Below, in pieces: positions 1 through 64,000 of a stretch of DNA of 64,000 nt. Positions within the stretch are counted from its first letter, which is position 1, and the number at the start of each line of letters is the position of its first letter. Source of the DNA: Rhodospirillales bacterium (lineage in GTDB: Bacteria; Pseudomonadota; Alphaproteobacteria; Bin95); assembly GCA_038143065.1 (NCBI GenBank), contig JAYQLI010000050.1, forward strand, positions 2,386-66,385, written 5' to 3'. The position numbers and the translations under genes are program-made. The notes below the pieces were generated by a model that did not search any database, was not told the origin of the DNA, and saw only the letters and a list, made by a program, of their open reading frames with translations.

Positions 1-64
1 GGGTACGCAGAACCCGGGACACCGTAATCGTTCCCACACTGGCAAGATCTGCCACGTCTTTCAT
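1..64 (-). CDS. LacI-family transcriptional regulator, first 21 codons only (gene runs off the left edge)
   Basis: Reverse-strand ATG at 62-64 followed by MKDVADLASVGTITVSRVLRT, the typical LacI/GalR helix-turn-helix opening; divergent from the PhyH gene across an intergenic region with two LacI-type palindromes. Confidence 0.55.
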   Translation of the reverse strand, partial: MKDVADLASVGTITVSRVLRT

Positions 65-125
65 GGTAACCCACTTGCTTTTACCCAAGCTGCTCCCCTT
101 GCTGTGTTGACGGCTTCACCACCCT

Positions 126-162
126 TGGTATCGATACCAAATCAAGAGTGGTATCGATACCA
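126..162. promoter_or_regulatory. Two identical 14-bp perfect palindromes TGGTATCGATACCA (126-139 and 149-162), candidate LacI-family operators
   Basis: Exact palindrome with central CG fitting the LacI/GalR pattern TGnnAnCGnTnnCA, duplicated 23 bp apart, between the divergent LacI-like gene and the RBS (GGGAGG) and ATG of the PhyH gene. Confidence 0.6.
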
Positions 163-181
163 AATAGGGAGGAAATCCAGG

Positions 182-1073
182 ATGCTTACAAGCGAACAGA
201 TCAGTGCATATTTTGAGAATGGTTATCTTCTCGTTGAAGATGTTGTGACGCCGGAACAGCTTCAACGCATGCAGGAGATCACGCATGAATTCATAGATCG
301 TTCAAGGCACGTCACAGCAAGCAATGACGTTTATGATCTGGACGAAGGGCATAACTCAGAAACGCCGAAGCTGACCCGGATCAAACTGCCCCACAAACAG
401 CATCCATTCTTTTGGGATGTCGTGAAGAATTCTGGGATTACAGAGGTCCTACGGCAACTGGTTGGACCCAACGCAGTTTTACAAACATCCAAGCTCAACG
501 CAAAGGCGCCGGGCGGCGGGGCTGCTGTCGAGTGGCACCAGGACTGGGCATTCTATCCGCATACAAACGACGACATGTTGGCCTTCGGTGTCTTTCTGGA
601 GGACGTCACGGAGGAAAATGGGCCGCTTCAGGTCATTCCGATCTCACAAAGGCCCAGTTTTGGATCACAATAGCGCCTAAGGTGTTTTTTGTGGTGCGGT
701 GGACCCAACCGACCCGGATTTCCATATTGATCAAGCTGTCACGATAACCGGAAAGGCTGGAAGCATGTCCGTTCACCACGCGCGGACTTTGCATGGGTCT
801 GCTCCGAATGTGTCAGATCGAGCGAGGCTGATGCTGTTTTATGAATGCTGCGCGGTGGATGCCTGGCCGGTTTATGGGCGGATCCGCCTATATCCAACGC
901 TTATCACAGCAGGAACAGTGGAACGATTTTTGGACAGAATGATCATTGGCGACCCTGTACTACAACCGCGGATGAATGAGGCGCCCGTGCGCCTGCCATA
1001 CCCACCAGCAGCGGACGTAAGCTCGATTTTTAAAACTCAAAAGTCTGGTGGCGCCAAAAGCGCCTTTATTTGA
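182..1073 (+). pseudogene. Phytanoyl-CoA dioxygenase (PhyH) family Fe(II)/2-oxoglutarate oxygenase, at least 2 frameshifts as assembled
   Basis: MLTSEQISAYFENGYLLVEDVV..., WHQDWAFYP, then HKGPVLDHNS in a second frame (about 645-680) and SMSVHHARTLHGSAPN in a third (699-1073); ATG at 182 preceded by GGGAGG. Confidence 0.75.
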
Positions 1074-1088
1074 AGGAGCCATCAAACT

Positions 1089-1996
1089 ATGAAACGTATT
1101 TATGATTTCTCCCGTAAACCGGCCAAGCGCAACTATACAATCTCGGACCTTCAGGCGCTTAAGCAAAAACCAAAAAAATTGACTATGTCCAATCCAGCCA
1201 ATGCTGATGAAATCCGGGCTTGCAGGGATGCCGGGATAGACTTGTTAGTTGTGGGGATGGACCAGATCGATAATGTTCGCGCCATCGCACCAACCCACTT
1301 CTGCCGCGTAGGGTCTAGATGGGCGCAGTTTGGTTCGAACGAAGAAGTTTTGGCCGACGCGTTTGAGGCAATGCGCCGAGGTGGAGATATGTATTATACA
1401 TTAAGGTCACTTGATGCGCTGGAGATGATGTCACGCGAGGGAATCCCTGTCCAAAGCCATATTGGATTGATACCGACCTTTAGCCACTACTGCGGCGGTC
1501 TGCGCGGATGGGGTCGCAATGCAGATGAGGCTGAAAATCTATGAGACGCTGAAACGAATGGAAGACGTAGGCGTCATAGCTGTTGAAGCCGAATGCATTG
1601 CCGAAGAAGTGTTGGAAGCAGTCAATAAAAAGACATCCATTGTGACTTTTCACTAGGCTCCGGTGTATTGGAGATGTGATTATGTCATTTGTGGCAGACG
1701 TATGTGGTGAGGCCAGTGAAGAAGATCGCCCACCAAAGCATGCCCACGCCTTCGGCAATGTCGGACGTCTGCACAAACAGATACATAAAGAACGTGTCGC
1801 TGCCCTTAGTCAGTTTCACAGCGAAGTAACTGCAGGCAACTTCCCTTATGCGCAGACCAACATCTCAATGCATGAAGGAGAAAAAGAAAAATTCTTGAAA
1901 GCCTCGATAAATGGAGCCCGATGCACCAATAAGTGGGCGTTCGCCAAGAGTGCAGACATTCGCGTGTCGAGCAGCACCGGTCGGTTTGGGCTCTAA
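1089..1996 (+). pseudogene. 3-methyl-2-oxobutanoate hydroxymethyltransferase (PanB)-family protein, fragmented
   Basis: DAGIDLLVVG, EGIPVQSHIGLIPT...GGLRGWGRNADEA (1089-1544), VGVIAVEAECI in the next frame, then PKHAHAF...AGNFPYAQTNISM (1676-1996); colinear with E. coli PanB from memory. The 3' tail reads into an intergenic repeat. Confidence 0.6.
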
Positions 1997-2050
1997 GCTG
2001 AAATTCGCTGCAATTTGAAAGAATGCCCGCTTTAGCCCAAGAGCAAAATC
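1985..2050. repeat. Intergenic repeat copy (TTTGGGCTCTAAGC..ATTCGCTGCAAT..CGCTTT)
   Basis: About 52 bp alignable (roughly 38 matches) with 33288-33345; a looser relative lies near 4490-4560. Confidence 0.4.
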
Positions 2051-2071
2051 TGAGCCGCTAGGCCGTTAAGC

Positions 2072-4118
2072 TTAAAAGGTTTGGCAAAGACGTCTAGAAT
2101 CCAAAATACTAGCATGGATATTTCGGCTCGCCACCGCATCCCCAACCCTAAACAGGTTATGACCTCCATCATTAGACATGCTCGGTTGCGCCTCACCTGC
2201 GATCAACGCCGGAATATCAACTACTCCATGGTTTGCCGCTTTGGCCACCATCTCATAGTAAAGCTCGTCATTCGGCAATGTGCCGTGTTCGATCACAATA
2301 TAATCTGCCTTTAATTTATAGGAATGGTCGCCGTAATCAGAGTTAAATTCAGCTAGTACTCCGTTACCTTCACGGCTGATACTGTTCAACCTGAAATCAG
2401 GCGTCACCTCAACCTGATGGTCATGAAACGCTTTAATATACATTGGGAAGTTTGATGCCCCCATTTCATGAACCGCATGGCGGTCGGGTGTTACCAGCCG
2501 CACTTTAAACCCTCGCTTTGCCAGCTCAACTACTGTTGATGCTGCTTGATGCTGTCCGTGGTCATCATAAACCAAAACCATCTCTTCACCCGAAGCTATC
2601 TTGAGCGCCTCCCCTGACAGCACATCCCATGTTGAGTGCGCCAGTTCACCACCCTTAATATGTTCAATATCAGGCACACCGCCCGTTGCGACCACCACAA
2701 TATCAGGGTTGAGGGCTTCGATCATCTTATGATCTGCAAATTGTTGCCAATGGATATCAACCCCCAGCCTCATTACCTCACTGCTCAGCCAATCAACAAT
2801 GCCGATCAGGTCTTTACGCACCTGGCTTTTTGCAGCAAGGCGAACTTGTCCTCCTAATTCAGAAGACGCCTCGATCAACGTAACGTTGTGCCCTCGCAAG
2901 GCGGAGACACGAGCCGCTTCTAACCCTGCAGGCCCGCCGCCGACAACCACAACTTTTTTTGCTGTGCCGCTAGATGGTGGAGTGATATGTGGAATACTTC
3001 GTTCTCGAGTTGTCGCAACATTGTGGATGCACAACATCTCACCTTCATTATAGATGCGGTCAATACAATATCCTGCCCCCACACAAGGTCGGATTTCTTC
3101 GGCGCGGCCCTCTTTCAGTTTATTGACCAAATGCGGGTCAGCAATATGCGCCCGCGTCATGCCCACCAAATCAACCAGCTTTTCTTGGATGGCATATCGC
3201 GCGGTTGCAAGGTCAGAGATGCGTGCCGCATGGATGGTTGGCGTTTTCAGCTCAGCCTTAAACGTCCCCGCCAATTGTAAGAACGGAGCCAGCTCTTTAA
3301 ACATTGCAGGTACCGGATAATTTGCCAGCATATATTCCGTATCTGACCTCCCTACATTTAGATTGAAATAATCAATCGTACCGTCTGCTTCAATAATCTT
3401 CAGGGCTTCCAACGCTTCTTCTTTTTGCAAACCTTCTGCCAGCTTACTTTCCATTTCAACCCGCGCGCCAATCACAAAATCAGTGCCTAATTCCTCTTTA
3501 ACCTTCTCATAAAGCTCACGCAGAAAACGCATCCGCCCCATTAAATCCCCGCCATATTCATCATCACGCAGGTTTGTATCAGGCGACAGAAACTGCCCGG
3601 GCAAATGCGCGTTTTGCAAAATCTCAACACCATCAAGCCCTGCGTCACGCATACGGCGCGCGGCGGCAACATAATCACCAATAACGCGTTTGATGTCAGC
3701 ATGGTCCATCACTTTCGGAAACCCTCGATGGGCAGGTTCACGCACGCGTGAAGGTGCAATCACTGGCAACCAATCGCCGTCATTCCACGTTGTTCGGCGT
3801 CCCAAATGCGAAATTTGGCATACAATACGGCAATCTTCTTTGTGGATGCGTTCAGCAAATTCTCTAAAATAAGGGATCATCCGATCAGACGACACATCTA
3901 GCTGACCGAAGACTGAAGGTGAGTCAGGGCTCACACAAGATGAACCGCCTATCATCGTCATCCCAATCCCGCCTTTGGCTTTTTTCCAGATGGTAACGTT
4001 GATATCGCTCTTTTGGCATACCATCCTCTGCTAATGCAGGCGCGTGGCACGTGCTGACAATACGATTTTTAAGAGTCATCGCCCCCAATTGAAACGGCAA
4101 TAAAAGCGGGTCTGACAT
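2072..4118 (-). pseudogene. Old-yellow-enzyme-like NADH:flavin oxidoreductase fused to an FAD/NAD(P)-binding domain (2,4-dienoyl-CoA reductase / amine dehydrogenase / N-methylproline demethylase family), one frameshift near the N-terminus
   Basis: The 650-aa ORF contains KAKGGIGMTMIGGS, CQISHLGRR, a cysteine motif region and VVVVGGGPAGLEAAR (Rossmann). The missing N-terminus MSDPLLLPFQLGAMTLKNRIVSTCHAP... is in another frame at 3924-4118. Confidence 0.75.
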
Positions 4119-4654
4119 GGCACACTCTCAATTAAAAATTTAAGTTCAAGTATTCGCAAATATGAATTTAGACAGCGCACGGATGTGCCATTGGAGGCTA
4201 AACCACCTTAAATTTTTGTCAATTGTCTAGCCCTCTATATTCGCTCAGTCATTTTTAGTCGGTTGTACTAAGTGAGAATTACCGTCTGTTTGTTTGGACA
4301 TAGCTACACACAGGCTTGCGGGGCAAGGAAAATTCAGTGGAAAGAATGTTTTATGACAGCAGGGCTCTGTCGAAAGTCATAATTTTGGGTGTGTCTTGTA
4401 GCTCTAGTTAAACAAACCACAGAACAAAAAGCACTTTACTCTTTAGCTCTTGGCAGGCAGAGCGTACCTTCGCGCTCCTGGACCCCAAGGTCTGCTATGC
4501 GGACAATGCTGCCGTTCGGCCAGCGAAAACGAACGCCCGCTTGCACCGCGCTTGCGGACGCCGACTGTTATCAGTCAGCCAATGGCTTGCTAGAACACAA
4601 AATGCCCTGACAAAATCAGTCAGAAACAGGGTTCTGCCTTTAAGATATGCGAAG

Positions 4655-4696
4655 ACCGAGTTCTGTCAGTCAAACAGTTGTTAGACAGAACTCGGT
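4655..4696. terminator. Perfect 13-bp stem hairpin (ACCGAGTTCTGTC / GACAGAACTCGGT, 16-nt loop), possible terminator
   Basis: Inverted repeat read directly, lying about 100 bp downstream of the minus-strand EF-hand gene. The T-tract is weak (TCGTGTTTTA on the plus strand), so function is uncertain. Confidence 0.35.
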
Positions 4697-4794
4697 TCGT
4701 GTTTTAGGGTCGCTCAACTGGATTGTACCTGACCCCGAACAAGGGCCACAAAAGTCAGCGCAATGCGCGAAGTTCGGATCGCGATAATGCTCCG

Positions 4795-5182
4795 TCACCA
4801 TTTCGGTCGGCGCTTAGCAACCGAGGTGCAATGTAGCTGACAAACCCGTCGCGCGAGATAAATCCATCTCGATTTTGATCTGCCGCATAGGGATACGGCA
4901 GTGGTCGGCTGGTCCACCGCGGCGTCGTCCGGCGGTTTGCTGCTGCATGGAAGCAATCTCACTCGCCTCGAGAATGCCGCTTGCATTGATATCGAGGCGA
5001 TCAAATGCCGTTGCGCGGTAATTCTGAATTTCGCTGAACTGGAGCATACGGTCTGCCGTTTGTATCGATTTGTTTCGTGGCCTGACGTGGATTTCCTGAG
5101 CACTTGCTTTGGACGCGAGTGCAGAGATGCCGCAAAGACGGTCAGCAAGACCAGGTGTTTTCTCATCTTTCATTTTCTCCAA
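4795..5182 (-). pseudogene. Secreted EF-hand calcium-binding protein, frameshifted
   Basis: Signal-peptide-like MRKHLVLLTVFAASLHS in one frame; EF-hand loop FDRLDINASGILEASEI in the overlapping frame (ORFs 4795-5166 and 4814-5182). Confidence 0.5.
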
Positions 5183-5335
5183 AGAAATTCGGTTGTGCAG
5201 CCGTAGAAGCTAATAGCCATTACGCCTGAGACAGCACGTCCTGACGAATCCTGATAAAAAATCTGCCATCGCGTCAGGTTTCTCCCTTCGCCTCGTAATG
5301 GTTTGCATCAACACCTCATTCACGGAGAGAGACAA

Positions 5336-5747
5336 ATGAAAAAGTTAACCCTAGTTGGAGTTTGCATGGCTCTGGCAGCGCCGGCCTATGCTCAGATAGG
5401 CCATAGCTGGTAACGCCTCTGCCAGCTTTTGAGCGGATCGACGGAAATGGCGATGGCATAGTCAGCCGCGCGAAGAATTGGATCGTGGTTCGCGATGTGA
5501 GATTTCGCCCGGCTCGACCGAAACTCGGATGGCGGTGATCTCGACAGGTGAGGTGATCGCGCGCCAAGACTTGATCCAAATGCGCTCGGAATTGCGACAG
5601 GCGCGCCTTGCCCTCACAGCGGCGAGGCTCGACTCGATTCTGACGCGGATGGCGACGGAGGGATTTCCGAAGACGAAGCGCAACACGCGCGGCAACGTCT
5701 TTCCGCCCTGCGGCCGTAAAAAGCGCATTGACCCCCAGGCTTTCTGA
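5336..5747 (+). pseudogene. Secreted EF-hand protein, frameshifted
   Basis: MKKLTLVGVCMALAAPAYAQ (signal peptide), then FERIDGNGDGIVSR (canonical DxNxDG loop) and a second loop spread over shifted frames. Confidence 0.5.
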
Positions 5748-6149
5748 AAGGAAAATCATGACAGCAAAGACTTCTCCTGACTTCCAACAGCTGTTGTCGG
5801 CTTTGAGGCAGAGCTCGCCACCGCCGGAAACTTTGACCCAGACCGGTCCACGCATGACGGTAGAACGCATCTATAACGGTAGTGGTTCTGGAACCGTTTC
5901 GCGCGAACTCCAGAACGGCGCAACGGTTGATCGCTCCACGTCCTGCGCTGGTTATCTGTGGCGAGCGGGATGCAGTAGCTCAGCGAGATGTCCAGACCCA
6001 AAACGGTCAGGGAATATTCCGCAGCAGCGAAAACACGCTTGCTGGTTGGAACGCGGCAGAGCCGGTGACCTCAGTCACCGGTTCTGCGGGCAACACGGTG
6101 GTGTCTCCGCGCCGTTGGCGTCGTTGGTGACCGAAGATACTTCGGCACA

Positions 6150-6754
6150 GTGTCGAACTCCAATACCCTCACCACTCACGGATGACACCGTGCTCATGGC
6201 CTGATTCGCCAGAGGTGATCAGGCTGCATTCACGGAACTAATGTCAAGGTTCGCGCGCCCTCACCGTGTTCGCCACACGGTTTCTCTCAAGCAAGTCAGA
6301 TGGTGAAGAGGTAGCGCAGACTGTGTTCATTGAAGTTTGGCGAAAAGCCCGAACTTTGATCCATGCCAAGGCATCTGTAAAACTCGGCTTTACAGCATCG
6401 CGCGAAATCGTTGCATTGACACGATCCGAAAGCGCCGCCTGAGGCAATTCGTCGGACTTGACCCAGTCTGCCGCTGGATATCGCATCGACGGACAGCGCG
6501 AGCCGTCAATAAGGATAACCGGAAAACGGGCCGAGTTACGAGCCGTTTTAGAGCGCGTTAGAACAATTGCCAGACCGCTCAGCGCTTGGCGCTGTTGCTA
6601 GCAGGTCGTTTCGGATATGTCGACACGGGAGATCGCGGAAACGATGGCAACAAGCGATGGCGCAGTTGAACAACTCATCCGAAGAGCCAGGCAGACACTT
6701 AGACAGAAGTTCAATCGCATCAGTGACGTACGAACCAAGGGAGTTGAGAAATGA
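6150..6754 (+). pseudogene. ECF-type sigma-70 family sigma factor with an in-frame TGA (6202-6204) and frameshifts
   Basis: GDQAAFTELMSRF, RLYSIARNRCIDTIRKRR (region 2), MSTREIAETMATSDGAVEQLIRRARQTLRQ (region 4 HTH) spread across frames. The start coordinate is approximate. Confidence 0.65.
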
Positions 6755-7090
6755 AAAACGAAAGACAGAAAACAGATATGGAGTTCGGATCAACTTCTTT
6801 CAGAAGTTTCAAATGCGAAGTTGAGTGAAGGGCGCTTGATGCGCGGTTCACGCGGCCTAGCCCACCTGGATTTCAGGCCTGCTTCCATCATGAATCTTGG
6901 CGTGTTGCTGGATTCTTCCATGATGGCCGGCCATGGCAGGAACGGCTTGCCTTCTTACGGCTTTCTCACCTTGACCGCTTCTATTCGCGTATTGATCCTG
7001 CCGCCAGCGACGAAGCTTATGCGTGTGATCGCCTTGCATTTGGCGATCCCGCCGCGCTCAACACCTCTGGTCAGGGTCCAGAAGTTTTGA
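6751..7090 (+). pseudogene. Possible anti-sigma factor, decayed
   Basis: ATG overlaps the sigma-factor stop (ATGA at 6751-6754); position and weak ...LSEGR... similarity only. Confidence 0.3.
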
Positions 7091-7115
7091 GGTAGTTTAG
7101 ATGAAAGTGGAAGTC

Positions 7116-7787
7116 ATGTCATACTCTCGATTTGCTATCTATTATGTGCCGCCCGCAGGCCCCTTTGGCTGATCTTGGCGCGTCTTGGCTGGGCTGGGAT
7201 GTTGTGCGCGGATGTGAAGCTACTCAGCTCAATATAGCTGGCCTGTGTGACATCACGATGACACCACGAAAATATGGTTTTCACGGTACGTTGAAGCCGC
7301 CCTTTCGTTTGAGGAGCGATCGAACTATCGCCGAGTTGAAGCAATTCACATTGAACCTTGCGGAACGTGTAGAACCTGCGGTGTGTAAGGGGTTGTATTT
7401 GACGACGATGGGGCGGTTTCTGGCATTGGCTCCGCAGGGCGAAACCAGTGCTTTGCAAAGGTTGCGGCGGCATGTGTGCGTGATCTTGACATGTTCCGGG
7501 CACCCGCCGATGCCGCTGAATTGGCGCGTCGCCGCAAAGCCCGCCTGAGTGATCGTCAAGAGGAGTTGCTGGTACAATGGGGATATCCATTTGTGATGGA
7601 AGAGTTCAAATTTCATTTGACCCTGTCGGGACCTTTGCCCGAAGCTGACATTGCAAAATGGTCTGATACAATCCAGCGCCTGCTGCCTGATTTGAATGAA
7701 CCTTTCATCGTTGACCAGATTGCCCTGTGTGGCCAGCGAGAAGATGGGCGGTTCGAGCTTTTGCATCGCTACACGCTTGCCGGTTGA
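7116..7787 (+). pseudogene. DUF1045 phosphonate-metabolism protein (2H-phosphoesterase-like), 2 frameshifts
   Basis: MSYSRFAIYYVPPAG, ...WLGWDVVRG...PRKYGFHGTLKPPFRL..., FKFHLTLSGPL (HxT motif) spread over two frames; convergent with phnN and overlapping it. Confidence 0.75.
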
Positions 7788-8329
7788 AGGAGCATTGCCG
7801 CCCGCGCAATTGTTTCAGAAAGTGGGCCATCATTGGTAAGCTGTAAGACCTTCAGACCGTCAGGTAAGGGTTTCGCTGACTCTGAGAGACGCCTGGACAT
7901 CTCTTCTTTCGTCTCCCGCCCGCGTGCCGCAAGCCGCTGAGTGAGCGTTTCTTGTTTCGCTGTGATGTTCAGAACCGTTAAACGCGGAAATACGCTTGAT
8001 GCGTGCTTCAACGCAGTGCGGGAGCAGTTTATCAGGCAATCAGTCCCATCATCGAGCTGGTCCTTTACCGTCACAGGAATGCCGTAATGCAGTCCATGTG
8101 CGTGCCAATGCAAAGCGAATGCTCCATCTTGAATAAGAGCATGAAACTGGGCGACTGACACCGAGTCATATACTTCGCCGCCCAGTTCAGGTGCGCGGGT
8201 GATGACGCGGCGGACCAGATGAAAATCAGGAATCCTGCGTTGAAGTCCTGCGATAACGCTATCTTTTCCAACACCAGATGGGCCAACAACAGCAATCAGA
8301 CGTCCCACAGTTTTGCAGCGGAGCGTCAC
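7769..8329 (-). CDS. phnN: Ribose 1,5-bisphosphate phosphokinase PhnN (uninterrupted, 186 aa, GTG start)
   Basis: GRLIAVVGPSGVGKDSV (P-loop), RVITR...GGE.Y..VS..F, HGLHYGIP; its start overlaps the phnL stop (GTGA). Confidence 0.85.
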   Translation of the reverse strand: MTLRCKTVGRLIAVVGPSGVGKDSVIAGLQRRIPDFHLVRRVITRAPELGGEVYDSVSVAQFHALIQDGAFALHWHAHGLHYGIPVTVKDQLDDGTDCLINCSRTALKHASSVFPRLTVLNITAKQETLTQRLAARGRETKEEMSRRLSESAKPLPDGLKVLQLTNDGPLSETIARAAMLLQPASV

Positions 8330-9007
8330 GCTGCTACTCCTGGCGTAAAGCGGCTCATATCGATTTCGCGATCACAGACGCGGTCCCTCGCTGCTTCATC
8401 ATGAAAAATACCGATGAGCGCCGAACCGCGCCTTGGCGCGCTCGATTAATGATAAAACAACCTCCCGGTTCGCCGCATCAAGGCTTGCTGTGGGTTCATC
8501 CAGCAACATTGCTGGGTAGTTGTAGGCAAATCCGCGCGCGATGTTCACGCGCTGTTGTTCGCCTCCCGAAAAGGTTGTGGGAGATAAGGGCCAAAGTCGT
8601 TGTGGGATGTTCAGTTCGTGAAGTAGGGCCGCTGCACTGGCCTTGGCGTCGCCTTCTGAGGCACCTAAGGAACGCAAAGGCTCTGCCACCACGTCCAAAG
8701 TTGGGACGCGTGGCACCACCCTAAGGAACTGGCTGACATAGCCGAGTACATCGCGGCGAAGTTTGATGACCTCTCTTGGTTCGGCCCTCACCAGATCAAT
8801 ATCGCCGATGTGGATTTCACCAGATTGCGTCAGGTAGTTGCCATAGATCATACGCATTAGCGTAGATTTTCCAGCACCAGATACTCCGGTCAGTGCCACA
8901 CATTCGCCGGCGGCCACGGAAAATGACACATTACTTATGACTTCGATGACTGCACTGCCTTGGTTGTGCAATATGAAGGTTTTCGAAACATTTTTAAGTT
9001 CAATCAT
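8326..9007 (-). pseudogene. phnL: C-P lyase ATP-binding subunit PhnL, frameshift about 25 codons before the end
   Basis: GECVALTGVSGAGKSTLMR (Walker A), FSGGEQQRVNIARG (signature), LLDEPTASLD (Walker B). The tail ...GIFHDEAARDRVCDREIDMSRFTP is in another frame below 8420. Confidence 0.8.
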
Positions 9008-9010
9008 AGC

Positions 9011-9781
9011 TCATACCTGCAAAACGGAGCTGACAAGAAGTTGGCTGTAAGGATGCTGCGGATCGTCAAGAACCTGATCTGTTAATCCTGCCTCTGCGAC
9101 ACGACCGTCTTTCATGACCATCAGACGGTCTGCTAGAAGCCGGACGACAGCTAAGTCGTGGGTGACAATGACAGCAGACAGGCCCATATCGCGTACAAGC
9201 CCCCGCAATAGATCCAGGAGACGCGCTTGAACGGAAACATCAAGCCCGCCTGTAGGTTCATCCATAAACACCAGGCGTGGGCCCGTGACCAGATTGCGTG
9301 CAATCTGTAGGCGTTGCTGCATCCCGCCCGAGAAAGTCGTCGGCCGATCATCCACGCGCGAGGCATCAATTTCAACACGTCCAAGCCAGTCTGTCGTCTT
9401 TTCACGGATTTGACCGTAGTGCCGCGCGCCGACAGCCATAAGCCGTTCTCCGACGTTACCGCCTGCGCTCACACCCATGCGCAGTCCATCGCGCGCGTGC
9501 TGATGTACATAGGCCCAGTCGGTACGACCCAGCATCCGTCGCTCTGGCTCCGACATGGTGATTGTATCCCGCGGCCCGTCTGCGCGGGTGTCGAATACCA
9601 CTTGCCCTTCGTCAGGTGTCAGGTGGCCCGCCATACAATTCAATAACGTTGATTTGCCCGACCCGCTCTCACCGACTATCCCCATGACTTCACCAGGGTA
9701 CAAATCGAAAGAAATATCAGCGCAGCCAACAAACGCGCCGTACCGTTTCGTAAGACCTTTAACGCTCAGTAAAGGATTCAT
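9011..9781 (-). CDS. phnK: C-P lyase ATP-binding subunit PhnK (uninterrupted, 256 aa)
   Basis: GIVGESGSGKSTLLNC, FSGGMQQRLQIARNL, VFMDEPTGGLDVSVQ; ATGA overlap with the phnJ stop. Confidence 0.9.
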   Translation of the reverse strand: MNPLLSVKGLTKRYGAFVGCADISFDLYPGEVMGIVGESGSGKSTLLNCMAGHLTPDEGQVVFDTRADGPRDTITMSEPERRMLGRTDWAYVHQHARDGLRMGVSAGGNVGERLMAVGARHYGQIREKTTDWLGRVEIDASRVDDRPTTFSGGMQQRLQIARNLVTGPRLVFMDEPTGGLDVSVQARLLDLLRGLVRDMGLSAVIVTHDLAVVRLLADRLMVMKDGRVAEAGLTDQVLDDPQHPYSQLLVSSVLQV

Positions 9782-10581
9782 GCCGCGTCCTTTCCCTTAT
9801 AACCTGCTGCCTGGCGGGCCTCCCAGTAATCAGTGTCAGAGCAAACGAACATCCGACCACCGGCGTCATCCATGATCAATTCATCCAGATAGCTATCGGT
9901 TGCGAGCACATCCCACAGGGATGGTCCGCTTTTGCGGCCTCAAAGGGTAATCTTCAAAATCAAGGCTGATGACCTCGGTATAGGGTGGTAAGGCATAAAT
10001 GCGCTGTTCTCGCCCGCGCCGAACAGTTGAGTTGCGGCCATATCGCTCAGTTTGGGGTTGTCAAACTTGGGGATCGGCGAGGGATCCATGACATAGCGCC
10101 CTTCGACTTTAACCGGATAGGCATATGAGGTTGCGATATGGCCGTGACGGCTGATGTCTTCATAAAGTTTCACATGCATCAGCCCATATTCTTCAAGGCT
10201 GTGCATTTTCCGGTCTCGCTTTCGCGAGGCTCCAAAAACCGGAGGGGTTCGGGAATCGGTACTTGATAGATAATAATTTGGTGTTCAGAAAGCGTTACTT
10301 CGGGAATGCGATGCCTGGTTTGGATCACCGTCGCCTCCTTGGTCGCAGTGGTCGTCGCAACCCCTGCTGTACGTTCAAAAAAATGTGCGAATAGAAACCG
10401 CATTCGTAGTGTCATCAGCGCCCTGATCAATGACCTTTAAAATGTCGTTGGGCGTCAAAACTGCCGCTGAAACTTGAACGCCGCCGGTGCCCCAGCCGTA
10501 AGGCATCGGCATCTCTCGCGAAGCAAATGGCACTTGATAACCCGGAATGGCGAGCCCCTTGAGTATCGCGCGACGGATCAC
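9778..10581 (-). pseudogene. phnJ: C-P lyase catalytic subunit PhnJ, several frameshifts and 5' end deleted
   Basis: IRRAILKGLAIPGYQVPFASREMPMPYGWGTGG, VIQTRHRIPE, YQVPIPEPLRFLEPRE, YAYPVKVEGRYVMDPSPIPKFDNPK in three ORF fragments. It lacks the YNFA.LDEQTKRM leader that copy B retains. Confidence 0.85.
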
Positions 10582-10878
10582 AGTACTATCTCAAAACAGG
10601 TGTAAGCCCCAAAAAGAACCAATTTCTATAGTATGGGGAACGAAATGTTGAGTTTTGGATTTGGTGTTTTGATTGCACTTGTAGGCTTACCGTGTTTGAA
10701 CGGCTTCGTGGCTTGGGTGCTGCCCTAGCTCGTGCCGGTTTTGTCTGCCAATGACTACTGCGGGCCAGATGGTTGGTTTATGTACGCCAAAGGCCCAGTC
10801 CGGTGTGTTTGATCGCTGAATCCGTCCCGACCAAAACGGATCTGATTTCAAAGGGTAAGGCGTCATAGCAGCGCTCTT

Positions 10879-11356
10879 TCATTCAAACCCGCCCGAAGGT
10901 CTGCGGCGTTGGTAAAGCGGATGGCATCCACGCCGTGCGGCCTGCGCTCCAAGGCAATTGTGAAGCCCGTCATCGATATAGACGCATTGATCAGAGGGCA
11001 CTTTCGCGTGGTGCAAAGCGTGTTGCCGATTTTCGTAGCCGGGTTTCAAAACGCAAAGCTCGTCGGGCAAGGACGTGTTGTACCAAAGACCTCACCTAAT
11101 TTAGGCTGCACCTTTAGGCCCTCAGGCCATTTTTCCGCGGACCAATCGGTGATGGCATGCAGCGTGACGTCTCTGCCTTTGAGCGCATAAAGCGGGTCCC
11201 AAGTTGCAGACAATTTATCTGGGACAGCGCGGTGTAGCGGCGAATATGCTGCGCCACCCGCGTGCCGTTTTCGCCTAGGTCATCAGCCCAAGCCAGATGA
11301 GGCTGCCAGTCCACAAGGACACCGCCAATTTCGAAGACCACCGTATCGGCAGTCAT
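10879..11356 (-). pseudogene. HAD-superfamily hydrolase embedded between phnI and phnJ, frameshifted
   Basis: MTADTVVFEIGGVLVDW (motif I region) and ...CVYIDDGLHNCLGAQA (motif IV region) in different frames; its ATG overlaps the phnI stop (ATGA at 11353-11356). Confidence 0.6.
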
Positions 11357-12460
11357 TCCGCTGCCTTCGGAACCTGATCGCCCAGGGCTTCTCGGCGCAG
11401 CTTGCGCACCAGCTCTAGCTCAGATTGGAAATCGACGTAATGTGGTAGCTTGATATGCTCAAGAAAGCTCCGTCGCTTTTGATATTATCAGCGGTGGTAC
11501 AGCACGAATTCCGCGTCCTGTGCTGGAGCCCCGACGTTGTCCTCGCCCAGTTCTTCCCAGCGTAACGCGCGATCGACCAGTGCCATCGAAATTGCTTTGC
11601 GTTCGGTCTGACCAAAGACCCAGTCCATAACCGCGCGTAAATTGCGGCGGCTCTGTTTTTGAGCCAGTGAACTGGTTAACCGTTTCGCATTCGGTCAGGG
11701 TGACTTCGCCGATCTCGACCGCGAAGCCCAGTTCGGGGATGTCCATCTCAATCGGAACGGACCCAATACGCAGCTCGCCAACGAAGGCGTGGTTGCAGCC
11801 CGTGGCACACGCTGTGTTGAATAAGCAAGGCCAAGTGTAAAGCCTTCGTCCGCGCGGGTCAGGGCCCAGTGGGTTGTGGCAGCAGCTTTGGCGGGCATTT
11901 CCGAGCGGTTCGCGGGTCAAGTCGTGGGGCGGTGTGTTATCCCAGAGGGCCTGTTCGATCAGCTCTTCAAGGTTCAGAAATTCGGCAACATGAGGCACAT
12001 CGCCTTTGACCAGCGCCGCGGCTCGGAGCTTCAGCCACTTCACCGCCCACGCTGCGGCCAGCTTGAAATCCAGCAAACGGTGGGTGTAGTCAGTGGTTGG
12101 TCCAAGGACTTGTCCTCCTGGCAAGTCTTTGAAGGTCGCTGAAATGCGTCGATCGCAGGCCATTGCACCCGGTGTCCACCGGCTGGGATGCGCCAGCGGG
12201 GCAAGGTGGTGCGGTAAGCACGTATCAGAAAGATTGCCTCGATAAGATCACCACGCGCCTGCTTGATCGCAAGTGCTGCAAGGTCAGGATCATAAAGCGA
12301 GCTCCTCGGCCATAACGCGGTTTACTGCAAGGCTCAGCTGCTCGCGGATTTGTGCGATGCTGAGTTCTGCGACACCCTTGTCCCCCCGGCGTTCTTCGGC
12401 AAGCCAGTGCATGGGCATTCTCGATGGCGCGCTCCCCACCTTTGACAGCGCCGTGTACAT
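11353..12460 (-). pseudogene. phnI: C-P lyase subunit PhnI, multiple frameshifts
   Basis: DRRISATFKDLPGGQVLGPT.DYTHRLLDF matches E. coli ERRISAVYKDIPGGQLLGPTYDYTHRLLDF (recalled from memory); EPPQFTRGYGL; C-terminal KLPHYVDFQSELELVRKL; N-terminal MY..AVKGGERAIENAHAL recoverable with two compensating shifts. Confidence 0.8.
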
Positions 12461-12461
12461 G

Positions 12462-13046
12462 TTACGAGACCTCCGTGGTACGGGGTAGCGCCGCGATTTG
12501 GTGGGGCGGCTGTGAATATGAAATCCAACCCCAGCGGGAATAGCATCCTATTGGCTTGAAAATGCGGCACGTTTCGGTAAGGAAAGCATCGCTTGATCCT
12601 TGATCCCGGGGCCAGACAGCTTAGCGCCCAATGAGGTAAGTTGGGGCGTTTCTACAATCAGAGTGGCAGAACGGTCCGGATATTCCGACGTCCCGACAGG
12701 ATAGGCCGACAGCGGCTCGAGCGCATCCCATGAGCCTACCGCAAACATGCTGCCAGCTCCGCCGGACCAACAAAGGGGAGAACCGATATGGAATGATTAG
12801 CCACTCACGAACATCAGCGCAATCGATCGCGCCCAGTTGCCGGATAAATTCGGCGTTTCAGTGTCAAGCCAAAGGGTCAGTAGGACAGTTCCCGCCGCAG
12901 ACGACAATGAAGCCGGCGGCTCTGCACCTTTCGATGTCTCCGAATGGTCCCGGCGACGGGCCATCGCCTCCATCACAGATCGAAAGGCATGTGCTGACTG
13001 GGTTGCAGGATTAGTGAAGCCGCCAGAGAGGGTGTGTTTGCCTGCA
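12462..13046 (-). pseudogene. phnH: C-P lyase subunit PhnH, frameshifted
   Basis: AHAFRSVMEAMARPGTI, GTSEYPDRSATLIVE, LSGPGIKD, FPLGLDFIFT...LPRTTEVS spread across frames. Confidence 0.7.
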
Positions 13047-13517
13047 TCAGTCTTTTTCTCGCGTCATGGTGAAGAAGTCTACCTTTGTTGCGGCCGCTTT
13101 GGCGCGCGGGCTGCTTTGGCCGCGTTCATTTCTGGCTTCCAGCGGGTTAAGGACCGCTTGGCGTAGCGCGCTGCTTTTTCGGTTTGCATGAGTGCGTCGA
13201 CGAGGGGCTGCGGTTTCAGCATCCGCTTTTCGGCGTCCCTGAATGTAGGCGGGACCTGTTTCGCCGCCGGTTTCCAAAGTCAGGGCGCGCAGCGGGTGAT
13301 GGTCATCTCAACTAAGATTAAACGGGGCGCCGATCGCCCCGGCACGCCCGCGCACCATCGCGCTGCTGCAATCTCAGTGGGCACGCAGCCACGGGTGAAA
13401 TCGGGCGCGCCTCCATTTCACCCTCCAACAAGGCAGCAACACGGCCTTCGGGAGCTTTCGCCAGCTTGCCCATCCACGCTTATGCGCAGAGTTATTTTCG
13501 TGTCCTGTGTCTTTCAT
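13047..13517 (-). pseudogene. phnG: C-P lyase subunit PhnG, frameshifted
   Basis: C-terminal AAATKVDFFTMTREKD (E. coli VDFFTMVRGD, recalled from memory) plus FNL.EMTITRCAL-like core in another frame; its stop abuts the phnH ATG (TGATG). Confidence 0.7.
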
Positions 13518-13576
13518 CCCCGACAACTTGGCTCTCCTCTCCACAACTGTACATATCGTATCAACCATCATTGGCC

Positions 13577-14359
13577 ATGATAGAAGAGTTTTTGTAAATT
13601 CTTTGTGCGACAGCCCCGAAGAGACTTCCTGAGATGGAAAGCCGCTGCAAATGTATCACGGCGCAGCGAATTCGGCGGAAGGGCGCAACAGCCCCGGTGA
13701 CAAGTTACCGACCGAGGCGGCGCTATCGGCGCATTTCGGCGTAAACCGCCATACAGTTCGTCACGGGTTCTCTTGGTTGGATTGATGAAGCGGGCTGGTT
13801 CGCACACGGCGCGGTGCGCGCGCCTATGTGGCTGCGACACCGAACGATTATCCGATTGGGCAATCGTATCCGGTTTCATGAAAAATCTGACCACTGCGGG
13901 ACGCCAACCGTAAAAAACGCGAATCTGACACTGGATACCCGCGCGCGGCAACCGCAGAAGAGGCGCAAGCGTTGCACCTGATAAACAAGCGATACGGTCT
14001 GCGCTTATCACGGGCTGTCCTTGGCGGATGGTCAGCCGATCGCGGCTTTGGAAAGCCTGTTTCCGATCACAAAGCTTTCTGGAAGTGCTGCAGCATTATC
14101 CGAGACAAGCAGCGTCACCGAAGCGCTGGAGCATGGAAGGTATTTATGAACTACACGCGTGTCTCAACCCGGAGTTCACGGCGGTCCGCGCACCCGCGAC
14201 CTCATGCGCTGCTCTTGCAGGGCCGCTGAAAGTGATCCGTTGTTGCGAACGTCCAGAGTGAATGCGTCCGGAGGCTGGTGAGCCTGTCGAATACGGTCGC
14301 ATATGGTTTGCGGGGATCGGGTTACACTGACCCTTTGGACACCTTTTTTGCGCGCGTAG
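13577..14359 (+). pseudogene. phnF: GntR/HutC-family phosphonate regulator PhnF, frameshifted
   Basis: SPGDKLPTEAALSAHFGVNRHTVRH (GntR HTH) followed by UTRA-like segments (...DGQPIAALESLFP..., ...GDRVTLTL) in shifted frames; divergent from phnG. Start and end are approximate. Confidence 0.65.
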
Positions 14360-14361
14360 GC

Positions 14362-15250
14362 CTAGGCCTGACTTGCAGGCCATTTTGGCAAAAGTGGCAC
14401 AGTTTTGTCCTGTTCACGCCCGTTTCCGGCAAGTGCAAGCGCGGCGTGATACAGCATGGTGATCGCTTCCTCATGCTTGATGGGCAGGTTTTTTGCTTCG
14501 CAATCGGAGTGCCGATATCGACTCGGATACCTCTGGCGCTTCCTTGTTGAGCGTTTCATGAAACAAGGTAATGTCGCGCAGGCTTGGATGGATCAAATCA
14601 GCAGAGGTAGAACAATACCGTGAGTTGCGCGCTTCTTCTATCCGCACAGGAATAATCGGCAAATCGAATTTTCGCGCCAAGGTCACAGGCGACGCCATCC
14701 ATGGGCGTTCATGAAGCCGGAAACCGCGCCGCTTTGGCTAATCGCCCTGACGGAAAGATAACGCCAAGACGCCCCGACCTCGACCGCCTGTTTTGTGTAA
14801 ATCATCGTTGCGCGTGTCTCAGTTTGGGTGCGCCGGTCGACCCGCCATTCGACGGGGGGCAATCATATCTTCCATCTGTGGAAGGGAGGCGCAAAATATC
14901 GCTATTAGCGAAGAAATATGTATCGGGCCGCTTCTTCGTCGCAAGCAGTCGGTGCAGGATGATCCCGGGTCCGCGATCCCGGTTGGATGGTTAGCCACAA
15001 TCAGCCCCGGACCGGATGCGGGGTATTCTCAAGCCCTGAGCAGGGTCACACGCTGGGTCAAAAGCCGGCCGAGATGGTCCATGATTTTTGTTGCTGGGCC
15101 AGTCATGCGCATCTGATTTTGTGAGTTCAAGGGCCTTTTCATAGCTCAACAGGCGATCAAGAGCAGGCACGGGCCACGCGCGCAAAAGGCCGGTTGACGG
15201 ACAGCCATTTTGCGCGTTCTTCAATCAATGGATCAATCTCGATCTTTCAT
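14362..15250 (-). pseudogene. PlsC-like acyltransferase (high-GC paralogue of 23255-24148), heavily frameshifted
   Basis: KFDLPIIPVRIEEARNSRY...LIHPSLRDITLFHETLNK parallels KYNCPLIPVHIAARNSYLF...MIHPTLRDITLFKETLNK; N-terminal IDPLIEERAKWL parallels IDRLIHERAPWL. Confidence 0.55.
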
Positions 15251-15454
15251 ATCGGTTTATTTCCATAGAATTGAAACAGCTCTTATGACAGTTAAGACTT
15301 TTCCGCCGTTCCTGAGTTATCGTGCGGGTTTATTGAAATCAGGGAGCCCTCGCCCAAAAGGCGAGGGCCGAGAGGGCTTTGTCAGGCTGACGGGAGGGGG
15401 AGGATCAATGCGTTACGCGAAGGTAAGGGCCTATCTGCCCCCATGCAGCTTGTA

Positions 15455-15960
15455 TTAGGTCATCGTTGCGGACCAATCAGAGAAGATGCCCACGACGCCA
15501 CGACCTGCGGCCAATGCGTCGATATATTCATACATCACCCATCACTATTGGTGATGTCTGCAATGGACTAACAGTACCAGACGCCACCGGACATGAGAGG
15601 GCCAGGCCGCTCTCGATTGTCAATGTGATGATCTCCAGTCGCCTGCTTTGGCTTGCACAGCCAACTCTGACGGTACGATTTCTCCGTCTGCGGATGCGTT
15701 GCAATCAGCATCCGCGTTCGCGGTGCGATGTAGTTCACACCTGACTGATATTTCAGCTCTCCAGCGTGTTGGGTGACGTGCCCGCAACCATGGGGGAATA
15801 GCACTTCGCTAAGCTCTACCATCCATCAAATAAACCGCCTGCGCACCCCAGTTCCGTTCCGCTTCGATCAAATAGAGCACATCTTCGAGGTTAAGAGATT
15901 GAAGCCAAACACCGTCCCGCATCTGATCAATGAGGTAGTAGCGGACCATATTCCATGTTT
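15455..15960 (-). pseudogene. Glycerophosphodiester-phosphodiesterase-like protein, 5'-truncated and frameshifted
   Basis: C-terminal ...YEYIDALAAGRGVVGIFSDWSATMT and upstream QSLNLEDVLYLIEAE, GVNYIAPR; family assignment from memory of GDPD-like C-termini, so weak. Confidence 0.35.
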
Positions 15961-16130
15961 TCAATTATTTGTGCTGTGACTGGCAAAGCTCCGTAGCACG
16001 TCAAAATGAGCAGCAGTGTTTCGCATTTTTATTTTCTACAATTGTATTGTTGGAAGGATCGAATGCGAACATGACAGAGAGTGATAGTTATACGAAGAAA
16101 CCACTATTTTGTACGAAGCGGGGCTTGCGC

Positions 16131-16250
16131 TCAACTTCTATACTGTTCTTCAAACTTGAAGCCGTATTCAGAGGACAGGACACAATCAGGGGACAGCGCA
16201 TATGTCTGGTTACGCAGGAAATCCATTATAAAGACGTCTGCATAACGGGC
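16131..16250 (-). pseudogene. C-terminal about 40 codons of a second PlsC-like acyltransferase (high-GC paralogue of 22383-23261), cut by the IS5 element
   Basis: MDFLRNQTYALSPDCVLSSEYGFKFEEQYRS parallels MDYLRQKTYELSTNADLGLEYGYEFEDKYKP. Confidence 0.4.
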
Positions 16251-17413
16251 TTGATTTTGGCTGGAAGTTTGATCATTCGTCTTGTCGCGCAGAGTTTTCA
16301 GCGGACGCAAAGCGTTTGAGGGTTTGGTTATGCGATTGCGAGGGTTTGCGGTTGGGAGGGTTATTTTGTTTGCGGCCTTGATGGTATTGCCTGATCGTCG
16401 CCATCGCCAGTTGGGCGTGGGTTTTGGTGACGCCAAAGGCGTGCGCGGTGCAAGCCAAAGAGATGCAGCCCAATGGGCAGCCGAAGCATTGCTCACCCGA
16501 AACCGCGCCGGCGTTTGGAATCAGCTTGTTGAAGCGCTTTTCCGAGGCCCGCAGCGACGATTGCGCGCCGCCTTCCTCATGATCCCGTCGCGGTGTTTGT
16601 CACGCAAACTGGCGCGGTTGGCCTTGCTTGCATAGGCCTTGTCCGCCAGCACGCGCTGTGCTTTCGCGCCTTCGATCATGGTTTCAAATTGGGGGCTCTC
16701 GGCCTGGTTGGCAGGGGTGGTGTGGACCTTATCGACAAATCCTTCCTCATCCGTGCGGGCAAAGGCCTTGTAGCCGAGTGTGGATTTGGCCTCTTTTACC
16801 CAACGCGCATCCGGATCGGCGCTGTAATACATCTGCGGATCATCCGGGGCTTCGCCTTCGGCCCGATCTTCGGGCGCGTCGATATGGGTGCGGGGCCGGG
16901 CAGCGCTTTCCACCAAAGTCGCGTCGATGATCGCGGCCTCGGCCTCCTTGAGCTTAAGCCCATGCGCCTCGATCTGACGGCAAACCTCAGCCAGAAGATC
17001 GTCGTAAACACCACCTTTCACCAAGGCGTTGCGAAAGCGACAATGGGTCGTCTCATCCGGTACGGGAGCGTGCAGATTGAGCCCGCAAAAGATCATGAAA
17101 TCCAGCCGAACCTTCAGCGCCCGCTCCAGCTTGGGGTCGCTCAGACCGTGCCATTGTCCAATCAGCAGGCACTTGAACAGGACCAGTGGATCATAACCTT
17201 GGGGGCCGACACCGGAACGTCCAAGACCGCGTTTGAGAATGGGCGAAAACGACGACCAATCCATCAGCGCATCAATCTTGGCCAAGGCATCATCGACCCC
17301 AATCCGATCCACCGCTTCACGCAAAAATAGGTCCATGAAAACATCCTCGAAAAACTGCGAAAACCATACAAGCTCCAGACAGTTCAGGGAATCCCGTCGT
17401 TACGCAGAGGTCT
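16232..17413 (-). mobile_element. IS5-family insertion sequence, copy A (transposase frameshifted near its C-terminus)
   Basis: The 271-aa ORF 16521-17336 (FKCLLIGQWHGLSDPKLERAL, RFRN, DATLVESAARP, ADKAYASKANR) has its C-terminal FGVTKTHAQLAMA in another frame. Imperfect terminal inverted repeats AGACGTCTGCATAACG (16232) and AGACCTCTGCGTAACG (reverse complement at 17413) match 14/16. Confidence 0.8.
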
Positions 17414-17662
17414 TCATGCTTTTTCCGACGCTCGAAAAAGCCGACAGAGTGTCTGGTGAAATCGGGTCTCCGATGGTGATCTTGACCGGCTTTTTCTGTG
17501 CGCCTGCGGAATTCATTCAGCAAAAGCGCGACTCGCAGATTATAATGGATATGGCTGCTACTGATGAATTTTTGACCCTGCCAGCCCATTTACAATTTGA
17601 ATATGTACTTCTTATTTTTTATCCATAGACAGCAAACTCAACCTTTTTTGAACGGACTAGTC

Positions 17663-18880
17663 TTATTCCGTTTGAATGTACTATTTTTCCATTAGAGATT
17701 GTTTGCAGCAACTACATGGGGGCCTTCTTCTAACCAATTTAGCAACAACAAATCCCCTCTCTTTCCAATTTCAATAATTCCCCTATCGTTTATTCTCATT
17801 GCAGCTGCTGATCCTCCGGATATCAAACTCAGAGACGTTCAAGGGGTTCCTCGTCGCTCTCGATGAAGCTTGTGAATTGCTCCAAGTAATGCTGGGTAGT
17901 AATAGTCTGATGCCAGCACGTCGCATAAACCGTCCTCGACCATATCACGCACTCACCGAGTTCAGTATGACTGCCCCCTCTAAGTACATTGGGTGCTCCA
18001 AACACCGTAATATCATTTTCATTTTTAGCATGCTGAGTGACCTCTGCAGTCATTGGGAATTCGGTAGTTTTGGACCCAAGCTTACGGAAGAAATCTCTGG
18101 TTTCAATTTGCGTATCATCATGACTGAGCAGAGGTATGTTTCTAAGGTTTGACAATTTTAGCAAGCTCTTTTATTTTGTTTTGGAACTTCGGGTTTTTCT
18201 CTCCCAAATTTTCCCCAACTTTTCTAGATAATCTTTCTCGCTCATACCGGACCTCTTAACCTTTGAGCCAATTCTGTCGGTCAATCTTGGATCTTTCAAA
18301 TTAGCTGCTTCAAAGTCGAGCGAATGTTCAAATGGTCTTTGCTGCAGTGTAGTGTTGAATGGACGCATAGGTAATTGAGGTGTGGTCGTTGAAAGCCAGT
18401 GCTGAGAGTAAAGTATTCAAAAACGATTTCTCAATAAATTCAATTGCCTCAAATGCGAAGGTTTCCCACCTTATTTGGATTCTGTTTTCGACTTGACAAA
18501 TAATTGGAAAATCTGTCTATGAAAGATATAAGTTTTTGAGAGCTATCAATTGACCGTAGACCGTCTTCCCAGCTGAATGTAATCGCATGATAACCAGTGG
18601 TGATACCATTTGTTGCAAGTTGTTTATCTGTCTCTTTAATTGCTATTTCCAGAGGTATTTTTACACCAGGTCTTGCAGCATAATTTGTCTTTCGAATGAG
18701 TCGCCATGAACGTCAATCAAGAGGGCGTCAGAAGAAAACCTTTCCCATGATTGTAATATCAGCTCTAAAGTTATCACCGATTCCAGCAATAAGCCCATTT
18801 TCAATTAACACGCATGTTTCAACCGTACCGGTTGGTAGAAGAACATTAGCGCCCTGAATAAGAATTGATTGAGTATTCAT
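17663..18880 (-). pseudogene. phnM: Alpha-D-ribose 1-methylphosphonate 5-triphosphate diphosphatase PhnM (low-GC version), frameshifted
   Basis: SHDDTQIETRDFF..TTEFPMTAEV...VFGAPNVLRGGSH (17829-18164); N-terminal MNTQSILIQGANVLLP...; C-terminal IGKRGDLLLL in other frames. Confidence 0.75.
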
Positions 18881-18899
18881 TTTTAATCCACATACTTTC

Positions 18900-19745
18900 T
18901 TATTGATAATTGAACTGAATTACCGAGAAATAATTTTTTGCCTGGCGTAATTGCTGATTTGCTCGATCCCTAAGACAAGTGAAAATCATTCCAATTATAA
19001 CCATCGCCCGGTCATATGAGAAAAAATTGAATAAGCTTTGTAATTGTAAGCCGATGCCTCCGGCCCCGACAATTCCGAGAATTACAGAAGACCTAATCGC
19101 TTTTTCAAATGCAAATAGCGAAGTTGCAATAAGACCTAGCATGGCTGCAGGGATGACAGCTGAAAAAGTTGCATCTATTTTGGTGGCTCCACAACACTCC
19201 AAAGCTTCTGCAGGACTTTTATCAACCTCTTCCATTTCTTCAGCAAAAAATCGCCCACAGAACCCTATTGTGTCCACCATAATAGCGAGTGTACCAGCAA
19301 AAGACCCAAGACCAACCACTACCCACAAATATTATAGCCCAGACTAGGTCAGGTACAGTTCTGAAAAATGCAATTAACCCTTTAGAAAAAATTCCTATGG
19401 GTCTGAGATAAGGAGAGGTGAACAATAAATTTTTAGAGGCCAGCAATGCCAGAACAAATCCAAATATAACGCCCAGTACAGTTCCAGCAAAAGCCATCTG
19501 AATTGTCTCTATGCAAAGCATCCAAATATCTAAAAAATGCATCCCAGGTAATTCGATTGCTCTGAGAAGGGCGGAAATGCTCTTTTAAGAAAATCCATTA
19601 GGTATTCTGGGCTTTCTATCAACTTAGAAACAGAAAACCCAGACCCAGAGAATGACCAGGCTGAAAATAATGAGAATACTATTATTATTAACAAATAAAA
19701 ATGTAATTTGGAGGGAAGGCGGGCTGGTGCGTCATCCATATTCAC
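18900..19745 (-). pseudogene. phnE: Phosphonate ABC transporter permease PhnE, at least 3 frameshifts
   Basis: LAIMVDTIGFCGRFFAEEMEEVDKSPAEALECCGATK, SSVILGIVGAGGIGLQL in fragments 18900-19328, 19240-19542 and 19530-19745; a 2-bp deletion relative to copy B destroys the C-terminus. Confidence 0.75.
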
Positions 19746-19785
19746 TTATGAGATCCTTTTGATTTTAGCATATTTGTTTTTTCGT

Positions 19786-20493
19786 CTAAGCTAATTTTTC
19801 CATTTTCAGCGCAATGGTTCCATCGGCATAATCCAAAACCTGGTCAGTATTGTGAGAGGTAAATAAGAGTGTAATATTTTGTTCTTTACACAATTTAAAA
19901 AACAGATCCATGACCTGTTGGCCTGCTACAGGATCGAGACTTGCAGCAGGCTCATCCACGATAATGATTTCTGGGTTTTGCATGAGGGCTCGAGACAATT
20001 GCCACTCTGCTGCGATTGACCTCCTGACAGTGAGTCAGCTCTTTTAGAGCTAAGCTCTCCAACCCCACCATCTTTAAGCAATCTACAGCTTTTGATCTAA
20101 TCGCACCTGATGCGGTTACATGTGTCCATCTAGTGATAGCCGAGAGCGGAAGCATAGAACTAGTATTGGCTTCACCAATGCCTCCATGAATAACATTTGA
20201 AAGCACAGACAAACGTGGAACTAGGTTGTGCTTTTGGAACACGACGCCAACTTTGGATCTTAATTTCCTAAGTGCAGATTGTGATAGATTATTCACTCTA
20301 TTTTCAAATATATCGACTGAGCCACTATCTGGTTTTGTCAAAAGAGGATGCATTTTATTAAAGTTGATTTGCCCGCGCCATTGGAGCCAATAATGGATAT
20401 GGCTTCGCCTTTTGATACCTCGAAGTTCAACCCGTTGAGTACATTCTTATCGTTGTAAGACTTGTGGAGATTAGATACTGTTAAAGTTTTCAT
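19786..20493 (-). pseudogene. phnC: Phosphonate ABC transporter ATP-binding protein PhnC, frameshifted
   Basis: MKTLTVSNLHKSYNDKNVLNGLNFEV (start at 20493), VGVVFQKHNLVPRLSVLSNV, IIIVDEPAASLDP in different frames. Confidence 0.75.
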
Positions 20494-20506
20494 GCCAAAA
20501 CCTAGC

Positions 20507-20536
20507 GCAGTCCCAGGTGTGACAATCTGGGACTGC
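20507..20536 (-). promoter_or_regulatory. Perfect 10-bp stem hairpin in the phnD-phnC intercistronic gap
   Basis: GCAGTCCCAG-gtgtgacaat-CTGGGACTGC, between the phnD stop (20551) and the phnC start (20493); typical position for an mRNA-stabilising hairpin after a binding-protein gene. Confidence 0.4.
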
Positions 20537-20550
20537 TATATGATATTTTA

Positions 20551-21449
20551 TCAATCTAAAGTGAACTCAGGCATGCCGACTGCAACATACATTTCTCTAA
20601 CCACATCGTAGTCTCGAGTCTACTACGGGGACTAGCCTAGTCCCCTTGTATTTGGAATGGGCAGAAGAACCGTCATTAGCATCGACACCTCTGAAAGTGC
20701 CTCCAATAACATTGTTTCATTTTCTACAATTGCATTTTTGATTGTGTCATATTCTTGACCTTTTGATATGCCCACCTGCCATAATCATATCCATGGGTAG
20801 ATCACCTGAACGAAGCAAGACCTTGTAATCACCATTTCCTGTAGGTTCTTTGCTCCTATCATTTTTTATCCAACTTCTGACATTCGTGGCCATGGCGTCT
20901 GTATCACCGCGCACCATTGCAGGGTGTTGTAAGGATTTACTTGTAAAAACTGCTTCAATATCAGTAAGAGGATCGATGCCATAATCCTTAAGTAACTTCA
21001 TTGGACAGAAGTGATAAAGTAGACCCCTGTTTGAAAGAAATCTTCTTTCCTTTTAGATCAGATGCCTTTGTGTAACCGTCCGCTGTTTTTACCACTATGC
21101 CACAATAATAATCAGGTCGTGCTATCCCGATCATTGCTTCGCCGTTTGTGAGCTTGTTTATAGCAACATACTCGGCAGGTCCTGTGAAGGCTAAGTCGAC
21201 TTTGCCAGCTCGCATCGCTTCCGCTGCTCCGGTATGACTGGCGACTTGTATCAATTTCATCTCTGCGTTCAGTATTGATCCCAGCGCTTCTGCCAATGGA
21301 CCCCATTCAGAAATCATTTCTTCCATAGATTCAGCATCAGTCACCGTCATCGTGTAGGTCTTGCTATGTGACCCAGCTAATACAACGTTGGTAGAAGCTA
21401 ATATAAATGTTGCAATTATGGCCGATAATTGGCGCTTAAGATTTGTCAT
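20551..21449 (-). pseudogene. phnD: Phosphonate ABC transporter substrate-binding protein PhnD, frameshifted
   Basis: MTNLKRQLSAIIATFILAS (signal peptide), AMRAGKVDLAFTGPAEYV, GIARPDYYCGIVV, C-terminal VVDSDYDVVREMYVAVGMPEFTLD in shifted frames. Confidence 0.75.
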
Positions 21450-21499
21450 TTTTGATTTGCTCCATGTAAATAACAATACAGGGTGGAAATCATAAAATT

Positions 21500-21517
21500 A
21501 TGACAGCTCAATGACGG
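21500..21517 (-). promoter_or_regulatory. Pho box (PhoB-binding site) upstream of phnD
   Basis: The minus strand reads CCGTCAT-TGAG-CTGTCAT (7-4-7 direct repeat; consensus CTGTCAT-N4-CTGTCAT), followed by TATGAT, about 50 nt upstream of the phnD ATG. Confidence 0.5.
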
Positions 21518-21706
21518 CAGTATTAAATTTTGGTAAAAAGATTGTTAAATTTGTATTGCAAATTGTGAAAGAAATGTGAACCGATCATGCCAGCGTTAGC
21601 ATACTCGTTACTGATGCCCTTTGCAGCATACGTATTTGTGGTTCGTTGTGAGTAGAATATAAGAGCCAGATCAAAAGACTTTCTGAAACGGCGCTATTGG
21701 CGGCTC

Positions 21707-22356
21707 TGTCAGAATAAACCACCTTGCCCTAAAGTGCTGTGCAAATTAGCGTCTATGCCATGCCTAACCCTGGCGTGCCCCCATTGGGTGATCCGGTTTG
21801 AATGTAAGTGTATTGTCGGCCTTTGGTCCATCGGAACGATGCTATCCGATGCAGGCGGACGATAGCCCAATGAACTGTGTGGCCTGACGGTGTTGTAATG
21901 AATGCGCCATTTCTCGATTAGGATTTGGGCCTCCTTTAAGCCGTAGAACAGTTCGCCATTGAGCAGCTCGTCGCGGAACCGAGCGTTGAAGCTTTCACAG
22001 TATCCATTTTCCCAGGGTGATCCAGGTTCGATATAGGCGGTTTTGGCGCCGACAGCGGCGATCCAGTCCCGCACCTTCTGTGCAATGAACTCAGGGCCGT
22101 TATCTGACCTGATGTATTCTGGTGGCCCACGCAGTATGAACAGGTCCGTCAAAGCGTCCAGCACATCGGTTGAGTTGAGCTTGCGATCGACGCGGATCAT
22201 AAGTGCCTCCCGTTTGTATTCATCGATGATGTTCAGTGTCCGATAGGCCCGCCCGTCAGCCGTGCGATCTTGGACGAAGTCATAGGACCAGACATGGTTC
22301 GCGCGTTCAGGCTTGAGGCGCACGCACGATCCATCGTTCAGCCAGAGCCGTGATTT
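21707..22356 (-). mobile_element. IS3-family element remnant (3' two-thirds of orfB plus terminal ...CA end), copy A
   Basis: HVWSYDFV, LNIIDEYKREAL, IRSDNGPEF, PGSPWENGYCESFNARFRDELL, YNTVRPHSSLGYRPPA (DDE integrase core); no orfA; the element end is TGTCAGAATAAACC at 21707. Confidence 0.8.
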
Positions 22357-22382
22357 CTGTTAATTTGGATGATAACTGCTGA

Positions 22383-23261
22383 CTATGGCTTGTACTTGTC
22401 TTCAAATTCATAACCATACTCAAGCCCGAGATCCGCATTCGTTGAAAGTTCATAGGTTTTCTGACGTAAATAATCCATTAAAGCCCTTGTATCTTTGGCG
22501 TATGGAGCAAGTTCTTGGAAGGTCATAGGCTCTCCGACTGCAACCTTGACTTTACTATCCACGCGAGATCTAAACTCTTTGATCATTAAACCCATGCGCA
22601 GCGTGTAATGCAAGTGACTGGCAAGTTGGAACAGTCGGCTTGTATGGCCGTCAAAGTAAATCGGAACTACGGAAGCGTTCGATTTGATGATCAGGCGCGC
22701 AGTGAAGGCTCTCCAATTAGGATCCAAGGGCTGAGAAAATGGCTTCGCTGCAGTTGAGACGGTACCGCCTGGAAAGATGCCTATGCATCCACCATTTTTC
22801 AGATAATCCAACGCAGTTTTCCGCGTTTGAAGATTTATTTCTAAGGCCTCTTTGTTGGCATCAAAAGAAATTGGTAAAATTACTCGATTAAGGTCTTCAG
22901 ATTTTTTGAAGACTTTATGGGCTAATATCCGAAAATCTGGACGTGTTTCATCCAAAATACGACCCAACATCAATCCATCTAAAATACCATAGGGATGGTT
23001 TGAAATAACAATTAACGGGCCTTCTTTGGGAATGGTCGAAAGCGAACCAAGCAGTACATCAAGCTCCAGACCATATCGTTCAACAATAACATTCCAAAAG
23101 GAATAACCTGCCTTAATTTCATCTTGATATCCTCTGGCCCGCTTAAGCAGCCCAATGCGACCTGTCATATTCTCCATAAGCTTAATGATAGTTCGCCCGC
23201 CTTTTGACTGGGCCGAATGTGCATAACTAATTTCTTTTACGTCTTTAGCATTCTCTAACAT
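22383..23261 (-). CDS. PlsC-like lysophospholipid acyltransferase (uninterrupted, 292 aa)
   Basis: HX4D motif in VISNHPYGILDGLML and block III IGIFPGGTVS; overlaps the upstream acyltransferase gene by 7 bp. Confidence 0.75.
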   Translation of the reverse strand: MLENAKDVKEISYAHSAQSKGGRTIIKLMENMTGRIGLLKRARGYQDEIKAGYSFWNVIVERYGLELDVLLGSLSTIPKEGPLIVISNHPYGILDGLMLGRILDETRPDFRILAHKVFKKSEDLNRVILPISFDANKEALEINLQTRKTALDYLKNGGCIGIFPGGTVSTAAKPFSQPLDPNWRAFTARLIIKSNASVVPIYFDGHTSRLFQLASHLHYTLRMGLMIKEFRSRVDSKVKVAVGEPMTFQELAPYAKDTRALMDYLRQKTYELSTNADLGLEYGYEFEDKYKP

Positions 23262-24148
23262 GTTTTTATGCCTCGAATTAATTTATCGCTTTGCAAAATA
23301 TCTAACCAATGCTGCGGCACATTGCGTTTCTGAGTATTTTCTGCCTGCTTATCCAGAGAAATCACGATTTCTTTCAACATATTGGTAGCAATTTTTGGAT
23401 CCCGACTTAGCGACTGCGGGCAAACTGACGGACCAATATTGACGTCAAAACGAAAGCGCCTTTTGTTCAAAGTCTCTTTAAACAGCGTAATATCGCGCAA
23501 GGTCGGATGAATCATGTCAAATAAATAAAAGAGATAAGAGTTTCGTGCAGCTATATGGACTGGGATAAGCGGACAATTGTATTTTTGTGCCACTGTTACA
23601 GCAGACGTCATCCAGTTTCGTTCAACCAATTTAAAGCCTTTGCGCTTCGCAAGTCGCCCAGATGGAAATATCACACCCAATTTTTCATTTTGAATCGCAG
23701 TTTTTATGAAGCGCAGAGTGGCTTGTGTGCTTGATTTTCTGCGTTTTTCTTTGCGCCATTCTACTGGCGCAATATGTTCTTCTAGTTGTGGGAAGATACG
23801 TAAATTGTCATTATTTGCAAAATAATACAAATCTCGCCGCTTAGTGCTGAGTACTTTGTATAAAATTATGGCGTCTGCGATGCCGGTTGGATGATTGGCA
23901 ACGATTAACGCCGATCCAGTTTCTGGAATATTCTGTAAACCAGCGATATTTACTTGGCGCGCAATTTCAGTACTGAGTTTGTTTAGCACATCCGTACCCG
24001 ATAGGTGCTCCAGATTTTTAGCCTCAGTAACTGTATTATTGTAATCAAGACAGAATTTTTGAAATGTATCTAACGCAGCCGTTAAAGGCGATTGTGACGA
24101 AAGCCATGGCGCTCGCTCATGTATCAGCCTATCTATAATGAGATCCAT
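23255..24148 (-). CDS. PlsC-like acyltransferase (uninterrupted, 297 aa)
   Basis: HX4D motif in LIVANHPTGIADAIIL and GVIFPSGRLA block; first gene of a two-gene operon. Confidence 0.75.
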   Translation of the reverse strand: MDLIIDRLIHERAPWLSSQSPLTAALDTFQKFCLDYNNTVTEAKNLEHLSGTDVLNKLSTEIARQVNIAGLQNIPETGSALIVANHPTGIADAIILYKVLSTKRRDLYYFANNDNLRIFPQLEEHIAPVEWRKEKRRKSSTQATLRFIKTAIQNEKLGVIFPSGRLAKRKGFKLVERNWMTSAVTVAQKYNCPLIPVHIAARNSYLFYLFDMIHPTLRDITLFKETLNKRRFRFDVNIGPSVCPQSLSRDPKIATNMLKEIVISLDKQAENTQKRNVPQHWLDILQSDKLIRGIKTC

Positions 24149-25104
24149 GCGATTTTACGAATGCCTTGCTACTTAAAATCATCGGAACTAACGCAACAGT
24201 TGCTTATGTCAGAGCTTACAATGCTGAAATTAAAAAGTTGAAAATTAAACAAGTATTTGCATAACCAAGCCATCTTAAATCCCTCATGTTACCCTGTTAG
24301 TGTAGGCGTGTTTTGTAACAATTTCTTATCAAGCAGAAAAAAATGAAAAATAGTTTAGACCTTATATGAGTTACCTCACGATGCCACCCGAGATCCCACC
24401 TTCATGATATGTACCCACACCTTCAAAACCTTTTACAAATGAACATCAGTTTTAAACAATAATTGTAGCACATCTTTGTCATAAAATCATTTTTGAGTAT
24501 ATAGAGAATTTACTTGACCATAAACTGAAGACTAAATTAATCGGAGCAAGTGTTAAGTTAGTAGTTCAAATCGGTGGCGTATCTGCCGCACGTTCGAAGA
24601 ATTCCAGAAGAATTAAAACAAAATAAATAGCGCAGTGGAATTTTTATAGATGTTTACTTTGAAACTTAGCCGCTCAATAGAAGTAAACTGGCAGTTTAAT
24701 GCCGCTAACCGGTCGCTCAAACTCCGCAAGGCAACGCGTAAGGGCTCTGAAAGTATTCCCTAAAATCTGTACTACTGACTTTGGTTTTTTATTCAGCCCA
24801 AAAACGTTTTGAGTTCTATTTCAAGGCGCCCTTTAAGGCAAGTGCCGCATAAATCGATCAAAGGTACGCCAAGAAATATAGGCATCAATTACAAGCGTCG
24901 ACGCTCATCATTTTGCCAAGCGCTATTTATTGAACCAGTAGATTTATGCTATGCTATCAACTGATCTGAATTCTGTTCCTATGATAGCAATTAATATATT
25001 CGAAAGCACTTAATCTATTGCAGCAAAACTTTCATCAAGGATATCTCAGGTTAAATTCATTCATTTACAGGCGCAAGAGGATCAGTATGCAAACCAATGC
25101 AAAT

Positions 25105-25345
25105 CTATCCAGGCAGCCCGTGGGAATGTGGAGGGATTAGAGAAACGATGCGGGACACTGTTGTCCCGACATATGATACTGGCTGACGTCGAACGGGACC
25201 CTGCGAAAAGAACTCCTCAACGCAGAATGAGTTCCTCACCACCGCGTCAAGCCCAGGTCGCTGTCAATCTTTGGCTCAGGCAATACAACCAGATCAGACC
25301 TCATCACGCTATCTAAACATGCGCCCACCCGTCCCAGAAACCTTA
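25105..25345 (+). mobile_element. Short 3' remnant of an IS3-family orfB (present in copy A only)
   Basis: ...GTLRKELLNAE... and ...LWLRQYNQIRPHHA... in shifted frames; higher GC than the flanks; copy B has about 170 bp of unrelated AT-rich sequence here. Confidence 0.45.
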
Positions 25346-25361
25346 TTAGGTCGCTCAAATG

Positions 25362-25496
25362 CTATGGACGAATATTAGGGGCTAGACGCTTAAGCACGGT
25401 AAGCAGTCGTTCTTCCATTCGAGTGATGGCAGCGAGGGTAGCTTCTGACAATTTGTCGATCTTATCCTCCATGCGTGTAAGGCGGTCTTCGCTCAT
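25362..25496 (-). CDS. Hypothetical 44-aa coiled-coil-like protein
   Basis: AGGAAG 8 nt upstream of the ATG; MSEDRLTRMEDKIDKLSEATLAAITRMEERLLTVLKRLAPNIRP has heptad-like spacing; the copy B version is frameshifted. Confidence 0.35.
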   Translation of the reverse strand: MSEDRLTRMEDKIDKLSEATLAAITRMEERLLTVLKRLAPNIRP

Positions 25497-25566
25497 AATC
25501 AATGCTTCCTGATTCTTTCGAAAATCGTGTGAATTGTTAAGGTTTGATGACTTTTTCCACAGTTTT

Positions 25567-25802
25567 TGTGGATAAAAATGTGAGTAAGATAAGAAAGTTG
25601 GGGATAAGTCAGCCACCTTGTCAAAATGCCGCACTTTGGGCTTTGTGGATAGCAGAATCTCGTGTACTCTTAAATTAATCTAGTCTGGGGGGTAACGAAA
25701 TTTCAGGCTTAAAACTGGCAACGGATTTAAGGCTAAAACGGATTTACCACTGTCGGATTACAGATGTTGGAGAGGGTTATGATCTTCGGATTATTATCCA
25801 CA
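25567..25802. promoter_or_regulatory. Cluster of four DnaA-box-like 9-mers
   Basis: TGTGGATAA (25567-25575, perfect reverse complement of TTATCCACA), TGGGGATAA (25599-25607, 8/9), TGTGGATAG (25644-25652, 8/9), TTATCCACA (25794-25802, perfect); next to about 1 kb of AT-rich non-coding DNA. Confidence 0.45.
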
Positions 25803-26220
25803 AAAGCATCGGCGGTTAAATTGTGAAAACAAACTCTTCGGAGATTGCGGAAACAAATTAAACGCAGGAGGCGTTGGTTCGCTAACGCTGAAGGTAACTG
25901 GTGAGTTAGATTACAGATGCTGGGAAGGTTCTGATCTTCGGATAAGAAAACGGAAAGGCATCGGCGTGATAGAATTAGTGAGTAATGTCTTCGGATTTTA
26001 CGCCCTTTGACTAAAACGCAGGACGCATTGGCTCGCTAATGCTGAAGGTAATCGGCAAGTTAGACTACAGATGTTGGAAAGGTTTTGATTTTCGGATCAT
26101 CATCATCGAAGGCATCGGCGATTAGGTGGCGGAAGTGTTGTCTTCGGATAATGTGCCCGTAAACTTAGACGCAGGACGCAATGGTTCGCCCATGCTGAAG
26201 GTGGCTGACAGATGGATTAG
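25756..26220 (+). repeat. Three tandem units of about 154 bp (25756-25908, 25909-26062, 26063-26206, plus a 14-bp partial fourth), candidate structured ncRNA
   Basis: Conserved blocks GAYTACAGATGYTGG, GCATCGGCG, ACGCAGGASGC and GCTGAAGGT. Each unit has three hairpins capped by UUCG (one CUCG). The stems differ between units but stay paired. No ORF of 60 aa or more covers the first two units and most of the third on either strand (26126..26308 enters the end of the array). Confidence 0.7.
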
Positions 26221-26251
26221 AACAAGTGGCCGTTCAACAAGGAGCTTCTCC

Positions 26252-26308
26252 ATGTTGGGCGGTCATTTTGTTTTTGACTTACCCTTTTTGGGCCAGCCAG
26301 CCTTCTGA
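26252..26308 (+). CDS. Possible 18-codon ORF directly after the repeat array
   Basis: AAGGAG 7 nt upstream of the ATG; MLGGHFVFDLPFLGQPAF; its first bases ATGTTGGG mimic the ATGYTGG that opens each repeat unit; broken in copy B by one extra T. Confidence 0.25.
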   Translation: MLGGHFVFDLPFLGQPAF

Positions 26309-26589
26309 AGTTCTCGTTTTCGGAGGATTGAATGTTGGTCAATGGAATAGTCATGACAAACCGATGAAGTGGTCTGTCAGTGTTAAAAGTGATACCCTTT
26401 AAGTTTATAAGGGCGCGACATCGTTTGGATCAAGGTCCCCGTCCTGGCGGGAAGAATGGGTGTGTAAATTGCCTCGCAAGAATTTTCCAAGCTCAGAAAA
26501 TGGGTCAACTTCCTCCTATCACTCCTAAACATCTAAGTTCTGGCCCGCGTTTCATCTTCTAACAAAATCCTAATAAGTGTTTTTGTCAT
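26290..26589 (-). pseudogene. PHP-domain phosphoesterase, N-terminal remnant
   Basis: MTKTLIRILLEDE..., then GNLHTHSSRQDGDLDPNDVARLYKLKGY.F..LTDHF (PHP motif HxH...DG...TDH) in shifted frames; no continuation beyond about 100 codons. Confidence 0.5.
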
Positions 26590-26617
26590 GCTTTTTCTTC
26601 TGTTTTGTAAATTAAAT

Positions 26618-26741
26618 TTCCTGTTCTCGCTAATTTAATTCCTGTTAAATTTGGAAGTAAAATCATCTCTACCCAATAAAATTGGGATTTGAGGATCAAA
26701 TGGAAGCTATTTTTGTTTATTTTCCCGTTATTTTCCCTGTT
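26618..26741. repeat. Four TTCC(C)TGTT / TTCCCGTT short direct repeats, possible integrase arm-type sites
   Basis: TTCCTGTT at 26618 and 26639, TTCCCGTT at 26722, TTCCCTGTT at 26733; 100-230 bp from the 16-bp core at 26847. Confidence 0.3.
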
Positions 26742-26846
26742 AACAGAGACTTTATCAAAACAGGAGCGTTCGGCACTCAACACGGCGACAATTCTCCATT
26801 TTTTTGAATAAATTCAATGATATCAGTGGCCTGGACCATTTATCGG

Positions 26847-26862
26847 GACCGCTTTTGGGACC
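26847..26862. repeat. 16-bp sequence GACCGCTTTTGGGACC, single copy here, duplicated around an insertion in copy B
   Basis: Identical 16-mers at 53264-53279 and 55164-55179 bracket 1884 bp that is absent from copy A; located 85 bp upstream of the integrase start. Confidence 0.6.
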
Positions 26863-26947
26863 ACTTGGTCAGATTTTGCTGTATTTCGTCAAAGCTGGAC
26901 AGGCAAAGAGGGTTGATCCGTCTCACAGTTAGATTCAAAACTATGAG

Positions 26948-28229
26948 ATGGACCCCAAGATGCCAAAACTCCCCGCCTATGTCTTTAGACGCCAGAACGG
27001 CTCGTATCGCTATAAAAGAAACGTTCCTAAAAAGCTCAGACCCCTGATTGGAAAGGATACGCTCTATCGGCAACTGGGGGAGAGCTACTCAGAGGCGATG
27101 AAAGTCCTTCCCAAAGTGCACTTGGAAATAGAGCAACTGTTTGCAGTAGAAGAGATGATGCCTGCCAATGAACGAGCCCTGGCGTTTATCAGAGCAGTGC
27201 TGGGCGAGGACGTTGCGGATATGGTCAGCGGGGCAGGTGGTTGAGTATAGCCAAGAGGACTATGCGCTGAATGAGCTGGCCCAAACGATTGCTTGGCAAA
27301 CTGCCACAGGAAGTGGTGAGGCAAATCTACAACGGTAAGCTACAGTCGCCGCCCATGACACTGGATACAGTCTTAAGTGAATATGCAGCCTATAAAGCCG
27401 GGGAAGTGTGAGAGATAAAGATGCCCTTACGTATCAATAGCTGCGCAAAGACCTTAAAAGCAGCCTGGGAGAGCATAAGCTGGAAAAGGGTAGCCTGGCA
27501 GAGATTACCAGAGCAGATGCCAATGCTTTCGGGACCACTTACTGGAGCGAATGAAGCCCAACTCAGTGCTGAGGAATGTGGCCGTTGTAAAGGCAGCCGT
27601 GAACTACGTGATAACAGAACATAGCCTTACCATTCCAAACGTATTCAACGGATTGAAGATAAAAAGGGGCAGGGCGAGCGTCGAGGATAGGCATCCGCTG
27701 ACGGACGAGCATATCGCCATAGCAACCCCTGCTATCAGAATGACCCGCTTGCCTGGGCACTCTTCGTCACCTTGATAGATACAGGTGCAAGGCTGTCGGA
27801 AATCGTAGGGCTAGAAGTCCAAGATGTGGACCTGCAGGAGCGCTCAATAACCATACGCCCCAACAACATTAGAGGTCCTAAGACCAAAGGTCACATAGAA
27901 CACTCCCACTGAGCCACAGGGCAGCAGAGACACTGCAGGAGCGTAGAAAGGCAAAAAGAAGATGGGAGGCTATATTCCCAAATACGCTCGCCCACGTGGC
28001 AATGATGCTGCCTTTGCTATGCTCATGAAGCGCTCAGGAACCATAATCACAGATAAGAAAGCTTACCATGCACTCACTACGCCACCGCATGAAGGACAAG
28101 CTGAGGAATACAGGCTGCCCGGAGGCCATCTCAATGGCCATCCTAGGGCATGGTTCTAACACAGTCGCTGCCAACTATGGCTCAGCTGTTTTAGACGTCA
28201 TGAGAGAGCATATGGAGAAGGTGTGGTAG
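26948..28229 (+). pseudogene. Tyrosine-type site-specific integrase, full length but frameshifted
   Basis: MPKLPAYVFRRQNGSYRYKRNVPKKLRPLIGK (N-terminal domain), LRNVAVVKAAVNYVITEH, LTDEHI, ...GHGSNTVAANYG...MREHMEKVW spread over at least 4 frames. Confidence 0.8.
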
Positions 28230-29049
28230 TTTCAGAATCCGTAAGAAAGTTCAAATTACAAGGTATTCGAACCTTTGCTTATAATTGGGCTGTTTTTTAC
28301 CTTACTAGGCAAAAAATTCAAAGCAAAGCTCTTATTCTGCCAGCCAATATCAGAGTAGAATATCTTATTTGATGAAAACGTCCTTCACAGAGTTTGTTTA
28401 TTAACGGGTAAAGGAATAAGGCCCTGCCCACATAATGACAGATGGGTGTCAGACACAAAATTTCTGAACGCATTTACTATCATATGTTTTTCGAAACTGA
28501 GAATATTAAGAGGCTGAGATATTTGACAAAAATGACGAATCAACGAGTGTACCATGAAAATTCATTTTTTTTGCCAAATTTTTCAGTTAAAAGCTTGGAA
28601 CCCTGAATCGATAGTTCTAAAATCCAACTTTCAGAATGTTTTTTGCAGATAATTCCTGAAAGTGGTTGAAATAACTGCAACATCAAGGGACTTAAATGGG
28701 AGCCCTCATTTTGGATAATTTTAATGAGATCTATGAATTGGATAATTTTACTCTTGCAACCCCACCAATCACTTTATCATTCATCTTTGATCGAGGGCAA
28801 AACGTGAAGTTGAGCCAACTCCAGTGTAAGATGGATACGATTTATGTAGGCAGCACCGACAGAAAAGTTCAAGAAAATGATATTTAAAGTTACCAAACCA
28901 CAGAAAACAGATCGATACCACACCAATCAAACGTTCAATAACACTTTTCCTGGACCATATTTCCATATGAGTGGGATCGGGATAAGTAAGCCGCTTAATT
29001 AAAAATCCGTGAGTTTTATTGAGAACTGTGAACACACATAATCATCATA

Positions 29050-29120
29050 GTACATGGTTCAAACACAGTCGCTGCAAACTGCGATTGAATTGCGTTCGTC
29101 GCTCGTTGAAGCTAGGATCA
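29050..29120 (+). pseudogene. C-terminal scrap of a related integrase
   Basis: CATGGTTCAAACACAGTCGCTGCAAACT matches CATGGTTCTAACACAGTCGCTGCCAACT at 28150-28177 (HGSNTVAAN). Confidence 0.35.
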
Positions 29121-29766
29121 AGTGCGGAGTTAAACATTCTAAGCCAATACAGCCTGCACTTCAAAGAGTTGCATGCGATATAGCGTTTCTGGCAGTGCTT
29201 CGCTTTGGTTCCAAAATCAAGACCAAAGGGCAACAATTAGATCGCCTACCTTGATCACAGGGTCCTAATGCTTTAGGATCGCTTCAACAGCTTTTGATCC
29301 AAATGCATGATACAATCCTCCTTTAGTCCGATCCATTTTCACTCTCTATTTTGCTAATTTGGTCAGTTTTTGATGCTATCAAATCAGTCAAAAATGGTGA
29401 TATCAGATTAAAATCAGGTGAACGATGAAACTTCTATAGCAAATGTCAAAGCTCAAATTGTGAAGTGCTATTAAAAGCTTCCCAGGGCGCAATTATTATT
29501 TGGCTAATCCAAACAAGTTACCAGAGTGCCCCAGAGTGGCACGAGGAAGACACTTTAAAGACTAACCATAAGAGGGGTATCAAAAAAGGAAGTGCTTAAA
29601 GAGAGCATCAGAGAGCAACCTTAGTGACATAGAAAAAATATCTCAAAGCTATGGAAATAAAGACAGCCCTAATAGCAGACGATAAAGAATAAATTGTATT
29701 GTAGTTTGTTCTAAGCTGACAGGGTATTGGGAACACCCAAACCCTTATGTATTATATATTATTATA

Positions 29767-29811
29767 TTACGACTTACATATTACGTCTTACGAATTACCC
29801 TTACAGCTTAT
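29767..29811. repeat. Heptad-periodic TTACNNN repeat (6-7 units)
   Basis: TTAC at 29767, 29774, 29781, 29788, 29795 and 29801, and TTAT at 29808. Confidence 0.5.
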
Positions 29812-29818
29812 CCTTTAA

Positions 29819-29848
29819 CCTTAGGAGCCTTTCCTGAGGTGTTTTTTT
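29819..29848 (+). terminator. Rho-independent-terminator-like hairpin
   Basis: CCTTAGG-agccttt-CCTGAGG (7 bp, one G-U pair) followed by TGTTTTTTT. Confidence 0.4.
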
Positions 29849-29881
29849 ATTTTTGTATTAAGAACAGAAAGATATTTTAGA

Positions 29882-30052
29882 ATGACCAAGTATATTGATC
29901 CAAAGCTCTCCCAAGAGACCCTAGAAACCTACCAAGGCTATAGCCTTCAGGTGTTTACCTCAGGGCGCATTAAGCTGAGCTTTCATAAGAGCCATAAAGA
30001 CAGAGTAGAGTACTATGCAGTAAAGCCTAAGCGCTCAAGAGGAAGCCTATAA
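29882..30052 (+). CDS. Hypothetical 56-aa ORF
   Basis: MTKYIDPKLSQETLETYQGYSLQVFTSGRIKLSFHKSHKDRVEYYAVKPKRSRGSL; no recognisable family; downstream frames contain further ORF debris. Confidence 0.2.
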   Translation: MTKYIDPKLSQETLETYQGYSLQVFTSGRIKLSFHKSHKDRVEYYAVKPKRSRGSL

Positions 30053-30791
30053 GCGTCAGTATAATCGTAGTGCTTTAACTGCCCGAGCATTACCAGTTAA
30101 TAGAAGAGCTACTGGCTGAACACCCCAACAGCCTCATCTACAGGGTGCATCTTAAAGGGGATATCAATGCCACTGCTGATAATGCCATGTGCTTGTACCC
30201 ACAGATAAAAAGGACCTCCTTCATCTGGTACTAGGTAGCCTAACCCACCAATGGCAACTACCAACTCAAGTCATAAACGCCTTACTAACAGCAAGTGGTC
30301 CTAAAGAAAGGGCGCACCGCTATCTTCAATGAGTACATGGCCAGCTATCAGCATGACTGGGTGGATATAATCTTCTGAGCAGGACTACAGAGATGGGTAT
30401 CCGAGAGCCTAAAGCTGCGAGCTCCTATTTGCTAAGATGATCATCAAGATAATGATTTTTACCTTTTAACTGAAAAAATCACTATTATTCGCATGGGCTT
30501 GAGTGTCATAACGTTCAAATTCAAAATTGGAGAGCAAAGCGACCTTCGAAGCTGAAGAGATATATGTCTGCTATATGGACAATCCAGTTGTTAACGGCTG
30601 GAGGTTTAAAATGGGCCGGTGTGTCGAATTTGTCTACCCATCTCTGTTCTTTTCCTAATGTGTAGTTGACTTGTGATCACGCCGACGACTTTCTTTTTTA
30701 TTGTAAAAGTCTTTGTTAAAAAAGAAAACACCGACGTAAGACTAGTTTGTTAAAAAAGAACGCATCTACTTGCAAAACCTAGGAAGAAACC

Positions 30792-31812
30792 ATGCAGAAT
30801 TTATCAACAGATTTGGACCGGTTGATTGCTTATTCACGTGTTCTTGGCACCAAACCGCAAATGATCCAAGCTGCCGGCGGAAACACCTCGCTAATATCAG
30901 ATGGTGTGATGTGGATCAAAGCATCGGGCCGCTGGCTGAGTGATGTCGATGATAAGAGCAGTTTTTGTGTCTATGGATTTGAGCCGGATACTCGTCGCAT
31001 TAGAAACCCCGAGGCAACAGATGCCGACATGCGCGCATGTGTTTGTAACGAAAGTGTAGCGGTGCGTGCTTCGGTTGAGGTGGCCATGCATGCTGCCTTC
31101 CCTTACCGTTTTGTTGTGCATAGCCACTGCGTGGATGTTATCGCAATTCTTATCCAACAAGATGCAGAGCAGCGTCTAAAAATGCTTGGAAGGGCTCGAC
31201 TGGGCCTTTGTCCCTTATGTGAAGCTCGGAGTTCCACTAAGTCGTGTAGTCAGCAAGGCTGCTCAGACGGGCAATGTGATTTTTTCTTTCAGCAAACTTC
31301 CGTTTGATTGTCGTGCTGCAATACTCTTAAAGAAATAGATACGTCACACAAAGAGTCTTACGTCGTTTAGCAAAAAATACTGTGGCGACCATGCCTGTGC
31401 CAAAAGCCCCCCAGCTGGCCCTTAAAGGTTCCGTTTCTCGGGCGAAAGACCCAATCAGCCATCAGATTGCCCATGATGAACTTGGATAAATATCCCGTCA
31501 AAGGGAAGTTTTACCCCTGATATATTGGTCTTTCTTGGGCCTGCGTTACCCGTTTTAGAACTGCAGGACATCGTTCTGGAAGATTTAGCGCAACTTGCCA
31601 AATCGCCGTTACCTTTTAACTGTGCTGTTATCGTTCGCGGGTCGAGTGGCGCTGCGAGATACGCATACTTAGGCAGTGAGGCGTTATTATGTTGTGCGCG
31701 TGATGTACTGTCAGTTTTACCAGAAGACAGTGACATTGCCTATTTCAGCGAAAAAGAACAGTTTGAATTGCTCAATTGGGATTCTGGAAAAATACCGCCA
31801 AGCCTTAAATGA
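30792..31812 (+). pseudogene. Class II aldolase/adducin-domain protein, frameshifted
   Basis: AAGGNTSLISDGVMWIKASGRWL, ASVEVAMHAAFPYRFVVHSHCVDVIA (30792-31307) and a ...FLGPALPVLE... C-terminal half (31525-31812). Confidence 0.6.
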
Positions 31813-31825
31813 ACAGAGTGCTTAG

Positions 31826-33062
31826 ATGTCGTTTTCCGTCCAACGTTTGGTTATATTTGACCTTGGCAAGACTAATGCAAAAATGATTTGCGAACGGTTC
31901 AATGGATTCTGATATTTCAACATCGATCAAGGCTCAATACAGTATTAACGAACGGCCTTACCCCAATATTATCGGCTTGATGGACTTTATTATAGGAGCC
32001 TTGGTTGAATTCTCAGAAGTCTGGGCCGATCGATGCTATCATGGTTTCCACCCACGGCGCAGGAATTGCCTGCATGTCGGATGGTAATCTTGCTATGCCG
32101 ATTATGGATTATGATTTTTCTGGTTTAGATCAATCTGCGGCGGCTTATGACGCGATCAGGTCTGATGTTACAATCACAGGTTCGCATAGGATGCCGCGAG
32201 GGTTACATTTGGGTGCGCAATTACATTGGCTAATGAATACGCATCGCAGCAAAATGAGGGATGTAGATCAATTACTGTTCCTGCCGCAATATTGGACATA
32301 TTGGTTGTCAGGTGTTGCGACCAGCGAAATTGCTTACGCAAGTTGCCACACAGATTTGTGGAACTTCCAAACAGGTGACTATCTTGATCTGCCAACGCTT
32401 GATCTCAACCTTCCGAAGCTGATGCCGCCGTTTTCACAGCCAGGAACAAATATTGGACCGCTAAGAGACGAATTGTGCCAATACCTCAGGCAATCAAACC
32501 CACCGATGATTTTGGGAGGCGGTCATGACAGCACATTGGCATTGGTGCCCTCTATCCTAGACCACGTGGAGCCGGTCACTGTGTTATCGACAGGTACTTG
32601 GATATGTGTCTTTGCTTTGAATGATGATCAACTGCCGCTAGATTTGGCGTTTGGACAGATGATCTCATTGGATCCTTTTGGAAACTTTGTTCCAAACATT
32701 CGATTTATGGGCGGAGAAATTCTTGCTCGTTTTAGCGGCCTTCCTGAAAAGAGTGGGCTGGAACCGAACCCACAAAAATCGAAGATATTTTCGACGCCCA
32801 AAACGCATGGTTGTCGGATGAAAATGGAGCAGCTGTTGATCCGTCGCTAATACCTAAACACAGAAGAATGGACTTGCTTTCTGGTTTTCTTGCACAGGCA
32901 ACATCTGAAGCGATGGATGCCATTGGCGCGAGTGGGCCAATCTATATAGATGGTCCATTTGCCAAAAATTCGGCTTATTTGGCAAAAATAGCGGACCGGC
33001 AAGTACACGATGCCAATGGTTCCGGCGTAATTTCTGGGATCGAGCGATTGCTACGTTCGTAA
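31826..33062 (+). pseudogene. FGGY-family carbohydrate kinase (rhamnulokinase-like), frameshifted
   Basis: MSFSVQRLVIFDLGKTNAKM, IDAIMVSTHGAG, ILGGGHDSTLALVPS, ...IYIDGPFAKNSAY in three frames. Confidence 0.65.
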
Positions 33063-33287
33063 GACGATGAGTACGCTACGCAGAAAACGCAGTCATTTTT
33101 TTTAATTTTCCTGTAAAGAATGAAGGTGTATGGAAGCGTGTTATGTCGGTCGCCTGTAAGTATCTTACCCCCTGAAACCCACGCCAAATAGTAAGGTTTT
33201 CCGAAATCTGCACTGCAAGTTTAAGCGGCTTAACAGTTTCAGTGTTTCAGTAAATGGACATTCGGAAAATGCGTATTTAAGGTCACT

Positions 33288-33345
33288 TTGGGCTCTAAGC
33301 AGTCATTCGCTGCAATGCGATTAAATGTTCGCTTTGCGTAAAGCG
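33288..33345. repeat. Intergenic repeat copy (see 1985-2050)
   Basis: TTTGGGCTCTAAGCAGTCATTCGCTGCAATGCG...CGCTTTGCG aligns with 1985-2040. Confidence 0.4.
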
Positions 33346-33634
33346 TGCCAAGTGCCCCGTAAACCTTGATGTATTACCTAAATTAGCCTCCCCCTGTTCT
33401 TTGGTGGAGGTTTTTTAAGCTTTGCGTCGGATAACCATTATGTCCCATAGTAAGACGAATAAGATATTAGTTGCATTAGATGGACCCATTCTATGTCAGA
33501 TGACAAAGAAATCGCCAATTAAGCGATTTGGATGAACAACTTCTAAATGAAGCAATAGTAAGGCAAGACACAGGTCGCTTGACACATCACTGTCATACGC
33601 CTGTGTCACTGGGAGGGCAGGAAAAGGGGAATTC

Positions 33635-34318
33635 ATGTCGTACTCTCGATTTGCGATTTACTATGTGCCGCCTCGCACGGGCCCTTGGCTGATTTTGGAG
33701 CGTCTTGGCTCGGATGGGATGTAGGCAGGCGTGAGGCGGTGCTCAACCGCCTATGCCCGAGTTGTATGACATCATCGATGACACCGCGCAATTCACGGGC
33801 TGCACGGGACATTGAAGCCGCCCTTTTCGCCTGAAAGACAATCGGACGATGGCCACGCTGGAACAGGCGACAGCAGACCTGGCGAGCGCCGCTGGCACCT
33901 GCGGTTTGCGATCCATTAGATTTGACGACACTGGGTGGGTTTTTGGCCTTGACGCCACGGGCGAGTCGGCGCTGCGCTTCAACGAGTGGCTGCGGCGTGC
34001 GTTCGTGACCTCGACGGGTTCCGTGCCCCTGCCAGCGCCGCAGAACGGGCTCCGTCGCCGCGCCGTAGGGCTCAGCGTCTGTCAAGACGCCTTGCTTGTG
34101 CAATGGGGTTACCTCGTGGCGTAATGGCAGAGTTCAAATTTCACCTGACCTCGTCGGGCCGCTTGCTCAAAAGAAGACGTCGACCATTGGTCCCAGACGG
34201 TCCTGGCGCGTGCTGCCGGATTTGAGTGCACCTTTCGTCGTGGACCAGATTGCCCTTGTGCGCTGAACGGGATGACGGTCGGTTCGAGTTGATCCAACGC
34301 TACACGCTCGCCGGATGA
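33635..34318 (+). pseudogene. DUF1045 phosphonate-metabolism protein, copy B, heavily frameshifted
   Basis: MSYSRFAIYYVPP..., FKFHLTSSG, ...RFELIQRYTLAG; diverged from copy A at the nucleotide level. Confidence 0.7.
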
Positions 34319-34866
34319 AGCAGCGCTGCACCACGAGCAATAGTCTGTGACAATGGGCCATCATTGGCTAGGTGGATCCACCTTGAGACCTTCAGGCAAG
34401 GGCTTATTGGCTTCTTCAAGGCTCTTGGAAATTTCTTCTGTTGTCTCTCGACCCGTGCGGACTAGACGCCGGGCCAAGAAGTCCCTGGCTCTCGCGGTGA
34501 TGTTGAGAACCAAAAATCGGTGGAGAGATATTTGACGCATGCGCGAGAGCTTTGCGCGAAAGTTCACGAGGCAATCAGGTTCCCTTGCCAAGCTGGTATT
34601 TCACGGTAATCGGGATGCCGTAATGTAGCCCGTGTGCACTCCAATGGATAGCAAATGCTCCGTCTTGAACGAGAGTCTCAAATTGCTCAACAGACACTGC
34701 GTCATACTCCTCGCCGACTAGTTCAGGCGCGCGGGTGATGACGCGGCGCACCAAATGCAGATAGGGCATCACATCGTGTAGAGCCCGCCATGACACTGTC
34801 CTTGCCAACCCCCGAAGGACCAACGACTGCGATTAGGTCGCCCTTGGAGTTCAAGGCGAGTGTCAT
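34300..34866 (-). pseudogene. phnN: PhnN, copy B, frameshifted
   Basis: MTLALNSKGDLIAVVGPSGVGKDSV, HLVRRVITRAPELVGEEYDAVSVEQF...HGLHYGIP in fragments. Confidence 0.7.
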
Positions 34867-35550
34867 GCAACCATTCCAGGCGGTGAAGCGGCTAATATCA
34901 ATTTCGCGATCACATACGCGGCTTCGTGCGGCCTCATCATGGAAAATGCCGATGATCGCCGCACCACGCGCTTTGGCGTCTTCGATTAGGGACGAGCACC
35001 GACATCTCGGTTGGCCGCATCAAGACTTGCGGTCGGTTCATCCAGCAGTATCGCAGGGAAGTTATAGGGTAAAGCCACGGGCGATATTGACCGCGCTGTT
35101 GCTCGCCGCCCGAGAAAGTTGTTGGTGAAAGGACCACAACCGTTCTGGGATGTTCAATTGGTGCAAAAGAGCCGATGCGCGGCGCTGCGCATCGCACTGC
35201 CGAAACGCCTAATAGGCGCAAAGGCTCTGCCACCACATCCAGGGTCGGACCCTAGGTACGACGCGTAGGAATTGGCTGACATAGCCGGCACATCGCGGCG
35301 CAATGTGATTATTTCGCGGGCTCGGCTTGCACAAGGTCCAGATCGTCAATAAGAATTTGACCAGATTGGTCGAGTAGTTGCCGTATATCATCCGCATAAG
35401 CGTTGATTTACCGGCACCAGATGCCCCCGTAAGCGCGACACATATCGCCGGGCGGCCAACGGCAAAGGAAACATCATTGATGACCTCAATTACCGCACTG
35501 CCTTGATTGTGCAGCGTAAAGGCTTTGGAAACGTGCTTAAGTTCAATCAT
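34863..35550 (-). pseudogene. phnL: PhnL, copy B, frameshifted
   Basis: MIELKHVSKAFTLHNQGSAVIEVINDVSF, ALTGASGAGKSTLMRMIYGNY, FSGGEQQR in fragments. Confidence 0.7.
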
Positions 35551-35554
35551 GACC

Positions 35555-36326
35555 TCACACCTGTAAAACGGAGCTGACAAGAAGCTGGCTGTAGGCGTGC
35601 TGGGGATCATCCAGCACTTGATCTGTGAGACCGGCCTCAACCACATGACCGTCTTTCATAACCATCAGTCGATCCGCCAACAGCCGCACCACAGCCAAAT
35701 CATGGGTCACGATGATGGCCGATAAGCCCATATCGCGCACTAATCCGCGCAACAGATCTAGCAGGCGCGCCTGAACCGATACATCCAGTCCGCCGGTCGG
35801 CTCGTCCATGAACACAAGCCTTGGGCCCGTCACAAGGTTACGCGCGATTTGCAAACGCTGCTGCATCCCACCTGAGAAGGTTGTGGGCGGTCATCTATCC
35901 GAGAGGCGTCAACTCGACCCGGCCCAGCCAGTCGCTGGCCTTATCGCGAATATCGCCATAATGCCGCTCATCCAGGCCATTAGCCGCTCTCCTACGTTGC
36001 CGCCCGCGCTGACACCCATGCGCAGCCCATCGCGAGCATGCTGGTGAACAAAGGCCCAATCGGTACGGCCGAGCATTCTACGTTCGGGTTCGGACATGGA
36101 GATCGTCTCGCGGGGACCATCACAGCGGGTGTCAAACACGACTTGGCCCGCATCGGGCGCCAAATTACCTGCCATGCAGTTAAGCAGCGTAGATTTACCC
36201 GATCCACTTTCGCCCACAATCCCCATCACTTCGCCGGGATACAAGTCAAACGACACATCGGCGTACAGCCAATATGGGCGCCGTATCGCTTCGTTATCCC
36301 CTGAACGCGTGCAGCAAAGGTGTCAT
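35555..36326 (-). pseudogene. phnK: PhnK, copy B, frameshifted
   Basis: Fragments 35555-35866 (MQQRLQIARNLVTGPRLVFMDEPTGGLD...) and 35909-36256 (GIVGESGSGKSTLLNC...), most residues matching copy A. Confidence 0.75.
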
Positions 36327-37188
36327 GCCGCGTCCTTTCCTTTATGACCAGCCGCTTGACGGGTCTCGCAATAGTCCGTATCCGAGCAGATAAACATCCG
36401 CCGGCCCGCATCATCGACAATCAGCTCATCAAGATAACTGATCTGTACTGCCACACATTCCGCAGGGATGATTGGCTTTAGAGGCTTGAAACGGGTGATC
36501 TTCAAAATCGAGGCTGATGACATTTGTATAGGGTGGCAGCGCGTAGATGCGTTGCTCACGGCCTGCGCCAAAAAGTTGGATTGCCGCCGATATCGCCCAG
36601 TTTGGGGTTGTCGAATTTCGGGATCGGCGATGGGTCCATGACATAGCGTCCCTCTACCTTGACCGGATAGGCATAGGACGTAGCGATATGGCCATGGCGG
36701 CTGATGTCTTCGTAAAGCTTCACATGCATTAGCCCATATTCTTCGAGGCTGTGCATCTTTCGATGTCTCGCTTTCTGCGCGGTTCCAGAAAACGCAGAGG
36801 TTCGGGAATAGGCACCTGATAGACAAGGATTCGCCCTTCGCCCAAGCTCTCTTCGGGGATGCGGTGGCGGGTCTGGATCACCGTCGCATCCCTGTGTTGC
36901 CGTCGTGGTCGCAACTCCCGCTGTGCGCTGAAAAAAGTGCGGATTGACACGGCGTTCGTAGTATCATCAGCGCCTTGGTCGATCACCTTGAACGTGTCTT
37001 CAGGTGTCAATACTGCTGCTGAAACTTGCACACCTCCCGTGCCCCAGCCATAGGGCATTGGCATTTCGCGAGAGGCGAAGGGCACCTGATAGCCCGGAAT
37101 AGCGAGCCCCTTAAGGATCGCGCGCCGGATCATCCGTTTGGTTTGTTCATCGAGAGATAGAGCGAAGTTGTAATTGTCTTTGGTGTGT
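36323..37188 (-). pseudogene. phnJ: PhnJ, copy B, frameshifted but retaining the 5' region lost in copy A
   Basis: ...NYNFALSLDEQTKRMIRRAILKGLAIPGYQVPF..., YAYPVKVEGRYVMDPSPIPKFDNPK, ...DDAGRRMFICSDTDYC. Confidence 0.75.
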
Positions 37189-37488
37189 CACAGTACTATC
37201 TCAAAACAGGTGTAAGCCCCAAAAAGAACCAATTTCTATAGTATGGGGAACGAAATGTTGAGTTTTGGATTTGGTGTTTTGATTGCACTTGTAGGCTTAC
37301 CGTGTTTGAACGGCTTCGTGGCTTGGGTGCTGCCCTAGCTCGTGCCGGTTTTGCCTGCTAATGACTACTGCGGGCCAGATGGTTGGTTTATGTACGCCAA
37401 AGGCCCAGTCCGGTGTGTTTGATCGCTGAACTCGTCCCGACCAAAACGGATCTGATTTCAAAGGGTAAGGCGTCATAGCAGCGCTCTT

Positions 37489-37966
37489 TCATTCAAACCC
37501 GCCCGAAGGTCTGCGGCGTTGGTAAAGCGGATGGCATCCACGCCGTGCGGCCTGCGCTCCAAGGCAATTGTGAAGCCCGTCATCGATATAGACGCATTGA
37601 TCAGAGGGCACTTTCGCGTGGTGCAAAGCGTGTTGCCGATTTTCGTAGCCGGGTTTCAAAACGCAAAGCTCGTCGGGCAAGGACGTGTTGTACCAAAGAC
37701 CTCACCTAATTTAGGCTGCACCTTTAGGCCCTCAGGCCATTTTTCCGCGGACCAATCGGTGATGGCATGCAGCGTGACGTCTCTGCCTTTGAGCGCATAA
37801 AGCGGGTCCCAAGTTGCAGACAATTTATCTGGGACAGCGCGGTGTAGCGGCGAATATGCTGCGCCACCCGCGTGCCGTTTTCGCCTAGGTCATCAGCCCA
37901 AGCCAGATGAGGCTGCCAGTCCACAAGGACACCGCCAATTTCGAAGACCACCGTATCGGCAGTCAT
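37489..37966 (-). pseudogene. HAD-superfamily hydrolase, copy B (same lesions as copy A)
   Basis: ORF translations identical to 10879-11356 at offset 26610. Confidence 0.6.
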
Positions 37967-39070
37967 TCCGCTGCCTTCGGAACCTGATCGCCCAGGGCTT
38001 CTCGGCGCAGCTTGCGCACCAGCTCTAGCTCAGATTGGAAATCGACGTAATGTGGTAGCTTGATATGCTCAAGAAAGCTCCGTCGCTTTTGATATTATCA
38101 GCGGTGGTACAGCACGAATTCCGCGTCCTGTGCTGGAGCCCCGACGTTGTCCTCGCCCAGTTCTTCCCAGCGTAACGCGCGATCGACCAGTGCCACTGAA
38201 ATTGCTTTGCGTTCGGTCTGACCAAAGACCCAGTCCATAACCGCGCGTAAATTGCGGCGGCTCTGTTTTTGAGCCAGTGAACTGGTTAACCGTTTCGCAT
38301 TCGGTCAGGGTGACTTCGCCGATCTCGACCGCGAAGCCCAGTTCGGGGATGTCCATCTCAATCGGAACGGACCCAATACGCAGCTCGCCAACGAAGGCGT
38401 GGTTGCAGCCCGTGGCACACGCTGTGTTGAATAAGCAAGGCCAAGTGTAAAGCCTTCGTCCGCGCGGGTCAGGGCCCAGTGGGTTGTGGCAGCAGCTTTG
38501 GCGGGCATTTCCAGGCGGTTCGCGGGTCAAGTCGTGGGGCGGTGTGTTATCCCGAGGGGCCTGTTCGATCAGCTCTTCAAGGTTCAGAAATTCGGCAACA
38601 TGAGGCACATCGCCTTTGACCAGCGCCGCGGCTCGGAGCTTCAGCCACTTCACCGCCCACGCTGCGGCCAGCTTGAAATCCAGCAAACGGTGGGTGTAGT
38701 CGTAGGTTGGTCCAAGGACTTGTCCTCCTGGCAAGTCTTTGAAGGTCGCTGAAATGCGTCGATCGCAGGCCATTGCACCCGGTGTCCACCGGCTGGGATG
38801 CGCCAGCGGGGCAAGGTGGTGCGGTAAGCACGTATCAGAAAGATTGCCTCGATAAGATCACCACGCGCCTGCTTGATCGCAAGTGCTGCAAGGTCAGGAT
38901 CATAAAGCGAGCTCCTCGGCCATAACGCGGTTTACTGCAAGGCTCAGCTGCTCGCGGATTTGTGCGATGCTGAGTTCTGCGACACCCTTGTCCCCCCGGC
39001 GTTCTTCGGCAAGCCAGTGCATGGGCATTCTCGATGGCGCGCTCCCCACCTTTGACAGCGCCGTGTACAT
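37963..39070 (-). pseudogene. phnI: PhnI, copy B (same frameshifts as copy A; 4 local differences)
   Basis: Offset 26610; reads GPTYDYTHRLLDF (the E. coli-like form) where copy A has GPTTDY. Confidence 0.8.
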
Positions 39071-39071
39071 G

Positions 39072-39656
39072 TTACGAGACCTCCGTGGTACGGGGTAGCG
39101 CCGCGATTTGGTGGGGCGGCTGTGAATATGAAATCCAACCCCAGCGGGAATAGCATCCTATTGGCTTGAAAATGCGGCACGTTTCGGTAAGGAAAGCATC
39201 GCTTGATCCTTGATCCCGGGGCCAGACAGCTTAGCGCCCAATGAGGTAAGTTGGGGCGTTTCTACAATCAGAGTGGCAGAACGGTCCGGATATTCCGACG
39301 TCCCGACAGGATAGGCCGACAGCGGCTCAGGCGCATCCCATGAGCCTACCGCAAACATGCTGCCAGCTCCGCCGGACCAACAAAGGGGAGAACCGATATG
39401 GAATGATTAGCCACTCACGAACATCAGCGCAATCGATCGCGCCCAGTTGCCGGATAAATTCGGCGTTTCAGTGTCAAGCCAAAGGGTCAGTAGGACAGTT
39501 CCCGCCGCAGACGACAATGAAGCCGGCGGCTCTGCACCTTTCGATGTCTCCGAATGGTCCCGGCGACGGGCCATCGCCTCCATCACAGATCGAAAGGCAT
39601 GTGCTGACTGGGTTGCAGGATTAGTGAAGCCGCCAGAGAGGGTGTGTTTGCCTGCA
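39072..39656 (-). pseudogene. phnH: PhnH, copy B
   Basis: Offset 26610; one swap difference from copy A. Confidence 0.7.
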
Positions 39657-40127
39657 TCAGTCTTTTTCTCGCGTCATGGTGAAGAAGTCTACCTTTGTTG
39701 CGGCCGCTTTGGCGCGCGGGCTGCTTTGGCCGCGTTCATTTCTGGCTTCCAGCGGGTTAAGGACCGCTTGGCGTAGCGCGCTGCTTTTTCGGTTTGCATG
39801 AGTGCGTCGACGAGGGGCTGCGGTTTCAGCATCCGCTTTTCGGCGTCCCTGAATGTAGGCGGGACCTGTTTCGCCGCCGGTTTCCAAAGTCAGGGCGCGC
39901 AGCGGGTGATGGTCATCTCAACTAAGATTAAACGGGGCGCCGATCGCCCCGGCACGCCCGCGCACCATCGCGCTGCTGCAATCTCAGTGGGCACGCAGCC
40001 ACGGGTGAAATCGGGCGCGCCTCCATTTCACCCTCCAACAAGGCAGCAACACGGCCTTCGGGAGCTTTCGCCAGCTTGCCCATCCACGCTTATGCGCAGA
40101 GTTATTTTCGTGTCCTGTGTCTTTCAT
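39657..40127 (-). pseudogene. phnG: PhnG, copy B (identical to copy A)
   Basis: Offset 26610; identical ORF translations. Confidence 0.7.
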
Positions 40128-40186
40128 CCCCGACAACTTGGCTCTCCTCTCCACAACTGTACATATCGTATCAACCATCATTGGCC

Positions 40187-40969
40187 ATGATAGAAGAGTT
40201 TTTGTAAATTCTTTGTGCGACAGCCCCGAAGAGACTTCCTGAGATGGAAAGCCGCTGCAAATGTATCACGGCGCAGCGAATTCGGCGGAAGGGCGCAACA
40301 GCCCCGGTGACAAGTTACCGACCGAGGCGGCGCTATCGGCGCATTTCGGCGTAAACCGCCATACAGTTCGTCACGGGTTCTCTTGGTTGGATTGATGAAG
40401 CGGGCTGGTTCGCACACGGCGCGGTGCGCGCGCCTATGTGGCTGCGACACCGAACGATTATCCGATTGGGCAATCGTATCCGGTTTCATGAAAAATCTGA
40501 CCACTGCGGGACGCCAACCGTAAAAAACGCGAATCTGACACTGGATACCCGCGCGCGGCAACCGCAGAAGAGGCGCAAGCGTTGCACCTGATAAACAAGC
40601 GATACGGTCTGCGCTTATCACGGGCTGTCCTTGGCGGATGGTCAGCCGATCGCGGCTTTGGAAAGCCTGTTTCCGATCACAAAGCTTTCTGGAAGTGCTG
40701 CAGCATTATCCGAGACAAGCAGCGTCACCGAAGCGCTGGAGCATGGAAGGTATTTATGAACTACACGCGTGTCTCAACCCGGAGTTCACGGCGGTCCGCG
40801 CACCCGCGACCTCATGCGCTGCTCTTGCAGGGCCGCTGAAAGTGATCCGTTGTTGCGAACGTCCAGAGTGAATGCGTCCGGAGGCTGGTGAGCCTGTCGA
40901 ATACGGTCGCATATGGTTTGCGGGGATCGGGTTACACTGACCCTTTGGACACCTTTTTTGCGCGCGTAG
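40187..40969 (+). pseudogene. phnF: PhnF GntR-family regulator, copy B (identical to copy A)
   Basis: Offset 26610; identical ORF translations. Confidence 0.65.
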
Positions 40970-40971
40970 GC

Positions 40972-41860
40972 CTAGGCCTGACTTGCAGGCCATTTTGGCA
41001 AAAGTGGCACAGTTTTGTCCTGTTCACGCCCGTTTCCGGCAAGTGCAAGCGCGGCGTGATACAGCATGGTGATCGCTTCCTCATGCTTGATGGGCAGGTT
41101 TTTTGCTTCGCAATCGGAGTGCCGATATCGACTCGGATACCTCTGGCGCTTCCTTGTTGAGCGTTTCATGAAACAAGGTAATGTCGCGCAGGCTTGGATG
41201 GATCAAATCAGCAGAGGTAGAACAATACCGTGAGTTGCGCGCTTCTTCTATCCGCACAGGAATAATCGGCAAATCGAATTTTCGCGCCAAGGTCACAGGC
41301 GACGCCATCCATGGGCGTTCATGAAGCCGGAAACCGCGCCGCTTTGGCTAATCGCCCTGACGGAAAGATAACGCCAAGACGCCCCGACCTCGACCGCCTG
41401 TTTTGTGTAAATCATCGTTGCGCGTGTCTCAGTTTGGGTGCGCCGGTCGACCCGCCATTCGACGGGGGGCAATCATATCTTCCATCTGTGGAAGGGAGGC
41501 GCAAAATATCGCTATTAGCGAAGAAATATGTATCGGGCCGCTTCTTCGTCGCAAGCAGTCGGTGCAGGATGATCCCGGGTCCGCGATCCCGGTTGGATGG
41601 TTAGCCACAATCAGCCCCGGACCGGATGCGGGGTATTCTCAAGCCCTGAGCAGGGTCACACGCTGGGTCAAAAGCCGGCCGAGATGGTCCATGATTTTTG
41701 TTGCTGGGCCAGTCATGCGCATCTGATTTTGTGAGTTCAAGGGCCTTTTCATAGCTCAACAGGCGATCAAGAGCAGGCACGGGCCACGCGCGCAAAAGGC
41801 CGGTTGACGGACAGCCATTTTGCGCGTTCTTCAATCAATGGATCAATCTCGATCTTTCAT
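40972..41860 (-). pseudogene. High-GC PlsC-like acyltransferase, copy B (identical to copy A)
   Basis: Offset 26610; identical ORF translations. Confidence 0.55.
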
Positions 41861-42064
41861 ATCGGTTTATTTCCATAGAATTGAAACAGCTCTTATGACA
41901 GTTAAGACTTTTCCGCCGTTCCTGAGTTATCGTGCGGGTTTATTGAAATCAGGGAGCCCTCGCCCAAAAGGCGAGGGCCGAGAGGGCTTTGTCAGGCTGA
42001 CGGGAGGGGGAGGATCAATGCGTTACGCGAAGGTAAGGGCCTATCTGCCCCCATGCAGCTTGTA

Positions 42065-42570
42065 TTAGGTCATCGTTGCGGACCAATCAGAGAAGATGCC
42101 CACGACGCCACGACCTGCGGCCAATGCGTCGATATATTCATACATCACCCATCACTATTGGTGATGTCTGCAATGGACTAACAGTACCAGACGCCACCGG
42201 ACATGAGAGGGCCAGGCCGCTCTCGATTGTCAATGTGATGATCTCCAGTCGCCTGCTTTGGCTTGCACAGCCAACTCTGACGGTACGATTTCTCCGTCTG
42301 CGGATGCGTTGCAATCAGCATCCGCGTTCGCGGTGCGATGTAGTTCACACCTGACTGATATTTCAGCTCTCCAGCGTGTTGGGTGACGTGCCCGCAACCA
42401 TGGGGGAATAGCACTTCGCTAAGCTCTACCATCCATCAAATAAACCGCCTGCGCACCCCAGTTCCGTTCCGCTTCGATCAAATAGAGCACATCTTCGAGG
42501 TTAAGAGATTGAAGCCAAACACCGTCCCGCATCTGATCAATGAGGTAGTAGCGGACCATATTCCATGTTT
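42065..42570 (-). pseudogene. GDPD-like remnant, copy B (identical to copy A)
   Basis: Offset 26610; identical ORF translations. Confidence 0.35.
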
Positions 42571-42841
42571 TCAATTATTTGTGCTGTGACTGGCAAAGCT
42601 CCGTAGCACGTCAAAATGAGCAGCAGTGTTTCGCATTTTTATTTTCTACAATTGTATTGTTGGAAGGATCGAATGCGAACATGACAGAGAGTGATAGTTA
42701 TACGAAGAAACCACTATTTTGTACGAAGCGGGGCTTGCGCTCAACTTCTATACTGTTCTTCAAACTTGAAGCCGTATTCAGAGGACAGGACACAATCAGG
42801 GGACAGCGCATATGTCTGGTTACGCAGGAAATCCATTATGA

Positions 42842-44005
42842 AGACGTCTGCATAACGGGCTTGGATTTTGGCTTTTCGGAAGTTTGATCATTCGTCTTGT
42901 CGCGCAGAGTTTTCAGCGGACGCAAAGCGTGTGAGGGTTTGGTTATGCGATTGCGAGGGTTTGCGGGTTGAGGGTTATTTTGTTTGCGGCCTTGAGCAGG
43001 TTTTGCCCGATTGCCGCCATCGCCAGTTGGGCGTGGGTTTTGGTGACGCCAAAGTAGCGTGCGCGGTGCAAGCCAAAGAGACGTTTCATGGTGCCGAAGC
43101 ATTGCTCTACCCGAAACCGGCGTTTGGAAATCAGCTTGTTGAAGCGCTTTTCTGAGGCCCGCAGCGGACGATTGCGCGCCGCCTTCCTCATGATCCCGTC
43201 GCGGTGTTTGTCACGCAAACTGGCGCGGTTGGCCTTGCTTGCATAGGCCTTGTCCGCCAGCACGCGCTGTGCTTTCGCGCCTTCGATCATGGTTTCAAAT
43301 TGGGGGCTCTCGGCCTGGTTGGCAGGGTGTGTGGACCTTATCGACAAATCCTCATCCGTGCGGCAAAGGCCTTGTAGCCGAGTGTGGATTACCCTCTTTG
43401 CCCCAACACGCATCCGGATCGGCGCTGTAATACATCTGCGGATCATCCGGGCTTCGCCTTCGGCCCGATCTTCGGGCGCGTCGATATGGGTGCGGGGCCG
43501 CGCTTTTCCACCAAAGTCGCGTCGATGAGCGCGGCCTCGGCCTCCTTGAGCTTCAGCCCATGCGCCTCGATCTGACGGCAAACCTCAGCCAGAAGATCGT
43601 CGTAAACACCACCTTTCACCAAGGCGTTGCGAAAGCGACAATGGGTCGTCTCATCCGGTACGGAGCGTGCAGATTGAGCCCGCAAAAGATCATGAAATCC
43701 AGCAGAACCTTCAGCGCCCGCTCCAGCTTGGGGTCGCTCAAACGTGCTATTGTCCAATCAGCAGGCACTTGAACAGACCAGTGGATCATAACCTTTGGGG
43801 GATAACTGAACGTCCAAGACCGCGTTTGAGAATGGACGAAAACGACGACCAATCCATCAGCGCATCAATCTTGGCCAAGGCATCATCGACCCCAATCCGA
43901 TCCACCGCTTCACGCAAAAATAGGTCCATGAAAACATCCCCGAAAAACTGCGAAAACCATAGCGCTCCAGACAGTCTGTGTAATCCCGTCGTTACGCAGA
44001 GGTCT
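42842..44005 (-). mobile_element. IS5-family element, copy B (transposase N-terminal half shattered, C-terminus intact)
   Basis: 42943-43581 retains ...RKAARNRPLRASEKRFNKLISKRRFRVEQCFGTMKRLFGLHRARYFGVTKTHAQLAMAAIGQNLLKA, the part that is frameshifted in copy A; same insertion point and inverted repeats as copy A. Confidence 0.75.
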
Positions 44006-44252
44006 TCATGCTTTTTCCGACGCTCGAAAAAAAAGCCGACAGAGTGTCTGGTGAAATCGTCTGATGGTGATCTTGACCGGCTTTTTCAGGCGCTCTTGCG
44101 GAATTCATTCAGCAAAAGCGCGACCTGCAGATTATAATGGATATGGCTGCTACTGATGAATTTTTGACCCTGCCAGCCCATTTACAATTTGAATATGTAC
44201 TTTATTTTTTATCCATAGACAGCAAACTCAACCTTTTTTGAACGGACTAGTC

Positions 44253-45461
44253 TTATTCCGTTTGAATGTACTATTTTTCCATTAGATTGTTGCAGCAACT
44301 ACTGGGGCCTTCTTCAACTCAATTAGCACACCAAATCCCCCTCTTTCCACTTCAATATTCCCTATCGTTTATTCTCATTGCAGCTGCTGGTCCCCCGGAT
44401 ATCAACCAGAGACGTCTATGGGTCCTCTCGTCGCTCTCGATGAAGCTTGTGAATTGCTCCAAGTAATGCTGGGTAGTAATAGTCTGATGCCAGCACGTCG
44501 CATAAACCGTCCTCGACCATATCACTGCACTCACCGAGCTTCAGTATGACTGCCCCCTCTTAAGTACATTGGGTGCTCCAAACACCGTAATATCATTTTC
44601 ATTTTTAGCATGCTGAGTGACCTCTGCAGTCATTGGGAATTCGGTAGTTTTGGACCCAAGCTTACGGAAGAAATCTCTGGTTTCAATTTGCGTATCGTCA
44701 TGACTGAGCAGAGGTATGTTTCTAAGGTTTGCAATTTTAGCAAGCTCTTTTATTTTGTTTGGAACTTCGGGTTTTTCTCTCCCAAATTTTCCCCAACTTT
44801 TCTAGATAATCTTTCTCGCTCATACCGGACCTCTTAACCTTTGAGCCAATTCTGTCGGTCAATCTTGGATCTTTCAAATTAGCTGCTTCAAAGTCGAGCG
44901 AATGTTCAAATGGTCTTTGCTGCAGTGTAGTGTTGAATGGACGCATAGTAATTGAGGTGTGGTCGTTGAAAGCCAGTGCTGAGAGTAAAGTATTCAAAAA
45001 CGATTTCTCAATAAATTCAATTGCCTCAAATGCGAAGGTTTCCCACCTTATTTGGATTCTGTTTTCGACCTGACAAATAATTGGAAAATCTGTCTATGAA
45101 AGATATAAGTTTTTGAGAGCTATCAATTGACCGTAGACCGTCTTCCCAGCTGAATGTAATCGCATGATAACCAGTGGTGATACCATTTGTTGCAAGTTGT
45201 TTATCTGTCTCTTTAATTGCTATTTCCAGAGGTATTTTTACACCAGGTCTTGCAGCATAATTTGTCTTTCGAATTAGGTCGCCATGAACGTCAATCAAGA
45301 GGGCGTCAGAAGAAAACCCTTTCCCATGATTGTAATATCAGCCCTAAAGTTATCACCGATTCCAGCAATAAGCCCATTTTCAATTAACACGTCATGTTTC
45401 AACCGTACCGGTTGGTAGAAGAACATTAGCGCCCTGAATAAGAATTGATTGAGTAATTCAT
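44253..45461 (-). pseudogene. phnM: PhnM, copy B, frameshifted
   Basis: 45026-45298 retains the N-terminal MIDVHGDLIRK...RPGVKIPLEIAIKETDKQLATNGITTGYHAITFSW; other segments parallel copy A. Confidence 0.7.
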
Positions 45462-45500
45462 TTTTAATCCACATACTTTCTTATTGATAATTGAACTGAA

Positions 45501-46330
45501 TTACCGAGAAATAATTTTTTGCCTGGCGTAATTGCTGATTTGCTCGATCCCTAAGACAAGTATGAAAATCATTCCAATTATAACCATCGCCCGGTCATAT
45601 GAGAAAAAATTGAATAAGCTTTGTAATTGTAAGCCGATGCCTCCGGCCCCGACAATTCCGAGAATTACAGAAGACCTAATCGCTTTTTCAAATGCAAATA
45701 GCGAAGTTGCAATAAGACCTAGCATGGCTGCAGGGATGACAGCTGAAAAAGTTGCATCTATTTTGGTGGCTCCACAACACTCCAAAGCTTCTGCAGGACT
45801 TTTATCAACCTCTTCCATTTCTTCAGCAAAAAATCGCCCACAGAGCCCTATTGTGTCCACCATAATAGCGAGTGTACCAGCAAAAGACCCAAGACCAACC
45901 ACTACCACAAATATTATAGCCCAGACTAGGTCAGGTACAGTTCTGAAAAATGCAATTAACCCTTTAGAAAAAAATTCCTATGGGTCTGAGATAAGGGGAG
46001 GTGAACAATAAATTTTTAGAGGGCCAGCAATGCCAGAACAAATCCAAATATAACGCCCAGTACAGTTCCAGCAAAAGCCATCTGAATTGTCTCATGCGCA
46101 AAGCATCCAAATATCTAAAAAATGCATCCCAGGTAATTCGATTGCTCTGAGAAGGGCGGAAATGCTCTTTTAAGAAAATCCATTAGGTATTCTGGGCTTT
46201 CTATCAACTTAGAAACAGAAAACCCAGACCCAGAGAATGACCAGGCTGAAAATAATGAGAATACTATTATTATTAACAAATAAAAATGTAATTTGGAGGG
46301 AAGGCGGGCTGGTGCGTCATCCATATTCAC
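45501..46330 (-). pseudogene. phnE: PhnE, copy B, frameshifted (C-terminus intact here)
   Basis: 45501-45908 ends ...MIFILVLGIEQISNYARQKIISR; the N-terminal pieces are in other frames. Confidence 0.7.
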
Positions 46331-46369
46331 TTATGAGATCCTTTGATTTTAGCATATTTGTTTTTTCGT

Positions 46370-47079
46370 CTAAGCTAATTTTTCCATTTTCAGCGCAATG
46401 GTTCCATCGGCATAATCCAAAACCTGGTCAGTATTGTGAGAGGTAAATAAGAGTGTAATATTTTGTTCTTTACACAATTTAAAAAACAGATCCATGACCT
46501 GTTGGCCTGCTACAGGATCGAGACTTGCAGCAGGCTCATCCGCGATAATGATTTCTGGGTTTTGCATGAGGGCTCGAGACAATTGCCACTCTGCTGCGAT
46601 TGACCTCCTGACAGTGAGTCAGCTCTTTTAGAGCTAAGCTCTCCAACCCCACCATCTTTAAGCAATCTACAGCTTTTGATCTAATCGCACCTGATGCGGT
46701 TACATGTGTCCATCTAGTGATAGCCGAGAGCGGAAGCATAGAACTAGTATTGGCTTCACCAATGCCTCCATGAATAACATTTGAAAGCACAGACAAACGT
46801 GGAACTAGGTTGTGCTTTTGGAACACGACGCCAACTTTGGATCTTAATTTCCTAAGTGCAGATTGTGATAGATTATTCACTCTATTTTCAAATATCATCG
46901 ACTGAGCCACTATCTGGTTTTGTCAAAAGAGGATGCATTTTATTAAAGTTGATTTGCCCGCGCCATTGGAGCCAATAATGGATATGGCTTCGCCTTTTGA
47001 TAACCTCGAAGTTCAACCCGTTGAGTACATTCTTATCGTTGTAAGACTTGTGGAGATTAGATACTGTTAAAGTTTTCAT
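46370..47079 (-). pseudogene. phnC: PhnC, copy B, frameshifted
   Basis: MKTLTVSNLHKSYNDKNVLNGLNFEV (46888-47079) plus fragments parallel to copy A. Confidence 0.7.
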
Positions 47080-47131
47080 GCCAACCTAGCGCAGTCCCAG
47101 TGTGACAATCTGGGACTGCTATGATATTTTA

Positions 47132-48033
47132 TCAATTCCCAAAGTGAACTCAGGCATGCTGACTGCAACATACATTTCTCAAACCACATCGTAGTTCGAG
47201 TCTACTACGGGGACTAGCCTAGTCCCCTTGTATTTGAATTCAAGAAGAAGAACCGTCATTAGCATCGACACCTCTGAAAGCGCCTCCAATAACATTGTTT
47301 CATTTTCTACAATTGCATTTTTGATTGTGTCATATTCTTGACCTTTGATATGCCCAATTGCCATAATCATATCCATGGTAGATCACCTGAACGAAGCAAG
47401 ACCTTGTAATCACCATTTCCTGTAGGTTCTTTGCTCCTATCATTTTTTATCCAACTTCTGACATTCGTGGCCATGGCGTCTGTATCACCGCGCACCATTG
47501 CAGGGTGTTGTAAGGATTTACTTGTAAAACTGCTTCAATATCAGTAAGAGGATCGATGCCATAATCCTCAAGTAACTTCATTGGACAGAAGTGATAAGAA
47601 GTAGACCCTGTTTGAAAGAAATCTTCTTTCCTTTTAGATCAGGATGCCTTTTGTGTAACCGTCCGCTGTTTTTACCACTATGCCACAATAATAATCAGGT
47701 CGTGCTATCCCGATCATTGCTTCGCCGTTTGTGAGCTTGTTTATAGCAACATACTCGGCAGGTCCTGTGAAGGCTAAGTCGACTTTGCCAGCTCGCACGC
47801 TTCCGCTGCTCCGGTATGACTGGCGACTTGTATCAATTTCATCTCTGCGTTCAGTATTGATCCCAGCGCTTCTGCCAATGGACCCCCATTCAGAAATCAT
47901 TTCTTCCATAGATTCAGCATCAGTCACCGTCATCGTGTAGGTCTTGCTATGTGACCCAGCTAATACAACGTTGGTAGAAGCTAATATAAATGTTGGTACT
48001 ATATAATGATAATTGTGCCTTAAGATTTGTCAT
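47132..48033 (-). pseudogene. phnD: PhnD, copy B, frameshifted
   Basis: Fragments 47179-47376 and 47634-47933 parallel copy A, including VVDSNYDVV. Confidence 0.7.
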
Positions 48034-48082
48034 TTTTGATTTGCTCCATGTAAATAACAATACAGGTGGAAATCATAAAATT

Positions 48083-48100
48083 ATGACAGCTCAATGACGG
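48083..48100 (-). promoter_or_regulatory. Pho box, copy B
   Basis: Same CCGTCAT-TGAG-CTGTCAT on the minus strand upstream of phnD copy B. Confidence 0.45.
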
Positions 48101-48288
48101 CAGTATTAAATTTTGGTAAAAAGATTGTTAAATTTGTATTGCAAATTGTGAAAGAATGTGAACCGGATCATGCCAGCGTTAGCATACTCGTTACTGATGC
48201 CCTTGCAGTATACGTATTTGTGGTTCGTTGTGAGTAGAATATAAGAGCCAGATCAAAAGACTTTCTGAAACGGCGCTATTGGCGGCTC

Positions 48289-48940
48289 TGTCAGAATAAA
48301 CCACCTTGCCCTAAAGTGCTGTGCAAATTAGCGTCTATGCCATGCCTAACCCTGGCGTGCCCCCATTGGGTGATCCGGTTTGAATGTAAGTGTATTGTCG
48401 GCCTTTGGTCCATCGGAACGATGCTTTCTGGATGCAGGTGGACGATAGCCCAATGAACTGTATGGCCTGACGGTGTTGTAATGAATGCGCCATTTCTCGA
48501 TTAGGATTTGGGCCTCCCTTTAAGCTGTAGAACAGTTCGCCATTGAGCAGCTCGTCGCGGAACCGAGCGTTGAAGCTTTCACAGTATCCATTTTCCCAGG
48601 GTGATCCAGGTTCGATATAGGCGGTTTTGGCGCCGACAGCGGCGATCCAGTCCCGCACCTTCTGTGCAATGAACTCAGGGCCGTTATCTGACCTGATGTA
48701 TTCTGGTGGCCCACGCAGTATGAACAGGTCCGTCAAAGCGTCCAGCACATCGGTTGAGTTGAGCTTGCGATCGACGCGGATCATAAGTGCCTCCCGTGTG
48801 TATTCATCGATGATGTTCAGTGTCCGATAGGCCCGCCCGTCAGCCGTGCGATCTTGGACGAAGTCATAGGACCAGACATGGTTCGCGCGTTCAGGCTAGA
48901 GGCGCACGCACGATCCATCGTTCAGCCAGAGCCGTGATTT
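48289..48940 (-). mobile_element. IS3-family orfB remnant, copy B (additionally frameshifted)
   Basis: 48335-48784 parallels 21709-22323 up to ...LLNGELFY, then shifts. Confidence 0.75.
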
Positions 48941-48966
48941 CTGTTAATTTGGATGATAACTGCTGA

Positions 48967-49846
48967 CTATGGCTTGAACTTTCTGTCTTCAAATTCATAA
49001 CCATACTCAAGCCCGAGATCCGCATTCGTTGAAAGTTCATAGGTTTTCTGACGTAAATAATCCATTAAAGCCCTTGTATCTTTGGCGTATGGAGCAAGTT
49101 CTTGGAAGGTCATAGGCTCTCCGACTGCAACCTTGACTTTACTATCCACGCGAGATCTAAACTCTTTGATCATTAAACCCATGCGCAGCGTGTAATGCAA
49201 GTGACTGGCAAGTTGGAAAAGTCGGCTTGTATGGTCGTCAAAGCAAACCGGAACTACGGAAGCGTTCGATTTGATGATCAGGCGCGCAGTGAAGGCTCTC
49301 CCAGGGATCCAAGGGCTGAGAAAATGGCTTCGCTGCAGTTGAGACGGTACTGCCTGGAAAGATGCCTATGCATCCACCATTTTTCAGATAATCCAACGCA
49401 GTTTTCCGCGTTTGAAGATTTATTTCTAAGGCCTCTTTGTTGGCATCAAAAGAAATTGGTAAAATTACTCGGATTAAGGTCTTCTAGATTTTTTGAAGAC
49501 TTTATGGGCTAATATCCGAAAATCTGACGTGTTTCATCCAAAATACGACCCCAACATCAATCCATCTAAAATACCATAGGGATGGTTTGAAATAACAATT
49601 AACGGGCCTTCTTTGGGAATGGTCGAAAGCGAACCAAGCAGTACATCAAGCTCCAGACCATATCGTTCAACAATAACATTCCAAAAGGAATAACCTGCCT
49701 TAATTTCATCTTGATATCCCCTGGCTCGCTTAAGCAGCCCAATGCGACCTGTCATATTCTCCATGTTTAATGATAGTTCGCCCGCCTTTTGACTGGGCCG
49801 AGTGTGCATAACTAATTTCTTTTACGTCTTTAGCATTCTCTAACAT
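48967..49846 (-). pseudogene. Low-GC PlsC-like acyltransferase (paralogue of 22383-23261), copy B, frameshifted
   Basis: Fragments 48967-49200 and 49534-49809 (VISNHPYGILDGLMLG) match copy A. Confidence 0.7.
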
Positions 49847-50731
49847 GTTTTTATGCCTCAAATTAATTTATCGCTTGCAAAATATCTAACCAATGTTGGT
49901 ACATTGCGTTTCTGAGTATTTTCTGTTCGCTTATCCAGAGAAATCACGATTTCTTTCAACATATTGGTAGCAAATTTTTGGATCCCGACTTAGCGACTGC
50001 GGGCAAACTGACGGACCAATATTGACGTCAAAAACGAAAGCGCCTTTTGTTCAAAGTCTCTTTAAACAGCGTAATATCGCGCAAGGTCGGATGAATCGTC
50101 AAATAAATAAAAGAGATAAGAGTTTCGTGCAGTTATATGGACTGGGATAAGCGGACAATTGTATTTTTGTGCCACTGTTACAGCAGACGTCATCCAGTTT
50201 CGTTCAACCAATTTAAAAGCCTTGCGCTTCGCAAGTCGCCCAGATGGAAATATCACACCCAATTTTTCATTTTGAATCGTAGTTTTTGGCGAAGCGCAGA
50301 GTGGCTTGTGTGCTTGATTTTCTGCGTTTTTCTTTTGCGCCATTCTACTGGCGCAATATATTCTTCTAGTTGTGGGAAGACACGTAAAATGTCATTATTT
50401 GCAAAATAATACAAATCTCGCCGCTTAGTGCTGAGTACTTTGTATAAAATTATGGCGTCTGCGATGCCGGTTGGATGATTGGCAACGATTAACGCCGATC
50501 CAGTTTCTGAATATTCTTGTAAACCAGCGATATTTACTTGGCGCGCAATTTCAGTACGGAGTTTGTTTAGCACATCCGTACCCGATAGGTGCTCCAGATT
50601 TTTAGCCTCAGTAACTGTATTATTGTAATCAAGACAGAATTTTAGAAATGTATCTAACGCAGCCGTTAAAGGCGATTGTGACGAAAGCCATGGGCTCGCT
50701 CATGTATCAGCCTATCTATATTGAGATCCAT
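49840..50731 (-). pseudogene. Low-GC PlsC-like acyltransferase (paralogue of 23255-24148), copy B, frameshifted
   Basis: Fragments 50062-50343 and 50253-50573 (LIVANHPTGIADAIILYKVL) match copy A. Confidence 0.7.
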
Positions 50732-52162
50732 GCGGATTTTACGAATGCCTTGCTACTTAAAATCATCGGAACTAACGCAACAGTTGCTTATGTCAGAGCT
50801 TACAATGCTGAAATTAAAAAGTTGAAAATTAAACAAGTATTTGCATAACCAAGCCATCTTAAATCCCTCATGTTACCCTGTTAGTGTAGGCGTGTTTTGT
50901 AACAATTTCTTATCAAGAAAAAAATGAAAAATAGTTTAGACCTTATATGAGTTACCTCATGATGCCACCCGAGATCCCACCTTGATGATATGTACCCACA
51001 CCTTTAAAACCTTTTACAAATGAACATCAGTTTTAAACAATAATTGTAGCACATCTTTGTCATAAAATCATTTTTTGAATATATAGAGTAATTTACTTGA
51101 CCATAAACTGAAGACTAAATTAATCGGAGCAAGTGTTAGTTAGTAGTTCAAATCGGTGGCGTATCTGCCGCACCATTCCAGAAGCAATTAAAACAAAAAT
51201 AATAGCGCAGTGGAATTTTTATAGATGTTTACTTTGGACTTAGCCGCTCAATAGGAAGTAAACTGGCAGTTTAATGAACCGGTCGCTCAAACTCCGCAAG
51301 GCAACGCGTAAGGGCTCCTGAAAGTATTCCCTAAAATCTGTACTACTGACTTTGGTTTTTTATTCGCTCCAAAAATGTTTTGAGTTCTATTTCAAGGCGC
51401 CCTTTAAGGCAAGTGCCGTATAAATCGATCAAAGGTACGCCAAGAAATATAGGCATCAATTACAATCGGACGCTGATCATTTTGCCAAGTGCCGCTATTT
51501 ATTGAACCAGGATTTATGCTATGCTATCAAGATCTGGAATTCGTTCCTATCGAAAGCACTTAATCTATTGCAGCAAACTTCTCATCAAGGATATCTCAGG
51601 TTAAATTCCATTCATTTACAGGCGCAAAATTTATGCAAATTATGCAGATCATTTGATGCTGATTGTTGTGCAAAGTTACGTCAATTTAAATTAGATGAGT
51701 TTTTACAAACTTGTCACAAGTTTGTAATTTTATAGTCATAAATCATTGCTATTCGCTATCTAAAGAACAGTTATGGTCGCTCAAATGCTATTAAATATTA
51801 CAAGCCACGGTAAGCAGTCGTTCTTCCATTCGAGTGATGGCGAGGGTAGCTTCTGACGATTTGTTGAGCTAATTCGACATGCGAGTGAGTTTGGTCTTCA
51901 CTCATAACTAATGCTGCCTGATCTTGAAAATCGTGTGATATGTTAAGTTTTGATGACTTTTTCCACAGTTTTTGTGGATAAAAATGTGAGTAAGATAAAA
52001 AAGTTGGGGATAAGTCAGCCACCTTATCAAAATGCCGCACTTTGAGCTTTGTAGATGGCGAATCTCGTGTAACATCATATTTAATCTAGTCTGGGGGGTA
52101 ACGAAATTTCAGGCTTAAAAACTGGCAACAGATTTAAGGCTAAAACGGATTTACCACTGTCG

Positions 52163-52626
52163 GATTACAGATGTTGGAGAGGGTCATGATCGTCGGATTA
52201 TTATCCACAAAAGCATCGGCGGTTAAATTGTGAAAGCAAACTTTTCGGAGATTGCGGAAACAAATTAAACGCAGGAGGCGGTAGTTCGCTAGCGCTGAAG
52301 GTAACTGGTGAGTTAGATTACAGATGCTGGGAAGTTTCTGATCTTCGGATAAGAAAACGGAAAGGCATCGGCGTGATAGAAAAAGTGAGTAACGTCTTCG
52401 GATTTTACACTCTTGACTAAAACGCAGGAAGCATTGGCTCGCTAATGCTGAAGGTAATCGGCAAGTTAGACTACAGATGTTGGAAAGGTTTTGATCTTCG
52501 GATCATCATCATCGAAGGCATCGGCGATTAAGTGGCGGAAGTATTATCTTCTGATAATGTGCCCGTAAACTTAGACGCAGGACGCAATGGTTCGCCCATG
52601 CTGAAGGTGGCTGACAGATGGATTAG
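52163..52626 (+). repeat. Second copy of the three-unit UUCG-hairpin tandem array
   Basis: Same three units and conserved blocks as 25756-26220, with scattered substitutions. Confidence 0.7.
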
Positions 52627-52689
52627 AACAAGTGGCCGTTCAACAAGGAGCTTCTCCATGTTGGGCGGTCATTTTGTTTTTTGACTTAC

Positions 52690-53002
52690 TCTTTTTGAGC
52701 CAGCCAGCCTTCTGAAGTTCTCGTTTTCGGAGGATTGAATGTTGGTCAAGGGATAGTCATACAAACCGACGAAGTGGTCTGTCAGTGTTAAAAAGTCATA
52801 CCCTTTAAGTTTATAATGGCGCGCGACATCGTTTGGATCAAGGTCCCCGTCCTAGCGGGAAGAATGGGTGTGTAAATTGCCTCGCAAGAATTTTTCAAGC
52901 TCAGAAAATGGGTCAACTTCCACTCCTATCACTCCCTAAACATCTACAGTTCTGGCCCGCGTTTCATCTTCTAACAAAATCCTAATAAGTGTTTTTTGTC
53001 AT
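52690..53002 (-). pseudogene. PHP-domain remnant, copy B
   Basis: ...GNLHTHSSR.DGDLDPNDVARHYKLKGYDFLTLTDHFVGLYDYPLT... in shifted frames. Confidence 0.45.
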
Positions 53003-53263
53003 GCTTTTTCTTCTGTTTTTAAGTTAAATTTCCTGTTCTCGCTAATTTAATTCCCTGTTAAATTTGGAAGTAAAATCATCTTTACCCAATAAAAATTGGG
53101 ATTTGAGGATCAAATGGAAGCTATTTTTGTTTATTTTCCCTGTTATTTTCTGTTAACAGAGAATTTTGCGGGAGCAGGGAGCTTACTGCACTGAGCACAG
53201 CGCCATTTTCTCCTAATTTTATGAATAAATTCAATGATACCAGTGGGTTGGACCATTTATCGG

Positions 53264-53279
53264 GACCGCTTTTGGGACC
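53264..53279. repeat. Left copy of the 16-bp direct repeat GACCGCTTTTGGGACC
   Basis: Exact match to 55164-55179 and 26847-26862; here it is followed by GCTT, giving GGGACCGCTT-TT-GGGACCGCTT. Confidence 0.6.
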
Positions 53280-53343
53280 GCTTAGATAGATTTGGTCGCT
53301 TCCCACAAAAATCACTCAGGTAAAGAAGGCGGTGTAGTATTCG

Positions 53344-54147
53344 CTAGTTTGTGCGACCCAACGAAAAACCCTGTGCAAGGTGCCGCCGTAGCGCTATTGC
53401 GATAATAGTACCTGGCACAACACCCAGAACTCCAGCCGCGGCAATAAGTGGTATATGCCCAGACATTACACTGCCTACACGGGTCATGATACCACCGAAG
53501 GGTTTAACGTCGATTGTTGTTAAAGCATTGGATAATAAAAACTCTACCCAGGAAAACATGAAGCAAAAGAACGCCGCCGTTGCCACACCAGGCGCGATCA
53601 TTGGCAACAGAATGTGGCGGAAAAACCTGAAAGTGCTAAACCCATCTACTTTTGCGCTTTCGTCCACTTCGACGGGAATTGCCGAGATAAATCCTTCAAG
53701 TATCCAAATTGCGATGGGGACGCTGAAAAAGCAATGTGCCAGCGCAACTGCCAGATATGAATCAATCATATTCAACGCAGAAAATATCTGGACGAATGGT
53801 ACAAGTAGGATGGCCGGCACCATCATCCGAAACATTAAGAGCGAGAAAAACAACAACCCATGTCCCACAAACCGAAACCGTGAAAAGGCATAAGCTGCCG
53901 GTATGGCTACACAGACCGAGATCGCGACATTCAGTGAAACATAAGTCAATGCGTTTATATAACCCCAATACCAGTCAGGTTCCGTCAATATAAATAAGAA
54001 ATTTGAAAAAGTCGGATCTGCAGGCACAAGTTGAATTGAACCTGCCAAACTATCAGGTTTCTGAAGGCTAACTGCGATCATCCAGTAGATTGGCACAAGT
54101 ACCAAAAAGAAAAAGCTTGCTGGTGCTAAGGAAAATCGTGTTGTCAT
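53344..54147 (-). CDS. Carbohydrate-type ABC transporter permease (MalG/UgpE-like), uninterrupted 267 aa
   Basis: Six-TM pattern with the EAA-loop region VDESAKVDGFSTFRFFRHILLPMIAPG; 4-bp overlap with the upstream permease gene. Confidence 0.8.
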   Translation of the reverse strand: MTTRFSLAPASFFFLVLVPIYWMIAVSLQKPDSLAGSIQLVPADPTFSNFLFILTEPDWYWGYINALTYVSLNVAISVCVAIPAAYAFSRFRFVGHGLLFFSLLMFRMMVPAILLVPFVQIFSALNMIDSYLAVALAHCFFSVPIAIWILEGFISAIPVEVDESAKVDGFSTFRFFRHILLPMIAPGVATAAFFCFMFSWVEFLLSNALTTIDVKPFGGIMTRVGSVMSGHIPLIAAAGVLGVVPGTIIAIALRRHLAQGFSLGRTN

Positions 54148-55040
54148 TTGCCCGTATTCTTAAGAGGTGAAGGCAAAATCATCCTGTAAAAAAGAGCAGA
54201 GATTAACACAACTATGACGAAATAAATCACCGCCATTGCTCCGGCTTCTCCCAAATCAAACTGGATAAGGCCCGTTTGTACGAGTTCGTGAGACAGAAAG
54301 ACGGTGCTGACACCAGGCCCTCCGCGTGTGACAACGTAAGCTTCAGTATACATCGTGAAACTGTCCATAAACCTAAGCAAAAATGCGATGGCTAGCACGA
54401 GCCTCATTTTGGGCAGCTCTATATTCCGAAAAACGTTCCAGCGCGACGCTCCATCAATGGAGGCCGCCTGATATTGGGCATCAGGTATGGTTCTCAATCG
54501 CGCATAACAAAGAAGGACTACAAGCCCTGTCCAATGCCAAAGGTCCATTAGGATCAAAATTGTCCAGGTCCAAAAGACATTATTCATATCCAACATAACA
54601 CCAACTTCGGCTAAGGCCTGAGTGATCAGTCCGTTTTCAGGTTGAACCATTACCTTCCACAGATATCCAACCACAATTTTTGGGGTGAGCATTGGAATTG
54701 TTAAAAGAATAAGGGCTGCTGCAACAAGGGTTCCTGACCGTGGCATTTTCAGAGCAATATAGATGCCCAGCGGTATCTGAATCGAGAGTATCAAAACGGA
54801 AAAGCTGAGACTCCGCAGCAGTGCCGCATAAAATTCCTGCGAACTTAGAACCCGATAAAACCATTGACCCCCAACCCAGAAAAACATGTTCCCGCCGAAG
54901 GTGTCATGAAGTGAATAAAAGAATACGACAGCTAGAGGAACTAACCCAACCAGAAAAAGAGCTACAAGTGCGGGAAGCAGAAATGGAAAGGTAGATCGCA
55001 GTCCTCCGGAATTTTGCATTTTAGTCGAACCCATTCTCAA
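54144..55040 (-). CDS. Carbohydrate-type ABC transporter permease (MalF/UgpA-like), uninterrupted 298 aa
   Basis: EAA-loop region YQAASIDGASRWNVFRNIELPKMRLV; no binding-protein or ATPase gene accompanies the pair. Confidence 0.8.
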   Translation of the reverse strand: MRMGSTKMQNSGGLRSTFPFLLPALVALFLVGLVPLAVVFFYSLHDTFGGNMFFWVGGQWFYRVLSSQEFYAALLRSLSFSVLILSIQIPLGIYIALKMPRSGTLVAAALILLTIPMLTPKIVVGYLWKVMVQPENGLITQALAEVGVMLDMNNVFWTWTILILMDLWHWTGLVVLLCYARLRTIPDAQYQAASIDGASRWNVFRNIELPKMRLVLAIAFLLRFMDSFTMYTEAYVVTRGGPGVSTVFLSHELVQTGLIQFDLGEAGAMAVIYFVIVVLISALFYRMILPSPLKNTGK

Positions 55041-55163
55041 TGTACGGTTTACTATAAGTAAAGCTGAAGCACGCCGTCAAATACACTGCTCTATTCGATC
55101 ACCATCTGAAGGCAGAGATTCTTAGAAAAGTAGAAAACTGAAGCCGTCGGATGAGTTGCTGTA

Positions 55164-55179
55164 GACCGCTTTTGGGACC
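55164..55179. repeat. Right copy of the 16-bp direct repeat GACCGCTTTTGGGACC
   Basis: Exact repeat; homology to copy A resumes immediately after it. Confidence 0.6.
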
Positions 55180-55264
55180 ACTCGGTCAGATTTTGCTGTA
55201 TTTTGTCAAAGCTGGACAGGCAAAGAGGGTTGATCCGCCTCACAGTTAGACTCAAAACTATGAT

Positions 55265-55916
55265 ATGGACCCCAAGATGCCAAAACTCCCCGCCTATGTC
55301 TTTAGACGCCAGAACGGCTCGTATCGCTATAAAAGAAATGTTCCTAAAAAGCTTAGACCCCTGATTGGAAAGGATACGCTCTATCGGCAACTGGGGGAGA
55401 GCTACTCAGAGGCGATGAAGGCCCTTCCCAAAGTGCACTTGGAAATAGAGCAACTGTTTGCAGCAGAAGAGACGATGCCCTCCAATGAAAGAGCCCTGGC
55501 GTTTATCAGAGCAGCGCTGGGCGAGGAAGTTGCGGATATGGTCGTGGCTGGTCAAATCGTTGAATACAGCCAAGAAGACTATGCGCTTAATGAGCTAGCC
55601 CAAACGATTGCTGGCAAACTGCCACAGGAAGTGGTGAGGCAAGTCTACAACGGCAAGCTACAGTCGCCGCCCATGACACTGGATACAGCCTTAAGTGAAT
55701 ACGCAGCCTATAAAGCCGGGGAAGGTGTGAGAGATGAAGATGCTGCCCTGCGTATCAAGAAGCTGCGCAAAGACCTTAAAAGCAGCCTGGGAGAGCACAA
55801 GTTGGAAAAGGGTAGCCTGGCAGAGATTACCAGAGCAGATGCCAATGCCTTTCGGGACCACTTACTGGAGCGGATGAAGCCCAACTCGGTGCTGAGGAAT
55901 GTGGCCGTTGTAAAGG
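55265..55916 (+). pseudogene. Tyrosine integrase, copy B, 3'-truncated by an IS3 end
   Basis: In-frame N-terminal 217 codons matching copy A (MPKLPAYVFRRQNGSYRYKRNVPKK...NSVLRNVAVVK); homology stops at 55916. Confidence 0.8.
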
Positions 55917-56170
55917 TTGGGACACTAGTGAATCGCTTCCAGTCTCATCCTAGTCATTTGTCTTAGCCCCCCAGAACTGTAGCTGTATTTTTGGGCAAAG
56001 CGAGTACGGAAACATGGCTCGGAAGCGGCACGCTGATAAAGATGTATGAAGCTGTTGTGAAAGATTGATGTTCATTTGCACAATGGTTTGGATGTTATGA
56101 GTGCGTGTCGTAAAGCTGAGATTTTAGATAAGAGTAATTATTACTTGCGAAAACGAAATTGTTTCAAATG
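55917..56170 (+). mobile_element. Left end of an IS3-family element with an orfA remnant
   Basis: MARKRHADKD..LKLLREIDVHLHNGLDVMSACRKAEI.DKSNYYLRKR across frames from the ATG at 56014, the typical IS3 orfA HTH region; the element is itself truncated. Confidence 0.6.
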
Positions 56171-56289
56171 ATTATAAACTGCCGTTTTGGTAATAATGCT
56201 GTTAAGTATTTGTTATAATGCCGTTAACATTTGACTGTAGGGGTGGCATAGTAGGCATCTCGTCGAGGACTAGGCGTAACGCTGAAAAA

Positions 56290-56530
56290 GATAGGCGACC
56301 GCAAATCCGGCCCCCTACGCTGGAAAAGCCCCTCGGCATTCGAAATGAAAGCCGCATAAATGAGCACTTGAGGCGGCATATAAACGTTACAGGTCCACCG
56401 TGCGAGCTGTGATAAACTTGGCCATTAGTGAGTTTGGCTTAGCCATAATCAATCCATTCTCAAGCGTCTATTTTGATCGCTCTGAAGGAGTTCAGAGAAC
56501 AAGGCAGCATCTCTTGAGCTGTCACCGGTC
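56290..56530 (+). pseudogene. Internal fragment of a different tyrosine integrase
   Basis: RAVINLAISEFGLAIINPFSSVYFDR resembles the core-binding-domain segment LRNVAVVKAAVNYVITEHSLTIPNVF of the copy A integrase. Confidence 0.35.
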
Positions 56531-56546
56531 TGTTTTTAACATAATT

Positions 56547-57530
56547 CTACTTCAAAATGATTTCCAGCCCCATGATGAGGTTGGGTAGAAAAGGTCAAAA
56601 TCCAAGGCACGTAGGTTACCAAGATCAAGACAACAAAAGAGCGCCCAGAAATGGAAGCGCAGCCTTTATGACCGACATCATTGGCATGCCAGCAACGCCT
56701 GAAGTGACAAATGAATTTAACCCAACCGGTGGCGTGATCATACCAATTTCTACGTTAACAACCATAATGATGCCGAGGTGAATTGGATCAATGCCCAGTT
56801 CTACCGCAATTGGAAAAGACCAGTGGCGCGACAATCACAAGTAATCCTGAAGGCTCCATGAACTGCCCACCAATCAGCAGGGATGATGTTTACGACGATA
56901 AGGAACATAACCGGTCCGAAGCCCGCCGATAACATTGCATTAGCCACATGTTGTGGAACTTGTTCATCCGTCAGAACATGCTTAAGCGTGAGCGCGTTTG
57001 CGATTACAAATAAAGGGGTAACGGTGAGTTTGCCTGCTTCCAGCAGCGTGTGCTTTGTATCGGGATGAAAGAAAGCTGTCACCAGCGCCCAAGGCTGACG
57101 CCATAAAGAAGTGGTCCCTCTTGGACCCTCTAAATCGGCAGCGGAAAGATCGCGCGGGCCTTTTTCGGCAAGTGGACCCATATCTTTGTAGATAAAGTTG
57201 GCAATGAAGAATGCATAGACCGCAGCAATCGCGGCCGCTTCGGTTGGGGTGAATACCCCGCCATAGATACCGCCAAGGATAATCACGATTAAGAAAAGGC
57301 CCCAACCGGCTTCGCGTCCCGAGGCAAAAACCTCTCTCCATCCTTGCCATTCGCCTTTGCCATCACATAAATCGCGGTCATAAGCATAAAGCCAGCCAAA
57401 AGCCCCGGGATGGCGCCAGCGAGAAACATCCGTCCAACCGAAACTTTCACCGAAGCTGCATAGACAACCATCACGATAGAGGGTGGAATAAGAAGTCCCA
57501 GCGTACCTGCATTGCAGATCACAACTGCCT
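56547..57530 (-). pseudogene. TRAP transporter large permease (DctM family), 5'-truncated and frameshifted
   Basis: CNAGTLGLLIPPSIVMVVY, GGIYGGVFTPTEAAAIAAVYAF, IDPIHLGIIMVVNVEIGMITPPVGLN in three fragments. Confidence 0.7.
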
Positions 57531-58230
57531 TAAGCTTGGTTGTTTCGAAAATGATGAGGCTTAAGGCCCGATTGAAACCAATTTAAAAAACTAACAATTG
57601 AATAAACCGGTTTGCCTGTTGCTTTGAATATATCATGCGCATAGGGCGCTAAGTTTGTGCATTCTAATACGATTGCTCCAATCGTGGATCCAGAGCCGAC
57701 AAGCCGTGCTGCGCTGCAACATATCTCGTTTCGGCATGCCTCTATATCAATGTCATTTTTATCATTGAATATCATTTCGGCAAATACACCGTTTCGGGAA
57801 GCCCGGCAATCGCGGTGTCGGTACGCGCTCCACAGGCCGCCAAATGTTCTGGAGTAAGATTTTCCTCTGAAATTGTTAAAACGCCTGCCTCTTGCCCAGC
57901 GGGCAACATGGCTTCGATCATGGGAAGCTGCATCAAAGGCGAACTGGCGAAGGGTACGCCCAACGCGTCTTTCAACTCAGTTTGCATCAAACCCAGAAAT
58001 CCACAAGATGTGGTAAGTCCCGAACAGCCCTGTGAAATCAACTGATGGCCAGCCTTTATAAATTCAGGCAGTAAAAGGCGGGGGTCATGTTCGACCACCT
58101 GGCTTGCAGAAGCGCCGCGGACCACGCGCATATGCACAGGAAAATCCCACGTCTTTGTATGCCCGATATCCCCCAGCAGGCGGGGAAATTTTGTATCCAG
58201 CATGAGAATGCCGATCGCTGCCTGACCCAT
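57530..58230 (-). pseudogene. Asp/Glu/hydantoin racemase-family protein, one frameshift near 57775
   Basis: GILMLDTKFPRLLGDIG, GLTTSCGFLG (58230-57772) and GAIVLECTNLAPY (57775-57530). Confidence 0.55.
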
Positions 58231-58241
58231 CTATCCCCCCC

Positions 58242-59158
58242 TTACAGCCGCGTAATCACGTTATTTCCAGCACTATAGGGCTGAAGCCTCTCTAAGAGCA
58301 GTTCCAAGAATTCCTTTCCCACCTGTGACAAGGGCCGCGTTGCCGAAGTAATCACCGCCATTTCCATTTCTATGAGGGGATCAAAACGGCGCGTTACAAA
58401 GCGATCATCGGCGTCAAACTCTGACCCAAAGCGATCCACAAGCGCGATCCCCATATCCTCTTTCACAAAGGCTAGTAAATTCTTGAACAAATGAGAATGT
58501 ATGCGCGCATTCAAAGCAATACCAGCGGCGTCAAAGGCGTCTCTCAGGCGCCGTTGAGAAATATGGTCAGGCCCCATAATGACGAAGGGTTCATTTTGCA
58601 AAATCTGCGGGTTAAGGACATGATGCTGCGTTAGAGGGTTGTTTTTATTCAGCGCAATACGAGTTTCGACGCGCAACGGATATATATTCAATGCGTCGTA
58701 AAGCAGAGGCATTTCACAAATTCCAATTTCAAACAGCCCTGAAATGATCCATTCTTGATTTTTGCGCTGTATTGCGACTGAAACGAGATATTTATCTCAG
58801 GTTTGTCATGCGCAAATTCTGCAATGAGCTTAGGAATAAACCCAAATGACATAGAATGTTGAGAGGCCACCTGCAGATGGCCGATTTGTTTGTTTTGCAG
58901 ATCAACAACAGTTTGCACAACGTGATCAAGCCCGCGCACCACTGTTTCGATTTCACGATACATCAGTTGGGCTTCTGGAGTTGGTATCAAGCGGCCATGC
59001 ATACGTTCAAAAAGCGCAAAGCCAGTTTGGCGCTCTAATTCGGATAGAAGATTTGAAATGCCCGGTTGCGAAATCCCTAAAGCTTCCGCCGCGCCGGTAA
59101 CCGTGCCGCTTTCAACGGTTGCATGAAATGCTTGTAATTGTCTGAACCTAAGTCTCAT
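58242..59158 (-). pseudogene. LysR-family transcriptional regulator, one frameshift near 58700-58740
   Basis: MRLRFRQLQAFHATVESGTVTGAAEALGISQPGISNLLSELE (HTH), with the substrate-binding domain continuing in 58242-58712. Confidence 0.75.
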
Positions 59159-59170
59159 AAAATCTTTAAT

Positions 59171-59185
59171 ATCATTTTTTATGAT
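59171..59185. promoter_or_regulatory. LysR-type T-N11-A box ATCATTTTTTATGAT
   Basis: Dyad ATCAT/ATGAT in the divergent lysR and FAD-oxidoreductase intergenic region. Confidence 0.4.
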
Positions 59186-59261
59186 GTAGGTCCCACAATA
59201 TTTAATTTGAAGTGATACTTTTCTCATGTCACACTTTAGCGGCAAACGTGGATATTCTGGA

Positions 59262-60547
59262 ATGAACTCTGAACATATTATCGTGATAGGGGCAGGGATT
59301 GTCGGAGCGTCCTCTGCGATCTGGCTTCGGCGCGCCGGGTTTGATGTAACGCTTCTGGATAAGGGACGTCCGGGAATGGGGGCTTCATACGGCAATGGGT
59401 GTATCTTGGCGAATTCATCGGTGGTGCCTGTGACCGGGCCCGGCTTGGTGCGTAAAAGCCCATCTTACCTTGCTGATCCAAATTTTCCGCTTTTTATGCG
59501 TTGGAGCTATGTGCCCAAACTGCTGCCTTGGTTGATCAAATATTTATCTTTTGCCAATGAAAGCGATACGCGCCGTATCAGCCAAGGTCTTGCCACGATC
59601 GTTGGTGACAGCCTTGAACAGCACAAAGCGCTGACTGCGCAAACCAAGGCCGCAAAATGGGTGCAATCCAGCAATTACAGTTTTGCTTATGCGGATCGTG
59701 CCGCGTTTAACGCAGATGCCTTTGGATGGCAGCTTAGAGAGGAAGCTGGATTTATCCCTGACTTGATTGAAGGCCGAGCCGTCCAAGAAGAAGAGCCGAT
59801 CCTTGGATTTGGCACGCAATTATTAGCGGTTCTCAAAGACCATGGCTTCATCCTCAACCCCGGCTCTTATGTGCAAGATCTTGTTTCTGTTTTAAAAGAA
59901 TTGGGCGGAAAATTTATTCAAGCTGAGGTGAAAGATTTTGAGTTAAGCGGCGGTAAAATCACCGCCATAGATACAAATATCGGGCGGATGCATTGCGATA
60001 AAGCCATTATATCCTCGGGCATTTGGTCAAAACCTCTGATGCAAAAGCTGGGATTGAACGTACCCCTTGAAGCTGAGCGCGGCTATCATATTGTTTTTGA
60101 ACAACCCAGCCAAAAGCCCAATAACCCGATGATGCTAGCAGCCGGAAAATTCGTGGCCACTGCGATGGACCAAGGGCTGCGCTGCGCCGGTGTTGTCGAA
60201 TTTGGGGCCTGAGCGCGAAAAAATCGAAGGCCCCTCTGCAACTTCTGCGCCGCAAGGTGCAAGAGTTTTTTCCAAAACTTAGTTTTGCGTCTGAACAAGA
60301 ATGGCTAGGCTATCGGCCCGCTCCTACGGACAGCCTGCCTTTTATAGGAGAGCTTTCAGCCTCTGGCGTTTTTACAGCTTTTGGCCATCATCATATTGGA
60401 TTGACAGGCGGCCCCAAAACGGGTCGTCTGGTGGCTGATATGATTGCGGGACATCATCCCAATACCGATATTCGCCCCTTTGATCCAATGCGCTTCAAGC
60501 GGGGGCAAATAACCAAGACCATTCACAACCAAGGGAGAAAACAATGA
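59262..60547 (+). pseudogene. FAD-dependent oxidoreductase (D-amino-acid dehydrogenase / DAO family), single frameshift at a G-run near 60205
   Basis: IIVIGAGIVGASSAIWL (dinucleotide fold) ...AGVVEFG, then after a 1-nt shift LSAKKSKAPLQLL..., and 60257-60547 (GYRPAPTDSLPFIG, FGHHHIGLTGGPKTG). Confidence 0.75.
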
Positions 60548-61524
60548 CAATTATTACGAAAGTGATCAGCAACGCAGCTGCAAGCGTGGCGCTGGCAATC
60601 GTCGGCAGTGCCGCCTCGGCTGAAAAATGGGATATGCCCATGGCCTATGCCTCTTCAAACTTCCATTCAGAAATGGGTGTGGTTTTTGCGGATAAAGTGC
60701 GCGATTATACAAGCGGTGACATTGATATCACCGTTCATCCAGGCGGGTCTTTGTTTAAAGGCGGCGAGATCAAGCGCGCCGTGCAAACTGGGCAAGCCCC
60801 GATTGGCGAGCGGTTTATGTCGGCCCATGCCAATGAAGCACCCTTGCTGGGATGGGACAACCTGCCATTCATCGCAACAACATATGAACAAAACAACAGT
60901 CTTTGGGATGCCGCAAAAGATAAGGTGAATGCCCAGATCTTGATCTTAACCTTGTGGCGCTTTATACCTGCCCATGGCCGGGTCAGGGCTTTTATTTCAA
61001 AAAAGCTGTGTCCTCTTCAAAAGATACACAGGGCGTCAAATTCCGCTCATATAATACCGCAACGGCAACCTTTGCAGAAGAACTGGGCATGATCCCCGTG
61101 CAAGTGGAAGCAGCAGAGCTGAGCCAAGCATTGGCAACCGGTGTTGCAGAATCCTTCATCTCTTCAGGCTCAACTGGCTATGACCGTAAAGTTTGGGAGC
61201 ATCTGACGCATTACTATAAAGTCAATGCGTGGTTGCCGCGCAATTACGTGATGATCAACAAGGGCATTTGGGAAGGCTTGGGATCTGATATGCAAGCCAA
61301 TATCCAAAAAGCCGCGGATGAAACCGGAGCGGCATGTGCAGCGAAATCGGCGGAACTGGCCAATTGGTATTTTGAGCAGTTGAAGCCACGGCATGAAGGT
61401 TGAGGATGCAGGCCCCGAGTTCTTGGCCGAGTTAGAGGCGATTGGCGCGAAAATGACTGCAGATTGGCTGTCAGAAGTTGGTGCTGATGGCCAAGCCATC
61501 TTAGACGCCTACAACGCTAATTAA
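60544..61524 (+). pseudogene. TRAP transporter substrate-binding protein (DctP family), at least 2 frameshifts
   Basis: Signal peptide MTIITKVISNAAASVALAIVGSAASA, then KWDMPMAYASSNFH, ...FRSYNTATATFAEELGMIPVQV... and the tail ...AILDAYNAN in three frames. Confidence 0.7.
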
Positions 61525-61588
61525 GGCAGATAGCAGCAGCGGCCTTTGCAATGGCCGCTGTTGCGCATTTCTAAAAAAAGGAATTTCG

Positions 61589-62301
61589 ATGCGAGATTGG
61601 CAACCATTTTTGGGGCTGCCCTTATGGGTTTGGCTTTTCGTCTTTCCATCGCTCATTGCCCTCTTTTGTTTGTGGCAAGGCCCGAAAGCTGCTGTGCTTT
61701 TTGCACCTATTTGGCGATTTTTAGATAAATTATACAAAGCGGCTGGAGTGCTTGCAGCCTGTTTTATGGTGGTCATACTGCTCCTGATTATTGGTCAGAT
61801 GATTTCCCGCTGGGCAAATCTTACCTTTCCGGGCTCAACCGAATATGCTGGCTATGCGATGGCCGCCACTTCGTTCTTTGCTTTGGCCTATACGCTCACT
61901 CAGGGCGCGCATATTCGGGTCTCTGTTTTACTAAATCTCAATCGGCACACAAAGTTTTGGCTTGATGCGGCGGCAATGTTTATAGCTGCAATCACCGCCA
62001 CCTATTTTGCACGCTATGCGATCAAAACAAATATCGTATCCGAAATGCTAAATGATCGAACCCAAGGGCAAGATTTTGTGCCGGAATGGCTGCTGACGCT
62101 GGTGGCGATGTTTGGCAATTCACCCGCAAAATGGAGCGAGATGGGGCCAAAACCGGCTCGGACTGGGTCTACACGCCGGTCTGGCTTCCACAGCTTCCAA
62201 TGTCGATTGGCACAGTGCTTTTGGCGGTTGCGATTTGGGATTATTTGACCCGCCTGCTGGCGCTGCGTGAAACTCAAATTCACGGAGAAAGCCTGAAATG
62301 A
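61589..62301 (+). pseudogene. TRAP transporter small permease (DctQ family), frameshifted
   Basis: Hydrophobic 4-TM pattern (LDKLYKAAGVLAACFMVVILLLIIGQMISRW...) with the C-terminus in 62086-62301. Confidence 0.6.
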
Positions 62302-63606
62302 ACGAACTTTACGCCACAATAATATTTCTGTTTGTTTTATTCGCGCTGCTGGGCGGTTCTGTTTGGATCGGGCTAGCACTGATGGGGGTTGCTTGGGTGG
62401 GGATGGAGTTATTCACCTCTCGACCGGCGGGTGATGCGATGCTGACGACCATCTGGACTGGAGCTTCAAGCTGGACCTTAACCGCTTTGCCTCTCTTATA
62501 TATGGATGGAAATTCTTTACAGAACTCGATTATCACAGGATATGTTTCGCGGCTTGGCGCCTTGGATGCGGTTTTTACCCGGCGGTTTGCTGCATACCAA
62601 CATTGCGGGTTGTACGATTTTTGCGGCGGTATCGGGCTCTTCCGCAGCAACGCTTAACATGGTTCGGGAAAATGTCGATTCCTGAATTGCGTGAACGCGG
62701 ATATCCTGAGTTCATGATTATAGCACCTTGGCGGGCGCTGCTACGCTGGGCTTGATGATCCCGCCATCGCTCACGCTAATTGTCTATGGCGTGACAATCA
62801 ATGAAAGCATCACGGAAGCTTTTTATGGCGGTGTTTTCCCTGGGCTGGTTTTGGCAGGCCTTTTTATGCTGTATATTATGGCGTGGCACTTTATTTACAA
62901 AGAACAGCGTCCCGAACAGGAGCCTGCCATGCCGCTTGGCCAGCGCTTCAGCGAAAGCCGGTTTCTTTTGCCCTTATTTGGGCTTGTTTTTATCGTTATT
63001 GGATCGATGTATTTGGGCTATGCCACCGCGACCGAAGCGGCGGCCGTTGGCGTTTTTGGCGCCTTGGCGCTGTCTGCGATGCAAGGCTCACTTGGACTGG
63101 GCAACCTTCAGGACAGCCTGATGGCGCGACAAAAACTTCTGCGATGATTGCGTTTATCTTGATGGGCGCGGCATTTCTGTCCCTGTCAATGGGCTTTACA
63201 GGCCTGCCGCGTGCGCTTGCCGAAATGATTGACAGCTATAACCTGTCTCCGGTTGCCTTGATCGCCGTTTTAACGGTTTTTTATCTCATTTTGGGGATGT
63301 TTATGGATGGGCTTTCTTCGGTGGTGCTGACGATGGCGATCGTTGAACCGATGATCCGCGCGGCTGGAATAGATGGTTATCTGGTTCGGTATCTTCCTTG
63401 TTGTTGTGATCGAAACCGCGCAAGTCACGCCTCCGATCGGGTTCAACCTCTTTGTATTGCAAGGAATGACCCGTTATGAAATTGGCTATATTGCGAGAAC
63501 TGCGATCCCGATGGTTGGCCTTATGTTGCTGATGGTGATTTTTGCGATCTTTCCTGAATTGGCGACTTGGTTGCCCGAAAATATCCGCCAGGGCCCCAGC
63601 GGATAA
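62298..63606 (+). pseudogene. TRAP transporter large permease (DctM family), at least 4 frameshifts
   Basis: MNELYATIIFLFVLFALLGGSVWIGLALMG, ATLGLMIPPSLTLIVYG, GYATATEAAAVGVFGAL, ETAQVTPPIGFNLFV in successive frames. Confidence 0.75.
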
Positions 63607-63611
63607 GCCGG

Positions 63612-64000
63612 ATGCTCGGCACGCTTGGTCAATTGTCACGCCATGGGCGCTTTGTTCTTGTGGCAGGCTTATGCGCTGGTTTGGCGCTGCCTGAAGTTGC
63701 GATGGCGTTGCGCCCTTGGTTAAGCGAATTGGTGTTGCTTTTGCTTTTTATCACGGCATTTCGCGTTGGATTTCCGAATGCGTTGGCGGCTTTGCGCCAT
63801 CTTCGCGAGACAGCAAGGGTTGTGCTGGCCTACCAACTGGCCTTGCCTTTGCTTTGTATTTGTCTTTTGGCTTTTGGGGGATGGCAGATGCCCCCAATTG
63901 CCGTTGTGCTGACGCTGATGTTGGCAGCCCCCCCACTGACCGGAGCGCCAAACCTATCGGTGATGTTGGGGCATCCACCCGAACTTACTGCCTTCCGCCT
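63612..64000 (+). CDS. Membrane protein, possibly a BASS/AEC-type transporter; 5' part only (runs off the right edge)
   Basis: Open frame from the ATG at 63612: MLGTLGQLSRHGRFVLVAGLCAGLALPEVAMALRPWLSELVLLLLFITAFRVG...; hydrophobic; the family guess is weak. Confidence 0.35.
   Translation, partial: MLGTLGQLSRHGRFVLVAGLCAGLALPEVAMALRPWLSELVLLLLFITAFRVGFPNALAALRHLRETARVVLAYQLALPLLCICLLAFGGWQMPPIAVVLTLMLAAPPLTGAPNLSVMLGHPPELTAFR

What the first reader, a model, noticed from the sequence alone, without database searches (positions are those of the whole stretch)
25756..26220. Triplicated ~154-nt module made of C(UUCG)G-capped hairpins: candidate undescribed structured RNA
Seen directly: three head-to-tail units of 153, 154 and 144 nt share the blocks GAYTACAGATGYTGG, GCATCGGCG, ACGCAGGASGC and GCTGAAGGT. 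Between these blocks the sequence varies.

Each unit contains three hairpins:
- H1: ..TGATC-UUCG-GATYA..
- H2: e.g. CAAACTC-UUCG-GAGATTG in unit 1, GTAATGTC-UUCG-GATTTTAC in unit 2, TGTTGTC-UUCG-GATAATG in unit 3
- H3: GCGTTGG-UUCG-CTAACGC in unit 1, GCATTGG-CUCG-CTAATGC in unit 2

In H3, G-C becomes A-U by a double change between units 1 and 2. In H1, an A-U pair in unit 1 is a C-G pair in unit 2. Five loops are the extra-stable C(UUCG)G form, which only reads that way on the plus strand. No ORF of 60 aa or more covers the first two units and most of the third on either strand (26126..26308 only enters the end of the array).

I do not recognise this as any known RNA family. Tandem identical-architecture units suggest either an sRNA array or one long multi-domain RNA.
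Basis: partly seen in the sequence, partly recalled or inferred. Interest (0 to 1): 0.8.

Follow-up and report, generated by a model that had tools for sequence, protein, structure and literature searches.

The report
New triple-domain structured RNA gene
The three repeats are real and form the body of a previously undescribed, roughly 600-base folded non-coding RNA, found in abundant marine roseobacter-group bacteria (including one cultured strain); what it does is still unknown.

Summary
Two copies of a three-unit array lie at 25755-26206 and 52162-52612.

The units are domains of one stand-alone, plus-strand RNA gene of about 597 nt (25679-26275 and 52085-52682). Its parts are:
- a 5' strand that pairs with a segment just before the terminator;
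- a leader hairpin capped by a GCAA loop;
- a long closing stem;
- three homologous modules of about 145 nt, each with three mostly UUCG-capped hairpins around a conserved purine-rich junction;
- a strong intrinsic terminator.

I found 19 further distinct full-length versions, 18 in marine metagenomes and one in the cultured isolate Rhodobacteraceae bacterium IMCC15231. I also found a divergent version with a single unit, so the triple form is an old internal triplication.

Pairing is kept in 97-99% of cells. Thirteen of 31 unit pairs and 9 of 182 full-length pairs show compensatory double changes. The minus strand does not fold.

There is no Rfam match, no ORF and no conserved neighbouring gene. 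A conserved cluster of DnaA boxes precedes the promoter in every genomic context where upstream sequence was available. Phage remnants and an integrase lie next to some copies.

Function is inferred only. My best guess is a multivalent scaffold or decoy RNA whose expression is tied to DnaA. I rate it a new RNA class of high interest.

The parts
25679..26275 (+). RNA gene, copy A: the whole conserved transcript of about 597 nt, running from UCUAGUCUGGGGGG to the terminator T-run.
   Evidence: Homology with 20+ loci from other genomic contexts is confined to about 25640/25679..26276/26305. The full-length alignment is A2.
25679..25686 (+). 5'-terminal strand UCUAGUCU. It pairs with GGAUUAGA at 26214-26221, just before the terminator.
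   Evidence: RNAalifold helix 1. The helix is invariant in all 20 sequences, so pairing is possible everywhere but no covariation supports it.
25691..25748 (+). Leader hairpin capped by a GCAA (GNRA) tetraloop. The sequence CUGGCAACAGAUUUAAGGCUAAAAC is conserved even in the divergent single-unit homologue.
25750..25761 (+). 5' strand of the outer closing stem (CUGUCGG..UAC). It pairs with 26201-26211 (GUG.GCUGACAG), enclosing all three units.
   Evidence: The single-unit homologue has CUGUCAG/CUGAUGG at the same place, with 7 of 7 positions paired through one-sided changes.
25755..25899 (+). Unit 1: P1, P2 and P3 hairpins around the conserved junction.
   Evidence: Covariance model R1, 153.3 bits. 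Pair counts.
25908..26053 (+). Unit 2. It is closed by its own 6-bp helix GAUUAC/GUAAUC, which sits on a longer helix formed by the linkers on either side of unit 2.
   Evidence: R1, 155.6 bits. Helix 10.
26062..26206 (+). Unit 3.
   Evidence: R1, 148.5 bits.
26225..26275 (+). Intrinsic terminator: a stem of about 19 bp followed by UUUUGUUUUU.
   Evidence: Helix 22 has one compensatory G-C to A-U pair.
25553..25607 (.). Cluster of DnaA-box-like 9-mers: CTGTGGAAA on the minus strand, then TGTGGATAA, TGTGAGTAA and TGGGGATAA. It lies 70-130 nt upstream of the RNA 5' end. Copy B carries the same cluster at 51959-52013.
   Evidence: 30 boxes with at most one mismatch in the window against 12.3 expected, and four within 100 nt here. 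An equivalent cluster is conserved in every genomic context where upstream sequence was available, and it forms the 5' edge of the minimal shared block.
25645..25670 (+). Inferred promoter. The -10 element is TACTCT at 25665-25670, which is TAATCT in one clade. A weak -35 (TTTGTR) lies 16-17 nt upstream. A GANTC site sits in the spacer.
   Evidence: Assigned only from conservation in the upstream alignment. The consensus promoter scan did not call it. Inferred, not shown.
52085..52682 (+). RNA gene, copy B, with units at 52162-52306, 52315-52459 and 52468-52612.
   Evidence: It differs from copy A at 23 positions, and all 7 substitutions in paired columns keep the pair.
25362..25496 (-). Truncated small ORF (MSEDRLTRMEDK..., 44 aa) transcribed divergently from the RNA. 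It is a neighbour, not part of the RNA: a remnant of a phage gene.
   Evidence: An intact 88-aa homologue lies at the same position in L136 and L165. It is 77% identical to gp45 of Roseobacter phage CRP-738, where it directly precedes the terminase genes.
26948..28232 (+). Frameshifted tyrosine integrase (DUF6538 N-terminus) 670 nt downstream of the RNA. It is a neighbour.
   Evidence: An intact 430-aa orthologue is in L202.

Best explanation
SHOWN.
The repeats are the body of one free-standing, non-coding RNA gene read from the plus strand. The transcript is about 597 nt including the terminator, and the folded core is about 545 nt.

Architecture:
- The 5' end pairs with a segment just upstream of the terminator.
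- A conserved leader hairpin carries a GNRA loop.
- A long closing stem encloses three homologous modules.
- Each module consists of three hairpins (P1, P2, P3), mostly capped by UUCG-type loops, radiating from a junction. The junction strands carry nearly all the invariant bases: GAYYAC-A-GAUG, CAUC-G-GCG, CGC-AGGA-GC and GC-NGAAG-GUR.

A relative with a single module shows that the module is the ancestral functional unit. The triple form is an internal triplication that predates the divergence of the three clades sampled. The gene occurs in uncultured marine Paracoccaceae and in the isolate IMCC15231, in at least five unrelated gene neighbourhoods.

INFERRED.
- Transcription starts about 2-10 nt upstream of UCUAGUCU, from a weak sigma-70-type promoter.
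- A conserved cluster of three or four DnaA boxes at about -60 to -130 controls that promoter, so RNA level should follow DnaA and replication status.
- Conservation sits in the junctions and in the purine-rich internal loop of P1, while the helix tips are interchangeable and closed by inert UUCG caps. I therefore think each module forms a specific three-dimensional binding site.
- The mature RNA would then act in trans as a multivalent scaffold or decoy, presenting three equivalent sites to a still unknown partner (a protein, most likely). Triplication would have raised the valency.
For: Structure and strand.
- Full-length alignment of 20 distinct sequences: 182 pairs, 99.4% of cells paired, 9 pairs with compensatory double changes. 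Slid controls give 34-46% paired.
- Unit alignment of 41 distinct units: 31 pairs, 97.4% paired, 13 pairs with double changes. None of 500 shuffles reached this, and slid controls give 25-46%.
- Plus-strand against minus-strand alifold energy is -164 against -84 kcal/mol for the full length, and -20.1 against -0.3 for the units.
- The single sequence folds at -180 against -130 kcal/mol.
- 32 of 182 pairs are G.U.
- The two window copies differ at 23 sites, and all 7 substitutions in stems keep pairing.

One gene.
- Homology between genomic contexts is limited to the DnaA boxes, promoter, RNA and terminator.
- There is a single terminator, and no ORF overlaps the RNA.

Triplication.
- Complete loci always carry exactly three units.
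- Orthologous units are about 90% identical and paralogous units about 65-70%.
- L176 and L213 carry one unit with the same leader, closing stem and terminator.

DnaA boxes.

No known family.

Cultured host.
Against: - No transcript data were available, so the RNA ends, abundance and any processing are inferred.
- Sequence diversity is modest: three clades that are 80-97% identical, plus one distant relative. Many compensatory changes therefore trace to few evolutionary events, and no tree-aware test such as R-scape was run.
- The outermost 8-bp helix is invariant and so is unsupported by covariation.
- Nothing identifies a partner. No neighbouring gene is conserved.
- The scaffold or decoy idea rests only on the pattern of conservation and on the repetition.
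- DnaA binding is inferred from sequence motifs alone.
- The alternative registers for pairing the unit ends (within one unit or between units) are not resolved.
Confidence: 0.6

Rival explanations
1. The transcript is a precursor. RNases cut it in the linkers into three separate sRNAs of about 150 nt that act independently, as in co-transcribed sRNA arrays such as CcsR1-4 of Rhodobacter or the repeated modules of NrsZ.
For: - Each unit has the same autonomous three-hairpin fold.
- Unit 2 has its own 6-bp closing helix.
- A single-unit relative exists.
Against: - There are no internal promoters or terminators.
- The linkers are among the most conserved segments and pair with each other (helix 10).
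- The 5' side of unit 1 pairs with the 3' side of unit 3 in a stem homologous to the closing stem of the single-unit RNA.
- The conserved bases are buried in junctions rather than exposed as seed regions, and the hairpin loops are UUCG.
Confidence: 0.17
2. It is an RNA-only machine. The three modules pack into a pseudo-threefold particle, possibly oligomerising further, with a structural, encapsulating or catalytic role like that proposed for ROOL, GOLLD and OLE.
For: - The size and ornate fold.
- No conserved protein gene nearby.
- A GNRA loop in the leader that could dock on a helix.
- Phage remnants next to some copies, as for ROOL and GOLLD, which are encoded in prophages (PMC12286853).
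Against: - UUCG caps do not usually make tertiary or intermolecular contacts.
- No pseudoknots or loop-loop complementarities were seen.
- The related phages themselves lack the RNA.
- The context in the isolate has no called phage gene within about 2.5 kb downstream or 6 kb upstream; an IS240-family transposase fragment lies at the end of the stretch read.
Confidence: 0.13
3. It is a cis-acting part of a mobile element's replication or integration apparatus. In this reading the DnaA-box cluster is an origin, and the transcript primes or regulates replication (compare ColE1 RNA II), or the gene serves mainly as an attachment site for islands.
For: - Three or four strong DnaA boxes directly upstream in all contexts.
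- An integrase 670 nt downstream in the window clade, and a prophage remnant upstream.
- Genomic contexts diverge at shared breakpoints about 35 nt beyond the terminator.
- Many metagenome contigs end inside the gene.
Against: - A strong terminator ends the RNA, and no replication initiator, partition or primase gene accompanies it.
- The context in the cultured isolate has no mobile-element genes next to the RNA.
- No direct repeat of the RNA 3' flank of 14 nt or more occurs elsewhere in the window.
- The RNA is absent from 72,556 plasmids, 50,697 phages and IMG/VR.
Confidence: 0.06
4. It is a tandem riboswitch or other cis-regulatory leader controlling a downstream gene.
For: Junction-centred conservation resembles that of aptamers, and a terminator follows the array.
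Against: The downstream gene differs in every context and is often on the opposite strand. In the window nothing coding follows for 670 nt. No antiterminator alternative was seen.
Confidence: 0.02
5. It is not an RNA at all, but DNA-level repeats (iteron-like protein binding sites) or a decayed coding repeat.
For: The tandem direct repeats lie next to DnaA boxes.
Against: - Compensatory changes preserve helices.
- There is strong strand asymmetry, with 32 G.U pairs.
- The minus-strand unit consensus energy is -0.3 kcal/mol.
- No ORF is conserved between units.
Confidence: 0.02

Closest known systems
OLE, ROOL and GOLLD: the large 'ornate' bacterial ncRNAs of unknown function
   Same: - About 600 nt, many helices, and conserved bases concentrated in junctions and internal loops.
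- A stand-alone gene.
- Some copies lie next to prophage DNA. ROOL and GOLLD are encoded in prophages and phages (PMC12286853).
   Different: - No sequence or structure match to their Rfam models.
- Built from three homologous modules, which is an internal repeat those RNAs are not known to have (from my own knowledge).
- Found in Alphaproteobacteria.
- Loops are UUCG rather than interaction loops.
- Not found in phage genomes.
CsrB, RsmZ and CrcZ-type protein-sponge RNAs
   Same: Repeated modules in one transcript ending in an intrinsic terminator. Repeated GGA-containing purine motifs (AGGA, GAAGG). The proposed multivalent decoy logic is the same.
   Different: In those sponges the GGA or CA motifs sit in hairpin loops and the modules are about 20-40 nt. 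Here the loops are UUCG, the GGA sits in a junction strand, and the modules are about 145 nt four-helix junctions. Whether the host has CsrA was not tested.
Co-transcribed homologous sRNA arrays (CcsR1-4 in Rhodobacter, NrsZ in Pseudomonas)
   Same: Tandem homologous structured units under one promoter. CcsR also occurs in Rhodobacterales.
   Different: Those units are 50-90 nt, expose conserved loop seeds (CCUCCUCCC in CcsR) and are processed apart. This comparison is from my own knowledge and was not tested here. In this RNA the units are enclosed by common closing stems, and the conserved bases are not in loops.
tRNA and tmRNA genes as integration hot spots
   Same: A conserved structured-RNA gene flanked by an integrase gene, prophage remnants and variable DNA, with breakpoints just beyond its 3' end.
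   Different: ARAGORN finds no tRNA or tmRNA. No att-type direct repeat was found. Use as an attachment site is not shown.

Membership tests
Any Rfam 15 family (4227 covariance models) | A match at or above the family's gathering score | tested here: not met
   There were 0 matches on the whole window. At E <= 10 on 25300-26700 there were only chance-level hits: snoZ247, a HOXA11-AS region and ctRNA_pGA1 on the terminator, all far below their gathering scores.
tRNA / tmRNA | Cloverleaf with an anticodon, or a tmRNA tag reading frame, detected by ARAGORN | tested here: not met
   0 genes in the window.
CsrB/RsmZ-type sponge | Many GGA motifs presented in hairpin loops | tested here: not met
   Hairpin loops are UUCG, CUCG or GCAA. 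GGA occurs once per unit, in the strand between P2 and P3.
CsrB/RsmZ-type sponge | A CsrA/RsmA protein encoded by the host | not tested
   No host genome was available to scan. Only 10.7 kb of IMCC15231 is held.
Type III toxin-antitoxin RNA (ToxI-like) | Tandem repeats of about 34-36 nt followed by a toxin endoribonuclease gene | tested here: not met
   Units are 153-154 nt. The downstream genes differ between contexts and none is conserved.
Riboswitch (tandem aptamers) | Located in the 5' leader of a conserved class of regulated genes | tested here: not met
   At least five unrelated downstream contexts, often on the opposite strand.
OLE / ROOL / GOLLD | Homology to the family covariance model | tested here: not met
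OLE / ROOL / GOLLD | Homo-oligomeric RNA assembly | not testable with these tools
   Needs native gels or cryo-EM.
Plasmid iterons / origin repeats | Short (17-22 bp) direct DNA repeats bound by a Rep protein, with no constraint on RNA structure | tested here: not met
   Units are 153 nt with compensatory changes and strand asymmetry. No rep gene lies nearby.
Stand-alone bacterial ncRNA gene (generic) | Own promoter, own intrinsic terminator, no ORF, and conservation limited to the gene | tested here: met
   The terminator and conservation boundaries are shown, as is the absence of an ORF. The promoter is inferred from conservation only.
Stand-alone bacterial ncRNA gene (generic) | Detected transcript | not testable with these tools
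   No expression data were available.

The most novel reading that the evidence does not exclude
A new class of large bacterial RNA in which a four-helix-junction module has been triplicated within one chain. The chain would fold into a pseudo-threefold particle with three equivalent binding sites. High-affinity DnaA boxes would control its synthesis, so the RNA would couple chromosome-replication status to the sequestration or assembly of a partner in some of the ocean's most abundant heterotrophs.
Probability: 0.15. Interest if true: 0.85.

Novelty: categorically new. Interest (0 to 1): 0.72.

Why it matters
- Large, highly structured bacterial RNAs with no assigned function are rare. OLE, ROOL, GOLLD and raiA are the main examples, and each has opened new biology.
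- This one has a clear modular origin, with both one-module and three-module forms surviving. That is a natural experiment in how large RNAs grow by internal duplication.
- It occurs in widespread coastal roseobacter-group bacteria (Paracoccaceae) and in a cultured isolate, IMCC15231, so it can be tested directly.
- The conserved DnaA-box cluster suggests a link between an RNA and replication control that has no described precedent that I know of.

Tried and rejected
1. My single genome-contig scan was wasted. The pattern CATCGGCGN{35,65}CGCAGGAN{10,30}GCTGAAGG was too G+C-rich. As a result the taxonomic range in isolate genomes was not surveyed.
2. BLASTN of the locus against the plasmid and phage collections gave no match.
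3. Two IMG/VR pattern scans gave only chance hits.
4. A covariance-model search of the three roseophage loci that carry the neighbouring gene found nothing.
5. A search for att-like repeats of the RNA flank (exact 14-mers) found none outside the A/B duplication.
6. The integrase has no close phage relative; the best matches are about 27-31% identical.
7. Orthologues of flanking genes in Planktomarina and other Paracoccaceae (MFS and LysR loci) carry no RNA at the corresponding place.
8. I checked the P1 internal loop by eye for a kink-turn (3-nt bulge plus tandem G.A/A.G) in both orientations. It does not fit in all three units.
9. The alternative hairpin AACGC-AGGAG-GCGUU in unit 1, which looks like a CsrA site, is not conserved in units 2 and 3.
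10. A sigma-54 promoter reading of CTGGCAAC...TTAAGGC in the leader was rejected because the spacing is wrong by 3 nt.
11. The short matches to 16S rRNA motifs (GGAUUAGA, AAGGUAAC) are only 8 nt long, and I treat them as coincidence.
12. Seven literature searches, including searches for literal sequence strings, found no description of this RNA.

Full report
**Observation**

The sequence at 25756-26206 contains three head-to-tail units of 153 and 154 nt. They share the blocks GAYTACAGATGYTGG, GCATCGGCG, ACGCAGGASGC and GCTGAAGGT. A second, 92.6%-identical copy of the whole region lies at 51802-53293.

- An alignment of the six units shows the blocks invariant, with variable sequence between them.
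- Self-BLAST aligns unit 1-2 with unit 2-3 at 73% identity, E = 1.8e-21.
- TRF does not report the array because the copies are too divergent.
- No ORF of 60 aa or more covers units 1-2.

**Extent of the feature**

A strong intrinsic terminator follows the array at 26225-26275. The plus strand folds far better than the minus strand, at -180 against -130 kcal/mol, with plus-strand z = -2.8.

A pattern scan of metagenome contigs returned 82 loci. nhmmer confirms about 35 of them as true homologues, all from marine or coastal assemblies. Every locus that is complete has exactly three units.

BLAST of these loci against the window shows that similarity (85-97%) is confined to about 25640/25679..26276/26305. 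The flanks are unrelated.

Conservation starts sharply at TCTAGTCTGGGGGG (25679) and ends at the terminator T-run. This gives a transcript of about 597 nt, of which I collected 20 distinct versions. An unaligned 21st is in the cultured isolate IMCC15231.

**Structure**

RNAalifold on the 20 sequences predicts:
- an 8-bp helix between the 5' end (UCUAGUCU) and GGAUUAGA, just before the terminator;
- a leader hairpin with a GCAA loop;
- a closing stem CUGUCGG..UAC / GUG.GCUGACAG that encloses all three units;
- in each unit, hairpins P1, P2 and P3;
- a helix formed by the linker before unit 2 and the linker after it.

Pair counts on the full-length alignment:
- 182 pairs, with 99.4% of 3637 cells forming standard pairs;
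- 9 pairs with changes on both sides;
- partners slid by 1-3 columns give only 34-46% paired.

Treating the 41 distinct units as one alignment adds the paralogous divergence:
- 31 pairs, 97.4% paired;
- 13 pairs with double changes, matched by none of 500 shuffles;
- slid controls 25-46%.

Strand and selection:
- The reverse strand has essentially no consensus fold: -84 against -164 kcal/mol for the full length, and -0.3 against -20.1 for the units.
- 32 of 182 pairs in the window copy are G.U.
- The two window copies differ at 23 positions. All 7 substitutions in stems are G.U to A-U or C-G to U.G exchanges.

This is a structured RNA read from the plus strand.

Caveats:
- The sequences fall into three clades 80-97% identical, so the compensatory changes represent few independent events.
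- The outermost helix is invariant.
- R-scape was not available.

**A single-unit relative**

L176 (MDTB01194963.1), and the 3' fragment in L213, come from another Paracoccaceae lineage, where they lie next to 2-aminoethylphosphonate catabolism genes. They carry the same leader sequence, a closing stem CUGUCAG/CUGAUGG, one unit, the GGAUUAGA segment and a terminator.

The unit has re-written P2 and P3 helices. This provides the most divergent covariation in the data set.

Orthologous units are about 90% identical across clades, paralogous units 65-70%, and the single unit 59-66% to any of them. The module is therefore ancestral, and the triple form is an old internal triplication.

In the triple form, the stem homologous to the single unit's closing stem joins the 5' side of unit 1 to the 3' side of unit 3. 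That argues for one particle rather than three independent RNAs.

**Where conservation sits**

The invariant bases are the junction strands and the helix bases next to them, plus a purine-rich internal loop in P1. The helix tips vary freely and are capped by UUCG, CUCG or similar loops.

This is the pattern of a defined three-dimensional core. It is not the pattern of loop-displayed seed or GGA motifs.

**Genomic setting**

The host is an uncultured marine Paracoccaceae.

The RNA occurs in at least five neighbourhoods, and no gene is conserved next to it. Neighbours include:
- an MFS transporter and a PanB-like gene;
- a Gfo/Idh/MocA oxidoreductase;
- DUF1330 and glyoxalase genes;
- IS3 and phage-like genes;
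- in the window, acyltransferases and an integrase.

One neighbourhood is that of the cultured isolate Rhodobacteraceae bacterium IMCC15231, where the gene lies in an unannotated 0.9-kb gap.

In every neighbourhood where upstream sequence was available, the minimal shared block begins with a cluster of DnaA-box-like 9-mers: TGTGGATAA, TGGGGATAA, TGTGGGTAA or TGTGAGTAA, plus an inverted partial box. The cluster lies 70-130 nt upstream of the RNA start. In the window these clusters hold two of the four exact TGTGGATAA matches; the other two lie inside unit 1 of each array.

Between the boxes and the RNA start there is a conserved TACTCT/TAATCT element at the right distance for a -10 box. This promoter assignment is an inference.

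In the window clade and in one other clade, a small divergent ORF or its first 25 nt precedes the boxes. Its intact form is 77% identical to gp45 of roseophages CRP-738 and CRP-212, where it directly precedes the terminase genes. The phages themselves have no RNA homologue.

Downstream in the window clade lies a tyrosine integrase. It is frameshifted in the window and intact in L202. The RNA gene therefore lies in recombination-prone DNA, as tRNA genes do, but I found no att repeat.

**Comparison with known families**

- Rfam 15 gives nothing at gathering thresholds and only noise at E <= 10.
- ARAGORN finds nothing.
- The RNA fails the defining features of Csr/Rsm sponges (GGA in loops), ToxI-type repeats, riboswitches (a conserved downstream gene), iterons, and the OLE, ROOL and GOLLD models.
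- In size and ornateness it most resembles those three large orphan RNAs (PMC12286853), but its internally triplicated architecture is different.
- Seven literature searches found no description of it.

**Mechanism**

Shown: a conserved, plus-strand, stand-alone structured RNA of about 600 nt, made of a triplicated module, and a conserved DnaA-box cluster upstream.

Inferred: DnaA-dependent transcription. Each junction forms a binding site, so the RNA presents three equivalent sites to an unknown partner as a scaffold or decoy.

Rivals, in order of likelihood:
1. processing into three sRNAs;
2. an RNA-only particle or ribozyme;
3. a cis role in mobile-element replication or integration;
4. a riboswitch;
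5. DNA-level repeats.

The last two are effectively excluded.

**Limits**

The phylogenetic range and copy number per genome therefore remain unknown. No expression data could be consulted.

Noticed in passing
window 7104-27593 vs 33623-55916: The window contains a large segmental duplication with a period of about 26.4-26.6 kb. 10578-25076 matches 37188-51627 at 97.7%, 7104-10580 matches 33623-37132 at only 74%, and the RNA region matches at 92.6%. The RNA segment is therefore more diverged than its 14.5-kb neighbour. Copy A is closer to metagenome locus L146 (96.9%) and copy B to L202 (98.5%), which suggests recombination with different donors.
   Followed up: partly
window 25553-25652 and 51959-52013; also L196, L180, L136, L135, L219: A conserved cluster of DnaA-box-like 9-mers, spaced 12 and 21 nt apart, lies directly upstream of every RNA copy where upstream sequence was available. 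A GANTC (CcrM-type) site sits in the putative promoter spacer in most clades.
   Followed up: partly
window 25794-25802 and 52201-52209 (minus strand): A perfect DnaA box (TTATCCACA on the plus strand) lies inside hairpin P1 of unit 1 in the window clade. Other clades have TTATCCGCA or TTATCAGCA there, so it is probably fortuitous.
   Followed up: yes
window 25362-25496 (-); L136:2575-2841 (in RNA orientation, minus strand): A truncated 44-aa ORF is homologous to an 88-aa coiled-coil and transmembrane protein that is 77% identical to gp45 of Roseobacter phages CRP-738 and CRP-212, which sits just before the terminase small subunit. It is a prophage remnant abutting the RNA promoter. In other loci only its first 25 nt or so survive.
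   Followed up: yes
window 26948-28232 (+) and 55164-55916: A tyrosine integrase with a DUF6538 N-terminus is broken by several frameshifts. An intact 430-aa orthologue is in metagenome contig L202. It has no close relative among deposited phages (at most 31% identity).
   Followed up: partly
window 53293-55164: In copy B, a 1.9-kb segment with two ABC-transporter permease genes (53344-54147 and 54144-55040, minus strand) lies between the RNA flank and the integrase fragment. Copy A lacks it.
   Followed up: no
window 16521-17336, 21709-22323, 25128-25316, and long stretches such as 28230-30790 without ORFs: The window holds several transposase genes or fragments (DDE_Tnp_1/DUF772, rve) and long stretches with only short ORFs. 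The region looks rich in pseudogenes and IS elements.
   Followed up: no
L122, L123, L128, L144, L152, L171, L176, L177, L181, L185, L195, L206, L212, L213: An unusually large share of metagenome contigs end inside or at the edge of the RNA gene, including contigs carrying the single-unit form. This suggests several copies per genome or strain-level mosaicism at this locus.
   Followed up: no
L146 and L165, about 40-60 nt downstream of the terminator: A further small hairpin with a UUCG-like loop (GUAGGC-UUUCGG-GCUUAC in L146, a GUAAGCC..GGCCUAA variant in L165) follows the RNA in two loci from different clades. Sequence changes between them may be compensatory.
   Followed up: no
L180:3785-4132 (in RNA orientation, minus strand): A reverse-transcriptase-like ORF fragment (..FDVRSYYSSMDYQIILDLL..) and a DUF5681-like phage protein lie upstream of the RNA in one context. 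Pfam and PHROGs gave no hit for the RT-like piece.
   Followed up: partly
L176 and L212-L218; L120/L121; L150: Phosphonate-utilisation genes recur near RNA-bearing loci: the 2-AEP genes phnW/phnA-like/phnY-like with a LysR regulator, and phnGHI with a phosphonate ABC transporter. This may only reflect how common these islands are in marine Paracoccaceae.
   Followed up: no
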